64,000 nt of DNA from Takakia lepidozioides (Eukaryota; Plantae; Bryophyta). Position numbers and translations under genes: made by a program. This document shows positions 1 to 64,000 of the stretch, piece after piece (positions within the stretch are counted from its first letter, which is position 1; each line of letters starts with the position of its first letter). Where the stretch lies: positions 10,788,001 through 10,852,000 of the forward strand of contig CM060733.1 of NCBI GenBank assembly GCA_030704615.1, read 5' to 3'. The notes beneath the pieces are model-generated. The model did no database searches and was not told the origin of the DNA. It worked only from the letters and a program-made list of their open reading frames with translations.

Positions 1-368
1 TTCCGACACGTCACCCGAAGAGCTCTTCATGACGACTTCTCCCTATCAGAGTCCCATTTTCTTACGGAAATTAGAATAAAGTTGACGGTTTGTTATCCAA
101 CAGCAAAATACGAGGTGCCGCCACTAGCTGCTCCCACGTGGAGAACATGTGGCAGATCGAGGGCCCTGGCACTTGGCAGCGATGCGCGTGGATGAGGAAG
201 AAGGGGTTCACCCTGATTTGTGCCCAGCAGCGAGACGCTGCTTTGCTCTGCGCAGCGACGCCACAAGCTGCTTAAAATCTTCGCTGCTTACAATCTTGGC
301 TGCCATTCTGAGCGTGCAGGGTTGGATTTGCAAGGCTACTGTGTTTTTGTTGTTGGGTTGATCGAGTT

Positions 369-3300
369 ATGTCGCTGGCAGTGGTATGCGCGCCGCCGGG
401 TGTGAGCACGCCCAGGCAATGGTCGGAGTGTCGGAAATTTGCAAGGGCTGGTACGATGTTCGCAGATTTCAATCGGGATGGTGCAAGGAAAAGGTCTTGC
501 GGAGGGCTTGCATGCAGAGCATCCTCGGGGGGGTCAAGGAGAGATTATCAGAAGATTGTGGCCAGAACTCAGCATCGCCGTGCACGTAAGGACTCAATTT
601 TTTACAGAGTTGGTATCTGGTTTATTGAGAGTATTCATTGCATTTTCTACCTGGTGAAGATTACGGATGTGCAAGCAGCTGCTGTTATGTTAGAATGCAA
701 GCCAGATCGTGTGGCTTAGCGCAGCCTTTCATTCAATTGCCACTAATACGCAATTTAAGAAGTAGACATCCATTGAAGAATAAGCGAGGGGCATGGATAC
801 GTAACAGGGCATGTGAAGGGGGTAACGCCGTCGAAGCCTGATCTGCTGAATGCATTGGAGGAGGAAGAAATGGCCGATGAACTTTTGGAAGCTCTTGATC
901 CCGAGGAGAGTGCTGCCCTTCTCCCAGCCGCAGGTGAAGGTGAAGGGGAGGAATTTACGGTCTCTGAAGACGTGCTGCAGCCGGAAGCCTCTTTTGTAGG
1001 TGATGCATGGACACCTGAGAGTGAAACGGAAGGAACACAAGAAGCAAATCTCGGTGGGGAATCTACGGTCTCTGAAGATGTGCTGCAGCCGGAAGCCTCT
1101 TTTGTAGGTGATACATGGACACCTGAGAGCGAAACGGAAGGAACACAAGAAGCAAATCTCGGGGAGGAGGTACAGCAAGATGTGGAGGATGTGGCGAAAA
1201 CTTCTCGTGACGCTGTGGATGAGACTGGACGGATTTTGCAACAGACTGGAAAGGAAGTCGGTGACAACGCGGAGGAGATTAGAAAGGAAGGAGAGAATGT
1301 GGTAAGGACGGGAGCGGAGATTGTGGATAAGCAGGCTGGCCAAGCTGTAAGTGATTTACAGCAAGGTGTGGAAGAAGCTGGCAGCACTGCGCAGGAGGTA
1401 GCTGATGTCATGCGAGACACTGCTGAAGTGTCCGGGAGGCAGCTACAAGATACTGGGAAGGACGTCCGTCGAAATATCGGGGAGATTGGAGCAGAAGGAA
1501 AGATCCTGGTGAGGAAAGGGGCCGAGGTTGTGAGTGAACAGGTAGGTTCCTTTACTTTTGGATTCATTGGGGCATGGCTTGAAAGCCCTAAGTGTTTCGG
1601 AGTAGATGAAAATCCTACCATTGTGTCTGTGTTCACTCGTGGAAATTGTGCAGGCACAGGATGGTGCGAGTCAAGTGGGAAAGCAAGTTGAAGAAGTAGG
1701 TATAGCCATGGATAGGGCTGTGCGCACAATTAGCACAGGCGTGGAACAAGCTTTTGAGAGGGTGCAAGACCCCATCGGTAAAGCAGTGGGTGCCTCCCTG
1801 GAAGCTGCGGAGGCATTGGGTAGAGAGACTCTGGGTTTTGGCCAAGTATTGGTGGATGCTGCAGAGCAAGCTACTGGCATGGCAGGGACGATGAACACTG
1901 AGCAGCAACCCGTTAAGCCAGAAGGAAAGGAGGTGCTCATGAACAGGCAAGGAGTGGGGCAAGTACAGAGTGTTAGTCAAAAGACAGATGGTGGAGAAGG
2001 AAGTGAGCGCAAGTATAAGCCTGCTACAAAAGAGGTTTTGAGAAATAAAGAGGGAATTGGGCAAGGAGAGGAGCTGAAGCAAAATGAGGTGGCTGATGCA
2101 TACACAGGATTGAAAGTGCTAGTTGCTGGTGCTTCTGGAAGGACTGGCAGGTAATGAGGACTGCTTCTCTGCTTCCATTTTCTTGTAGCATGTATGGGTG
2201 AGGGACGATTTTGCATACAGCGTGGTGCATTGTGAGGAATGAGAGTGCTCTTTATCCTCCCTTGTTGCTTCACAGCTACCAGGACAGCTCTGAGAAGTTA
2301 CCAATAGGCATAGGGAGGTGCTTTGAGGCAAGTGAAATGCCCAATGTATTGCAGGTACCCACCCACTTGATTTTTCGCGCTCCAAGATGTCGCTTTTATA
2401 CTGTTAACAGAGGTTGTTGCTTGAAAATCCTCAATTGCATACTGGAATTTGGTGGGTTTAGTGATTCATGGGTACTGGTGGGGAGCAGGTTGATAGTTAA
2501 AAATCTGGCAAGCAAAGGGGTGCCCGTGCGGGCTTTGGTACGTGATGTGTCCAAAGCACGTGATCTCAAAAAGTTGCAAGACGTCGAGGTAAGATGCTTA
2601 GCCTTTAGTTTTGCCTAAAGAAGTAATTGCATTTCCAATTCATAGTTCCACCACAGTCTCTGAATGTACCATTGTTGGTCCTTGACTATAGTGTGATGTT
2701 GGTTGATTTGAGGCATACAGGTCGTGGAGGGTGATTTGTACAAGTATGAAACTATCAAGAAGGCACTTGGAGACAGGTAAAGTCTTCAACGGATAGTTTC
2801 TCCTTCTGGGTTACCCCCCTAACTTATCTTAATCTGTAAACTGATTGCCTTTTACATTAGCTACATATATGAAGACCACCATAATCACTTCTGTTTATAT
2901 ATTATTGTGTCTTTAAAGCATACACGATTATCCTGTAAAACATGTCAGGTAGATATAGATCTTCCATTGCGTTTTGTCACACAAGCAATGTTTGGACAAA
3001 GAATGTTCAAATTTCAGTTTGCTTTAAGCATACAAATTGTAGAGCAGGCAATGAATGTATGACAATGAATGGATTTGTGGTGGCAGTAATGTTGTGATTT
3101 GTGCCATTGGAGCTCAAGGAGTTCCTTTTGACCTTTTGCAAACTTATCAGGTAATCCAACTCTATTGATCATGATGGATTCTATGCTCAAGAGGCTGTCA
3201 GTGGGGTGTCCTTGGTAAGATATGATGGCCAAAGCTAGCATACTTGACTGATTCTTTTGTCTATAAGAGTAAGAACGCTGGTCGATTTGTTGAAATTGCG

Positions 3301-4968
3301 CAGGTTGAGTACGAGGGTGTGCTAAATCTTATATCCGCTGCTAAGAACCAAGGAAAAGTAAAAAAGGTGAGAATTTTGAGGACACAGAATGCTGTTCTAT
3401 CTTTTCTTAGCAATAGATAGAGCAAGTACAGTTCTTTGTTGCATTGATGGAGATCAGTAGGTGTGTCTGAGTAAACTGAATGTAACCAGTAGCCTAGCTG
3501 TAAAAATATCTTATACTGGTTTTGTTGTCATACGACCAATGGGTAGTAATCTTGAGCATGGTACATTGCAGAAAGCACGATTTTGAAAAAGTACACTCCT
3601 AGTCAAGTAACAGATAAATTGATGGATTGATCGTGATGCAGTTTGTGTTTATGACGACTTTGGGGATTTCATACTTTCAGTTCATCCCACTGCTGTTTTG
3701 GTGAGTTGGTGACACAATCCTTGGTTGATTGATGGGGTAAAGTGTAAAAGTGTATACTCTGTGCATTGTTTTTCTTGGAGGATTGATGAGAAATTGTTTG
3801 AGAGATTGTTTGGTGGGCCATTTTCCTTGCTGCTTGTACTGCAGAAGGATGGTGTATGGTAATTGATTGTGTCTGGAGACTTTGTCAGATTTGTAAGCTA
3901 GCCATATGCTCTGCTACCTTCAGTGCATATACATGGACTTTTGGGCTACTGCTATTTTCATCCACTGTAAAGCTTGTAACCTGATGTGTGCAGGATTATG
4001 AAGGATGTAATTTGTTACTCGTTGGATTTGCAGGAAAAGGCAGGCTGAGTTGTTTTTGCAACGATCGGGCCTTGACTATACAATAGTGAGACCAGGAGGT
4101 TTAAGGAGTAGCAGTGCTAAGGTATACAAAAGTTTGAGAAAGATGATATGTGAATGTGTAGACAAACTAAATGTTCCCATTGAAAATATTGGGAATGGTA
4201 TTGAAGTGAAAAGTGAGTGGATGCCATGTGAAAGAATCATTTTTCTCGGAATGGATATGTTTACAATGTTCGAAGAAGAGGATGGTGAAAATCTAGTAAC
4301 CAACTCATATGTTGTGCATTGCAGAACGAAAGGGTAGAGCTACGGCCAGCAGATTCTCAGTTTATTGGAGGAATTAGCCGCAGCAAGGTATGACACATCT
4401 TACCTGTTTCTTCTGTCAGTGGAGGTCTTTGAAGTTTAGAAACAAAAACCATTGAGGTAGGCAAGTAGAGTTTATTTGGCAAATCTGTATTCAAGTTTTG
4501 AAACTGCAGAACGCCTGTGATACTTGCTATACTAACCAGGGAAAGTCTTATTAAAGACATGGTATGCTGGTGTTAGTGCCAGCTGTTTTTGGAGAAATAA
4601 TAAAACTATATTTTCTGATAAATCTGGTATAACTAAAGTAATGGACAAGCTTGTGTGAGTTTTATCTGAAATCGAAGATGGTGGATATGGATGAAGGTTG
4701 CGGAAGTGTGCATAGCTGCTTTGATTGCTCCAGAGTCCTCAGAAAAGATTGTCGAGGTATATACATCATTTTGTGAATTCTTTTCCTTTTCCTCCCTGTT
4801 GATGTGGAATGGATGTGTCTTTATTATCAATAAGCTTTATGAATGATGTGTTTATCTATGAACTTACTCCTTTTATATTGATGGTTTGTACATGATGATT
4901 TTGTGCAGGTAGTTGCAGGAACTGGACGAGTTGAGAGCAACTTGCAAGATCAATTTGGCAGAGTATAG
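369..4968 (+). CDS. Plastid-type NAD(P)-binding Rossmann-fold protein (atypical SDR, Tic62/ycf39-like domain) with a long acidic/amphipathic N-terminal extension; 12 exons
   Basis: Phase-consistent GT-AG exon chain read by hand: 369-585, 808-1541, 1654-2150, 2489-2588, 2721-2776, 3087-3150, 3304-3366, 3642-3700, 4034-4121, 4325-4387, 4697-4756, 4909-4968 (TAG). Motifs KVLVAGASGRTGR, VRALVRD, DYTIVRPGGL, ISRSKVAEVC. Exon 1 (MSLAVVCAPP...LACRASS) looks like a transit peptide. Confidence 0.85.
957..1166 (+). repeat. In-frame 108-bp (36-aa) tandem duplication within exon 2
   Basis: TVSEDVLQPEASFVGD[A/T]WTPESETEGTQEANLG occurs twice in direct succession with near-identical DNA. Confidence 0.95.
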
Positions 4969-5086
4969 AGAGATTATGTATAACCCTAGAAATTGAGGTG
5001 AATAAGCCCCCCATAATATACTAGCAATGCTTCCAACGATGCTTCCTCATTTGAAATTTTGATTGATGGAACTGCACAAATGTGTT

Positions 5087-5388
5087 GGCATAATCTGAAA
5101 TGTAAAGTCAAATTTTTCTGCATGGCAAGAATGTATCTTTTAAGTTGCTGACGTAAAAGCAAATAATTTGTTAAGCAGTGTAAAGTGGCATTTGTCCTTA
5201 CACATACTGTAGTTTTAATACTCATGTCGACATGCAGGCATAATCTGAAATGTAAAGTCAAATTTTTCTGTATGGCAAGAATGTGTCTTGTAAGTGGCTG
5301 ACGTAAAAGCAAATAATTTGTTAAGCAGTGTAAAGTGGCATTTGTCCTTACACATGCTGCAGTTTTAATACTCATGTCGACATACAGG
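5087..5388. repeat. 150-bp tandem duplication downstream of the stop codon
   Basis: taatctgaaatgtaaagtcaaatttttctg starts at 5091 and again at 5241; both units end ctcatgtcgacat[g/a]cagg. Confidence 0.95.
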
Positions 5389-6025
5389 TGTGAGCAGCGC
5401 AGGTCTTGCCAATTTCGGCAATTACTCCACAAGCTAGAGTAGATAGAGTTTGAACCTGTGTCAAAAATCACAGTTAATACAAAAGCTTGCAGCTTGTGCA
5501 ACATTGAACATTGCAGCTGGTGTGGTATTGAGCAAATCCCAAAGACTGTAACCTGATGGTAACAACCCATAATTCGTCAAATAAGTGTTGACCAAATTAT
5601 CTGTTACACAGCCCCGCTCGTCCGATAACCTGAAACTTGTCTTGAAACTAAACATGACCCATATTACTTCTGGCATACACACAAGCCAATGCCAAGCTTT
5701 ATACGTTCAATGGAAACATGTAAACTTAACATTCACCTGTTCAAAAGGTTAAAGCTCACTCAACAGCAAACTCTCACCACCAAGATATGATCTAACCTGG
5801 GCAGATCACAGCACAGTTCAAATGAGTTGAACTATTTATGGTAGGACAAACCATTTGCCTTCCTTGCACTACAACAAACCAAGGTCTAAGTGGATGGAAC
5901 CTCTAATGTGGCAAACATAGGAATCTCCTGGAAGGAGTGAAGGGACACTATGCTAACTCATCCTGGCATCCTCTTGCTTGCATAATCCTGCACAGCCACT
6001 GGAAAACATTGTGGACAGACCTGTG

Positions 6026-7510
6026 TCATTTGTCAACAAAGTTTGTCTTCACACCTCCTGCAACCACAGACCAACCCTATCAAGGAAAACAGTTGAGCTG
6101 GGAGGGAGGGGCTGGGAGAAGCAGTCAGCATTGGAACGGATTCACTCTGGTTCTGTCTCTCTCCCTCCAAACAACTGCCACCAAACTAGTTTGCCTAGTT
6201 TGCTTGTCAGAACAAAACTGGAGCAATTGTGCAGGCTTACCTTCCACCACTTCGAAGCGCACTTCACGGAGGTGCTCTGAATCCATATAGTACTCAAACC
6301 TGCAAAGGTCAACCCATTGTTGCACACAGAAACAACACCTCCTTACAAGTTTAATGAACACAAATATTACAAGCATCTGGTTTGTGAGTCCGAAAAAAAA
6401 TGGGAGTATGGTCCAAGGGGAAAAGAAATGACTGTTGGAAGATATATCACACGAAACAGAAAAGACCTGTTGGAGAAGTTGACTTGGAGGCCCTCCTCAG
6501 AGCCTGCAAGATTTTTTATGGCCTCCACCAGCACAGCCACAATCTGTGTCTTGCGAGTACTGGCCATCAGGCAGTCATACTCACTTGGCACACTCAATGC
6601 GAAAAAATTATCATTCAGTACACTTAAGCTGACCTTCTCTATGGCCTGCACACCCTTTGCCCAAAATCAAATACTGATAAGTACCAGCATAGGTGCAGTT
6701 TAATTGTGCTGAGAGATCCAGAGATTGACTCGTCTTTGCTGCAGGCATCTCATGCATTAGAGAACACTTCTAAGCTTAAATAGGCTAAAGTGCAGGTTCA
6801 AGAAACTAGGAAGATGACGAGTGCATCAAAGCACAGTGGGAAAGGAGAGGAGCTTACCTGCAATGCGAACCGGTGCCTGAGGCAGTAAAATTCAGAATCG
6901 AGTATGTAGAGTGCAACATCAGTAATAAGAAGCACACGACGCACCATCTTGGCTCTCCGGTTCACTTTCACAACATTGTCTGCAAACAGCACAAGCCTGT
7001 CTCCTGCACATTCACTGGAGTCTGTCAGTGGATAAACTGTCAAGAGTCACAGTAACAATAAAAGAATTCAGCTGGTGCAGAATCAAGCAAATCTCAGAGA
7101 CAGCATCCCATGTTTTTTGTTGATCTAAGTATCTGTTACATAGCCCCGATCATATGCGTGTTGTCTGTGACAGCATAGGTGAACGGGTGAATATGTGTGT
7201 GGGTGTGTGTGAGAGAGAGAGAGAGGTACGCTAGCTTGTGCGCTATGCCAACAAGAGATGCGAGAAACTTGCGGCCGACTTATAGGTAGGAGAGACCTTG
7301 CTTAGAGAGGAGCTTCACGATGTGATAGTTAGAGGCACCGTTGATGTAATCGGCGGAGAAGACACTGCGCATGGAAAATTTCTTGCCCACCTCAACACCC
7401 GTGAAGGGCTCCAGACCCTCGTGCTCCATGGACCGCACCCCGACTTCCTCGTCCTCTCCATCTGCGAGGCGTGGCCTCCCGTCTCCTCCACCCTCCTCTG
7501 CCCTCGCCAT
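6026..7510 (-). CDS. Stand-alone myosin class I tail-homology-1 (Myosin_TH1)-like domain protein; 5 exons
   Basis: Minus-strand exons 7510-7297, 7003-6858, 6645-6467, 6299-6241, 6057-6026 join in phase with GT-AG borders. Peptides GDRLVLFADNVVKVNRRAKMVRRVLLITDVALY and AIEKVSLSVLNDNFFALSVPSEYD are typical of TH1. Confidence 0.85.
7194..7224. repeat. (GT)n(GA)n compound microsatellite in intron 1 of the TH1 gene
   Basis: gtgtgtgggtgtgtgtgagagagagagagag seen directly. Confidence 0.8.
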
Positions 7511-8566
7511 CCTCCAAAAACCATCGGACTAACACTCACTCACACAAAAACAAAGAAAATTTGTCACGTGTGATCGGAAATTTTAGCGCAGGAATAGGGT
7601 GCCATAGTGCCTCGTCATCGTCGCCACGTCATCATCGCCACGTTTCGTCATCGTCAATTCGGACCTGCCCAGTCAAAATAATTGGAGGTTTGAGGCATCT
7701 TGGATTTTTGACTCCAGATATTCTGAACAAGGTAGTGGTATCTAGAAGTGTGCTTTTAAGCAGTGTGCAATGCTCAAAGGGTGCAGTGTCCACAAAAATT
7801 ACATGAGTTGAATAGCAAATGAAGCAACAATCTGTTGTGTAAAGCACATAATTTTCCAATCATTAATGTATTATATATGAATTATCAAAGTCAAAGTACA
7901 TATTATCCCACTTCTGCTCGTAGGTCCCGCGTGTAATGCCATACATTGTTCCTTGATATGCGCTTAAAGGTGCCATGAGTACACAAGGTGTGCACCTACA
8001 CCTTTTCCAAAAAATGACCAAAACCAGGCCATGTGTGGGCCTGGATGTACCTACCTCCCGACCGGAAATCCGTGCATCTACCTATGGAAGGACCCATAAC
8101 TTACCTTGCATGGATCACAACTTGTGCAAAATCTGACCATACAAGTATCAAGTAGAACCCCTAAATCTGCCCTGAGATGACCTACAAATCCTCAGACATG
8201 GCCATTTCAGAACCTTAAAGTAGCCATCCCGTAGACACACCTGGAAAACTCCAGAGCTCCCTCATTTCCCATTCTCCCGCCATTACAAGGCAACTCCCGC
8301 CACAGACCTGCTCCTCCTTGTTTGTGGACTTCAAGTTATGCATGCTCTCACTGCCTTCCGTCCATCACACCCCTATGTGGTGTCAAGTGTGGGACCCCAT
8401 GTAACTGATGCCCGTGTGCCCAGCTAGGAGCCACGGTGACGAATTGGCTGGTGTCTTCACCATTGTTCTTTGCTCGACGTCGCCGGATTGCCATGGCTTG
8501 GTTATACCTGCATATGTTCGGAATCGATCCACAGAACATGGTGCCTGATGGGCCCTCCCGACTTCA

Positions 8567-8900
8567 TCAGTGCCTGCAAGCGATCGCCATACCTTCCCAA
8601 TGCCTTGTTTGTCCATTGTGCGTCATATGCTCTGCTGCTGCTTCTTCCTTTCTGATCCGAGTCGCCTTTTGCTTGGCTAATTTTTTTGCTACCCTCTTCT
8701 CCCGTGCAATGTGCTGGTCCTCTTGTTTCTTCTCTTTGGCTGCAATTGCTTCTCCCTTGAGTCGTGCTTTCTGCTCAAGGGTATTGGCGTAGTCTTCGCT
8801 GGTCATAATTATGGATTTGATGTAATCGATTAACACTTGCCCATCTTGAGTCCTTCGTCTTCTAGTGGGTGCAGAGCCTCCCAAAGGGTTAGAAACCTAG
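8567..8900 (-). pseudogene. Possible degenerate C-terminal fragment of a pogo/DDE-1-type DNA transposase
   Basis: IDYIKSIIMTSEDYANTLEQKA followed by a K/E-rich coiled stretch resembles the tail of pogo/Fot1-like transposases. No catalytic core or TIRs were found. Confidence 0.3.
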
Positions 8901-10549
8901 CTATACTAGTGGGACCCATGAATGCGAGCATGGAGAGCAAGTGGTTGGGATTCATGGTTGCTCTCATCATTAGGGGCCTGATCTGTGGGCCGGTCATCAT
9001 CCTCCATATGCACACTTGGGTTTGGGGAACCATGTTGCCTATCACCTCTTCAATGGCTGGATCTGTCTCCTGACTTTCATCATTAATCGGCTGTTTAATT
9101 AACTTCACTAATCCACTATTAATTAAGCCCCTTGTACACCGGATAGTGTACCTAATCCAAAGTAATAATTAACCTTGAACTACCTCCATTGCAAAAGTAC
9201 AAAGTACTAGGGTGAAAAGGGTAGGCTTCATTCATCAAAAATAAGGGACAGAGAAAAAGGCAACGCACACTTTTAAATGCCGCTACCTTAGGTCTGACTA
9301 AGATTTCATTGATTTCACAGTGTTCATTTGGACAGTGATTCAGTGACAGATATTGTTGTTGTGGTGGCTTGACGTGCGTTTAACTTCGGCCTGTTTTGGC
9401 GACGACCAAGGCCCGTTCCCAGGAAATTTGTTCATCGCAGCTGGAGGCGACGGCGACAATGCCAACATAGGAACAATGGGAACAACTGTGGCAAGGACTT
9501 CAGAATTGAGTGCCAGGGCAATGGATGTCACGGAAGCGGAAGTGGGTCACCTTGGTAGGTGCCTACAGTTTACGGAGCACTTCGTGGTCTTGAGGTTAGT
9601 CTTTCACTAACCGTTTTTATGAAGCGTTTACTGATTTAACATTTTAAGATCTTCATTCATCTGGAACTTGTACAATTGTAACTAAGAGAATTGATGTAAT
9701 TCAGATATTTAAAAACCTCAAAATTTAGACTATCATCTGGCTTTTACACTTTGAGAATCAATGCCTCTCGCGGGTGAATGTGTCGTCCTCAACTCACTTA
9801 ACCTCTGCCTTCCTTCAACAATTCTTGTCTGTCAATACACACCGACGATCGCCCATGTTAGAAAGAAAAATCAAGCGTAGCTCAGTGTAAAGCGATGTCC
9901 TTTAATATCTGACAAAGATAATTGAGAGTCATTGCATGACAGGCATTAATATTGTACCTTAAGCTTGAAGTGGTCAAGCTCTAGTTGGGTAGACTTCAAG
10001 CGAGCATTCATTTGCTCGAGTGCTTCCAAAGCCAGTGATGGTGTATCTGTGTGATTGTTGTTGCCAACAAACACGAGTCCTGTGGCCTACAGTATGAAAG
10101 TAGGCATCCACAAAGGCGATGATTAGCGAAAGTGACGGAAGCTAGAGTTCAGATGGTTCTTTCTAATTCCAGGAAAATTATGCATTATCAAAATAATGAT
10201 ACTGGAGAACATGTGCAGTGAGTTGTCACGACTCGAAACATGTTTGGAACCCACCTAGTGTCCCAAAGGGATACCGTAGTACCATGTTGATCCATGTTCT
10301 TTAATGTAAAGCAAGAATCTAAGCTCTAGAATTATGAGCATAACTAGTTTCATCTTTAGAACAAACATTATCAGCTTCAACATGCATGCAAAAAGAGGTT
10401 GAGAGTTACTAACTCTTACTTGGAAGGTCAGAAGCCCTGGTGAAGCTTGTGCGCGCATGTGCAACACCATGCAAGCCAACAGTATTAACAGACCGTGGGG
10501 GTCACTGCCAATTAAGGGTATACCTAGAAAAATTTTGAATGAGAAAAGG

Positions 10550-10601
10550 TTAACTAGGACTGGAGGACCGCAGCAGATGATTACTCCTCCGACGTTCTGC
10601 T

Positions 10602-10633
<32 letters not shown>

Positions 10634-13207
10634 TCCGCTCCCCTCTCTCCTTGGTTTCTTTTCTGGCTGCATGTCACAATAACACATACAAGTACAAAAT
10701 TAACACGTGATAATGAACTTAAACCTAGAAAGAAAATAAAAGTCACCAATGATTGCAACTACTGACTCTGACTTGCTCCATGGAACTTTCAAAAATGACC
10801 ACAAATTTGAGTGAAAAGGTAATTAGAGTTGTGAGGAGCCTGAGACCAAGCAAGGTAAACACCCATGATGAGAAACTGGTTTTGCATTAAGAATATCATG
10901 AGAGAATTGCTTACCAAGGGCACAATCAGTGGCGATTTGTCACCACGGTATCCAATCAAAGCCACATTGTGCGCATCCCTGAGAGCAAGATGCTTAACGC
11001 AAAATGGGCCTTGATTTCTTCTGGGATCGTTAGCAGGCAGAGCGTCCCAGTTTGTTCGCAGTGCGACGTGCCACTCAGCAATCAACTTAATATCATCACC
11101 AACCGTGAATTCACGACTGCTCTTTGCGTTGTACCACCAGAGGTCCTTCTTCCACAGAAACGCCCCATTCAAGGAAGCTTCCACCTTGTTTAACCCAAAG
11201 TTCCTGCGCGTGGGCCATATCTTGCACCTCAACACAACCTTGGAACCTGCAATGGTGCACTTGACAAGGACGCTGTTCTCCTTGATTTCATAAGAAGGCG
11301 AGCTGCACAAAAATCAAAAGCTTGCAAATAAATGAACATGTCCATCATATTTATAAATATCACTTGATAATATGTAAAGAAGCACCATGTTAACACTCAT
11401 AATGCTTTGAATTCAAACTTATTGTATGGAAGTAACTGTACCAATCAATGTATTGAGTGTGCGTTGGAGGACTGTTCAATATACTGCCCTCATAAGTAGA
11501 GCCAACGTTACTGCCAAATCGATTCAAAGGCACCTGCAATCCCCCAGATACATGCAGTAGTTAGTTGGTTATCTCTTCTTACAACAATAACACAACAGCC
11601 TCAGATTACGCACAATGAATAATGCCACGAACCAAGAGCAATTGAAAACAAGAGAAACCTAGTCCAACTTTACCTGCTCACCACTCGAAAACTCTGTGCT
11701 TGTAGACGTATCCTTATAATTGGCATTGTACAACGCAGCCACCACATCCTGCATAGTGGGCCGATTCTCTTGCCTCTCCTGAACGCAGGTCCGGGCCACC
11801 TTCACAACCTCGACCAGCTGCTCATAGGAGATGTCCAAGTTGATCCGGTTGTCCACCATGCGAGGGAGCAGACGCCGCATCACATGCTCGTCTGGACCCA
11901 GAAAGTCTTTGCACCACTGCACCAGGTTCACATTCTTCTGAATAGCCTTGCGCCCTGTAATAAGCTCCAGCAACACCACGCCGTAGCTGTACACGTCGTT
12001 CTTGTCACACGGTATCCCATTCTGTAAATAAACCGGATCTCTGCACAAACGCCAGACCCCATTGTCAATAGAATAGTCACATTGGTGTAGAAATAATCAC
12101 AACTGATTTGCTCCAAGTTCCAACTATTGACACTTACACATATCCATGCGTTCCCAACACGCACATCGTGACCGTCGCCTCGTGGTCCACAGCTACAGCC
12201 TTACTCAACCCAAAATCTGCAATTTTGGCATTCATGTCATCGTCAAAGAGAATGTTCCCCGACTTGATGTCACGGTGCACCAAAGAAGGATTGGCGTGGC
12301 TGTGAAGATACTCCAACCCCTGCGCCACGTCCACCGCGCACCGCATCCTCGCCTTCCAATCCAACACCTGCATGGCCTCAGCGTCCTCGGGCGTTTTGGG
12401 ATGCAGATGCTGGCTGAGGGAGCCCTTCCCAACAAATTCGTACACCAGAAACAATTCGTCATCTTCGACACAGTAACCCAGCAACGCCACGAGGTTTCTG
12501 TGATGGAGTCTCGAGATCGTCTTCAGCTCCGCCCAGAAGGCTTTCTCGATCATCTCCTGGCTCTGATCATTCTCCACGGCAACCTCGAAATTTGCTGCTT
12601 TTCTCTGGAGCCGCTTCACGGCCGCCTTGCCAAGGCCCTCGGGGAGCGAGGCGAAGTAGACCACGCCCTGGCCGCCGCGACCCAGTTGGAGCTTGAAGCG
12701 GTCCGTCATGTCCACGATCTCCTTCAGCTCGTACTGCCTCAAGGAGCCCACGGAGCTAACGCGGGCGATATTGCGGGTGCGCAATGGGTCGCCTTGGGAG
12801 GGCGACGGGGGAGGGGACGCGGGAGACGATGGCTCAGGCAGAGGCTCCGAGCTCGTCCTGGCGAGCTTGTGGAAGCCTTTCCATAGAAACCCCATGCTGA
12901 CGCCCACGATGAACATGAAGCAGAGAGAGAGTACGGTGCCCATGTTCTCCATCCCCATGACGCCGTAACGCCCCGCAATCACCTTGGCCTCGAGAGAATT
13001 TTGTGCAACCGGTGTGACTAAGTTGAGAACGTCGTCAGGCTGGCACGTTTGAGGTTCCGCCACAGCCATGGAGGAGCTTGCGAGTAAGCAAGTGGTCAGC
13101 TGCCCCAACCACTTCCATTGCAGCGCCCACTTTGGCTTCATCACTGGCAGGTCCTCTTCCCACATGATCTCTTCACAACGCGCCCACTTTCTACTCGCAC
13201 TGATCAT
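10550..13207 (-). CDS. Receptor-like (RLK/Pelle) Ser/Thr kinase with a TM helix and an extra C-terminal domain; 5 exons
   Basis: Exons ~13207(start uncertain)-12138, 12040-11674, 11533-11442, 11302-10915, 10666-10550 join in phase. Motifs GRGGQG, AVKRL, HRDIKSGN, DFG, GTHGYVDPVY (spans intron 1), DVYSYGVVLLELITG. TM segment TVLSLCFMFIVGVSMGFLW. Confidence 0.88.
10600..10632 (-). repeat. (GGTTCT)n coding microsatellite giving a poly-GS linker in the last kinase exon
   Basis: aaccag repeated on the plus strand; translates as EGSGSGSGSGSGSGSA on the minus strand. Confidence 0.85.
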
Positions 13208-16200
13208 GCGCTCCAGACTCCTAATCCTCCACACATTCGGAGCTCAAAAAACGACCTCGTCTAAGTTAGACATCATTTTTCTACAGTGAGTACCAAAACA
13301 GATTTGCACCGAGCGTAGACGTGGACCTCAAGCTTCTTATGGATATGTACAACGCACAGATATGAGTTGACACTTGACACCCTAATGGTTACTGCAACCT
13401 GCACATGGTAAACTCCCCACTCTACAACACCATCTCAGAAGTCGATTTGAACACGCCTTTGAGGAGTTTGGGCAACATGAACCAGCTTAAGACTTCCAAT
13501 TTGACGCGGGCAAGGTTGCAGAAATCGATCCCGACAGAAACAAGATATTTCGCTGTGCTTCATTCTCCGAACTTGCCCCAGTCTTGTCATGAACTGCAAC
13601 CGAACACGAGAACTCTCCCAAAATACTGATGAGCTAGTTTCAACTTTCGTGCTCCGCTGAGCTGCGCTCGAGCAAAAACTGTCGGGACCATCCTATCTCG
13701 TAACAGGTCCTAAGGGCGCGAAACACCACACTCTCGAAAGATGCCAATCGGCAAATTAAACAAGCCGCAAACTTGTCCATTGAAGCAACAATTTTGACAA
13801 GCTACCACGTGGTTTATACTTCAGAGCTTTTTTTGGACCAATCGTACCGACTCTTGACACGGTGTAAGGTCAGTTGACCACAGTTTCTCCATTGACTTCA
13901 ACACAATGCAAAGTCTCTGCCCTGAAGGGATAGAGCTAAAAACACGCCGAACTATGGAAAGCACGCCGTGTCTAGATGGGCGGCCGGAGAGGGACGCAAA
14001 GATGCCGCTCCTGTTGCAAAACAATGAATCACGAGAGGCAGGGATCCTCCGAATGGATCAAAGGTGGGAGCGTTGTTCCGGAATTTGCCACGACTTGCCG
14101 CCACTACAGTGTAGTGGCGAGCAAGCATCCCACACCAGTAAGTACTGGAGTCCATGGCGCCCACAGCCTCCAAATTCCAGATTCCAGCCGGGCTAGCTAG
14201 CTGCAACTTCGCAGCTACTGCACTGAAACTTCTCAAATGGACTGACCTGACCAACTGACCAAACAGCACAACTGTGCCAAACATAATTGCAGAGCCATAT
14301 CCATGATAAATTATTCGAGGTTTCAGCCTATGGCAGTGGGCGCAGCATTGACAAATATACCGCCGAACAAAGCATGCCGGTCCGGACTCCGCAGTGCGCA
14401 CCCAGTGCAGGCGCGGGCCCAACCGAGGTGGAGCCTCGTGGCGTCGGTCCCGACTCATAGAAAAGGAATAATTGATTCGTTTACCGATTTCTCTATAGAC
14501 ACTGGGCCTACCACGTCGATCGGGTCACCACAACTTTTCCTAGTTTGACGAGATCCAGCTCGATCGGTCTGCGCGTGCTTCTTCACCTTCTTCGTTGTGC
14601 ACAGTGTGCAGTGTGTGCAGTCTTTCGAGGTCAAATACCGACAGCGTCGGCCACTGAGATCTCAGCTCAAATCACTGTGTTCCACTGAGTACTGTATAAG
14701 AAGGCAGAGTAATCTAGTCATTTTCTAGATTTCAGAAACCCAATAGGCTAGTGGTAGATGATGTCAGTTTTGGGTACAGTGACGCTTTTGGGTGCGCATC
14801 CTCTCCTGGTGGCTTTCATTAGTCTTTCGAAGTTCTCTGAACACCTAATATGTTGCCTACAGTGGCTACTGTGCTTCTTTGGGCAGGCAAAGTACGCCCA
14901 CAGATGTTTTGGGGTAGAAGCAAAATCTCAGCAGACGGGTGACACCAAAACCATTTCGGGGACACCAACTGGACCTGGAGGCAGTTTTGTGACAAAATTG
15001 TGCATGGTTCCATGAGTCCCCTTCAAATCTGTGATTTCCAAAATGCTGGATCGTCCATGACTACCGTTGAATGGAGATCTGTTAACCCTTTCTAACAGCC
15101 ACTACAAATAAGTTAAAAGGGGAATGGAACTTCGACACATTGCTGGACTACAATCAGGCTGGCGAAACGTTAAAATGGTAGAGCAATTGACAAGAAAGTT
15201 GGTTACCCAGATCTACAGAAGGGCCTTCGACATGGCTTCCAATTGGTGTTATTCTTCAACCACAGGATACAGCCGTGTTTAACCTGACCGTTCCAGTTGA
15301 CCAGATGGTGAAAACCACATGGTTGAAGGAGTCTGGAGTTAATCGAGAAGAAAGGAAACTAGGATTTACTTCCTGGGTGCCCGTGAGAGAGCCACCATTC
15401 TCAGATGGCCCATGCTTAGATAGGCTACAAAACTCTCTCTCGACTGACCCCGGTGCAGTCTCATTTGCAGCAATATGCTTCCTGAGCGAGTGCATCAGCT
15501 GTCGATCATGAAAGTTCTCTAAGAAAAACTCTGAAAATTTACATGAAGACAACCTGGACAATAAGATTAACCTGTGCTCAGCGAGTGTTTGGAAAACATT
15601 GTCTTACATCATCATTCAGGAGTATTCATAAGTAACTAATCCTCGAGTTATGATATTGAGCATTGACGTATTGACATTTCTTTCAGCTGAATAATTCCAA
15701 AGACTTCAAACTCAGACAGTAAGTTAGATGTCAACCAGTACTCATGCACAAGAAGCATGATTCGTTTCACTACAATCCATGAGCATAGCCCAAAATCGTT
15801 ACATTCAATTGATCCTAGTGTACACAAGCATGCAGGCAATTGATAATAGTATCAGTAAGCGCAACAGGCCTCTCATTTTAAGATAATAGGGTCTTCAATG
15901 GGCACGTGCGATGTGGCCGGTGGGCCCCGCGCACGGACGCCCGGCTCCCCAGCACCCCGCCCGCCCCCCGCCCGCCGCTGCGCGCGGTCGCCCAGCCGCG
16001 GGCGCGGCTGCAGCAACCGCACCCGCGCCCCCCGTCCGCCACGCGGCCAGTCCCCTGCCCACGAGTCCGCTGCCATCCAGTCTGCCAGTCCGCTGCCCAA
16101 CAGTCTGCCAGTCCGCCAGTCCGCCCGCCAGTCCCCTGACGGCGCAGGATCGTCACCGTCCATTCCCATAACCCATCCGAGCCCTCCATTTTTAGGGCTA

Positions 16201-16439
16201 CAATTCAAACCTGCATCCCTGCCGCCTGCCACTTGCCAGCAGCCGCGAACGTGCGCATTGTTCTCCTGGCACGTTGTCGGTCGTGTCTTGTACTGCGGCG
16301 CGTTTCTTGCATGTTCAGAAGAGTGTCTTTTGTACTGTATAGGGCATGGACGTGGAAGCAAAACCCGATGATATACTGATCACGGAAAGCCCGCTTATAC
16401 GGCCTCTTCGACAATGTGTGCAAACAGCAAAACCAGGAC

Positions 16440-19400
16440 CCTTCAACAGGAAGGATCTCCATTGGAAGAGTGAGACGTAATATGGTTTATGGGTGTGCGA
16501 GTGAATGTTGAAAAGGCCTGCATACCTTGGGATAGAGTTGGTGACTTCGTCCTGGGAGAGGAGAGTTTGGAGGACTACCCACTCAGTTTCGGGTGAATGT
16601 CCATTCTAAAGTAGAACCCGGCTCGCGAAAAGCACCCAGAGCCAACACATTTGTGTCCAGTATTATGTGTGCACCATCCTCAATCCTTTTGACGTTTCAT
16701 TGCATGTTTGTTGTCATTTTTTGTTTCACGAGTTCTCTGATTTTATGCTTCCTCAAGTCGTTGGATATCGATTTTAGAATTTTCTGTCCAGGTATCAATG
16801 CTGTTACGGTCCTAATGACAAGCGCACCAACAAGGCAATAGTGGAGGATCCAAAACAGAAACGTGGAGGACTTCTTGTGGGTACTGGAACATCTTGCCCT
16901 CATAAAGGCCCAAGGAGAAAGAAGTCGGAGTATGGAGAGTCTTACAAACGTGGTTGTCAATGTTGTTTCAAGGTCCAGCAATGCTATCTCGCCCCTGACA
17001 TCTGTGTCCTCACGTACTACAACAACATGGAGCATACAGATGCGCAAGGGAAACCCTCGCATGGGAAGTCCGCAGAGTTCAGGAACACCCGCCACGCCTA
17101 TGCACCACACATTAGCGAGGAATTGAAAGCCTGGGTCATCGAGTGTTTGTGCCGAGGCCTGTCGGTCGCCCAAATCATGATGGAGCATAAAGAGCACGTG
17201 ATGAACAACACCGGCTTGGGCGATGCATGGACCCGCGATGATTTCTTGTTGGAGCAAAATGTTCGCAACCTTGCCGAGAAACATGCGTGGCAAACCTTCA
17301 AAAAGCACGCCGATGATGCAGAGAGTGTGCGCATGTGGAGAGACCAGAATCTTGCGTCCGTTTTTTTCTATCAAGAGGAGAAATTAGAGCCAACATTCGA
17401 GCATTTTGATGGAGATTTGACATTCACTATTGGCATACAGACTCCGTGGCAGAAACGACGAATGCTGGAACTAGGACATGACCGTATCGTTGCATGTGAT
17501 GCAACCTTTGGGACAAATCATGACAAAGTACTATTCGAACGATTCCATGGACTTGTACGAGCATGATAGCATAGTACCATGCAACATTCACATAATATTT
17601 GGTGTGCTGACCCTTTCTGTATGTTTAGGGTTTGTACGTTGCGGAAGACCGAGAGGCAGACCCATTGTGAACCGCTACAGACCTCATCACTCTTATGAAG
17701 TCTTCTCGTGCAGAACTGAGCGGAATTTGCATGCTCTGACCATCTTACATTGTCCATTCCAACAATTCCCATTATACACGTTGATGGTCTTCGACGAGTG
17801 GTTGAACGGTATACCAGTTGTCTATATCCTATCCGTGAGGAATCGGACAAGAGACCTGGTTCCGTGGATGAGAGCCTTGCGTGATTCACTCCTCGCAGAT
17901 TTGCCGAGCTGGCGACCCAATGCCTTCATTGTGGACGATGCCGAAGCAGAAATCAACGCTATTCGGTAAGTCTGTTGGTCCACAGCACCGGTCCATTGTC
18001 GAGGTCCACTGCAGCAGTCCATTGCTACAGTCCACTGGCAGACTCATGTGGCGAAACCCGATGGCAGTTCGTTGGGCAAATCCACTGGTAGTCCGCTGTC
18101 AAGTCCGGTCATCAGTCCCTTGGCAAGTCCGCTGGCAGTCCCCGGCAAATCCGCTCGGCCGTCCGCTGCCAAGTCCGCTGCCAAGTCCACTCAGCAGTCC
18201 CTGGGGTCGGCCGTCCGCTGCCAAGTCCACTCGGCAGTCCCTGGCAAATCCGCTCGGCAGTCCGCTGTGGCAGTCCACTGCCCCAGTCCTAGCTAGGGGA
18301 AGTCCAATGGGGAAGTCCACTGGGTAGTCCAATGGGGTTATTCCAACACATCAACGTCATGGCATTGTACTGTCCACTAGGCGAGTCCAGTGGCTCTGCC
18401 CGCTGATACAGGTCGTTGTTATAGTCCACTCCGGCAGTCCACCATTGCAGTCCGATCCCAAGACTCTAATGTGTACCATGTGTGTTGTGCAGAATTGTTT
18501 TTGAATAAGTACTCATTTTCCTCTGCCTTTGGCATGTCCGCAAGGCATGGGTGAAGCAATCATGCAAGAAAACAAAGGATCCGGTGACCGCTGTAAACTT
18601 GTTGAAGGATATGGGAGACCTCATGGACTGTAGAGGGGGACCACACAACGAGAAAAGAGCGCTTCGGTGGGTTGCAAGGAGAATCCGTCGTATGAGGTCA
18701 AAATACCCGAAGGACATGAATTTCTTGACTATATCAAACAGTACTGGAAGCCCAAAATAGCAATGTGGTGTACAGCAGCCCGCCATGTCCCTCATGCGAG
18801 CCAAGACACAAACGAGGCATACCATGGAAATCTGAAGGCAAGACTTGCCATGGGGAAAGGCAAGATGAGTGGTCGTAGAGTGGACTGGCTTATATGGGAA
18901 CTCACTGGCCGTGTGCTAACACACTACTGTACGCAATCCATTTGAAGACCCACGGGTTCATAAGAAATGACAAACATGAAAAAGTACATATCCAGTTCTA
19001 TACTTGCGGCACGAGACATTCCTGCTGAGAGTGTTACTCTTCCCTTGGGTCCTGGTGAACCAGCCTACGTTCTCAGCAGCAACCACCCCGGCACAACATA
19101 CATTGTTTATAATCTTGATTGCGATTGGGGTTGTTGCACGTGCCCATGGGCAATGAAGGGAAACTTATGCAAGCATCAGGTCCATGTCCTGAAGATGCTT
19201 CACCCTGACCTGCAGGATGGCCTTCTTGTATGCGCTTGTGGCAGGGCGCTGGGAACCATTCATGGAGGATTACCTAACTTGCTCTTGGGCAATGGTACCG
19301 GCGGCAACGACGAATCCAATCAGTTCATGGAAAGACATCCTCCGGACGACTTCCCCTACGACGAGGCACCTCTGGAGGTCTCAGCCTCATTGGAACAAGA

Positions 19401-19737
19401 ATTCGCGGACATACTTCGCATTGTAGGTGATGACAAATACCTGGAGGCACATGCCCGATCTGCTCTTCATATGTGCAGAGGGCAGCTCGTTGATATCCTG
19501 GCGAAAAGTGCGGCTGGAATGTTGCACCCTACGGCAGCGAAGGTTTTCCGTCCTCTGAACGACAACAACAACATGTCTCTGAAAATGAGACGAGATTTCG
19601 TGGAGACCTGGAAAACCCGGCCTAGGGTTTTGCGGAGAACCAGCGAGAGGGTGTCTGCACCTGCACCTGCAGCACATATATACTCAAAAATTCGCAAGGT
19701 TTCAGGTCGTGTAGATGTCACGAAGAAGACAATATAA
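16440..19737 (+). pseudogene. Mutator-like (MULE) DDE transposase with SWIM zinc finger; spliced, frameshifted
   Basis: IPWDRVGDFVLGEE, KRGCQCCF, IVACDATFGTN (first Asp), FIVDDAEAE (second Asp), LCLWHV (CxxH), DTNEAYH (Glu), SWIM CTCPWAMKGNLCKH. Introns near 17528-17765 and 17966-18491. In-frame stops and frameshifts near 18500-18960. Confidence 0.85.
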
Positions 19738-19946
19738 GTCTGCAATGCCTCGAAAAGAGACAAGGTTTCACGTCATGTAGGTGTCACGGAGAAGACAATA
19801 TAAGTCTGCAATTCCTCGAAAAGAGACAAGGTTTCATGTCGTGTAGGTGTCACGAAGAAGACAATATAAGTCTGCAATTCCTCAAAAAGAGACAAGGTTT
19901 CATGTCGTGTAGGTGTCACGAAGAAGACAATATAAGTCTGCAATTC
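19695..19946. repeat. 66-bp tandem repeat, ~3.8 copies, overlapping the transposase 3' end
   Basis: caaggtttca...gaagacaatataagtctgcaat starts at 19695, 19761, 19827 and 19893. Confidence 0.95.
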
Positions 19947-20639
19947 TTCTGGTAGCATTGTCCCTTTCTGAAATACAAGTCCGCAATGGACTAATGCACA
20001 GTCTCCCAACGGACTCCTCCAGTCTCCCAACTGACTCCCACACAGTCTCCCAAGCATGGTCTCCCAACGGACTTACCCACAGTCTCCCAACAGAGTCACA
20101 GTCAACAGACTGCGAGCGCCAGTAAGCCAGTCTGCTGGTCAGTCTGCTGCCCACTCCAAAAGTCTGCTCACCACACTTCCACCTCATCCCTGCAACTTAT
20201 GCCAATCCAGCGTCATAGCGGACTCATGGACATGGTGCCTCCCAGACTAGGTACCAGACCCAGCAGTCCTAGCCTCGGCAGCGTACTGCTCGCACATTCA
20301 AGCTCAGCAGACTCGGGTGCACAGTGCATGGAAAAATTGACACCATTGTGTCCATTGAGTTTAGTGACAACATTACAAAACATGCCAGCACCCACAGTAC
20401 ACAAAAGTGCACATCACCACTGGAATAGTAAGCGAAAAGACTCGCATTTTTTTTATTTCGGTACATAGACTTCACAGGACAAGTACATCATACTCATGAG
20501 AGCAGTTTCTCTACATTGTCCAACCCCCGCACGATATACTGGGCACACTGCATTCGCTGCCCAAGTGCAAACTTGAAAGTAAATCAGTCCTTCGTGAAAA
20601 GTGTTCCTCTCTCTGGCTTTGCAGTCTTGGAGACATTTG

Positions 20640-21420
20640 CTCTTACTTTTACCCACTCATAAAACACTTGAATGAATGACATGACATAAAAGCCACACTC
20701 CCAGCTGAATGGTTACTAGGGCACATCAGGCGCGTGGAACTGAAATGCTTGGACAATCTCATGCCACTCTGGTGAGTCCATCGAGTACCCTAAGCACTGC
20801 GCATGAAGCTTCCGAATCCACCCTAGAACAAAGGGACATTTATGCAAGTCCCTGATAGAGTTCAGGTGAGTGTAACAGCCCTTGCGGAGGTCGATGATAC
20901 AAACACTCCAGTGCCCCCTGCAATGGTATCAAACAACATGGCGTCATTGCACAATCATGATGGGCAGACTCAGCAGACTGACACTCAGCAGACTCAATCT
21001 TCAAACCCAGTCCACTGCACAAATACAGAGGTCAACTTAATCGCTCAGAGTCAAGACGACACTGCGAAACCAGACTATGACTCAGGAGACAGTCTCAGCA
21101 GACTCAGAAGAGTTCTTACTCGTCCCCAATTGGCACCAAAATGAAATCGCACTCTTTCAAGTCCTTGCCCAGTCGTTCAATGCTGAGGCAACCTTTCAAG
21201 ACCTCCAGAAGGCTTTCATGTTGCCCCACCCCCAATGACTTCAACACCGTCCACGTCGACGTTGGAAGAACAGCAATAGTGTTGGTGAACGCAGCCTCAA
21301 CCAACTTCTCATAGAATCGACACCACAGCTCCAGGAGTCTATTTGTGCACTCCGACTCAACCTTCTGGACCACCTTTATGTCATCTGGAGACAGTCCGCA
21401 TTCAAACCGTGGGTCCCCTT
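20640..21420 (-). pseudogene. Ulp1 (peptidase C48, SUMO-protease-like) domain carried by the MULE
   Basis: Splicing 21120 to 20917 gives DFILVPIGDEGHWSVCIIDLRKGCYTHLNS...APDVP**PFSWECGFYVMSF, matching the Ulp1 HW / DS / PQQ..CG motifs. The QQ codons are TAG TAA and the catalytic Asp position is AAC. Confidence 0.85.
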
Positions 21421-24400
21421 AAAAAAACATCAGCATGGAATTATCCGCCTTCACGTGCAAAGCATGTGCTTTGCCAAACCGAGCACCCATCCTGCACATA
21501 GCATACCATCCTTCGGGAAGCCTCATGTACTGAACAGACTGACGTCAACATGGTACCAAACACTCTACACAGGCTGAACAATTCATCAGACTGACAAGAC
21601 TAACCACAACAGACAATGATGAAACCAGCAACAGACTGACCACAACAGAGCGCAAAGCACTTAACGACAAAGACAGACGAGGAGACTGAGCACAGTACTC
21701 ACCTGTGCTGCTCCAGGAAACGACCCACATCTTTGTCCATGTCCAAGGCCAGCTTGCGGTTCTTGTTCATAAAGACGCCAAACTTTTTCTTCGCCGGACT
21801 CTTGGTACTCGGACCCTCCTCGACCTCCTCAGCATGGTCCACGACAGTCCGCTTCTTGGCTTTGCCTCTCCCCTGGGAAGCAGGGACAGCTGTAGGCGGG
21901 CTGGATAGAGCAGACAAACGCAGCGCTGCCCGCCCTACTTCGCAACAAAGGCTGGTCAGCAGGTTTGTTTACACTTGCTCGACCTGTCTTTGCAGCTTCG
22001 TGGGTCGCATGCGTAGAACAGACCCGCGCATCGGGGGGCGTGCTCACCCCCACACCTTTCTTGGTTGTCGATCCCACATTTGCAGCATGGGCGGAAGATG
22101 TCATGTCCTCAGAAGTAGACAGTCTGCCGACGGAGGGACGAACATCCTGTGAGGATACTGAGCAAAATGTCGAATTAGCCCAATTTCACAATGTGCTAAA
22201 ACATAAACAACAGTGCTGAAAGAGAAAATGGCACAACCTGCCCAAGGGGTGAGGGAGCAGACTCCATGTAATCCAGCTCTATACGAGACGGTGTCTGCGC
22301 CGCATGTGGTTCCTTGTCAGTGTGCCTGCCAGCATGTTCAGTCTGTTCCTCAATGTGGGCAGTCTGCTTGACCGCCGGTTCTTCGTCAGTCCTTTCGTCT
22401 GTGAACTGTGTAGTCTGCTGGCAACTCTGCGGTTCAGTCTCTTCCTCAATGTGCTCGGTGGCAGGTTGGTCGTCAGTCCTTCCCTCTGTGAAGTGTGCAG
22501 TGTGATGGTCAGGCCGTGCAATCTGAACTGTGCAGTCAGAGCTGAGCTGTGCAGTCTGCCGCTCCGAGCCATCCTGGTCAGTCCTTCCATCTGTGACCTA
22601 TGCAGTCTGCTGGTTAGTCTGCGGTTTAGTCTGCTCATCAATGAAGACAGTATGCTGCCCCGCCACAGGTTGTTCGGCAGTCCTTCCATGTGTCCACTGT
22701 TCAGTGTGCTGGTCAGTCTGGTGGACAGCCCGCTGGGTGTTCGGATCTCCATGGACTTGGGAAACATCAAGAACATGTATGGAAGACCCACCGGCAATTG
22801 CTTCCTCAGACTCTTCTGTAAGATCTATGATACGGTTTTGCGTTCCCAGATTGAGTTCGGTCATCACGTAAGACTCATCTATGGCTTTCGCCACTGAGCG
22901 CACGAAAACGGGACTAACCTGGAAGGTCATAGAAGGCAAGCCACGGGGAGCAGGATAAGAATGCTTTACCGGTGACCTGATGACGTTGTCAGTGAATGTG
23001 CCTGGGGGAAAAGTGGACTCGGTCAAAACACTCATACTGGCAGATCCAAAAACATTTTGTTGGGAACTCAGCATAAATTCGTCCACAGGGTCCCGGTGAG
23101 GCCAGTGCATCCGAGTCTGTTGCACAATCCAGGGAACAGACTGGTTGTTAGTCTCCTAGATAGTCTACTCGGCCATCTGCTGAGTGGGTTCGCCAGTGTG
23201 CTGCATAGTCTGGTGAGGGGCAATCTACTGGCTAGATTCGTCGGTCTGCTGAGGGGCAATCTGCTGGCTGGATTCGTCGGTCTACTGTACAGTTTGCTGA
23301 GGGGCAGTCTGGTGGCCATGTTCGTTGGTCTGCTGCACAGTCGGCTGAGGGGCAATCTGTTGGCCGGTCTGTTCTCCGGTCTGCTGCAAAGTCTGCAAAG
23401 TTCGCTGCCCACTCAGTACTGTTTGCACATACTGAGTATGTGTGTGCGGGGCAGTCTGCTGGGAGTGATCCGGCCTATTGCCCGGAATGGTCTGGTGCAC
23501 ATGCTCGGTCTCCAGCACTTGGGCAGTCTGCCCATGTGTCGTGGGGAATATGTTGTTTCGACATTCTTGTGGCCAGTCTGCTGGACAGTCTCCCGAACTC
23601 CTTGTAAAGCCAGGACAAGGTCCCTTGCACCTCTGGCAAAAGAGTCGAAAGCAACCTGCACTTGCTTGTCTCCCAGATCAACTCGCCCTGCAACACATGT
23701 TTATACAAATGTGAACTTGTAAAAAAGTTGGCAAAAGAAATTGAGCTGAAACACGAAAGTTGCCCATAACATTTTACCTTCCAAGATATTTCCGACGAGG
23801 CCAATGTCCTTGATTTGCCGGCACAGGCATGCTCCATCGAGATGAGCAATGCCGCCGATGCGGTCTTCAGTTGGGATCCCACACCACAGGACTTTGAAGA
23901 CATTGGGATTCTGCAAAACAATGTCGAATACTGCTCGCTCCATCACCAATGCAAACCAGTGCCATGCGTCATCCACCACAAACTTCTGTGAATGGTATGT
24001 TCCATAAAGTAAGTCCATCCTCAAACTATGCAGATCCTTCATCAACTTGTTGTATGAGCGGAAATTGCCAAATTGCATCCATCTGTGTTGTAGGAAGGAA
24101 GCCGTCATGCGCTCAAAGTCCTCCTCGGTCAATCCGAACAAGTGCTTTCTTCACACCCCAAAGGTTGGATGTGCCATAGGCATATGTCTGAGGTCTTCAG
24201 GCCGTGGGTCATCCATGAGAATCAGCTGCACAAGTAGAGGCGGCGCATTTTGGTCGCTTGTGGCTTCAATGGCAACAGCAGAGGCGGCTTCTAGAACATG
24301 GTTGGCTTCCTCAATAGAAAACTCCATGGAATAATGAAAGGGTACAAATGACCACCGGCGGTCCGCAACAATCCGGTGGAGCTCATTATGCCAATCCAAA

Positions 24401-24718
24401 TGGGGATTAATTTCTCCCACCCTAAGCCGGGGAAGTGTGAGGTCTTCAGCTCCGGGTCAAATTACCGGTGATGGCGATCGTCAAACTGCAAAAAGTGCTG
24501 CAGTGTTGGCTGCTGGTCCGCAGTCTGTTGGATGACAGGACTTCCCATTGGCATGGGCTGCATGATGGGCTCCTGGAGAGGAGTCTGCAGGATGACAGGC
24601 TGCTCGTTGGCTTCGTTGGAGTCTGCTGGATAACAGGCTGCTGAACGGGAGTCTGCTGGATGACGGCCTGCTGAATGGGAGTCTGCTGGATGGCAGACTC
24701 GGCTGTCCCAGACGCATT

Positions 24719-24746
24719 CCCCCCCCCCCCCCCCCCCCCCCCCCCC
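24719..24746. repeat. Poly-C tract (28 nt)
   Basis: Seen directly. Confidence 0.95.
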
Positions 24747-27368
24747 GCGACGCGTCTTGAATATGTAATGCCGCTATAACACAGATGACCCAGGATACTT
24801 CAATAATATGTACTCTCGCACGCGGTCCACTTCCGCACGACTGCAGTCGCCTTTAAAGGAGCATCATTGCTAGGTATCCGCCAAGCCTGAATGGCCCTAC
24901 GAATAGAAACACGTTCATCCCTGGTACACGGCAGAGAACTTCGATGTCAGGAACATGGACGTGGACTCTATATTCACCTCATGCAGCGGACTGGACTCAC
25001 AGACCAGCAGACTGTAACGTGCGTACGTAGGGTGGAGGCAACTAGTAGACTATACCAGTGGACTGACAAACGGACTCAGTAAGTAATGCAGCGATATAAA
25101 ACAGACTAACTGACGAGCGAGTGAGCCAGCGGACTGAGGAGAGAACGCAGCGGACTGACCAGACTGAATAGGCAACGTGACCCCGATGATGGACTCAAAC
25201 AGCACAGAGAACAGACTGGGCGGTCAGACTGACCATTACCTCCTCTACTTCATCATCGTCATCTTCATCTTCAAAGTTGTTCAACCAGTTCTGTTCCGCC
25301 TGTCGGATGAATGTGCGTAGCAGACCTGACTGGGCAACTCTGTAGAATAACGGAAGAAGTCTGGATCCCCAATTGGTGGGCACTCTGGTGGGAAAGCCAA
25401 AGTCAACGAGGCGCATGTGCCAGGGCAGACTGGCCCTTCAGTGCTCTGTTGAGTTTTTGGTTTTGACCCTAAATCGATGGCATGGGTCGCGATATTTGTG
25501 TGAGTCTGCTGCCGGAGTCTGGTCAGGCAAGTCAATGTCCACTGGACTTGTCACCCCTTTCTATGCCCTGAGCAGATTCACTTTTCAGTATCAGTACTGA
25601 TGGTGTGGGTCTGCCGCCCGACGGGGTTCAGTCTGTTGCATGGATTTTGCCCTTGCCTCGCGAGCAGACCTTGCAGCCTTCTCCTTTTTTTTTTGCCTCT
25701 CCTTTTTTTGGGCCCCATCACTCAGTTTACGTTTTCTGGGAGCGTCCGAGCGTTCCCTGCACTTGCAAATCCTCCATTGACGGGCCACCACAATGGACGC
25801 CATACCGGCGCGCACTCGTCGTCTAATTCCAAAAGTGTGGGGGTCAAGCACTGATCCGCGCAAGCGCATTGTGGCCTCTTTGACAATCGACATTTCTTTC
25901 AGTATCGGCCAAGGCTTGAAATCCTGTGGAATCATTGCAACAGTCTCCTTGCAACCCGTGTCAACACAATGCCGATTTAGTGGATTTTGTCCTTGATTCC
26001 TCTTCACAGAAGGAAGAAGAGCTTGTCTTCTGCCAATTCAAGTTTTTGGGCTTCCGGGCGCGGAGGTCTACAAATGCTTCCACTATTTTATGATCAACTC
26101 GTTTGGTGAGTCCAGTACCTTCGCTCCTTCTTCAGTCTGGTTTGGTGCACAAAATCCAACCAGCCGCTCCCCCTTTTTTCACAAGCATCCTCCATCGCTG
26201 CAGAATGAAACGAGGGCAGGACAATGAGCGACAGAGCGACAGAGCGACGATAGAAGTCCTATGAAGCTCACCCTAAGCAAGAGAGAAGGAACACAGAATG
26301 GAGGAAACACCGCAGCAAGTGAGAACCTCACCGAGCGATGAACTTCGAGTTGTTTACGAAGGCGAGCGTGTTTTGCGACGCTTCGCGGCTCACGCGCGAC
26401 TCCCACACCTGGGGAAGAACGGTCGTCTTTCGTTACGTGATGAAAACGCAAAGAGGAAAACAAGCAGTGCAAAGAAAACAGGCGTGAAGAGAAATGGAGA
26501 AAGTAGAAGTAGAAGGGGAAAAGCGGGCATGGCACTACCATGTGGCGCGATTTCACAGGCGCCAACTATCCGCTGTCATCGCATTGAATACGTCCCACCG
26601 AACGAACGCATCGTACTAAATTCATCCACACTCCTCGCAACTGCAGCAGACTCATTTCCATCGGGCCGAGAGTCCACCGGACCGTCCAGTCCAGCGGACT
26701 ATTCGCTTTGCGAGGCGAAGCGGCTTCATATTGGAGGCACTTCCCTGCCAGCGGAATGAAGACAAAAGAGAGTAGGGGAAACAGTAAAGTCGAACACCCC
26801 CATTGCGAACAGCCTCGCGGCACAACCTCTGATGCATGCAAGTCCAACAGACTGATATCCATAGAGGAGAACTGTCCGCAGAGACGGACGTTTCGCCACA
26901 CTAAGCGGAGAACAAGCCAAGACTGACCGAGGGAAAATAAAGTAAACAGACTTAAGTGCAACAGACTTCCGACACAACAGACTAACAAATTCACAAGTGC
27001 AACAGACTGATATCCCACCGGACTTCCTTCCAGCAGACCGCCTCCAACTGACTGTTATGCACGCAAAGGGGAATATCCGGAGCACTAACGGTCCAGTGGA
27101 CCCACTGTGAACAGACTCGCGACACAACGGACCTCAAACATCCACGCGCATTTGCAGATGCAATTGTCTCAGACATCTCCCGTCGTGGCTCAACATCTGC
27201 ATTCAGTGGTGCGTGTGATGTTTGAGGACCTTACGACTGGATGGTGTTCCGTGAATGACTCGAATGTTTTTTTAGTGCTGCCTCCTATTATACCATTTGG
27301 AACCTCCCCAAGCCTGGGTTTCTTCAAGAATTCTCCCCCTTTTCCACACCTTCAATGCACGACAGATC

Positions 27369-27868
27369 NNNNNNNNNNNNNNNNNNNNNNNNNNNNNNNN
27401 NNNNNNNNNNNNNNNNNNNNNNNNNNNNNNNNNNNNNNNNNNNNNNNNNNNNNNNNNNNNNNNNNNNNNNNNNNNNNNNNNNNNNNNNNNNNNNNNNNNN
27501 NNNNNNNNNNNNNNNNNNNNNNNNNNNNNNNNNNNNNNNNNNNNNNNNNNNNNNNNNNNNNNNNNNNNNNNNNNNNNNNNNNNNNNNNNNNNNNNNNNNN
27601 NNNNNNNNNNNNNNNNNNNNNNNNNNNNNNNNNNNNNNNNNNNNNNNNNNNNNNNNNNNNNNNNNNNNNNNNNNNNNNNNNNNNNNNNNNNNNNNNNNNN
27701 NNNNNNNNNNNNNNNNNNNNNNNNNNNNNNNNNNNNNNNNNNNNNNNNNNNNNNNNNNNNNNNNNNNNNNNNNNNNNNNNNNNNNNNNNNNNNNNNNNNN
27801 NNNNNNNNNNNNNNNNNNNNNNNNNNNNNNNNNNNNNNNNNNNNNNNNNNNNNNNNNNNNNNNNNNNN
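27369..27868. other. Assembly gap (500 N)
   Basis: Run of N. The round size suggests a placeholder of unknown true length. Confidence 0.99.
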
Positions 27869-28280
27869 GCTAGAGATACAGCTTGATGAAGCTGCAAGTG
27901 GCGCAAAACCCGCACCATCTCCCAAAACAGACCCGACCTCGAGTCTCGCAATCCATTGCCATGCCCGGCTGATTAATGCCCTTGGCAGGGCCAACCTGCC
28001 ACTACCAGATCAATGGAGCCAACCCGCTCCAAATCCTGCGCCCCCAGCAACGAAATGTCTGCTGGCAAGGCCTGCTTGATATCCACGAATTGCAGACACC
28101 GACAACAACTCAGGCTGCCCCAACTGAGCAACATGGCGAAGTGAACGCGTCGTGCAGTCTCATCCCTCCCACAACAGGTAACGCCGAACTCGTCCCCTGC
28201 CTGTAACACAGCAGCCAATCCGGTGCTGATCCCGCCAAACAAGTCCAGAAGCAAATGCCTTCATCCGAACTCCACACAAT
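27869..28280 (-). pseudogene. C5 cytosine DNA methyltransferase domain (N-terminal half) inside the retrotransposon polyprotein; truncated by the gap
   Basis: Motif I LLDLFGGISTGL (~28251-28216), motif III-like ADISLL, motif IV IDLVVAGWPCQGH* with the catalytic PC, then SAGHGNGLRDSRSGLFWEMVRVL. Frameshifts and one TAA (27973-27975). Confidence 0.85.
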
Positions 28281-31165
28281 AGGTTGTGTCCAATGGAGAC
28301 ATTGAGGGTGGTCCCCGGTGCAATCCCCACACTCTCCTCCTCTCCTGACGGTACAAAAGCCCTCACCCAGGCTTGTTGGCACCCGTCGATCAGCATCCCA
28401 CTGCAAATCCTTGCTCGTGCCCCACAATGGAGTCTGAGCAACCATGGTAGGGCAACTCCGCCATACCATACATGTCATCTTGCTCTCCTCCCCGGAGGTG
28501 GTACATCCGTCTGAATGAGCATTGCCCTCAAGCAACTCTCTAGGCCAACTCACTGCCGCTGTGAATGCTGCTAGTGTCGGCATCTTGCCTTGTTGGCAAA
28601 CCGCACTCCTCCTATGAACGTCCAGGGAGCTGCACACGCCGGCCCTCCCCTGACTGCCATGCAGGCCTATAGGAAGCTGACTCCTCCCAAAAATCCAGGG
28701 TGAAGCCCATGGGGTACAACACTGCCCCACCAACCAGGACATCGTATGAGACTGCGTCTGTCACAATGGCCTTGGCTCGCATCACTGAGCCATCTGTAGG
28801 TGATCCCGGCCGTAGTCTGATAGCCAACTCATGCCGTGTCATGCCCCGAGCCTGCTCCGATCCTCCAGAGACGTCTGTATCTGGAAAGGACAAGGCTCCA
28901 TATCCGCCTCCGTGAGGCCCAAGCCTGCAATAGCAGCTCTGCCCAGCATCAGTGGCTGAGGCTCCCGAGTCCAACAAGACTCGCAGTGGCCGGTACCTCT
29001 TTGCCTGCCGGTCCACTCAACAGAAATGCCATCCTGGTTGTCTAACATGACAACTCCAGGTGTCACCATGGCACGCTCAATGGCTGGCCTAGCTGGCAGC
29101 TCCATCAACCTGGCAGCTGCAGCTTGCCATGGCGCCGCCGTGGCAGTCTTGACCCTCAAATCCGAGGATCCTCCGGCACTACACCTCCCACTATCTCCGC
29201 AGAAGATGAAGTAACCTCCCCACTCTCACAGAGTGTAGCTGCCAGCCTGAACACCTCAGCTGGTCTTATCCCGGCGTCGCAATCATGGTAGCCGAGAACA
29301 ATGGAGCCTGGCACACAGATGTGCCGCTCCTAACAGCACACTAGCTGCCGTAGCCTTGGCAACACTAGGTAGTGGTGCTGCCGTGTAGCTCTCCCCAATG
29401 GCATAGTAACCTCCGCCTCGGTAATAGTCGGGCGAGAACTAGGTGCCATGGATGGCGTCGACACTGTCTCCGCCAATGTGAATGACTGAGGAAGCCTAGC
29501 CTGACGGCTTGCCTCCCACGTGTGGATCCAACTCCACCTCTGCACCTCGTGGCTCAGGAACTCGTGCTGCTCCTCGAGTCACGGCTACAGCAGACTCCAC
29601 CTGCACTAGTGGTAGTGCTGCTCCACACATGAATCTCATGCCTCCCATATCTCCTCCCTCAGGAGCAGGAGGTGGACCATCCGGCCTTAGAGCCGGTACC
29701 ACCTGAGCTGTAGCCATGGCAGCGAGCCTCTGCTCTAGCTGCTGAAGCCGGTTTGGCCATGCCTTGGTCAACACCCTGACCTCCGCGTCCGTGGCCACGT
29801 TGAGCTTGCCCTTGGCCTGCACCTTGTGGCTGGCCACCTCGTCCTCTCTGGCTGCTCCACCTCGCCCCCGGCCACCATTGTTCCCTTGGAACTGGCCTGG
29901 GCGCAACTCAGGATGCAAACTATAACACTGGGCCTCTCCATGCCCGTGCTTGCCACAATGCCCACACTGCAACTGTGCAGGCTGTGCATGTGCCGACCCT
30001 TTGCCTCCCTCTGGGCAATCCTTCTTGACATGGGGTCCTCCACATGTCCAGCACACCACATCCGCCCGTTGTTGGCCAGCAAATGAAGGGAGAGACCCCA
30101 TCTGAGGTCCTCTCTGCCCTTCCCTGAGCTTCACCTGAGCCCCCTTGTTGCCTTGAGCACGTTGAGGTAGTGGTTGGCTAGGAGCACCACTACCCCATGG
30201 TGTCTCCTTAGCAAATCCCACCATGACCACTCGTTCCTCCACCATGTTGAGCTCTATCCGCTCTGCCAGCAAAAACACATTTGCTAAGGTGGGTTGGGCC
30301 GCTTGTAGGAGAGTTGCATCTCGCACCCTTCTCCTCAGCTCCTTGTCCAATATCCCATACCAGAATTGGACTGCCTGAGCTTCCGTAACCCCTTGGGTTA
30401 CATTTATCAAGCGCCTCATGCGAGTGAAAGCCTCCCTCAAGCTCTCGGTCGCTTCCGTTGGAACTCTTGCAAGCTCCGCAACTTCTCTGTCCTCACCCCT
30501 TGGTAGTTCCCTCTCAACTCTTCGAAGAACTCCACAACAGGGTTGAAGGCAGGCTCGGGTACTAGTGCTGGTGCGGTAGTGGCTTGGGTGGATGTCGTAG
30601 CTACTGTACCACCAGTCCCACTGCTACTTGCTGAAGCTGCCGGTGCAGCGGCAGGTGTAGCCACTGCCCTCGTGGTTCTAGTGCCCCTAGTGATGGAGAC
30701 ATAGTCGGGTGACCAGTACATCCTCCACTCCTCGATCTCACCTCATGCCCCGCCTGAACTCATGGTAATCATCCATAGGTGGCCCCTCAAGGTGCTGAAA
30801 CAGCCCTTTCCATGCCATGACGGCGTAAATAGTTGTGGATTGCGCATTTGCTGCAAATCACACCAACTATCAAACTCTTGGATAAAATCATCCAACTCAA
30901 TGGTGCCCACCGCCCCAGAGTACTTCGTGGCCCTTGATAGCTCCATACATCTCCTCCATTGTGTCCCACAACAATGGCAAAGAAACACTTGCACCGCCGT
31001 ATGAGCCCTCCTGATTCACAATCCGAATCAGAACCTTCCGTGGAAGACACAGGAGGTGAAGGTGGCCTAAACGCACACCTCGTCTCGTGTACCCACTAGT
31101 ATCGCTAGTGCTCGAACCGGCACTGTCCCCAGCAACTAGTGGCACCTCCGTGTTGACACTCAACC
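28281..31165 (-). pseudogene. LTR-retrotransposon gag (capsid plus two CCHC knuckles) and aspartic protease; many frameshifts
   Basis: KYSG..ELDDFIQEFDSWC, FFEELRGNYQG..LQEFQRK..ESLREAFTRMRRL (gag); CWTCGGPHVKKDC and CGHCGKHGHGEAQC; RVLLDSGA (~28961-28984) followed by YDVLVG (retropepsin). Confidence 0.88.
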
Positions 31166-31439
31166 GGTCATAAACATGCCCCTAACCCCTCTCCACAAGG
31201 TAACCGGTAGAGAACCTGTTGCGGCTTATGGTTTGGAATACTAAGTTCCTAACATAGCCTACACCTGAACTTGCATGACCATGGGAATATCATGAAGATA
31301 CTCCTCAAACCGCCCTCCACGAGCTTCAAAATTCGGCCTTCCAGACCATATGCCAGTCCTTAGTCCACCAGTGCCTCCACGAGTCAGCACAGGCCATCCA
31401 CAGGTCAACACGGGCCACCACACACCAGCACAGGCCCAC

Positions 31440-34400
31440 ACAGCTCACTGGTCACAGCCGTCACAGTCCCACAGGCCACTGGGCACAGCCTGTCACAGCC
31501 CCTCACAGCCCGTCACAACCTCAAAGGCCTCAGGCACAGCCTGTCACAGCCCCTCACAGCCCGTCACAGCCCCAAAGACCTCAGGCACGGCCTGTCACAG
31601 CCCCTCACAGCCCGTCACAGCCCCAAAGGCCTCAGGCACGGCCTGTCACAGCCACTCACAGCCCGTCACAGCCCCAAAGGCCTCAGGCACGGCCTGTCAC
31701 AGCCCCTCTCAGCCCGTCACAGCCCAAAGGCCATGGGCACGGCCTGTCACAGCCCCTCACAGCCCGTCAGAGCCTCAAAGGCCTCAGGCACGGCCTGTCA
31801 CAGCCCCTCACAGCCCGTCACAGCCTCAAAGGCCTCAGGCACGGCCTGTCACAGCCCCTCACAGCCCGTCACAGCCTCAAAGGCCTCAGGCACGGCCTGT
31901 CACAGCCCCTCACAGCCCGTCACAGCCCCAAAGGCCTCAGGCCGGCCTGTCACAGCCCCTCACAGCCCATCACAGCCCCAAAGGCCATGGGCACAGCCTG
32001 TCACAGCCCGTCACAGCCCCACAGGCCTCAGGGCACAGCCTGTCACAGCCCCGCACAGCCCGTCACAGCCCCAAAGGCCACTGGGCACAGCCTGTCACAG
32101 CCTGACACAGCCCATCACAGCCCCACAGGGCACAGGGCACAGCCTGTCACAGCCCATCACAGCCGATCACAGCCTCAAAGGCCTCAGGCACGGCCTATCA
32201 CAGCCCCTCACAGCCCATCACAGCCCCAAAGGCCATGGGCACAGCCTGTCACAGCCCGTCACAGCCCCACAGGCCTCAGGCACGGCCTGTCACAGCCCCT
32301 CACAGCCTGTCACAGCCCCAAAGGCCTCAGGCACGACCTGTCACAGCCCCTCACAGCCCATCACAGCCCCAAAGGCCATGGGCACAGCCTGTCACAGCCC
32401 GTCACAGCCCCAAAGGCCACTGGGCACAGCCTGTCACAGCCTGACACAGCCCGTCACAGCCCCACAGGGCACAGGGCACAGCTTGTCACAGCCCATCACA
32501 GCCGATCACAGCCTCAAAGGCCTCAGGCACGGCCTGTCACAACCCCTCACAGCCCATCACAGCCCCAAAGGCCATGGGCACGGCCTGTCACGGCCTGTCA
32601 CAGCCTCAAAGGCCTCAGGCACGGCCTATCACAGCCCCGCACAGCCCGTCACAGCCTCAAAGGCCTCAGGCACGGCCTGTCACAGCCCCTCACAGCCCCA
32701 AAGGCCATGGGCACGGCCTCTCACAGCCCCTCACAGCCCGTCACAGCCTCAAAGGCCTCAGGATCGGCCCGTCACAGCCCGTCACAGCCTCAAAGGCCTC
32801 AGGATCGGCCCGTCACAGCCCGTCACAGCCCCAAAGGCCTCAGGCACGGCCTGTCACAGCCCCTCACAGCCCGTCACAGCCCAAAGGCCATGGGCACGGC
32901 CTGTCACAGCCCTTCAGAGCCCGTCACAGCCTCAAAGGCCTCAGGCACGGCCTGTCACAGCCCCTCTCAGCCCGTCACAGCCCCAAAGGCCATGGGCACG
33001 GCCTGTCACAGCCCCTCACAGCCCGTCAGAGCCTCAAAGGCCTCAGGCACGGCCTGTCACAGCCCCTCACAGCCCGTCAGAGCCTCAAAGGCCTCAGGCA
33101 CGGCCTGTCACAGCCCCTCACAGCCCGTCACAGCCCCAAAGGCCATGGGCACGGCCTGTCACAGCCCCTCACAGCCCCTCACAGCCTCAAAGGCCTCAGG
33201 CACGGCCTTTCACAGCCCCTCACAGCCCGTCACAGCCCCAAAGGCCTCAGGCACGGCCTGTCACAGCCCCTCACAGCCCATCACAGCCCCAAAGGCCATG
33301 GGCACAGCCTGTCACAGCCCATCACAGCCCACAGGCCTCAGGGCACAACCTGTCACAGCCCCGCACAGCCCGTCACAGCCCCAAAGGCCACTGGGCACAG
33401 CCTGTCACAGCCTGACACAGCCTGACACAGCCCGTCACAGCCCCACAGGGCACACGGCACAGCCGGTCACAGCCCATCACAGCCCATCACAACCTCAAAG
33501 GCCTCAGGCACGGCCTGTCACAGCCCCTCACAGCCCATCACAGCCCCAAAGGCCATGGGCACAGCCTGTCACAGCCCGTCACAGCCCCACAGGCCTCAGG
33601 CACGGCCTGTCACAGCCCCTCACAGCCCGTCACAGCCCCAAATGCCATGGGCACGGCCTGTCACAGCCCCTCACAGCCCATCACAGCCCCAAAGGCCTCA
33701 GGCACGGCCTGTCACAGCCCCTCACAGCCCGTCACAGCCTCAAAGGCCTCAGGCACGGCCTGTCACAGCCCCTCACAGCCTGTCACAGCCCCAAAGGCCT
33801 CAAGCACGGCCTGTCACAGCCCCTCACAGCCCATCATAGCCCCAAAGGCCATGGGCACAGCCTGTCACAGCCGTCACAGCCCCACAGGCCTCAGGGCACA
33901 GCCTGTCACAGCCCCGCACAGCCCGTCACAGCCCCAAAGGCCACTGGGCACAGCCTGTCAAAGCCTGACACAGCCCGTCACAGCCCCACAGGGCACAGGG
34001 CACAGCCCATCACAGCCCATCACAGCCTCAAAGGCCTCAGGCACGGCCTGTCACAGCCCCTCACAGCCCATCACAGCCCCAAAGGCCTCAGGCACGGCCT
34101 GTCACAGCCCCTCACGGCCTGTCACAGCCCCTCACAGCCCGTCACAGCCTCAAAGGCCTCAGGCACGGCCTTTCACAGCCCCTCACAGCCCGTCACAGCC
34201 CCAAAGGCCTCAGGCACGGCCTGTCACAGCCCCTCACAGCCCATCACAGCCCCAAAGGCCATGGGCACAGCCTGTCACAGCCCGTCACAGCCCCACAGGC
34301 CTCAGGCACGGCCTGTCACAGCCCCTCACAGCCCGTCACAGCCCCAAAGGCCATGGGCACGGCCTGTCAAAGCCCCTCACAGCCCATCACAGCCCCAAAG

Positions 34401-35500
34401 GCCTCAGGCACGGCCTGTCACAGCCCCTCACAGCCCCTCACAGCCTCAAAGGCCATGGGCACAGCCTGTCACAGCCCATCACAGCCCCACAGGCCTCAGG
34501 CACGGCCTGTCACAGCCCCTCACAGCCCATCACAGCCCCAAAGGCCATGGGCACAGCCTGTCACAGCCCGTCACAGCCCCACAGGCCTCAGGGCACAGCC
34601 TGTCACAGCCCCAAAGGCCACTGGGCACAGCCTGCCACAGCCTGACACAGCCCGTCACAGCCCCACAGGGCACAGGGCACAGCCCATCACAGCCCATCAC
34701 AGCCTCAAAGGCCTCAGGCACGGCCTGTCACAGCCCCAAAGGCCATGGGCACAGCCTGTCACAGCCCGTCACAGCTTGACAGGCCTCAGGCATGGCCTGT
34801 CACAGCCCCTCACAGCCCCTCACAGCCCCAAAGGCCATGGGCACGGCCTGTCACAGCCCCTCACAGCCCGTCACAGCCTCAAAGGCTTTAGGATCGGCCC
34901 GTCACAGGCCCTCACAGCCCGTCACAGCCCCAAAGGCCTCACGCACGGCCTGTCACAGCCCCTCACAGCCCCAAAGGCCATGGGCACGGCCTGTCACAGC
35001 CCCTCACAGCCCGTCATAGCCTCAAAGGCCTCAGGCACGGCCTGTCACAGCCCCTCTCAGCCCGTCACAGCCCCAAAGGCCATGGGCACGGCCTGTCACA
35101 GCCCCTCACAGCCCGTCACAGCCTCAAAGGCCTCAGGCACGGCCCCTCACAGCCCGTCACAGCCCCAAAGGCCTCAGGCATGGCCTGTCACAGCCCCTCA
35201 CAGCCCATCACAGCCCCAAAGGCCATGGGCACAGCCTGTCACAGCCCGTCACAGCCCCACAGGCCTCAGGGCACAGCATGTCACAGCCCCGCACAGCCCG
35301 TCACAGCCCCAAAGGCCACTGGGCACAGCCTGTCACAGCCTGACACAGCCCATCACAGCCCCACAAGGCACAGGGCACAGCCTGTCACAGCCCATCACAG
35401 CCCATCACAGCCTCAAAGGCCTCAGGCACGGCCTGTCATAGCCCCTCACAGCCCATCACAGCCCCAAAGGCCATGGGCACAGCCTGTCACAGCCCCACAC
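31440..35500. repeat. ~4-kb satellite: 10-bp core (GTCACAGCCC) arranged in ~51-bp higher-order units
   Basis: Unit gcacggcctgtcacagcccctcacagcccgtcacagccccaaaggcctcag recurs with a 51-bp period (e.g. 31585 to 31636), with ggccatgg and ggccactgg variants. Confidence 0.97.
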
Positions 35501-35994
35501 ATGGCCGCTCTGGCAGTTTAGCCATTTCTCCAAGGGGTTTAGCCACGCCAAGCTAGGGTTTGTGTCTCTTGGACTCTAGGCTTCTTTCCACCGAGCTATG
35601 GTGGCTGTGAGGAAATCAGCAAGGTATCCTTGCTCTTTCGGCTCCCACACACCACCATAGTAGCCCTAAGCCATGAGGTGGTTGCCACAAACCAAGCCTT
35701 CTTTCTCACTTAGCCTCCCCAAACACGCCACTAAACTCAATGGCAAACAACCAAGCCCTGCTGGTTCCCAGCCCTTGTGAGCACTCATTCAAGCACTCCC
35801 CTCATTGGCCATAGCATCTGTCTTAGAGCCTATTCCAGCCCTCTACACCTGTTGCTTCAAGAGTTGCGCTCCCTTCAAGCTTGAAGTTGAAACCCCAACT
35901 CACATAGGCCCTACAAGTGCTTTTCTTTCACTCCAAGTGGAAACCAGCCCTAGACCTTCCGTTCTAGCTCTCTAAGGCTTGAAAACAAGAGCCT

Positions 35995-36350
35995 CAATGG
36001 GCTGAAGGCATGCTCCACACATGCCCCACTCTCACCATAAGAGAATCAGCTCCTTTGCTTCATTTCTTGCACCCACAAACCTGAAAATACAAGCTTCAGC
36101 AGGCTGAAAGCATGCTCTACATGCCCTACAGGGAAACCAGCCCCTTCCTTCCTTTCTTGCACTCCCACACCTAAAAGTGCAAGCCTTCACCAGGCTGATA
36201 GCATGCTCCACACATACATTGCCCTCACATAAGGGAAGTCAGCCCTTCCCTCTTCCTTGCTTGCCCTCCAAGCTTGAAGATGGAAGCTTCAATGAGCTGA
36301 ATACATGCTCCACACATGCAACCTCTTCACACAAGAGATATCAGCCCCTA
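35995..36350. repeat. Degenerate ~100-bp tandem repeat (4 copies) in the retroelement leader/LTR region
   Basis: gctgaNNNcatgctc[c/t]aca...cagc[c/t]cc near 36001, 36103, 36194 and 36295. Confidence 0.65.
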
Positions 36351-36899
36351 TCTTGGCTCCTTGGCTCCTTGATGCTCTCTATGACAAGACTAAGCACTCC
36401 ATAGCCTTTGCCAAGCTCCTGAAACCCTAAGGCTTACATTTCCAGCCACAAGACACTTCTCTTGTGGTGCAAGAACTCTTCTTCCAAGCTCTGAAACCCT
36501 AGGTGCACATTCCATGGCCTTGCCGCACCTCTTAGCTCCTGTTCCAGCCCTGCTCTTGCCATGACAAGAGCCCTCTCAATGCTGAAGCTCGAGATTGAAA
36601 CCCAATCTCACCATACTCCACAAAGTGCACTGATTTGCCCCAAGCAAAATCAGCCCTTTCGCTTGGTCTTGCAATCCTTCACACAATGAAAGCTCGCACT
36701 CCCAAGTCCAGTTCTCAGCTTTGCCACCAAAGCCACTATAACCTGCTCTTGACTGGTCCTCTTCCCAATCGTGCTTGCTCATGCATGTACACAATCTGGA
36801 ACCATCAAGGTGCTCTGGAATTACCTGCAGCATGGTGCTTTCATCTCTGAAGCTGAAGATCGAATGCCAAGGTTTACCACCTCGTAACCCACATCGCCT

Positions 36900-37360
36900 C
36901 CGCTTCGAACAACTAAGAGCTCCACGGTGCTCCTTGCATAACAACTTGGTTTCTCTAATTCTCAAGCAAAAACCACAAGTGCTACAACTAACTCGTATCT
37001 GGCACTCACAGATACGAGCTGATCTTTCTCGAGTGATAAAGAAGAAGAATACAAGCACAAGCTCATGCGAGCTCACAAAGCTGAAGCATAAACTCATGCA
37101 TATATAACCTCATCACTCAAATACAAGTCAAGCCAAGTGCACCCCACGCCATGGGGAATCCACACTACGGCGCCATAGCTAGGCGCGGTGAGGCTCAACT
37201 CGAGAAAGATGAGCCTCCCGCGCTTGCCGTGAAGATAACCACTCCAGGGCCTAAATCTGCCTTGACCCCTGGATTGACACTTGGGCCAATCCCAAATGTC
37301 AATATGTAAAAGATAGCTATTTCCTAGCTAGTTTCACACTAGTGGTAAAATAACTTGACA
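36900..37360 (-). repeat. Putative 5' LTR (outer end defined, inner end not)
   Basis: Begins TGTCA on the minus strand exactly where transposase coding sequence starts on the plus strand. Contains TTATATA (~37100) and a perfect 10-bp hairpin stem at 36992-37018. The partner LTR is not in view. Confidence 0.5.
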
Positions 37361-39014
37361 TGTCCACAGCCGGGGAGGGCAGCGGAGTCAGTCTTGTGAA
37401 GCGCATGCAGAAGGGTGGCGATCTTCAGAACTGTTTCCTTATGTTTGATCACGTCAAACGAGTGAAAGACTGGACTACAATGGCGTGTCATGTTTACGAT
37501 CCTTTCTACCAGCGAGTCATGACAATCGCAGTGTGTGACATGCAATCAGAGGATGCGGATTCACAGCAGCTAATGTGGAGAAGTCTCATTCGCGTTATGG
37601 ACTCCCAAGGTGTCCCATGTCCAAATTTCGCCGGATTTATGGTAGACAGTGCTCAAGCGAACTTCAATGCTATTCGCATTGTGTTTGGATCAGGAGATCC
37701 AAAGGTGCCAATGCCAGGAAGAGAGCGAACATGTCTTTTCCGTTGGACCCAGTCCCTTGAGAAACATACAAAGGCAGACATCAAACCGGAAATGCAGCCT
37801 ATTCATCTTAGGCTATGCAAACAGTACAAAGATGCGAAAAGCATGGCAGAGGCGAATACATTGTTCCAGACAATTCGTGCCTGGTGGTTCTCATCTGGGG
37901 CTGCATCAGAAGACAGCATGAGAGCGCTAGAAGACTGGCTGGCATTTTGGCACTTCCGGTACAGACAATGGGGAGCATGCATGACAACGGTGCGTGCATT
38001 TGAAAACTTGAAAATTTCATTGACTTTGTATCCATTTCCAATCATGTATGTTGTGGTGGGGTGTGCTTGTCCTCTTTCTGATATATGTTTTTCCATTTTG
38101 CAGCACTTCTCAATTGAGGAGATGGCGGACATGCCCTCTTGCAATCTGGCGGAGACGGTGCACAATGTATGGTTGCAGCAATCTCGAAAGCGGGGCCGGG
38201 ATTTGTATGTGGCGACGAAGTCTGGCACATAGAACGCACCACTGCTGGGTCTCGAGTGAAGTGCACAGCAATCAGAGCAACCAATCGTGAGAAATGCAAG
38301 TCCTCCATATCCAGAGGCAAGGTCCACACTCCGGCTCCGACCTTCACTGGTTTGTTCACGCCTTACGGGCAAGTCGAGGCGAAGAACCACAAATTTTGGT
38401 TCTGCCCTGACGACTGTGGTAGGTGCGTGCGTGGGACTGTGCGACCATCGGTTGTCATGAAGCCTCCTCCACCAAGCGTTTGGCCTGTGAAGGTGGGGAC
38501 ACATCTCACAACTCACGAGATTGCCATGCTGGAGGAGGCCCCCTCTGTACATGCAGGTGCTTCTACTTCAGCAAGTTTTGGAGTGCCACCACCGAACGCT
38601 GATGCATGGCCAACAAAACGAAATGGGAAGGTGGTTCGTCGTTTCCCTCCCACTGCCGAGCATTTTGGCAAGGTGGAATCCGCTCGAATGCTTCAAGGTC
38701 GTGTTACAGGCACTATGGAAGTTCCACATCCCGGGTATGGACGAATCTACACTATGATGACCTCCACATCCGCTATGCACGACCGGTTGTACGACATCGC
38801 AGTTTCAAATTTCCCCAACTGCACCTGTCCAGATTTTGTTGGCATGCTTACAACAAGTTTGGGAAAGACAGGCAAATTTATACCCTGCAAGCATCTGTAT
38901 TTTATCTTCTTGAACAAAATGGTATGTGATCCCAGACGCGACATCTTCATTCACCAGGCGACCATGAGTTTCAACGAGGTGCATACACTTATGCAGCGGG
39001 ATAGGAGCACATAG
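37361..39014 (+). pseudogene. 3' part of a second MULE-like transposase with SWIM zinc finger
   Basis: MFDHVKRV..TTMACHVYD, FMVDSAQAN, ERTCLFRW (CxxH with H changed to R), AETVHNVW, SWIM CTCPDF...CKHLY. Intron ~37991-38103 and a frameshift near 38220. Confidence 0.7.
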
Positions 39015-39289
39015 CATCATCTTCACTTTGGTCATCTGCAAATTCCATTACTGGATTTCACAAGAGTTGAAACTTGAACTTGATGTCCCTTCATATATTT
39101 GATGCCAATGCAGCCTCCAATTATGTTGTGCAATGTGTGCCATTTCTTTCTTATGTGTAGTCGTTCGAAAATAAATGGAATGGATGCAAATGCTTTCACA
39201 AGTCGTTCCTGCATTTTAATTTCTGGTATTTTGCATGAATGAATGCCACGGCTATAGGCCCCTCGGCTATAGGTGCTACATGTTTATGA

Positions 39290-39500
39290 TGACATGGCAT
39301 CTGGCAAGTTGTCCAGATGCCACGTTATTCTGACGACCGCCATGTCAACCGGATACTGACACGTCAGCAGGCCCACGCCACGTCAGCCTCACGCTCACGC
39401 CACATCAGCACGACCCCACGCTACGCCACATCAGCTAGTGTGAGCCTGCGCTCACGCCACATCACCTCCGCGTGAGCGTACGCTCTCCCGCTCCCGCGGA
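39290..39500. repeat. Subterminal hairpin and repeated CAC(G/A)TCAGC motifs of the second DNA element
   Basis: Inverted repeat tggcatctgg-caagttgt-ccagatgcca, plus four CAC(G/A)TCAGC copies and one cacatcacc variant. Confidence 0.6.
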
Positions 39501-39899
39501 AGTCACGTCCCTCTGCCACATACACAACTAGATACTACTTTTTAAGTCACCACCTTTTTGCAAACTTCTAATCCTATGTAGGCTCACCCATTGTATGTTG
39601 TAAATAAAGTCTTCCAAGGTTTCATCATCATTTGCCACCCTTTCAGTGTATTTTCAATTCTTATATAGCACCACGGGTATTCTGACCACGATTCCACTGC
39701 CACAACTAGTTATGGTATCTCGAGCTCCTCATACCGAGCTTCTGTTCGACTATGCTGCATACTCGTTCTACTGCTTCAACACGTACAAGCAGATCAGACA
39801 TGGCAAGAACCCCGGCTCTCACGGTTTCATCCAAAAAAAATTACCAGAACGGTGCACGACAACTCTACACAAGGTTTTGATCATGTTTTGTTGGTTTTT

Positions 39900-40300
39900 T
39901 TTTTTTGTAGAAAGCAGTGTGACCAAGTTATTGCAAGTCACCAAGAGCTACAAGTTACACTGATTTATTCCATGATGGAATATTTAAGTCAGAGGCCAAC
40001 TAGGTTACACTAGGATTTAACAGAGACATGCCGACAGAGACATCCGTTGGCCAAGTTGTTGTAACTTTGTACTATTTAGGGATGGTGACAGCATCATTTT
40101 GAATTACCAGACTCCCGCCAGCGCCCAACGATTGTTACGATGAATAGTATTTAGGCTTACTACAGTGAGTCTTTTAGTGCTGAAACTTCTTTGTATGTTG
40201 ATGCTTTGTGGTGGAATTGCAATAGTGGTAAAGAGAACTCATAGTATTCTGTGTTTTGTTTGCCTGAATCTTGAATTGCTGTTCTAGATAGTATTGTATA
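39900..40300 (+). repeat. Copia 5' LTR (ends eroded)
   Basis: Matches 49016-49404 (gtgtgaccaagtta..ttgcctgaatcttgaat) with several substitutions and indels. No clear PBS. Confidence 0.85.
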
Positions 40301-40348
40301 TTGAATGAAACTAGAACTAGCAGAGAGATCTAGGAAATAGTAGCAAAG

Positions 40349-43206
40349 ATGAGTTCGGTTACCACATCGAAAGATGTGATGCAGATAGAGAGCTTTTCAG
40401 GAGAGAATTTTTCTCTATGGAAGTTTCAAATATTGATGATTCTCCTAGGAGCCAAGAAGCTATGGTCTCTTGTCAGTGGGAAGGATTTGAGAGCAGTGGC
40501 CTCGGATACAGATGAATGGGATGACAAGGACAATAATGTCTGCATGTACATTACTCAAGGAGTAGATAAGAATCACTTGCAACAGTTGGTAAACTGCACA
40601 AACTCAATAGAGATGTGGGCGAAATTAGTGGTAGTTCATGAGCAAAATGCTACTGAGAACATTAATGTCTTACAAAGCAAGATGTACCATCTCAAGATGG
40701 AAGAAAATGAGAGCATCTCCAGTTATATCAACAAGATAGAACTGATGGCAAAACAATTGAGTGATCTTGGTGAGAAGATGACTGAATCAGCTATCATGGC
40801 AAAGATAGTGTGCACTTTACCTCCAAGGTATGAGAACAAAGGACGTTGAACAACCTATAGTCTAGGTTACTCAAGAAAGAAGTGTTGAGAAAAGCGCGAG
40901 GAAACACGGAGGATATCATGGATAAAGCTTTCTTCACAAAGCATGTCAAAGGAAGGCATAACTCATCCACGAGCGGTGGAAGTATTCTGACAAAAGAGCA
41001 GAAGAAAGAGAGAGCTGAGAGGATAGCAGAGCTAAAAAAGAAAACGAGGTGCAACACCTGCGGTGAAGTTGGGCACTAGGAGCGAGAATGTAGAAGAATA
41101 TCGTAGTTGCTGCTAACATGGTGGAATCCTTTAAGATGACCGATGCCTATGCTGCCACTGCATTTCATCATGAAGAAAGAGAGCGTATCGATGATGACTC
41201 AGTGACAGAAGGAAGAAACACTGATCAGAACATTGTCGATGATCTGATAAAGATTGTACATATTAGTAATGCTAATGCAGAAGCATACAAGAGCACGTCA
41301 ACTAGAGAGAAAGTTGGCGATGAAGACGATACATCCTGGTACGCAGACAGCGCTGCATTTGAACACATGACCAACAAGATGCAATGGTTCAAAAATCTTA
41401 AGAAGATTGAATCTCATCGTTGGGGAGTACAAGTTGCCACTGATGTTACAGTATGGGCAAGTGGAATAGGGGATATAGATATCCTAACTCTAGCAGGAAG
41501 TGAGTGGAGAAAGGGAACAATGCACAACGTGTTGTTTGAACTTTGTATCTGACCTCAGAAAGAATCTGTTCTCAGTAGCGAAGGCTGTAGACAAAGATTA
41601 CATCGTCATCTATGATAAGCATACATGTAAGCTGTATGCAAATCAGGGAAGGGGACCTCTTATGATGACTGGAGTGAGAGAGGAAAACCTTTGGAAACTG
41701 CAAATCAAAGTGATTACGGGAGCATCTGTGCAAGCAAACATGGTATTGTCGACGGATAATATTCAAGCAAATGTGGTAGTGACAACTGGGGGAGCAAGTC
41801 TTCAAACGTGGCATGATCGACTTGGACACATCAGTGTCGACACGATTAAACAAATGGCGAAAACACAAATCGTTGATGGTATGAAAATACTGAACCCTAA
41901 TGTAGATCTGGAGTTCTGTGAAGGTTGTGCCATGGGCAAGAATCACAGAGTTGCGTTTCTAGTAAATGAAGAACGTGAGAGGGTTCAGACTCCTGGAGAG
42001 TTCTACCATGCTGATGTCTGTACAATGAATGTAGACTCGCATGTAGGTTCCGAACATTTTGTCATGTTTAAAGATGATCATAGTAGGATCATAGCAGCTA
42101 TAGGATCTTGTATTGCATGAAAACAAAAGGAGAAGTTCTTAAGTTCTTCAAGCAGATTTGTGTGGAATCAGAGAGAGAGACGGGACATGCAGTAAGAAAG
42201 CTTAGAAGCGACAGAGGAGGAGAATTCTTGAGCGCAACATTTAAGACTTTCCTTGAAGAAAATGGAATTCGACAGGAACTTACAGCGCCGTATTCCCCAG
42301 AGCAAATGGTGTCATTGAAAGGAACAATAGGATTCTACTTGAAAGAGTCAGATGTATGCTGCAAGCAAAAGGTCTCAGTCCTAATTTCTGGGCAGAAGCT
42401 GCCACCACAACCACGTACACCCTAAATCGAACGGGAACCAGGTTGTTGAACGGGAAAACACCTTTCGAGGCGTGGAATGGGAAGAAACCTGACATCAGCC
42501 ATCTACGAGCATAGCATATTCACATGTGCCCAAAGAGCTGAGAAAGAAATTGGATGCCAAGAGCAAAAAGTGCATATTTCTTGGTTACAGTGTGGAATCT
42601 AAGGTGTATCGGCTATGGGATATTGAGCAGCAGCACATAGTCATCAGCCGTGATGTGTTAGTAGATGAGAAGGGTAACCGTAATTCTTCACCCATCGAAG
42701 AAATGATGAGAATACCTAATACATGCACTGTGGTACTTGAGGGAATGGTAGACAAAATGGCTCGAGAAGTACAAAGTTCTGAGGAATACGATTGACCAGC
42801 ATGATGAGCATCCTGAGCTTCAGCTAGTAGTGGATCTACCTATTGCCATGGATGAAGGCAAAATTCATGTAGCAAACACACGGCCTGAGCGGGTTGCACC
42901 AAGCTTGCAATGTTAGGGAACAGAAGTACGTCGATCTCGACGGCCACCATAGGCATTCGGCGAGTGGGAGAGTAATTACCTTACGTTTGCTGGAATAACT
43001 GAATACATACCATACCAGAGGAGCCAAAACGGTATGAGGAGGTGATGATGTCCCCTGATCGAGTTAAGTGGGAGCTAGCAATGAAGGAAGAAATTGACTC
43101 GTTACACAAAAATAAAACGTGGATGCTCGTTGAGCTGCCAAAGGGAAGACACACTGTGAATGGGTATACAAGGTAAAGCCTCGAACAGATGGGAGTATTG
43201 AGAGGT
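40349..43206 (+). pseudogene. Copia gag, protease, integrase and RT start
   Basis: FSGENFSLWKF, CNTCGEVGH*EREC, WYADSAAFEHMT, WHDRLGH..CEGC, LRSDRGGEF, LDAKSKKCIFLGYS, WELAMKEEIDSLHKNKTW..WVYKVK. Multiple stops and frameshifts. Confidence 0.92.
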
Positions 43207-43660
43207 CACTAGTACAGATTAACGTCTTTATGACTATGGATATCACTGTATTTGCAGTGATAAATGCTTCTATGACTACCTTACTCTGCAGTGCCAAACA
43301 CGAAGTCAGTTCTACCATGACTACGGAGTGATAAGTACGAAGTCATGGTCGTCACTGAGGACGTGTCGTGGGATAGTGATGCAGGGTTTGGTGATGTAGT
43401 CATAACAAATATGACTACACGATTGAAAGTTATGACTGAGGTTACAACTACATCAGTACAACATTGCGCCTACATGGAGAGGCCTCTGTGCGACATGTGG
43501 GATCCTGGGGATTTGACATGTGTAATCATTGTCTGATGGTGCAATGGAGTAGTCATATCTTCATGACTACACGACTATGGGTATGACTATATCACTACAA
43601 CATACAACACTACTGATGTCACGTGGTCTTGTTGGAGCAGATGTGACTGTCACGTGTTGA
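43207..43660 (+). mobile_element. CACTA (En/Spm)-type terminus with subterminal repeats, inserted in the Copia RT
   Basis: RT reading breaks exactly at CACTAGTACAGA (43207). About 9 copies of ATGACTA(C)/TAGTCAT follow in both orientations. The matching right TIR was not found. Confidence 0.7.
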
Positions 43661-44169
43661 TCATGTAGATTTTATAATTTATTAAATATTATTTAATTTT
43701 AGATGACTAATTTAGATATTAAACTATATTAAATTAATATGAAATTTAATAAACCATGCGGTGGAGCTCTCATAAGCACAACAATTGGCAAAGAGGAAAG
43801 GCCATCTATACCAAGACACAACCCCTCTGCAGGGAAAGAGAGCATGCATTAATCTTCCAATGACCAAAGAATCGACCCCCAACCCTGCTGGCAATTGCAA
43901 AAAGTGGCAAAGAAAGATTCTACGACCAACCCTATTGCATAGACTGGCAGAAGCAACAATATGATACAATATGAAAGACACAACTACAATCAAACATGTC
44001 ATCCATAGAAACACCATAACACAACCTCAAAGGATATTGCACCTCCGAACGATATTGGATGTTAATACATCAGACACTGACATGATGTTTGAACCAGTCT
44101 GCCTATATATATTCCCAAAATATACTTCATTCTTCAAGCACGATGTTGCTAAGCACTACCGCAACAAGA

Positions 44170-45630
44170 AATTGACTATCTACCCATGCAGGTTTCTTGT
44201 AGCTATCCTTCCACATGCAATCATAGGTAATCTGGAGCTTGAAATCCGGCCCTCTTGGATGAATCTGGACCTACACTCTATCCCTGCTCCTTCAGCTATC
44301 CATGCTTCTACACAAAATCATGCATACATCCTTGCCTTGCTGCTAGCAGCTGACAATGACAGCCTAGATTTTTTCTAGGAAACACCCAACTCAACTTATC
44401 ACACTAGTTCCTATGCTCAATGGCATACGCTACTCTCTGTAATCCAACAAGCATTCACCTTTTTGCCTTGATTGTCCCACCATTGACTGGGGTCAGAAAG
44501 TATTCATTCCACAGCTTCTCCTCGTCTTTGTTACCTGTTTCTGGATACTTTCATATTGTCACATTGGCAGTTTCATGTCAAAGTCACTCCAAACTAAATT
44601 CACTCAATCAGTTAACTTGCAGAATTCAACATGAAAATTTAGGGCTGATTCTGATAAGAGGGAAAAGCAGGGTGAATTGTGTTGAAGAAGGTGCCTTGAT
44701 TACCAGTGCCTAAATTTATCAATTGTGCGGCTACTGCTGTGACTTCCAGTTGACCATCTACCCATGCAGGTTTCTTGTAGCTACCCTTCCACATGAAATC
44801 ATAGGTAATCTGGAGCTTGAAATCCAGCCCTCTTGGATGAATCTGGACCTACACCCTATCCCTGCTCCTTCAGCTATCCATACCTCTGCACAAATCATGA
44901 ATACATCCTTGCCTTGCTGCTAGCAGCTGACAATGACAGCCTAGAATTGTTCCAGCAAACACCCCAACCCTACTTATCACACTAGTTCCTATGCTTAAAG
45001 CATATGCTACTCTCTGTAATCCAACAGGCATTCACCTTTTTGCCTCGATTGTCCCACCATTGACTGGGGCAGAAAGTATTCATTCCACAGTTTCTCCTCG
45101 TCTTTGTTACCTGTTTGTGGATATTTTCCTGTTGTCACATTGGCAGTATCATGTCAAAGTCACTCCAAACTATCAAAGGTTCACTCAACCAGCTAACGTG
45201 ACGAATTCAACATCTAGGGCCGATTATGATAAGAGGGAAAAACAGGGTGAAATGTGTTGAAGAAGGTGCCTTGATTAGCAGTGCCTGAGTTTATCAATTG
45301 TGCCGCTGCTGCTGCTGCTGCTTCTAGTTGACCATCTACGCGTGCTGCTTCCACAGGGAATCATAGGTAATCTTGTGCTTGAAATCTGGCCCTCTTTGAT
45401 GTTGGACCCACACTCTATCCCTGCTCCTTCAGCTATCCATGCCTCTGCACAGATTATGCATACATCCTTGCCTTACTGCTAGCAGCTGACAATGACAGCC
45501 TATATTTGTTCCAGCAAACACCCAACTCCAGTTATCACCCTATGCTCAATGGCATCTGCTACTCTCTGTAATCCAACAGGCATTCACCTTTTTGCCTCTA
45601 TTGTCCCACCATTGACTGGGTCCAGAAAGA
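44170..45630. repeat. ~578-bp tandem repeat (~2.5 copies) containing a fragment homologous to the 5' coding region of the PPR-DYW gene
   Basis: ttgac[t/c]atctac starts at ~44172, ~44750 and ~45329; ccatgcaggtttcttgtagctatc is shared with ~62972-62995. Confidence 0.9.
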
Positions 45631-47062
45631 AGCTTTTTGGACTTCCCCTCTCTACTTCTCCTCTGCATTGAGCAAGTAGACCAGAACATCCAAACTCAAT
45701 TGCAAGACTGAGTAGAACATCTCAACCGGCAACCAACAACTGAACTGCTCAGAAACACATTCAAATTGAAGTTGGAACACGGAGGGAGACAAAACTAGGA
45801 TGGAAACATAACGGAACCCTTAATGTCAATGATACATGGAACATACAGTACTAACCTTCAATATGTCAGACAAAAGCTCCATAGGTTGCCTTCGAACATA
45901 AGACCGAGAAACATGAATGGCCAACACTCAATTTGCTTGCTCCTTTTATTCTGTGTAAAATTGCATGTGAACCTGCACACCTACATGTACAAAGAAACCA
46001 TCACTGTCATAACAACATATCACAAGCTCAAACTAATTACAGTTGCTTTGTGTCCCAACTCAATGCAGTCTTAGGTGAATAAGCACCTTGATACTATTCT
46101 AGCTGCTTTACGTTTGAACATGAAGTGTTTGCCAAAACATGGCGTCGAGTGCTACCTATAGGTTAGGAATTCCATTTGGTGTATTTACAAGACATCATCC
46201 ATGAAACAGTCTGTTGGAAAGGTGGAGTCCTGGTGATGAACATGTGGTAGGACCTTATAAGAAAAAATAACAATGGGTTCTACCTCTGGTAATAGTTGTG
46301 ATCCCAAGAAGCACTTTGTCAAGGTCATTACTGTCCAGCATATCCTTGAAAGTATGATACCAATCTGTAGCCTGCAACATAACAGTACGTACAACACTTA
46401 CCAGATACATTACAAGATACATTACCACATACTTACCACATACTTACCACATAAAAATGGCTCAACCTATTTCTATTTGGTCTTGGGGGTACCAACCAAG
46501 AGATGCAGTCCCATACAACTTAGTGGTGAATTTGTGAGGCAATAAGAGAATCAAAAAATAAGACAAAAATGAGTAAAGGGAATCACATGAACTTGTAGCA
46601 ACAGAGTTTCATTTACCAACCAAAATCATACTGCCTGGATCTAATTGGAAGAGGAGGTGCTCTGGTATAAGTACACATTGCAGGCCTTCAAGCTATGATA
46701 CCAACTATGAACACTGCCCACCACCGTCCACCCAAAACAAAGGAGGGGGAAATCCTTGATACTAGCTTAAACTAGGGAGGATGGACCATCTTTGGTTCCA
46801 AGCAAGCAGGCAAGGTCCAAATTCCTAAACTTATCACTCTTTGGGTAGTAAAGACCCGCAAATCTTGACCCTGCTGGATAAATCTAACTTAGAGACTGTA
46901 GTGTCCAAAGGCATGTCTGTTACCAGAAAATTGTCTGATGAAAATGAAGTTAGGCAGAAAGCTTCCCTGAACCTGTTTCCAGTCTGTGGCATGGGGAGGA
47001 CATCATGGATGACCTCAAGGGCCTACCCACTCTTGGCACCATACTGAAATTTTTGCCTCGGT

Positions 47063-47610
47063 GTCCCACCATTTACTTATGGGGTCAGAAAAGTATTCAT
47101 TCCACAGCTTCACCTCATCTCTATTACGTGTTTTTGGATACTTTCCTGTTGTCACAGTGGCAGTATCATGTCAAAGTCACTCCAAACTACATTCACTCAA
47201 CCAGCTAACTTGCAAAATTCAACATGGAAATTTAGGGCTGATTTTGATAAGAGGGAAAAACAGGGTGAAATGTGTTGAAGAAGGTGCCTTGAATACCAGT
47301 GCCTGATTTTATTAGTTGTGCCGTTGCTTCTGCGGCATCTAGTTGACCATCTACCCATGCAGGTTTCCTATAGCTATTGATCCACAAGGAATCATAAGTA
47401 AGCTTGTGCTTGAAATTTGGCCTTCTTGGATGAATCTGGACCCACTCTTTATCCCTACTCTTTCAGCTATCTCTGCCTCTGCACAAATCATGCACACATC
47501 CTTGCCTTGCTGCTATGACAGCCTAGATTTGTTCCAACAAACACCCTAACCCTACTTATCACACAAGTTCCTATGCTGACTTGCGCTTCCAACAGGCATT
47601 CACCTTTTTG
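47063..47610. repeat. Further diverged copy of the ~578-bp unit
   Basis: ggggtcagaaaagtattcattccacagc ... ttgaccatctacccatgcaggtttc ... aacaggcattcacctttttg match 44490-45040. Confidence 0.88.
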
Positions 47611-47959
47611 CACGCCAATCTTGTCCTGTGAGATACCATTGATAAATCTGTCATATATCATCAAGAACTTCCCATGTGGCCAGATCTCTCCCTGTTTCTC
47701 AGAAGAAACCAGGTCTCCCAAAGCAAAAATGTGCAACATCATGCAAATGGACTACTTTTGGTCTTGGAGCTTGTGGGGTTTCATTGCTCGAGGTGTAAGA
47801 GCCACCAGGTTAAGACTGAGTGAAATGAACTCAGTAAAAGAACAAGGAAGGCACTCATTATATCCAGGGATAGAGAAATAAAAAATTTGATGTTTAGACA
47901 TTGCTTGCCCTAGTAGTCTTCAAGCCAAGTTAATGCCTGTACCCATTTTTGAAAGAGCA

Positions 47960-48936
47960 GAAAAGACTAAAAGATGGCCCCTGTGTGTATTTTTGCAACT
48001 CAGAGCCAAAGTGGTTCACCACCATTTTTGTGGATGACGGGCTAGGTTGCTCGGAGAGCAAAGAAATAATGGATGGTATGATCAGTTTTCTTAACAAGGA
48101 ATTTGATAGAAGCGCCGAATGCTATGTTTGGCCTTCACATTGAAAGAAACAGGGGATTGCGATCAATCACCATAAACCAACACCAATACGTGATGTTCAT
48201 AATCCAGAAATTTGGATTTGGGGATGCACATACAGTGAGTACACCTGCAGATCCCAATGTGCAGTTGCATCTACCAAGATGTGAAGATGAAGAAGAGGAA
48301 CATGAGTTTCCTTACCAACAGGCAGTCGGGAGCTTGATGTTCGCCATGATTAGCACACGGCTAGACATTGCATATGCGATCAGCACTGTGGCCAAGTATT
48401 CACAAAATCCCAAGCAAATTCATTGCACAGCTGTAAAGAGAATATTCAAATATCTCAGGGGGACAACAGACTATCGTCTGTGCTACTCATGTTGCAAGAA
48501 TTCAAACACTCTTACAGCTTTTGCTGATGCTGATTATGCAGGGGACTTGGACGATCGACGATCTAGAAGTGGGAGCGTCGCATTACTCAATCAAGCAGCT
48601 GTTAAGTGGGTGAGCAGAAAACAAATGTGCACAGTAGGTTCCACGACAGAGTCAGAGTACATAGCAACTTGTTTAACTACGAAGGAGACAATCTGGTTAC
48701 GAAAATTGCTGTCTAATCTTGGGCACAGACAGAATGAGTCTTCTCCCTTATATTCAGACAATCAAAGTGCAATCCGATTGGTCTTGAATCCTGAGTTTCA
48801 TCAAAGAACAAGCACATTGATGTGCAATATCATATGCTTCTAGATTTTTAGGCATAGGGTGCTAACAAAGCCGCTTACCGTTGACAAGTTTAATCGATTC
48901 CGTAGCATGCTTGGACTGATACAACAACCAATCTGA
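47960..48936 (+). pseudogene. Copia RT C-terminal half and RNase H
   Basis: PCVYF, IFVDD, YQQAVGSLMF..TRLDIAYA, FADADYAGDLDDRRSRSG, STTESEYIA, DNQSAI. Confidence 0.92.
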
Positions 48937-48943
48937 ATGGGAG

Positions 48944-49410
48944 TGTTTGTGTACACATTGGCTATTCCTTTTGTTTCGTAGGATTTTATTCTCTTGCCAT
49001 GGAATAACCAGTGATTTTTTTTTGTAGAAATCGCTGTGTGACCAAGTTACTGCAAGTCACCAAGAGCTACGAGTTACACTGATTTATTCCATGATGGAAT
49101 ATTTAAGTCAGAGGCCAACTAGGTTACACTTAGGATTTAACAAAGACATGCCGTTGGCCAAGTTGTTGTTACTGCATACTATTTAGGGATGGATAGTGAT
49201 AGCATCATTTTGAATTACCAAACTCCCGCCAACGCCCACCAATTGTTACGATGAATAGTATTTAGGCTTACTACAGAGAGTCTTTTAGTGCTGAAACTTC
49301 TTTGTATGTTGATGCCTTACAGTGGAATTGCAGTAGTGGTAAAGAGAACTCATAGTATTCTGTGCTTTGTTTGCCTGAATCTTGAATCTGCATCGTATTG
49401 TATACTTCCA
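48944..49410 (+). repeat. Copia 3' LTR
   Basis: Starts TGTT after the purine tract, plausibly ends ..TTCCA at 49410, and is homologous to the 5' LTR. Confidence 0.8.
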
Positions 49411-49769
49411 GTTTTTCTACACGTTTCACCAGCATCCACCGGGCTACAGGACAACGCAGACTTCTGCTATGATATGAACGCTTCAATCTCTGTGCAGATA
49501 CGCCATGGCAAGAACTTCTGCATTCAAAGTTTCAAGATGGATGCGCTTGCTCATCGCCACCACGCTTTGGCTCACTTACTGCAATAGCGTCCATCCCAGC
49601 ATTCTAAGACCAGAATCATTGTATACTTCTACTCGATCTCCAAAGCACATACAGAGTATGCGGAAAGACAATATGCTGACAATGGCTATCTACCACAATT
49701 TCGACGATGGCCTTAGGCAGTGACCTCATCACTGGCCAAAGTATAAAACCCCAATGTAAAACCCCAATG

Positions 49770-50940
49770 TGTGCGTGCTGATAGTTATTTACTATGGGGC
49801 TATACCAATATCAAATATGGTCCTCCTCGCTGGCCCTAGTACCGGGGCACAGACGTGGAGCCTACTGTTGAGATTGCCAGCACGGAAATGCCTTGCTCCC
49901 CCCCTCTTGGCAATCTGACTACGTCCTTGTATTACCATCTCACGACCAAACCTCGCAGATACGTACCCAACCCCCCATATCCTGCAGCAATAATGCCAAA
50001 CACATGTACCTTAATTTACCAGAACTATTTCAAATTCTGATACCCAGCTGCTGAAATTTTCCTACATACTGCCACAGCATGCTATGCTGACACCGTCTGC
50101 TTTGCCATTCTCCTATCAATAGATAAGATGGTCACTCCAACACCAAAATTTTTCCCCTATTACGCAAACTGAATATACCAACAGAGCTAGGGAAAAAACT
50201 CGTAAAAGACCCCCTTCAAATTTTAGACACAACCAAGAAATCAAAGGGCATCTTATCTGCTGGCTCATCGAAGGAATGGCAGACCACCGACTGAGAAGAG
50301 CTTAGACTGCACCACAACCCTGCAAACCACAGAGATATGTGCTGATAAATACCTACTATGGGAATATCCCAACATCAAATTTGGCCCTCTTCTTTATTGC
50401 CATTGGAGCACGGGCATAGGCATGAAGCCTGCTGTTGATGCTACCGGCACTGCAATATCTTGCTCCCCTTCCCCCTGGCAGCCTGACACCCCCCCCTTAT
50501 ATTACCACTTCAAGACCAAACCCCACAGATAAATATCCCCCCCCCAAAAAAAAAAAATACCAGACACTTATGTGCCCTCACTCACCAGAACACTATCTCT
50601 AACCCTGATGCTCAGCTACTGATATTTTCCTGCATACCACCACATCATGCTACACTAAAACCGATTGCTCCCCGATTCTCCTATCAATATATAAGATGGT
50701 CACTCCAATACCAAAGCTTCACCCATATAAAGCAAACAAACAGGGTATATCCACAATACTATGGAAAAAACAGATATAAGATTTAGCTTCAAACATTAGA
50801 GATAACCAAGAAATCAGATGTCACCTTATCTGCTGCCTCGCCGAAGGATGTGGCAGACCACCAACTGAGAAGAGCACATACTGCACCAAATCACAAAGAT
50901 AAGTGCTGATAGCTACTTACTATGGGACTATACCAAGTCA
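49770..50940. repeat. Diverged ~565-bp tandem duplication (2 copies plus the start of a third)
   Basis: gtgctgata..tactatggg at ~49775, ~50339 and ~50903; attctcctatcaata.ataagatggtcactccaa at ~50108 and ~50676; ggcagaccacc.actgagaagagc twice. Confidence 0.8.
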
Positions 50941-50989
50941 TGTTATATGATCTGCTCCACTTGCCACACATGTTTTATCTGTATAATTT

Positions 50990-51248
50990 CTCATTACAGT
51001 CTGTCAACAGCCCAGGTGGTGTGCTAATGAGCTGAAAGTAATGGCCAGCTTCTCACTGTGTTGGCAACTTTTCCTCCTCTAAATCATACAAAGTGGGTTA
51101 GGTACCTGGCCTGCCTCATCCACTAAGATAGTACCTTCACGATTTCTTCAATATGGGGATGGCATGTCCCTTCTGCAGCAAATATATGCACCAGTTGCCA
51201 ACCGTCTACCTTTGGCTCCTGACTTACACCTCTGCCATCCATCATTTT
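50990..51248 (-). pseudogene. Decayed E2/E+/DYW remnant of the PPR gene
   Basis: Downstream frames give KMMDGRGV, VHIFAAEGTCHPHIEEI and HSEKLAI (51060-51040) with indels. No CxxC or terminal DYW. Confidence 0.8.
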
Positions 51249-54200
51249 CTACCTTAGCTTTATCGCCCCATCCCTTTCAACAATGTTTCTTGCCACACGT
51301 TCTGCTCGGACCAAGTCGCCATGAATTCTGCAGGCACCAAGCAAAGCCCCCCACAACGAGGCATCTGGTTCAATTGGCATTTTTCCGATTATGTCCTCTG
51401 CCTCATCCAATCGCCCTGCACGGCCAAGAAGGTCCACCATGCATCCAAAATGCTCCACTGAAGGTGTGAGGCCATGATTGCGGCTCATGCCATCAAAATA
51501 GTGAAGGCCTTCTTCCACTAGGCCCACATGGCTGCATGCAGAGAGAACGGAGATAAAGGTGATACTGTTTGGCTGCAAGCCTTCCAGTTGCATTTGTTCA
51601 AATAGTTGCAGGGCCTCGCAGGCACAACCATGCTGGGCGCATCCTGCTATTATTGCACTCCATGAAACTGAATCTCGCATAGGCATGTTATCAAAAACTT
51701 GACGTGCATCCTTTATGCTCCCACATTTGGCGTACATGTCAACAAGGGCATTGTCCAAATTAACATACGACAGAATTCCAGCTGTGATGATGTCAGCATG
51801 GACCTCCTTGCCCTTTTCCAGGGCTCCTAAGCTGGCACATGCAGTGAGAATGCAAATGAATGTGACCCTGTCAGGTGCCACTCGTTTGTATTGCATTTGT
51901 TCATACATTTTCAAAGCTTCCCTACCACAGCCATACTGAGCATGTCCAGCAATCATTGCATTCCATGACACCACATTGCGTTCTGCCATATTGTCAAACA
52001 CTTCATGCGCATCCTCTATGCTTCCGCATTTGGCATACATGTCAACAAGAGTTGTGTCCAATACAGTATCTGGCACGATTCCAGCTTCGATGATGTCAGC
52101 ATGGATTTTCTTGCCAGTTTCCAGGGCTCCTAGGCTTGCACATGCATTGAGAACACAAATGAACGTCACCCTGTTTGGGGTTACCCCTTCTCCTTGCATT
52201 TCCCCATAGATATTCAAAGCCTCCCTGCCACAGCCATGCTCAGCATACCCTGCAATCATCGCACTCCATGTGACCACATCTCGTTCAGCCATATTGTCGA
52301 AAACTTGGCGGGCATCCTTTAGGCTCCCACATTTGGCATACATATCCATAAGGGAAGTCTCCAAAACATTATCTGCCACAATCCCACTTTTGCTGAGGTC
52401 AGCATGGATCTGATTGCCCTTTCCCAGATCCCCTAAGCTGGCACAAGCATTGAGAATGCAAATGAATGTCACCTTGTCAGGTGTCATCCCTTCCAATTGC
52501 ATTTCCTTGTAGACTTTGAAAGCTTCCCTACCACAGTTATGCTGGGCAAATCCAGCAATCATAACACTCCACACAACTGCATCTCGTTTGGCCATGTTAT
52601 TGAATACGGTGCGTGCATGCTGTATTCCACCACATTTGGCATACATGTCCACCAGGGCAGTCTCCAAATTCGCTGAGCCAATTCCAGAATTGACAATGTC
52701 AGCATGGACCTTGACACCCTTTCCCAGGGCTCCTAGGCTGGCACAAGTTTTGAGAACACAAATAAATGTCCAAGTGTTGGGCGTCACCCCTTCTGATTGC
52801 ATTTGTTCATAGACCTTGAAAGCCTCTGTACCACACTCACACTGGTTATATCCTGCAATCATTGTATTCCATGATCCCACATCTTTTTTGGCCATAGTGT
52901 CGAACACTTGATGGGCATCTGCTATGCTCCCACATTTTGCATACATGTCAATGAGAGCAGTCTCCAAACGCAGTGATCCAATTCCAGTATCAATGATGTC
53001 AGCATGGACCTTTACGCCCTTTTCCAGGGCTCCTAGACTGGCACACGCTTTAAGAATGGAAATGAATGTCACCCTGTCAGGTGCCACCCATTCCCATCCC
53101 ATTTGTCCATAGATTTTGAAAGCCTCCAATGCACACCCACCCTGAACATATCCTGCAATTATTGCATTCCATGATCCAACATTTCTTTTAGCCATATTGT
53201 CGAAGACTTGTTGCGCATCCTTCATGCTCCCACATTTGGCATACATATTGATAAGGCCATTGTCCAGATTGATACATGACCCATTTCTAGCAGCAATTAT
53301 GGCAGCGTGGACATCCCTGCCCTTTCCCAGGGCCCCTAAAGCTGCACATGTATTGAGAACACAAATGAAAGTGCCACTGTCCGGTATCACTCCTTCTTGC
53401 TGCATTTCTGTATAGATCTTGTAAGCCTCACTACCACACCCACCATGAGCATACCCTGCAATCATCACACTCCATGAGACCAAATCCCGTTTAGGCATAT
53501 TGTTAAATACTTGACGTGCATTCTTCAGGCTCCCACATTTGGCATACATGTCCACAAGAGTATTGTCCAGAATAACATATGATTCAATTCCAGATTTGAT
53601 AATGTCAGTATGAATTTCTTTGCCCTTTTCTAGGGCTCCTAAGCTAGCACATGCATTGAGTGTGCAAATGAATGTCACCCTGTTGGGTGTCACCCCTTCC
53701 CATTGCATTTGCTTATAGATCCTGAAAGCCTCTTCACCACACCCACAGTGGGCATATCCTGCAATCATAGCATTCCATACGCCAACGCTCCGTTTGGGCA
53801 TGTTGTCAAACACTTGGCGCGCATCCTTTATGCTCCCACATTTGGCATACATGTCCACAAGAGCAGTATCCAAAATGACCTCTGATACAATCCCAACTTT
53901 GAGTATGTGAGCATGGATCTCCTTGCCCATTTCAAGGGCTCCTAAGCTGGCACAAGCATTGAGAACACAACTGAATGTTACCATGTTTGGCATCACCCCT
54001 TCCGCTTGCATTCTTTTATAGAAATTGAGAGCCTCCCTACCAAACCCATGCTGAACATACCCTGCGATCATCGCACTCCAGGAGACCACATTTCGTTCAG
54101 GCATTTTGTCAAACACTTGGCATGCATCCCTTAAGCTCCCACATTTGGCATACATGTCAATAAGAGTATTTTCCAAATTGATATATGAAGGAATTCCAGC

Positions 54201-54803
54201 TTTCATGATGTCAACATGGACATCTTTGCCCATTTCTACAGCTCCCAGTCTGGCACACGCGTTCAGAACACATATGAATGTGACCCTGTCAGGTAAGACT
54301 CCTTCCCGTTGCATTTGCTCATAGATGTTCAAAGCCTTTTCAGCATGTCCATGCTTGACATATGCTGCCACCATCATGGTCCATGTAAACATATCTCGTT
54401 GAGGCATTTTGTCAAACACTTGGTGTGCATCCCTCAAGCTCCCGCATTTGGCATACATGTTGATAAGGGTGTTGAGTAGAAAGATGTTTGGCTTCACTCC
54501 ATTTTGAACAATCTGGGCATGCACTTGCTTTCCCTTTACTAGGTCTTTCATGTTGATGCACTCCTGCAAGAGCCGAACATAGGTAGTGGAGTCTGCCCTA
54601 TCGCCTCCTCTGTTCCCATTGTGAAGCACCTCCTTAAGTCGTCCCGCCTGACATAGTGTCCTCACATCCACACAAGTGTCCGCCGGGTTCTTGTTTACAA
54701 AATATGTTGGTCCTCTTTCCAATGCAGTGGTGGTTTTGGGGATGCTACCCCTGCCACCAGCCTGATGCCCAACAAATAACTGTGCCTGGGACAACACTGC
54801 CAT
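51249..54803 (-). CDS. PLS-class pentatricopeptide repeat protein, truncated in the E region
   Basis: 1184-aa single ORF of regular L-S-P triplets (MYAKCG, VVSWNAMIAGY, VTFICVLNAC), then P2-L2-S2 (HFGCMVDLLGRAG) and E1 (WGALLGACRIHG) before a premature stop. Confidence 0.92.
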   Translation of the reverse strand: MAVLSQAQLFVGHQAGGRGSIPKTTTALERGPTYFVNKNPADTCVDVRTLCQAGRLKEVLHNGNRGGDRADSTTYVRLLQECINMKDLVKGKQVHAQIVQNGVKPNIFLLNTLINMYAKCGSLRDAHQVFDKMPQRDMFTWTMMVAAYVKHGHAEKALNIYEQMQREGVLPDRVTFICVLNACARLGAVEMGKDVHVDIMKAGIPSYINLENTLIDMYAKCGSLRDACQVFDKMPERNVVSWSAMIAGYVQHGFGREALNFYKRMQAEGVMPNMVTFSCVLNACASLGALEMGKEIHAHILKVGIVSEVILDTALVDMYAKCGSIKDARQVFDNMPKRSVGVWNAMIAGYAHCGCGEEAFRIYKQMQWEGVTPNRVTFICTLNACASLGALEKGKEIHTDIIKSGIESYVILDNTLVDMYAKCGSLKNARQVFNNMPKRDLVSWSVMIAGYAHGGCGSEAYKIYTEMQQEGVIPDSGTFICVLNTCAALGALGKGRDVHAAIIAARNGSCINLDNGLINMYAKCGSMKDAQQVFDNMAKRNVGSWNAIIAGYVQGGCALEAFKIYGQMGWEWVAPDRVTFISILKACASLGALEKGVKVHADIIDTGIGSLRLETALIDMYAKCGSIADAHQVFDTMAKKDVGSWNTMIAGYNQCECGTEAFKVYEQMQSEGVTPNTWTFICVLKTCASLGALGKGVKVHADIVNSGIGSANLETALVDMYAKCGGIQHARTVFNNMAKRDAVVWSVMIAGFAQHNCGREAFKVYKEMQLEGMTPDKVTFICILNACASLGDLGKGNQIHADLSKSGIVADNVLETSLMDMYAKCGSLKDARQVFDNMAERDVVTWSAMIAGYAEHGCGREALNIYGEMQGEGVTPNRVTFICVLNACASLGALETGKKIHADIIEAGIVPDTVLDTTLVDMYAKCGSIEDAHEVFDNMAERNVVSWNAMIAGHAQYGCGREALKMYEQMQYKRVAPDRVTFICILTACASLGALEKGKEVHADIITAGILSYVNLDNALVDMYAKCGSIKDARQVFDNMPMRDSVSWSAIIAGCAQHGCACEALQLFEQMQLEGLQPNSITFISVLSACSHVGLVEEGLHYFDGMSRNHGLTPSVEHFGCMVDLLGRAGRLDEAEDIIGKMPIEPDASLWGALLGACRIHGDLVRAERVARNIVERDGAIKLR

Positions 54804-55717
54804 CCTGCATGACTAAAGCTTCTTTGGGTTCAAAACTTCAAACCCAAATCAACGTTATTGAGAAAAAACTGTAGTCAAACAGTCATCTTGACTTGAAACA
54901 CACCACAAATTGTATTTTTGGCCTGGAGCTCCATAGTGTACATTGATTTTACAACTTCAACCAGATTGTACTCTGCCTGTTATCATAGTGTCCAGCTCTG
55001 CTTTCACCTTGGAGATTTCGACCAAGCCTCACTGCAGAGGACCTCATTTGTGCACGCGTGTCTGAAGTCCGATGACCTCTGGATATTTCTGAGAAAGCCA
55101 CGGAGGCGCACCTTTTGCAGCCATGACTTCAACCGCAGCCTCGTAAGGAGCAAAGCCCAAAGCCACACTTATACAGGGAACAACCTTGAATTAGCCTCTT
55201 GCCTCCCCTGTTACATATTGCTTGTAGCCATAGTTTAGCAGTAGGGTGACTGCTCCTTCAACTCTTGCCTGCTCGTCTTCCAAATGAGAAGAGAAGAGAG
55301 AACTACCTACCGGTACCAGCCGAGACCGACTTTCCTGCTTTTTCACTGCCCCCAAAGATGTAATCCAGTCCCCAATACACCATGATGCAAGCTTCAGTCA
55401 GAAACCCTGCTTGACAAACGCTCATTACGTCCTAAATGAAGAGAGCCAAACCTGTTGTGCCACTACTGTCAAGCGTCTGACAATAAGTCAAACCAAAGCC
55501 CCGTTCTCTTCTCGTCGCTTGCTGGACCTGCCTGGAACGGCGTAAGGCATCCTTCCGTTTCCCTTTCCTATCGTGGGCCGATGATTCTTCGTCCGTTGCT
55601 CAAAATTGCACCTTTCTATGTTGACTGAAATGGCCGAAAGGACCTCCCTTACCTCTCCTCTCTTTACTAGTATGACCTGCCACAGGGATGACATAGAACA
55701 AAGGTGAAGTTGTTTAA

Positions 55718-56465
55718 CACCTAAAGGCCGGCGCGACCCGAATTGGGTCGCAGCCGTTTTCATCCATGGACAGCTTCCATGGATGTACTTGGATGAAAAA
55801 GTTGTCGAAGGAAAAGTGAGCGCTGGGTGGAGGTTTTTACGAGGGAAATTAATGCGCCCCCAAAACCTCGTGAAGCCACGAATTTTCTAAGTCCCAGAAT
55901 CCATAGCCTTGGACCTGCCATGTGGCAGGTGATTCTGTGCACCCATCTATACTCGTGCTTTTGGATTTTTCTAAAAAATTTCACATTCCTGTTCAACTTT
56001 GGGCACTGCACGATTGCAAGTGCATTTGGTTACAATGTGTAGGATCTATGCAGCATTTTCTATGACACTACCAAGTGCACCTCCCCTAATTGCACATACA
56101 ATCAAGCTAGTAGATTTTTTTGGAATTTGGTCCTCCAATTTCAAGAGGAGACCTATAACCCAGCAAGGAATCTCTCTGGGGTGGTAGGGGACTTTGTGAT
56201 GGTAACTTTCATTGGTCAAAGTGATTTTTTTTGTCCACATTTACTTGGACTTTATAGATCCACCATGGTAATTCATTATAATATCCTTAAATTGACGATC
56301 TTTTTTTTGGAAATTTGGTCGACACCTGCGTGGAGTAGGTAAGAACTAGTAAATACGGTTCAATTCCCTGGATGAACCCTGTTGGCAAATATGGGATTAT
56401 TCATGACAATGGGTCCCATTTTGGGGGTGTTTTCCAATTTGGCTCCCGGCGCTTAAGCTTAGGGG
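55718..56465. mobile_element. Non-autonomous TTAA-flanked (piggyBac-like) MITE
   Basis: TTAA at 55714-55717 and 56466-56469. Left end CACCTAAAGGCCGG vs right end reverse complement CCCCTAAG(CTTAAG)CGCCGG: 11/14 match once a 6-nt insertion is removed. Subterminal near-palindrome gcgacccgaattgggtcgc. Confidence 0.55.
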
Positions 56466-57921
56466 TTAAGCCTGGGGTTCCACAGGAATCACTAACCTGG
56501 CTGTGATGGATCCAGGTGAGGCTACTTCACCTTTTCCGTTGCAGGAAATGCTAGTAAGAGAATAAGGGAGTGAGGCTTTGAGCTCTTTCAAATCTCAATG
56601 TTGATTGTGTAAAAATATTAACTGTTTTTGCTCTGAATGGTTTGGTGGATCTATGGGCTTGTACCTACAAGGACAGGAGTTACCTTTTAAGAGACACTGA
56701 TGCTCTTCCTACTTCTACTGTTGCTTCCTATGATATGAAAGTGAGGATACAGACCTGTTTCTGAGAAGGGCCTACCTTGTTTGCATCTGATTGCCACTTA
56801 GTACACCCAGGAACTGGTTTTCCAGCAAGGATATGTCAAAGGAGGTATGGAGGCAGATCTGGGTAGAGACAATTTGATGGTGTTGTTAAAAGAGGCAAAC
56901 ACACCACATCATGTTTAGTGTTTCCTTGCCTAGCTCTGACATGCTATGTAATCTCCCTCTGCCCTGCACACAACCCAGAGTGACGGGCAGAAGCCTCCTG
57001 TGTCCTGCACACTCCCCAGGCATGTCATTTCTGTGGTAAATGCAGGGCTATAAAACTAAAATCAATAACCCTGCAACTGGGAAAGGCTCCCGGAGTGTTA
57101 TCTCTGGTTCTTGCAGATATAATATTCTCTCTTTCTTTAGACAAGCTCCAACCCCCTCTCCCTCTCCCCCCCCACCAAAACTATGGCAAAGAGCAAGACA
57201 CAATTTCCCTTCCACCAGATTTGGGAAAGCTCTTTGTAATATGCCTGGCTTCCATTGTTTTGGATCAGCATATCAGATCTAAGACCTCACCCCCAGCTAA
57301 ACACAGAGCAGCAATCCAAACAGACATGGCTGCGAGAAACACCTGCTCATTCCTTCACAGGAAGGTAGCTGACCTGCCCCAAAGTCTGAAAGTTACTCGT
57401 CCAAGTTTTCATTTTACATATTTACCCAAACCCTCACGATGGAACTGCACGACAAGTTCCCCCTTGACTGTATATGACAGTGATCAGCTTTTAGTTACAC
57501 ATGAAAGGTGAAAGCACATCCCACAATCACAGGAGAACCTGCATGACAACGAGGGGTGGTACAACCTACTCATTATGGTTGCCAGGCATTGCTCGTGATG
57601 TATGAAGCTGCTACGCTGTTCAAAGGCATGTTTCAAAGGATAGTGCAAGAGAACCCAGCACCTTGGTCCCATCAAGATTAAGCTAAAGTGTCAACAAGCA
57701 AGAAATTCTAGGACAGTAGACTGCTAGTAGCCTATTACAACCTCATAATCTTACAGAGGCTAAGCAAACTTGCTGATTTTGGGAGTCATGAATAGCAAGA
57801 GATAGTGTCCTTCCCAGCTTGTGGCCGCGTTCAAGTCTACCCTCCTGGTCTCTCTCTCTCTCTCCCCCTCTGTATCTCATTTCATATTTTTCCAAAGAAT
57901 ATTATATATCTTACAGAAGTC

Positions 57922-59223
57922 TCAGTAGATGAATTGAGGCACCTGCAGAGGAAATCTGGCCACGAGTGCATTGAAAGTTGCGCCCTCTGGGCGGCTGAGC
58001 TTGCCTGGAACAAAGGTGAAGTCTCCATCGAGTGATCCGGTCTTGGCACTAAGGCCAGTACAGCTCTCATACACAAACTCCTCTGCTCCTGCCACTAGGA
58101 GTGGATACATACCAACGACTGCCTCCCCTTGCACTTCCGTCGTAGTACCATTGGCACATATGATCCAGTGGCGGCGGGAAAGTTGGCATGCGACGAGCGG
58201 ATGAGCAGCCTGCCCATGAACGCAAGGCAAAAGGCGCATGCGCACAGAATAGGAAAACCAGTAGCTATCCTCCTGCTCCTCCCCCACGCGAGAAAACTCT
58301 GGGACAAACACTCCAGAACAACGCACCTGAACACCTCGTGTAACAGCGACAGTGCAATATGGCTCAGTCTCGGGGTAGAGGCTGATGCTGCGACTGCCCT
58401 TATCTGTGCGTACTCGGAACATGCCTGTCTCGAGGCCGTGTGCATACCACTCCAGCCACCGTAGCATGCCATCCTGCAGCTCTCCCTCTCCTTCCGTGGA
58501 TTGGGCTGGTACACACAGCATCATCTCTCCATCTATCAGCAAGTTTTTGGTGCCCACATACACATTGCCGTCATCACAGTCCAAGAAGAAAAATTTATTC
58601 AAGTTGCATGAGGCTGCGATAATGATGCGTCGAGAATCCTGGGGAAGCTGGAGACGAGGCAGGATGTGGTGTGTCATATTTTGCACCTGGCGCAGAGACA
58701 AAAGATGGACATTCACAAAATGGCGACCGAAGTTGTAGCCGCCCATGAGCCCCACGAACGTTGGCTCATCTGTCACAAATTCCTCAGAAAACTTCTGACC
58801 ATTACACAGGCGGTACAGCAGGCGCGCTGATGTAGGGAGACGGCGGCCCAGGCTCGACTCTGTTTCTTCCAGCTCCTGCTGCGACGCACCTGGTGCCAGC
58901 GACTCCGCAATCTCATGAAAGTGCTCCTGCATCCACCCCCCAAGCCTGTCCCAACAGCGTTTGGTGCGGGACACCAATGAGGTTGGGTACAATTGGAACT
59001 CCTTCTTCCATGCCTCATAAGCTGCCTTAAAAGAAGAACAAGCACTACCCAGAGTATCATGATGAGAGGAAATCGAGAAATCGCAATGGCAGAAATGTTT
59101 CCATATGTTGTCCTCGTACGCAGTGACGCGCCATAGCCTTGACACACAGGCAGCCCGGGCGCAGTCGCTGGCGTCGACCTTGGACAGCACTTGCTGCAAC
59201 AACGCCCCGGGCAGCTGCTCCAT
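57922..59223 (-). CDS. SKIP16: F-box protein SKIP16-like (F-box + SMI1/KNR4 + ApaG), single exon
   Basis: F-box MEQLPGALLQQVLSKV..ACVSRLWR; SMI1-like LAPGASQQELEETESSLGRRLP..LYRLCNGQ; ApaG YWFSYSVRM, QLSRRHWII, VQGEAVVGMYPLL, FVYESCT. Confidence 0.9.
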   Translation of the reverse strand: MEQLPGALLQQVLSKVDASDCARAACVSRLWRVTAYEDNIWKHFCHCDFSISSHHDTLGSACSSFKAAYEAWKKEFQLYPTSLVSRTKRCWDRLGGWMQEHFHEIAESLAPGASQQELEETESSLGRRLPTSARLLYRLCNGQKFSEEFVTDEPTFVGLMGGYNFGRHFVNVHLLSLRQVQNMTHHILPRLQLPQDSRRIIIAASCNLNKFFFLDCDDGNVYVGTKNLLIDGEMMLCVPAQSTEGEGELQDGMLRWLEWYAHGLETGMFRVRTDKGSRSISLYPETEPYCTVAVTRGVQVRCSGVFVPEFSRVGEEQEDSYWFSYSVRMRLLPCVHGQAAHPLVACQLSRRHWIICANGTTTEVQGEAVVGMYPLLVAGAEEFVYESCTGLSAKTGSLDGDFTFVPGKLSRPEGATFNALVARFPLQVPQFIY

Positions 59224-59923
59224 AGCAAACCACGTCCCGTGCTCCACTGATCTCCTCTCCCTCTCCACCACACCAATGCACACTCTCAACCAAATGGATC
59301 GACTTAAGGTATAGCACTGCTTTGATTTCTAGAGAGTCTTCCTTGGTTATATTCTTTTCCTTTTGTTTGTCGGGACTCGGGAGCGACTCCGGACTGCTAA
59401 AAAAATCGCAGACTTGATCCTCTTTCTTAGTGAGCTCGTCATGAGGTTTTCTTCTTCTCTGGAGTTATATATTTTTGGAGAGAGTGATTTGTATAACAGT
59501 GATCATACCGTCCCCCTCCAGGTGCAATAGATTGCAGTGCTTCTGGCCTAATTCCCAATGTTAGAATCTGTGGAACATTAAAAGTGTTAACAAACAACAA
59601 CACTGCACTGACAATGCAATTGGATAATGAGGATCCAAAGCCTGATGGGACCCATTTCGTGATTGGGAATTCTGAACATCCAAGATGAAATTACATGATT
59701 GTGGAACCTGCATTGATCCATAGGCTCTCCATTACAGGTAAATAAAGTTTGTCTCATGTCCACCGAGTTCATGCAGCCCATGAACAGATAAAGTAACATT
59801 ATTGTTGAAGGGTTGAACCTATGATCAGCCTGCCAGGTCAGGGAGAGCCAACAAATTGAATGCCTTCTCCCTATTGCAAAAGTATCTACCCTTTGCCCAT
59901 CACAAAATGCAGTGCACTTTGTT

Positions 59924-62900
59924 TCACCAATACTCCCCACAAGAACAAACCCCATCTTGGAAGTGATGAAAGCGGTTGGCATCTCGTACAACAATCGCTC
60001 GCTCAACAATCTTGGAGATGAACTTGGTGGCTGTGTGGCAGTCGCCGCACACCCTAAGGTTCTTGATGATGCAGATAGGCATCCCAGAGGGCAAGCTGAG
60101 GAGCCCATAAGCAATGGCAAGTTTCTCACTGTGATAACAAAGAGAAACCTGCTTTTGCTCCTCGTCCACATTGTGCAATGCAAAGCGTGTGTCAGGTACA
60201 TACCCGGCCTCCTTCATCTGCACAGACAATCTCTTGAGCTGAGCATGAATTTCCTTGATTTGTGGATGTGCTTTGTCATCCACAATGAAGGTATGCACCC
60301 GGTTGTTGACCTCAATGCAGCAGCGACCTGGCACCTTTCTGACACCTATGTCCTTCATCATTTTCCTCACCTTTGCAGCATCGACCCACCTGCCAGCTGC
60401 AGCATAGATGTTTGATAACATCACATAAGTGGCAGCATGCTGCGGATTGCACTTGAGAAGGCCTTTAGCTGCACGTTCTGCCATGTCCACATTGCCATGA
60501 ATTTTACAGGCACCAAGCAAGGCCCCCCAAACCAACACATCTGGTTTGATCGGCATATTGTTAATGAAGTTCTCTGCCTCATCCAAGTGCCCTGCACGGC
60601 CAAGAAGATCCACCATGCAGCCAAAGTGCTCCATTGAAGGAATGAGGCCATGACGTTGACTCAAGGAATAAAAGTAGTGTCTACCTTCATCCACCAGGCC
60701 CCCATGACTACATGCAGAGAGAACACATGTCAAAGTGATACGGTCCACTTTCAAGCCTTCCTGTTGCATTTGGTCAAATAGTTGCAGAGCGTCCCTACCA
60801 TACCCATGCTGAGCATATCCTGCAATCATGGCACTCCATGAGACCATATCTTGTTCAGCCATATTGTCAAAAATTTGACGCCCCTCCTTCAAGCTCCCGC
60901 ATTTGGCATACATATTAACGAGGGCAGAGTCGAGAATAATGTCTGGCCCAATTCCAGCTTTGATGATGTCAGCATGAATCTCTTTGCCCTTTTCCAGGGC
61001 TACCAGGCAGGCACACGCATTGAGAATGGAAATGAATGTCACCTTGTCAGGCATGCCCCCTTCCTGTATCATTTGCTCATAGGTCTCTGAAGCCTCCCTA
61101 CCAAAACCACTCTTAGCATATCCAGTGATCATCACATTCCAAGATACCACATCTCGTTGGGCCATCTTATCAAACACTTGGCGTGCATCCTTGATGTTCC
61201 CACATTTGGCATACATGTTGACAAGGCTATTTTGCAGGATGATATTTGGCTCAATTTCAGCTTTGACTATGTCAGCATGGATCGCTTTGCCCCTTTCCAG
61301 GGCTGCCAGGCTGGCACATGCATTGAGAGCACAGATGAATGCGACCTGGTCGGGCACTACCCCTTGGCTTATCATTTGCTCATATGCCTCCAAAGCCTCC
61401 CTACCACACCCACATTTAGCATACATGTTAACAAGGGCAGACCCCAAGATGATATCTACCGCAACTCCAGCTCTGATGATGTTAACATGGATCTGTCTGC
61501 CCTTTTCCAGGGCTGCCAGGCCAGCACATGTATTCAAAACACAAATGAAGGTGACCCTGTCAAGCACCACCCCTTCACATATCATCAGCTCATAGGTTGC
61601 CAGAGCCTCCCTAACATACCCATTTTGAGCATATCCTGAAATCATCGCATTCCATGAGACCACATCTCGCTCACCCATACTTTCGAACACCTGACGCGCA
61701 TCCTTTATGCTTCCACATTTGCAATACATATCGATCAGTGTATTCTGCAGAATAGTATTTGTCTCAATCCCAGCTTTGACAATGTTAGCATGGATTTCTT
61801 TGCCCTTTTCCAGGGCTGCCAGGTTGGCACACGCATTGAGAATGCAAACAAAGGTAACCTGGTTGGGCATCACCCCTTCTTGTTCCATTTGCTCATAGGT
61901 CTCCAAAGCCTCCCTCCCACACCTATGCTGGGCATATCCTGTGATCATTGCATTCCATGAGACCAGATCTCGGTGAGCCATGTTGTCAAACACCTTCCGC
62001 GCATCATTTATGCTCCCACATTTGGCATACATAGCAACAAGGGCGCAGTCCAGAATGATATCTGGCTGAATTCCAGCTTTGATGAAGTCAGCATGGACCT
62101 CTCTGCCCTTTTCCAGGGCCCCTAGGCTGGAGCATGCCTTCACAGCGCAAATGAAGGTAACCCGGTCAGGCATTACCCCTTCCTGTATCATTTGCTCATA
62201 GGTTTCCAAAGCCTCCCTACCGCACCCATGCTGAGCATATCCTGTGATCATTGCATTCCACGAGACCACAGCTCGTTGAGCCATATTGTCAAACACTTTA
62301 CGTGCATCCGTCATGCTCCTACATTTGGCATACATGTCTATTAAGGTATTCTCCAGGGTTACATTGGGCATAATTCTGGCTTTGATGATGTCAGCATGAA
62401 CCTCTTTGGCCTTTTCCAGGGCTCCCAAGCTGACACATGCCTTCAGAGCACAGAGGAAGGTGACACGGTCAGGCATAAACCCTTCCCCTATCATTTTCTC
62501 ATATGTATCCAGGGCCTTCCTACCATACCCATGTTTGGCATATCCTGCCATGAGTATAGTCCATGTAAACATATTCCGTTCAGGCATTTTGTCAAACACT
62601 AGGCGTGCATCCACAACACTCCCACACTTTGCATACATATTGATGAGGGTGTTGTATAAAAAGAGGTTTGGCTTAAATCCGTTTTGGATTATGTGGGCAT
62701 GCACCTGCTTTCCGTCTGCTAGGCCTTTCATCCTGATGCACTCCTGCAGGAGATAGATATAAGTATTGGAGTCTGCCGAAATGCCTTGTTCGTTCAAATT
62801 CTGCAACACATGCCTCAGTTGTCCTGCCTTACACAGTGTCCTCACAATCCCACTAGTGCCAGAGGAGTTCTTGTGGACTTCCTCTCTTGGTCCTCTTTCA

Positions 62901-63166
62901 AAATCGGTTGTCATGGTGGACGTCCCTGGTTCAAACAAATATGTTGCCACTGCTTCCAGTTGACCCTCTATCCATGCAGGTTTCTTGTAGCTATCAACCC
63001 ACAGTCCCTCGTTGGCACTCTTGTGCTTGAAATCTGGTCCTCTGGGACGGATCTGCAACCATAGTCCATCCTGCCTCCAATAACAAGATCCCATCCTATG
63101 CTGAATTGCTGGCAAAAGCGTGTGAGGGAGAGGCAGATAATGACATTTTACAAGAAAGTTTTTCAA
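59924..63166 (-). CDS. PLS-class PPR protein with E1/E2 and an intact DYW cytidine deaminase domain (organellar C-to-U editing factor); true start may lie in an upstream exon
   Basis: Regular PLS triplets, PG box (KVPGRCCIEV), HSEKLA, CGDCH, terminal CSCGEYW. The ORF begins at TTG; the first in-frame ATG is at MGSCYW. Confidence 0.95.
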   Translation of the reverse strand: MKNFLVKCHYLPLPHTLLPAIQHRMGSCYWRQDGLWLQIRPRGPDFKHKSANEGLWVDSYKKPAWIEGQLEAVATYLFEPGTSTMTTDFERGPREEVHKNSSGTSGIVRTLCKAGQLRHVLQNLNEQGISADSNTYIYLLQECIRMKGLADGKQVHAHIIQNGFKPNLFLYNTLINMYAKCGSVVDARLVFDKMPERNMFTWTILMAGYAKHGYGRKALDTYEKMIGEGFMPDRVTFLCALKACVSLGALEKAKEVHADIIKARIMPNVTLENTLIDMYAKCRSMTDARKVFDNMAQRAVVSWNAMITGYAQHGCGREALETYEQMIQEGVMPDRVTFICAVKACSSLGALEKGREVHADFIKAGIQPDIILDCALVAMYAKCGSINDARKVFDNMAHRDLVSWNAMITGYAQHRCGREALETYEQMEQEGVMPNQVTFVCILNACANLAALEKGKEIHANIVKAGIETNTILQNTLIDMYCKCGSIKDARQVFESMGERDVVSWNAMISGYAQNGYVREALATYELMICEGVVLDRVTFICVLNTCAGLAALEKGRQIHVNIIRAGVAVDIILGSALVNMYAKCGCGREALEAYEQMISQGVVPDQVAFICALNACASLAALERGKAIHADIVKAEIEPNIILQNSLVNMYAKCGNIKDARQVFDKMAQRDVVSWNVMITGYAKSGFGREASETYEQMIQEGGMPDKVTFISILNACACLVALEKGKEIHADIIKAGIGPDIILDSALVNMYAKCGSLKEGRQIFDNMAEQDMVSWSAMIAGYAQHGYGRDALQLFDQMQQEGLKVDRITLTCVLSACSHGGLVDEGRHYFYSLSQRHGLIPSMEHFGCMVDLLGRAGHLDEAENFINNMPIKPDVLVWGALLGACKIHGNVDMAERAAKGLLKCNPQHAATYVMLSNIYAAAGRWVDAAKVRKMMKDIGVRKVPGRCCIEVNNRVHTFIVDDKAHPQIKEIHAQLKRLSVQMKEAGYVPDTRFALHNVDEEQKQVSLCYHSEKLAIAYGLLSLPSGMPICIIKNLRVCGDCHTATKFISKIVERAIVVRDANRFHHFQDGVCSCGEYW

Positions 63167-64000
63167 AGCATCTTGTTGTCTGCCTCGGCTGTAACATAAC
63201 AGGCATCAACCTTTCTGCCTCAATTGTTCCTCCAGTGACTCTGGTTTGAAACACGTTCCTTCCAAACATTCTCCTTGTCTCTATTTTGGCTTTTAGAATA
63301 GTTGCCTGCAATCCCAATAGCAACATGTCAAAAACTCAGATCATCAGAGATACCCTACGAGCTACCTTACCAAGCCAATGATAAAAATGCAGTCTACTTG
63401 CTGTGTAAGCGAACCCCAGGTGGAAAAGGGGAAAAGAAAGAGGCATGAAAAAGGGGTAAACTCAATCACCTGATCCATCTGATAAAGAAACCCATGAAAT
63501 TCTTAACGTACTGTTACGACACTTACCCCTAGCTGCATCCAGTGTTTGCAATTCACCCTCCACCCAAGAAACATTGCTATCAATCCATAGAGTGTCATCT
63601 GCACTCTTGTGCTTGAAGTTTGGTCTTCTAGGATGAATCTGCACTTCGCACTCAATCCATTCAGCTATTATGGTCTCCACAACAAAAAAAAAAGTACAGA
63701 TTCTCCCTCACTGCAAGTAGCAACAATAACATTCCCTACTTTATATAGCAGCATCCACCCCTAACTACCAAATCCTAGCTCCTATGGCAAATCTGTGGCG
63801 AGACTTAGAAACAGTGTGAAAAGGATGGCTGGAAAACGTCGGCTCCGGAATACCCTATCGTACAAGCGATAGGGTATTGTTTGAAGGGCTGGCATTGGTA
63901 TCATATTGGGAGCACGCTATTGATATCAGCTGTGCTACATCATCCCTCCATCTATGACGCATGTGGGTTGCTGCAATACCAGTTGCACTTCGCCCAGTAC

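Follow-up and report, generated by a model that had tools for sequence, protein, structure and literature searches.

The 5' half of a moss Ty3/Gypsy-type retrotransposon with a predicted DNMT3-type cytosine methyltransferase

The described element closest to the one presented here is KnitGypsy-Dnmt3 of the streptophyte alga Klebsormidium nitens (de Mendoza et al. 2018, PMC5890265; all statements on this paper refer to the parts of it covered here). It is the only streptophyte element reported there, and the species table has no row for Marchantia or Sphagnum. Like the bryophyte family described below, KnitGypsy-Dnmt3 combines Gypsy-type domains with DIRS-like terminal repeats in the order A-coding-B-A-B, and both carry an unrearranged DNMT3-type domain under purifying selection. 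The two differ in that the DNA methyltransferase (DNMT) of KnitGypsy-Dnmt3 lies in one ORF with reverse transcriptase (RT) and RNase H, whereas in the bryophyte family it ends ORF1 and a stop precedes RT. Moreover, the bryophyte family has a C-terminal PHD finger, while the term “PHD” was not found in the text of the KnitGypsy supplements (the figure was not covered), and its hosts are mosses and liverworts instead of a streptophyte alga. In yeast the KnitGypsy DNMT gave no methylation, a result regarded by its authors as inconclusive. Retroelement-borne C5 methyltransferases are also known from Symbiodinium, namely SymbioDIRS-Dnmt3, which has split repeats and performed de novo CG methylation in yeast, and SymbioLINE-Dnmt (PMC5890265). 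However, DIRS elements employ a tyrosine recombinase and LINEs are devoid of terminal repeats, in contrast to the DDE integrase, TG...CA ends and 4-bp target duplications of the bryophyte family; Pfam found no tyrosine recombinase family in ORF1 or ORF2 of an intact relative (L053), rve being present.

EpiLTRs (Fernandez-Moreno et al., bioRxiv 10.64898/2026.05.21.726589, in the portion covered here) are likewise LTR-type elements in which a DNMT is joined with a chromatin reader, but they comprise DAM, a DNMT4-related enzyme and a chromodomain and occur in Euglena and Cymbomonas; none of these components was seen in the bryophyte family, and Pfam scans of relatives L053 and L061 contained neither DAM nor chromodomain. 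Land-plant host DNMT3 and DRM enzymes (Yaari et al. 2019, PMC6453930, as far as that source was covered) have the DNMT3-type catalytic domain in common with the family and are set apart by their description: the family DNMT, unlike them, is intronless, multicopy and fused to Gag-protease. According to the part consulted of a 2019 opinion paper (PMC6338049), land plants such as tracheophytes lack elements of this kind, and the covered passages of PMC12344493 and of the EpiLTR preprint speak of “streptophytes”, which could include land plants. No paper describing bryophyte DNMT retroelements was found in the literature searched, subscription journals and repeat databases lying outside that search. 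The additions made here to the known type are its land-plant range, a read-through layout and a chlorophyte sister group.

The locus lies in a stretch of 64,000 nucleotides, here called the window. Judged by homology, its copy is the damaged 5' half of an abundant moss Ty3/Gypsy-type retrotransposon with a DNMT3-type methyltransferase. Its features, read from the 5' end of the element, are as follows.

37035..37360, minus strand: probable 5' terminal repeat of A type, beginning with TGTC (suggestive; inner boundary approximate)
35502..37034, minus strand: probable 5' leader with degenerate repeats of about 102 bp (self-matches at 35939-36349; placed by its position between the terminus and gag)
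31452..35501, no strand: array of 82 tandem copies of a 51-bp unit, lying upstream of gag (TRF score 4124)
30231..30959, minus strand: gag, frameshifted (tblastn with P0006 residues 1-240, E=1e-44 and 4e-37)
29925..30053, minus strand: two zinc knuckles, CX2CX3HX4C and CX2CX4HX4C (sequence; tblastn E=2e-15)
28651..29081, minus strand: aspartic protease, LLDSG at 28977 (tblastn E=2e-28)
27869..28251, minus strand: predicted DNMT3-type C5 methyltransferase, N-terminal half with motifs I, II and IV (PF00145, E=1.3e-9)
27369..27868, no strand: scaffold gap of 500 N, the remainder of the element being absent from the window (sequence)

The initial annotation had read gag, two CCHC knuckles, a protease and C5-methyltransferase motifs on one strand, and all of them were indeed recovered on the minus strand in that order. 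The first knuckle, CWTCGGPHVKKDC at 30053-30015, has the canonical spacing minus one residue, and the second, CGHCGKHGHGEAQC, occupies 29966-29925. The methyltransferase had been placed within about 700 bp of the protease, and LDLFGG at 28248 is found 729 bp past LLDSG, with GWPCQG at 27996 and GLRDSRSGLF next to it. As Pfam matched no fitting family in the unmended stop-to-stop pieces of gag and protease, both were identified by homology; even intact relatives match Asp_protease_2 weakly. The assignment of the methyltransferase to PF00145 holds with the stop read as X (38.4 bits against a cut-off of 22), while the unmended pieces gave nothing or E=0.018. Tblastn of the Marchantia protein Mp4g09160 (P0006) against the window gave E=8e-93 and 7e-35, which rules out a chance match, and a frameshift-aware alignment covered residues 1-1011 of that protein at 57.5% identity over 968 residues, the window being collinear with it from the first residue to the gap.

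The element probably reaches past 27869..31165, the interval annotated initially, to position 37360. There the window 5' terminus reads TGTCAAG where relatives begin with TGTCATG, and a 33/45-base motif is common to 37035..37360 and repeat A of relative L065 at a comparable offset (E=2e-4). The long plus-strand ORFs in 31452..35501 are products of the 51-bp repeat. On the other side, the gap interrupts the DNMT before motif VI. Searches of the whole window, the far side of the gap included, recovered neither a DNMT C-terminus nor RT, RNase H, integrase or a PHD finger; to the left of the gap, neither the opposite end of the element nor its target duplication was found. From the stop to the 3' end, RT and integrase included, the element is thus known from relatives and not from the window copy.

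The terminus at 37360 adjoins transposase-like frames with a SWIM finger (PF04434) at 37354-39014 (plus strand), which start abruptly at the probable 5' end of the element; the retroelement may have inserted into a Mutator-like element there. More transposase-like frames, with no Pfam match, occur at 16697-19737. A Copia element occupies 39898-49387, with 386-bp LTRs (39898-40276 and 49015-49387) that are 90% alike, and it is interrupted by repeated units of about 580 bp at 44172-47611. A receptor-like protein kinase gene is present at 12134-13243 (minus strand).

It was supposed from the beginning that the dense 1-bp frameshifts may reflect sequencing error rather than decay, and this is supported by comparison with relatives, though some true C-to-T ageing has to be added. 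The window copy differs from Mp4g09160 by about 28 frameshifts and one stop, the frameshift count varying with the penalties of the alignment script, which was our own. In 55 decayed relatives the ratio is opposite, with 196 stops and 22 frame changes (the method undercounts the latter); most of the frameshifts in the window copy are for this reason probably assembly error. At the window's stop, nearly all of the contig depth has a sense codon. In run X1, 65 substitutions were counted next to roughly as many indel rows (12 listed and 52 more), and 36 of the 65 replace a family G or C with A or T in the window, the pattern expected of methylated-cytosine deamination, from which the copy appears slightly aged.

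As the DNMT piece adjoins the gap and is riddled with 1-bp errors, it had to be considered whether a gene was captured just once or the contig end is misassembled. This explanation is refuted, its probability being practically nil: intact collinear relatives occur in three further genera of bryophytes, and the contigs spanning gag to DNMT number in the tens of thousands. The window stretch is covered by 27,261 and 30,625 contigs in two runs of one sample, possibly the window's own, and by 195 and 579 contigs in two other studies; gag and the DNMT segment with motif IV have equally high contig depth, which is not copy number. The window DNMT piece is matched by 45 of 785 candidate proteins, and those close to it that carry a name are from Marchantia, Sphagnum and Calypogeia. 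Of the 289 pattern stretches in metagenome contigs, 78 are relatives with a single conserved domain order, i.e. Gag, knuckles, protease, DNMT, stop, RT, RNase H, integrase and PHD finger (the last counted in 19 loci), and Pfam gives RVT_1, RT_RNaseH, Integrase_H2C2 and rve in this succession for relatives L053, L061 and L025. One group of the metagenome relatives is placed with a cluster that contains Sphagnum. In Marchantia polymorpha several Gag-PR-DNMT models of about 1280 residues are annotated with every catalytic motif present (Mp4g09160, MpVg00370, MpVg00540, Mp5g06330 and Mp5g06860). The family members MpVg00370, MpVg00540, MpVg00690 and MpVg00480 are located on the male V chromosome. 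Moss and liverwort DNMT domains are 70-77% alike. A scan of viral contigs returned one distant match in 17 stretches, and a search of protein feature clusters returned generic C5-methylase clusters only, one of them mostly Streptophyta. Judged from these sequences, the DNMT is a fixed component of the family, which carries it in Marchantia, Calypogeia, Sphagnum and also the alga Closterium. The RT expected to follow was found within 700 bp in 53 loci of relatives; in the window itself none was found, even past the gap.

The host of the window copy is a moss, which bears out the land-plant family claimed initially. A single-ORF F-box/SMI1/ApaG (SKIP16) gene at 57922-59328 (minus strand) has its best named matches in Sphagnum (64%), Physcomitrium (61%), Ceratodon (60%), a lycophyte (54%) and liverworts (50-52%). 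In a tree of 17 rows it groups with the mosses (SH-aLRT 99) as sister to Sphagnum, Physcomitrium and Ceratodon (support 83), a position that suggests an early-branching moss. Two long intronless PPR genes at 51249-54812 and 59924-63205 (minus strand), one ending in E, E+ and DYW, point to the same kind of host and suggest heavy organellar RNA editing in it. On these genes Chara, the host considered at first, was rejected.

The enzyme itself is, as far as its residues tell, of DNMT3 type, with the catalytic residues retained and under purifying selection. The window piece is 75% identical to P0006 over 68 columns and falls within the bryophyte clade with SH-aLRT 100, although its row fills 21% of the columns. 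In a PDB sequence search DNMT3A/B ranked first (E about 2e-11), well ahead of DRM and bacterial enzymes, and the structure modelled for an intact relative (34 rows; pLDDT 85, pTM 0.86) matches DNMT3A with E=1.5e-17 and TM 0.67; an earlier model (714 aa, 13 rows) with pLDDT 41.5 was set aside. Motifs VI (ENV) and VIII, which had been named for verification, are present in the domain set, as distinct from the window copy: among 83 domains the catalytic Cys is kept in 81, the ENV Glu in 82 and the two Arg of motif VIII in 81 and 83. In motif IV, EC stands in place of PC in 19 of the 83. Between subfamilies dN/dS was 0.10-0.25 where measurable, most deep pairs being saturated, and 0.12 in the unsaturated pair L053/L055; RT pairs with L008 are unreliable owing to a probable frame error. 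Within the young, decayed copies of peat-moss type it reached 0.45-0.99, which reflects decay.

The continuous PR-DNMT-RT frame that was to be tested for does not exist in the bryophyte clade, as DNMT and RT are separated there by an in-frame stop that is conserved. At this junction 50 of 53 loci share the position of the stop, which is TAG in 36 and TAA in 14; of the remaining three, two yielded another stop that is probably out of frame, and one yielded no stop. The 53 loci are not independent, several being one insertion in related samples. Junction lengths of 336, 378, 450 and 459 bp occur across subfamilies, all in frame and with the stop kept. The consensus read-through signal CARYYA (PMC5397192, in the part covered here) follows TAG exactly in 6 loci of divergent subfamilies, while the commonest context, TAG-CAACCC, misses its last base and has a Met three codons past the stop, so that re-initiation is possible in that subfamily. 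In L053, ORF1 of 1369 codons is separated by one stop from ORF2 of 1046 residues, whose first Met, at residue 117, already falls within RT. The ORF1 proteins of Marchantia and others terminate at the corresponding place. DNMT and RT in a single ORF are found in Closterium P0401 and in deep rows, e.g. P0064 and P0363.

It is rather probable that this stop is leaky, making Pol rare and the DNMT as abundant as Gag, and that the DNMT enters the particle and methylates the element's own cDNA. Ribosomes would sometimes read through the amber stop into the RT-integrase part; with the DNMT before the stop and RT made by occasional read-through, the DNMT would be produced at about the level of Gag and far above that of RT. 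Packed into the particle, it would methylate cDNA there or at integration, and new copies would thereby arrive marked like host DNA, while the PHD finger would probably steer integration to a chromatin state. The TAA in 14 of the 50 stops speaks against read-through of an amber codon. Two points speak against methylation of cDNA, namely the inactivity of the KnitGypsy DNMT in yeast and the CpG observed/expected ratio, which at 0.50 for the element equals the window mean of 0.51 and gives no sign of extra self-methylation.

An active DNMT could instead have host chromatin as its main target, at the integration site or at loci in trans. Its position before the stop, implying high abundance, and the PHD finger after integrase, suggesting chromatin contact, agree with such a target, yet the DNMT is fused to Gag-protease, and Gag-protease fusion is the usual way into a retroelement particle. 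In yeast, other retroelement DNMT3s acted in trans and methylated genomic DNA, although the methylome of K. nitens is ordinary and plant-like (both in the covered parts of PMC5890265). Taken together, a host-chromatin target is considered rather unlikely. Still less probable, and indeed doubtful, is that the domain has been retained for some purpose besides methylating DNA, e.g. binding of cDNA ends, structure or RNA methylation: the silence of the KnitGypsy enzyme in yeast and a CpG depletion no greater than background would fit it, but the catalytic Cys, the Glu and both Arg hardly vary among the 83 domains and the modelled fold resembles DNMT3, not DNMT2. Methylation of the element's own cDNA by a particle-borne enzyme remains the preferred reading.

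The ends of the element are unusual. Repeat A of the relatives is about 340 bp and begins with TGTCATG, repeat B is about 115 bp and ends with CAYGACA, and the layout is A, coding region, B, two bases, A and B. The full A...B-A-B arrangement was found in 5 loci, its 3' end alone in 2 more, A...B in 2 and a rearranged form in 1; none of the loci with a 5' A repeat had an A-B-A 5' end. Among eight two-ended loci, a 4-bp target duplication is exact in six, matches in 3 of 4 bases in one, and is missing in one with an eroded end. The initial designation as an LTR retrotransposon therefore stands for the relatives in Gypsy domain order, in the TG...CA ends (TGTCATG...CAYGACA) and in a duplication within the 4-6 bp of Ty3/Gypsy elements; two complete direct LTRs, one per end, were not seen, the ends being A...B-A-B or A...B split repeats. 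From sequence the element seems to behave like Gypsy, yet without a textbook LTR pair. A...B ends were considered as a separate replication product and rejected: L029 (A...B) and L067 (B-A-B) have one common 3' flank, so recombination or assembly collapse accounts for them. A G-rich tract, CTAG-GGGGG, stands directly before repeat B and not before A (3' regions of L053 and L061; L021, 6780-7057), and the B-nn-A junction CACGACA-nn-TGTCA is conserved across divergent subfamilies. The tract and the kept junction hint that the plus strand is primed at B and that integration uses the internal junction. We infer that split ends may let pipelines requiring a flanked LTR pair overlook the family.

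With regard to origin, the family is most likely, on the trees and domain orders at hand, the land-plant branch of the algal KnitGypsy-Dnmt3 family with a chlorophyte sister group, and would have descended from that streptophyte-algal type and been retained in bryophytes. At E<=1e-30 the DNMT domain is matched by 228 clusters (50% identity), and 95 of the best 150 carry other retroelement domains. Of ten representatives looked up, three were named, all of them Closterium with the order PR-DNMT-RT; the Closterium proteins are of PR-DNMT and DNMT-RT-RH composition. Among the named protein matches there was none from vascular plants, hornworts or Klebsormidium, which is not evidence of absence as most matches are unnamed. 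The DNMT tree (82 rows) and the RT-RH tree (41 rows), both from a quick search, unrooted and without outgroup, split PR-DNMT-RT from RT-RH-DNMT-IN-PHD elements with support of 96 and 99, respectively. The DNMT tree was built from domains of 250-380 residues, which leaves out the named Sphagnum rows, and without eight near-copies from Marchantia. In the large sister group (P0044 and P0066-P0113) the DNMT is placed between RNase H and integrase, and its named members are the chlorophytes Hariotina, Haematococcus and Monoraphidium; no paper on this group was found in the literature searched. An independent acquisition of the DNMT by bryophyte elements, with a host DNMT3 as its source or through horizontal transfer, would be in line with the stop between DNMT and RT as opposed to the single ORF of KnitGypsy, with the likeness of moss and liverwort domains, and with the lack of a named vascular-plant or hornwort match. 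It is nevertheless distinctly unlikely given the split-repeat layout common with KnitGypsy, the domain order found also in Closterium, the agreement of the DNMT and RT trees, and the predominance of retroelement proteins among the nearest 150 representatives. Inheritance from algal elements is thus preferred.

A broader picture may be drawn only tentatively, as its parts would all have to hold. A DNMT3-PHD Gypsy lineage would extend across the whole green tree, with RT-RH-DNMT-IN-PHD elements in chlorophytes and PR-DNMT-RT elements in Closterium and bryophytes, and would survive in land plants; its leaky amber stop would yield a particle-level, Gag-abundant enzyme pre-methylating each new copy, and the A...B-A-B ends would point to an unusual, possibly circular, integration intermediate.

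In practical terms, copies of the family can make the number of DNMTs in bryophyte annotations too high. Plants defend themselves against transposons mainly by DNA methylation, hence an element encoding its own de novo methyltransferase would exploit this host defence and turn it to its use. The benefit of such enzymes to the element has been a question since 2018, so far without a tractable host, and the intact ORF1 copies in Marchantia, a genetic model plant, open it to direct testing.
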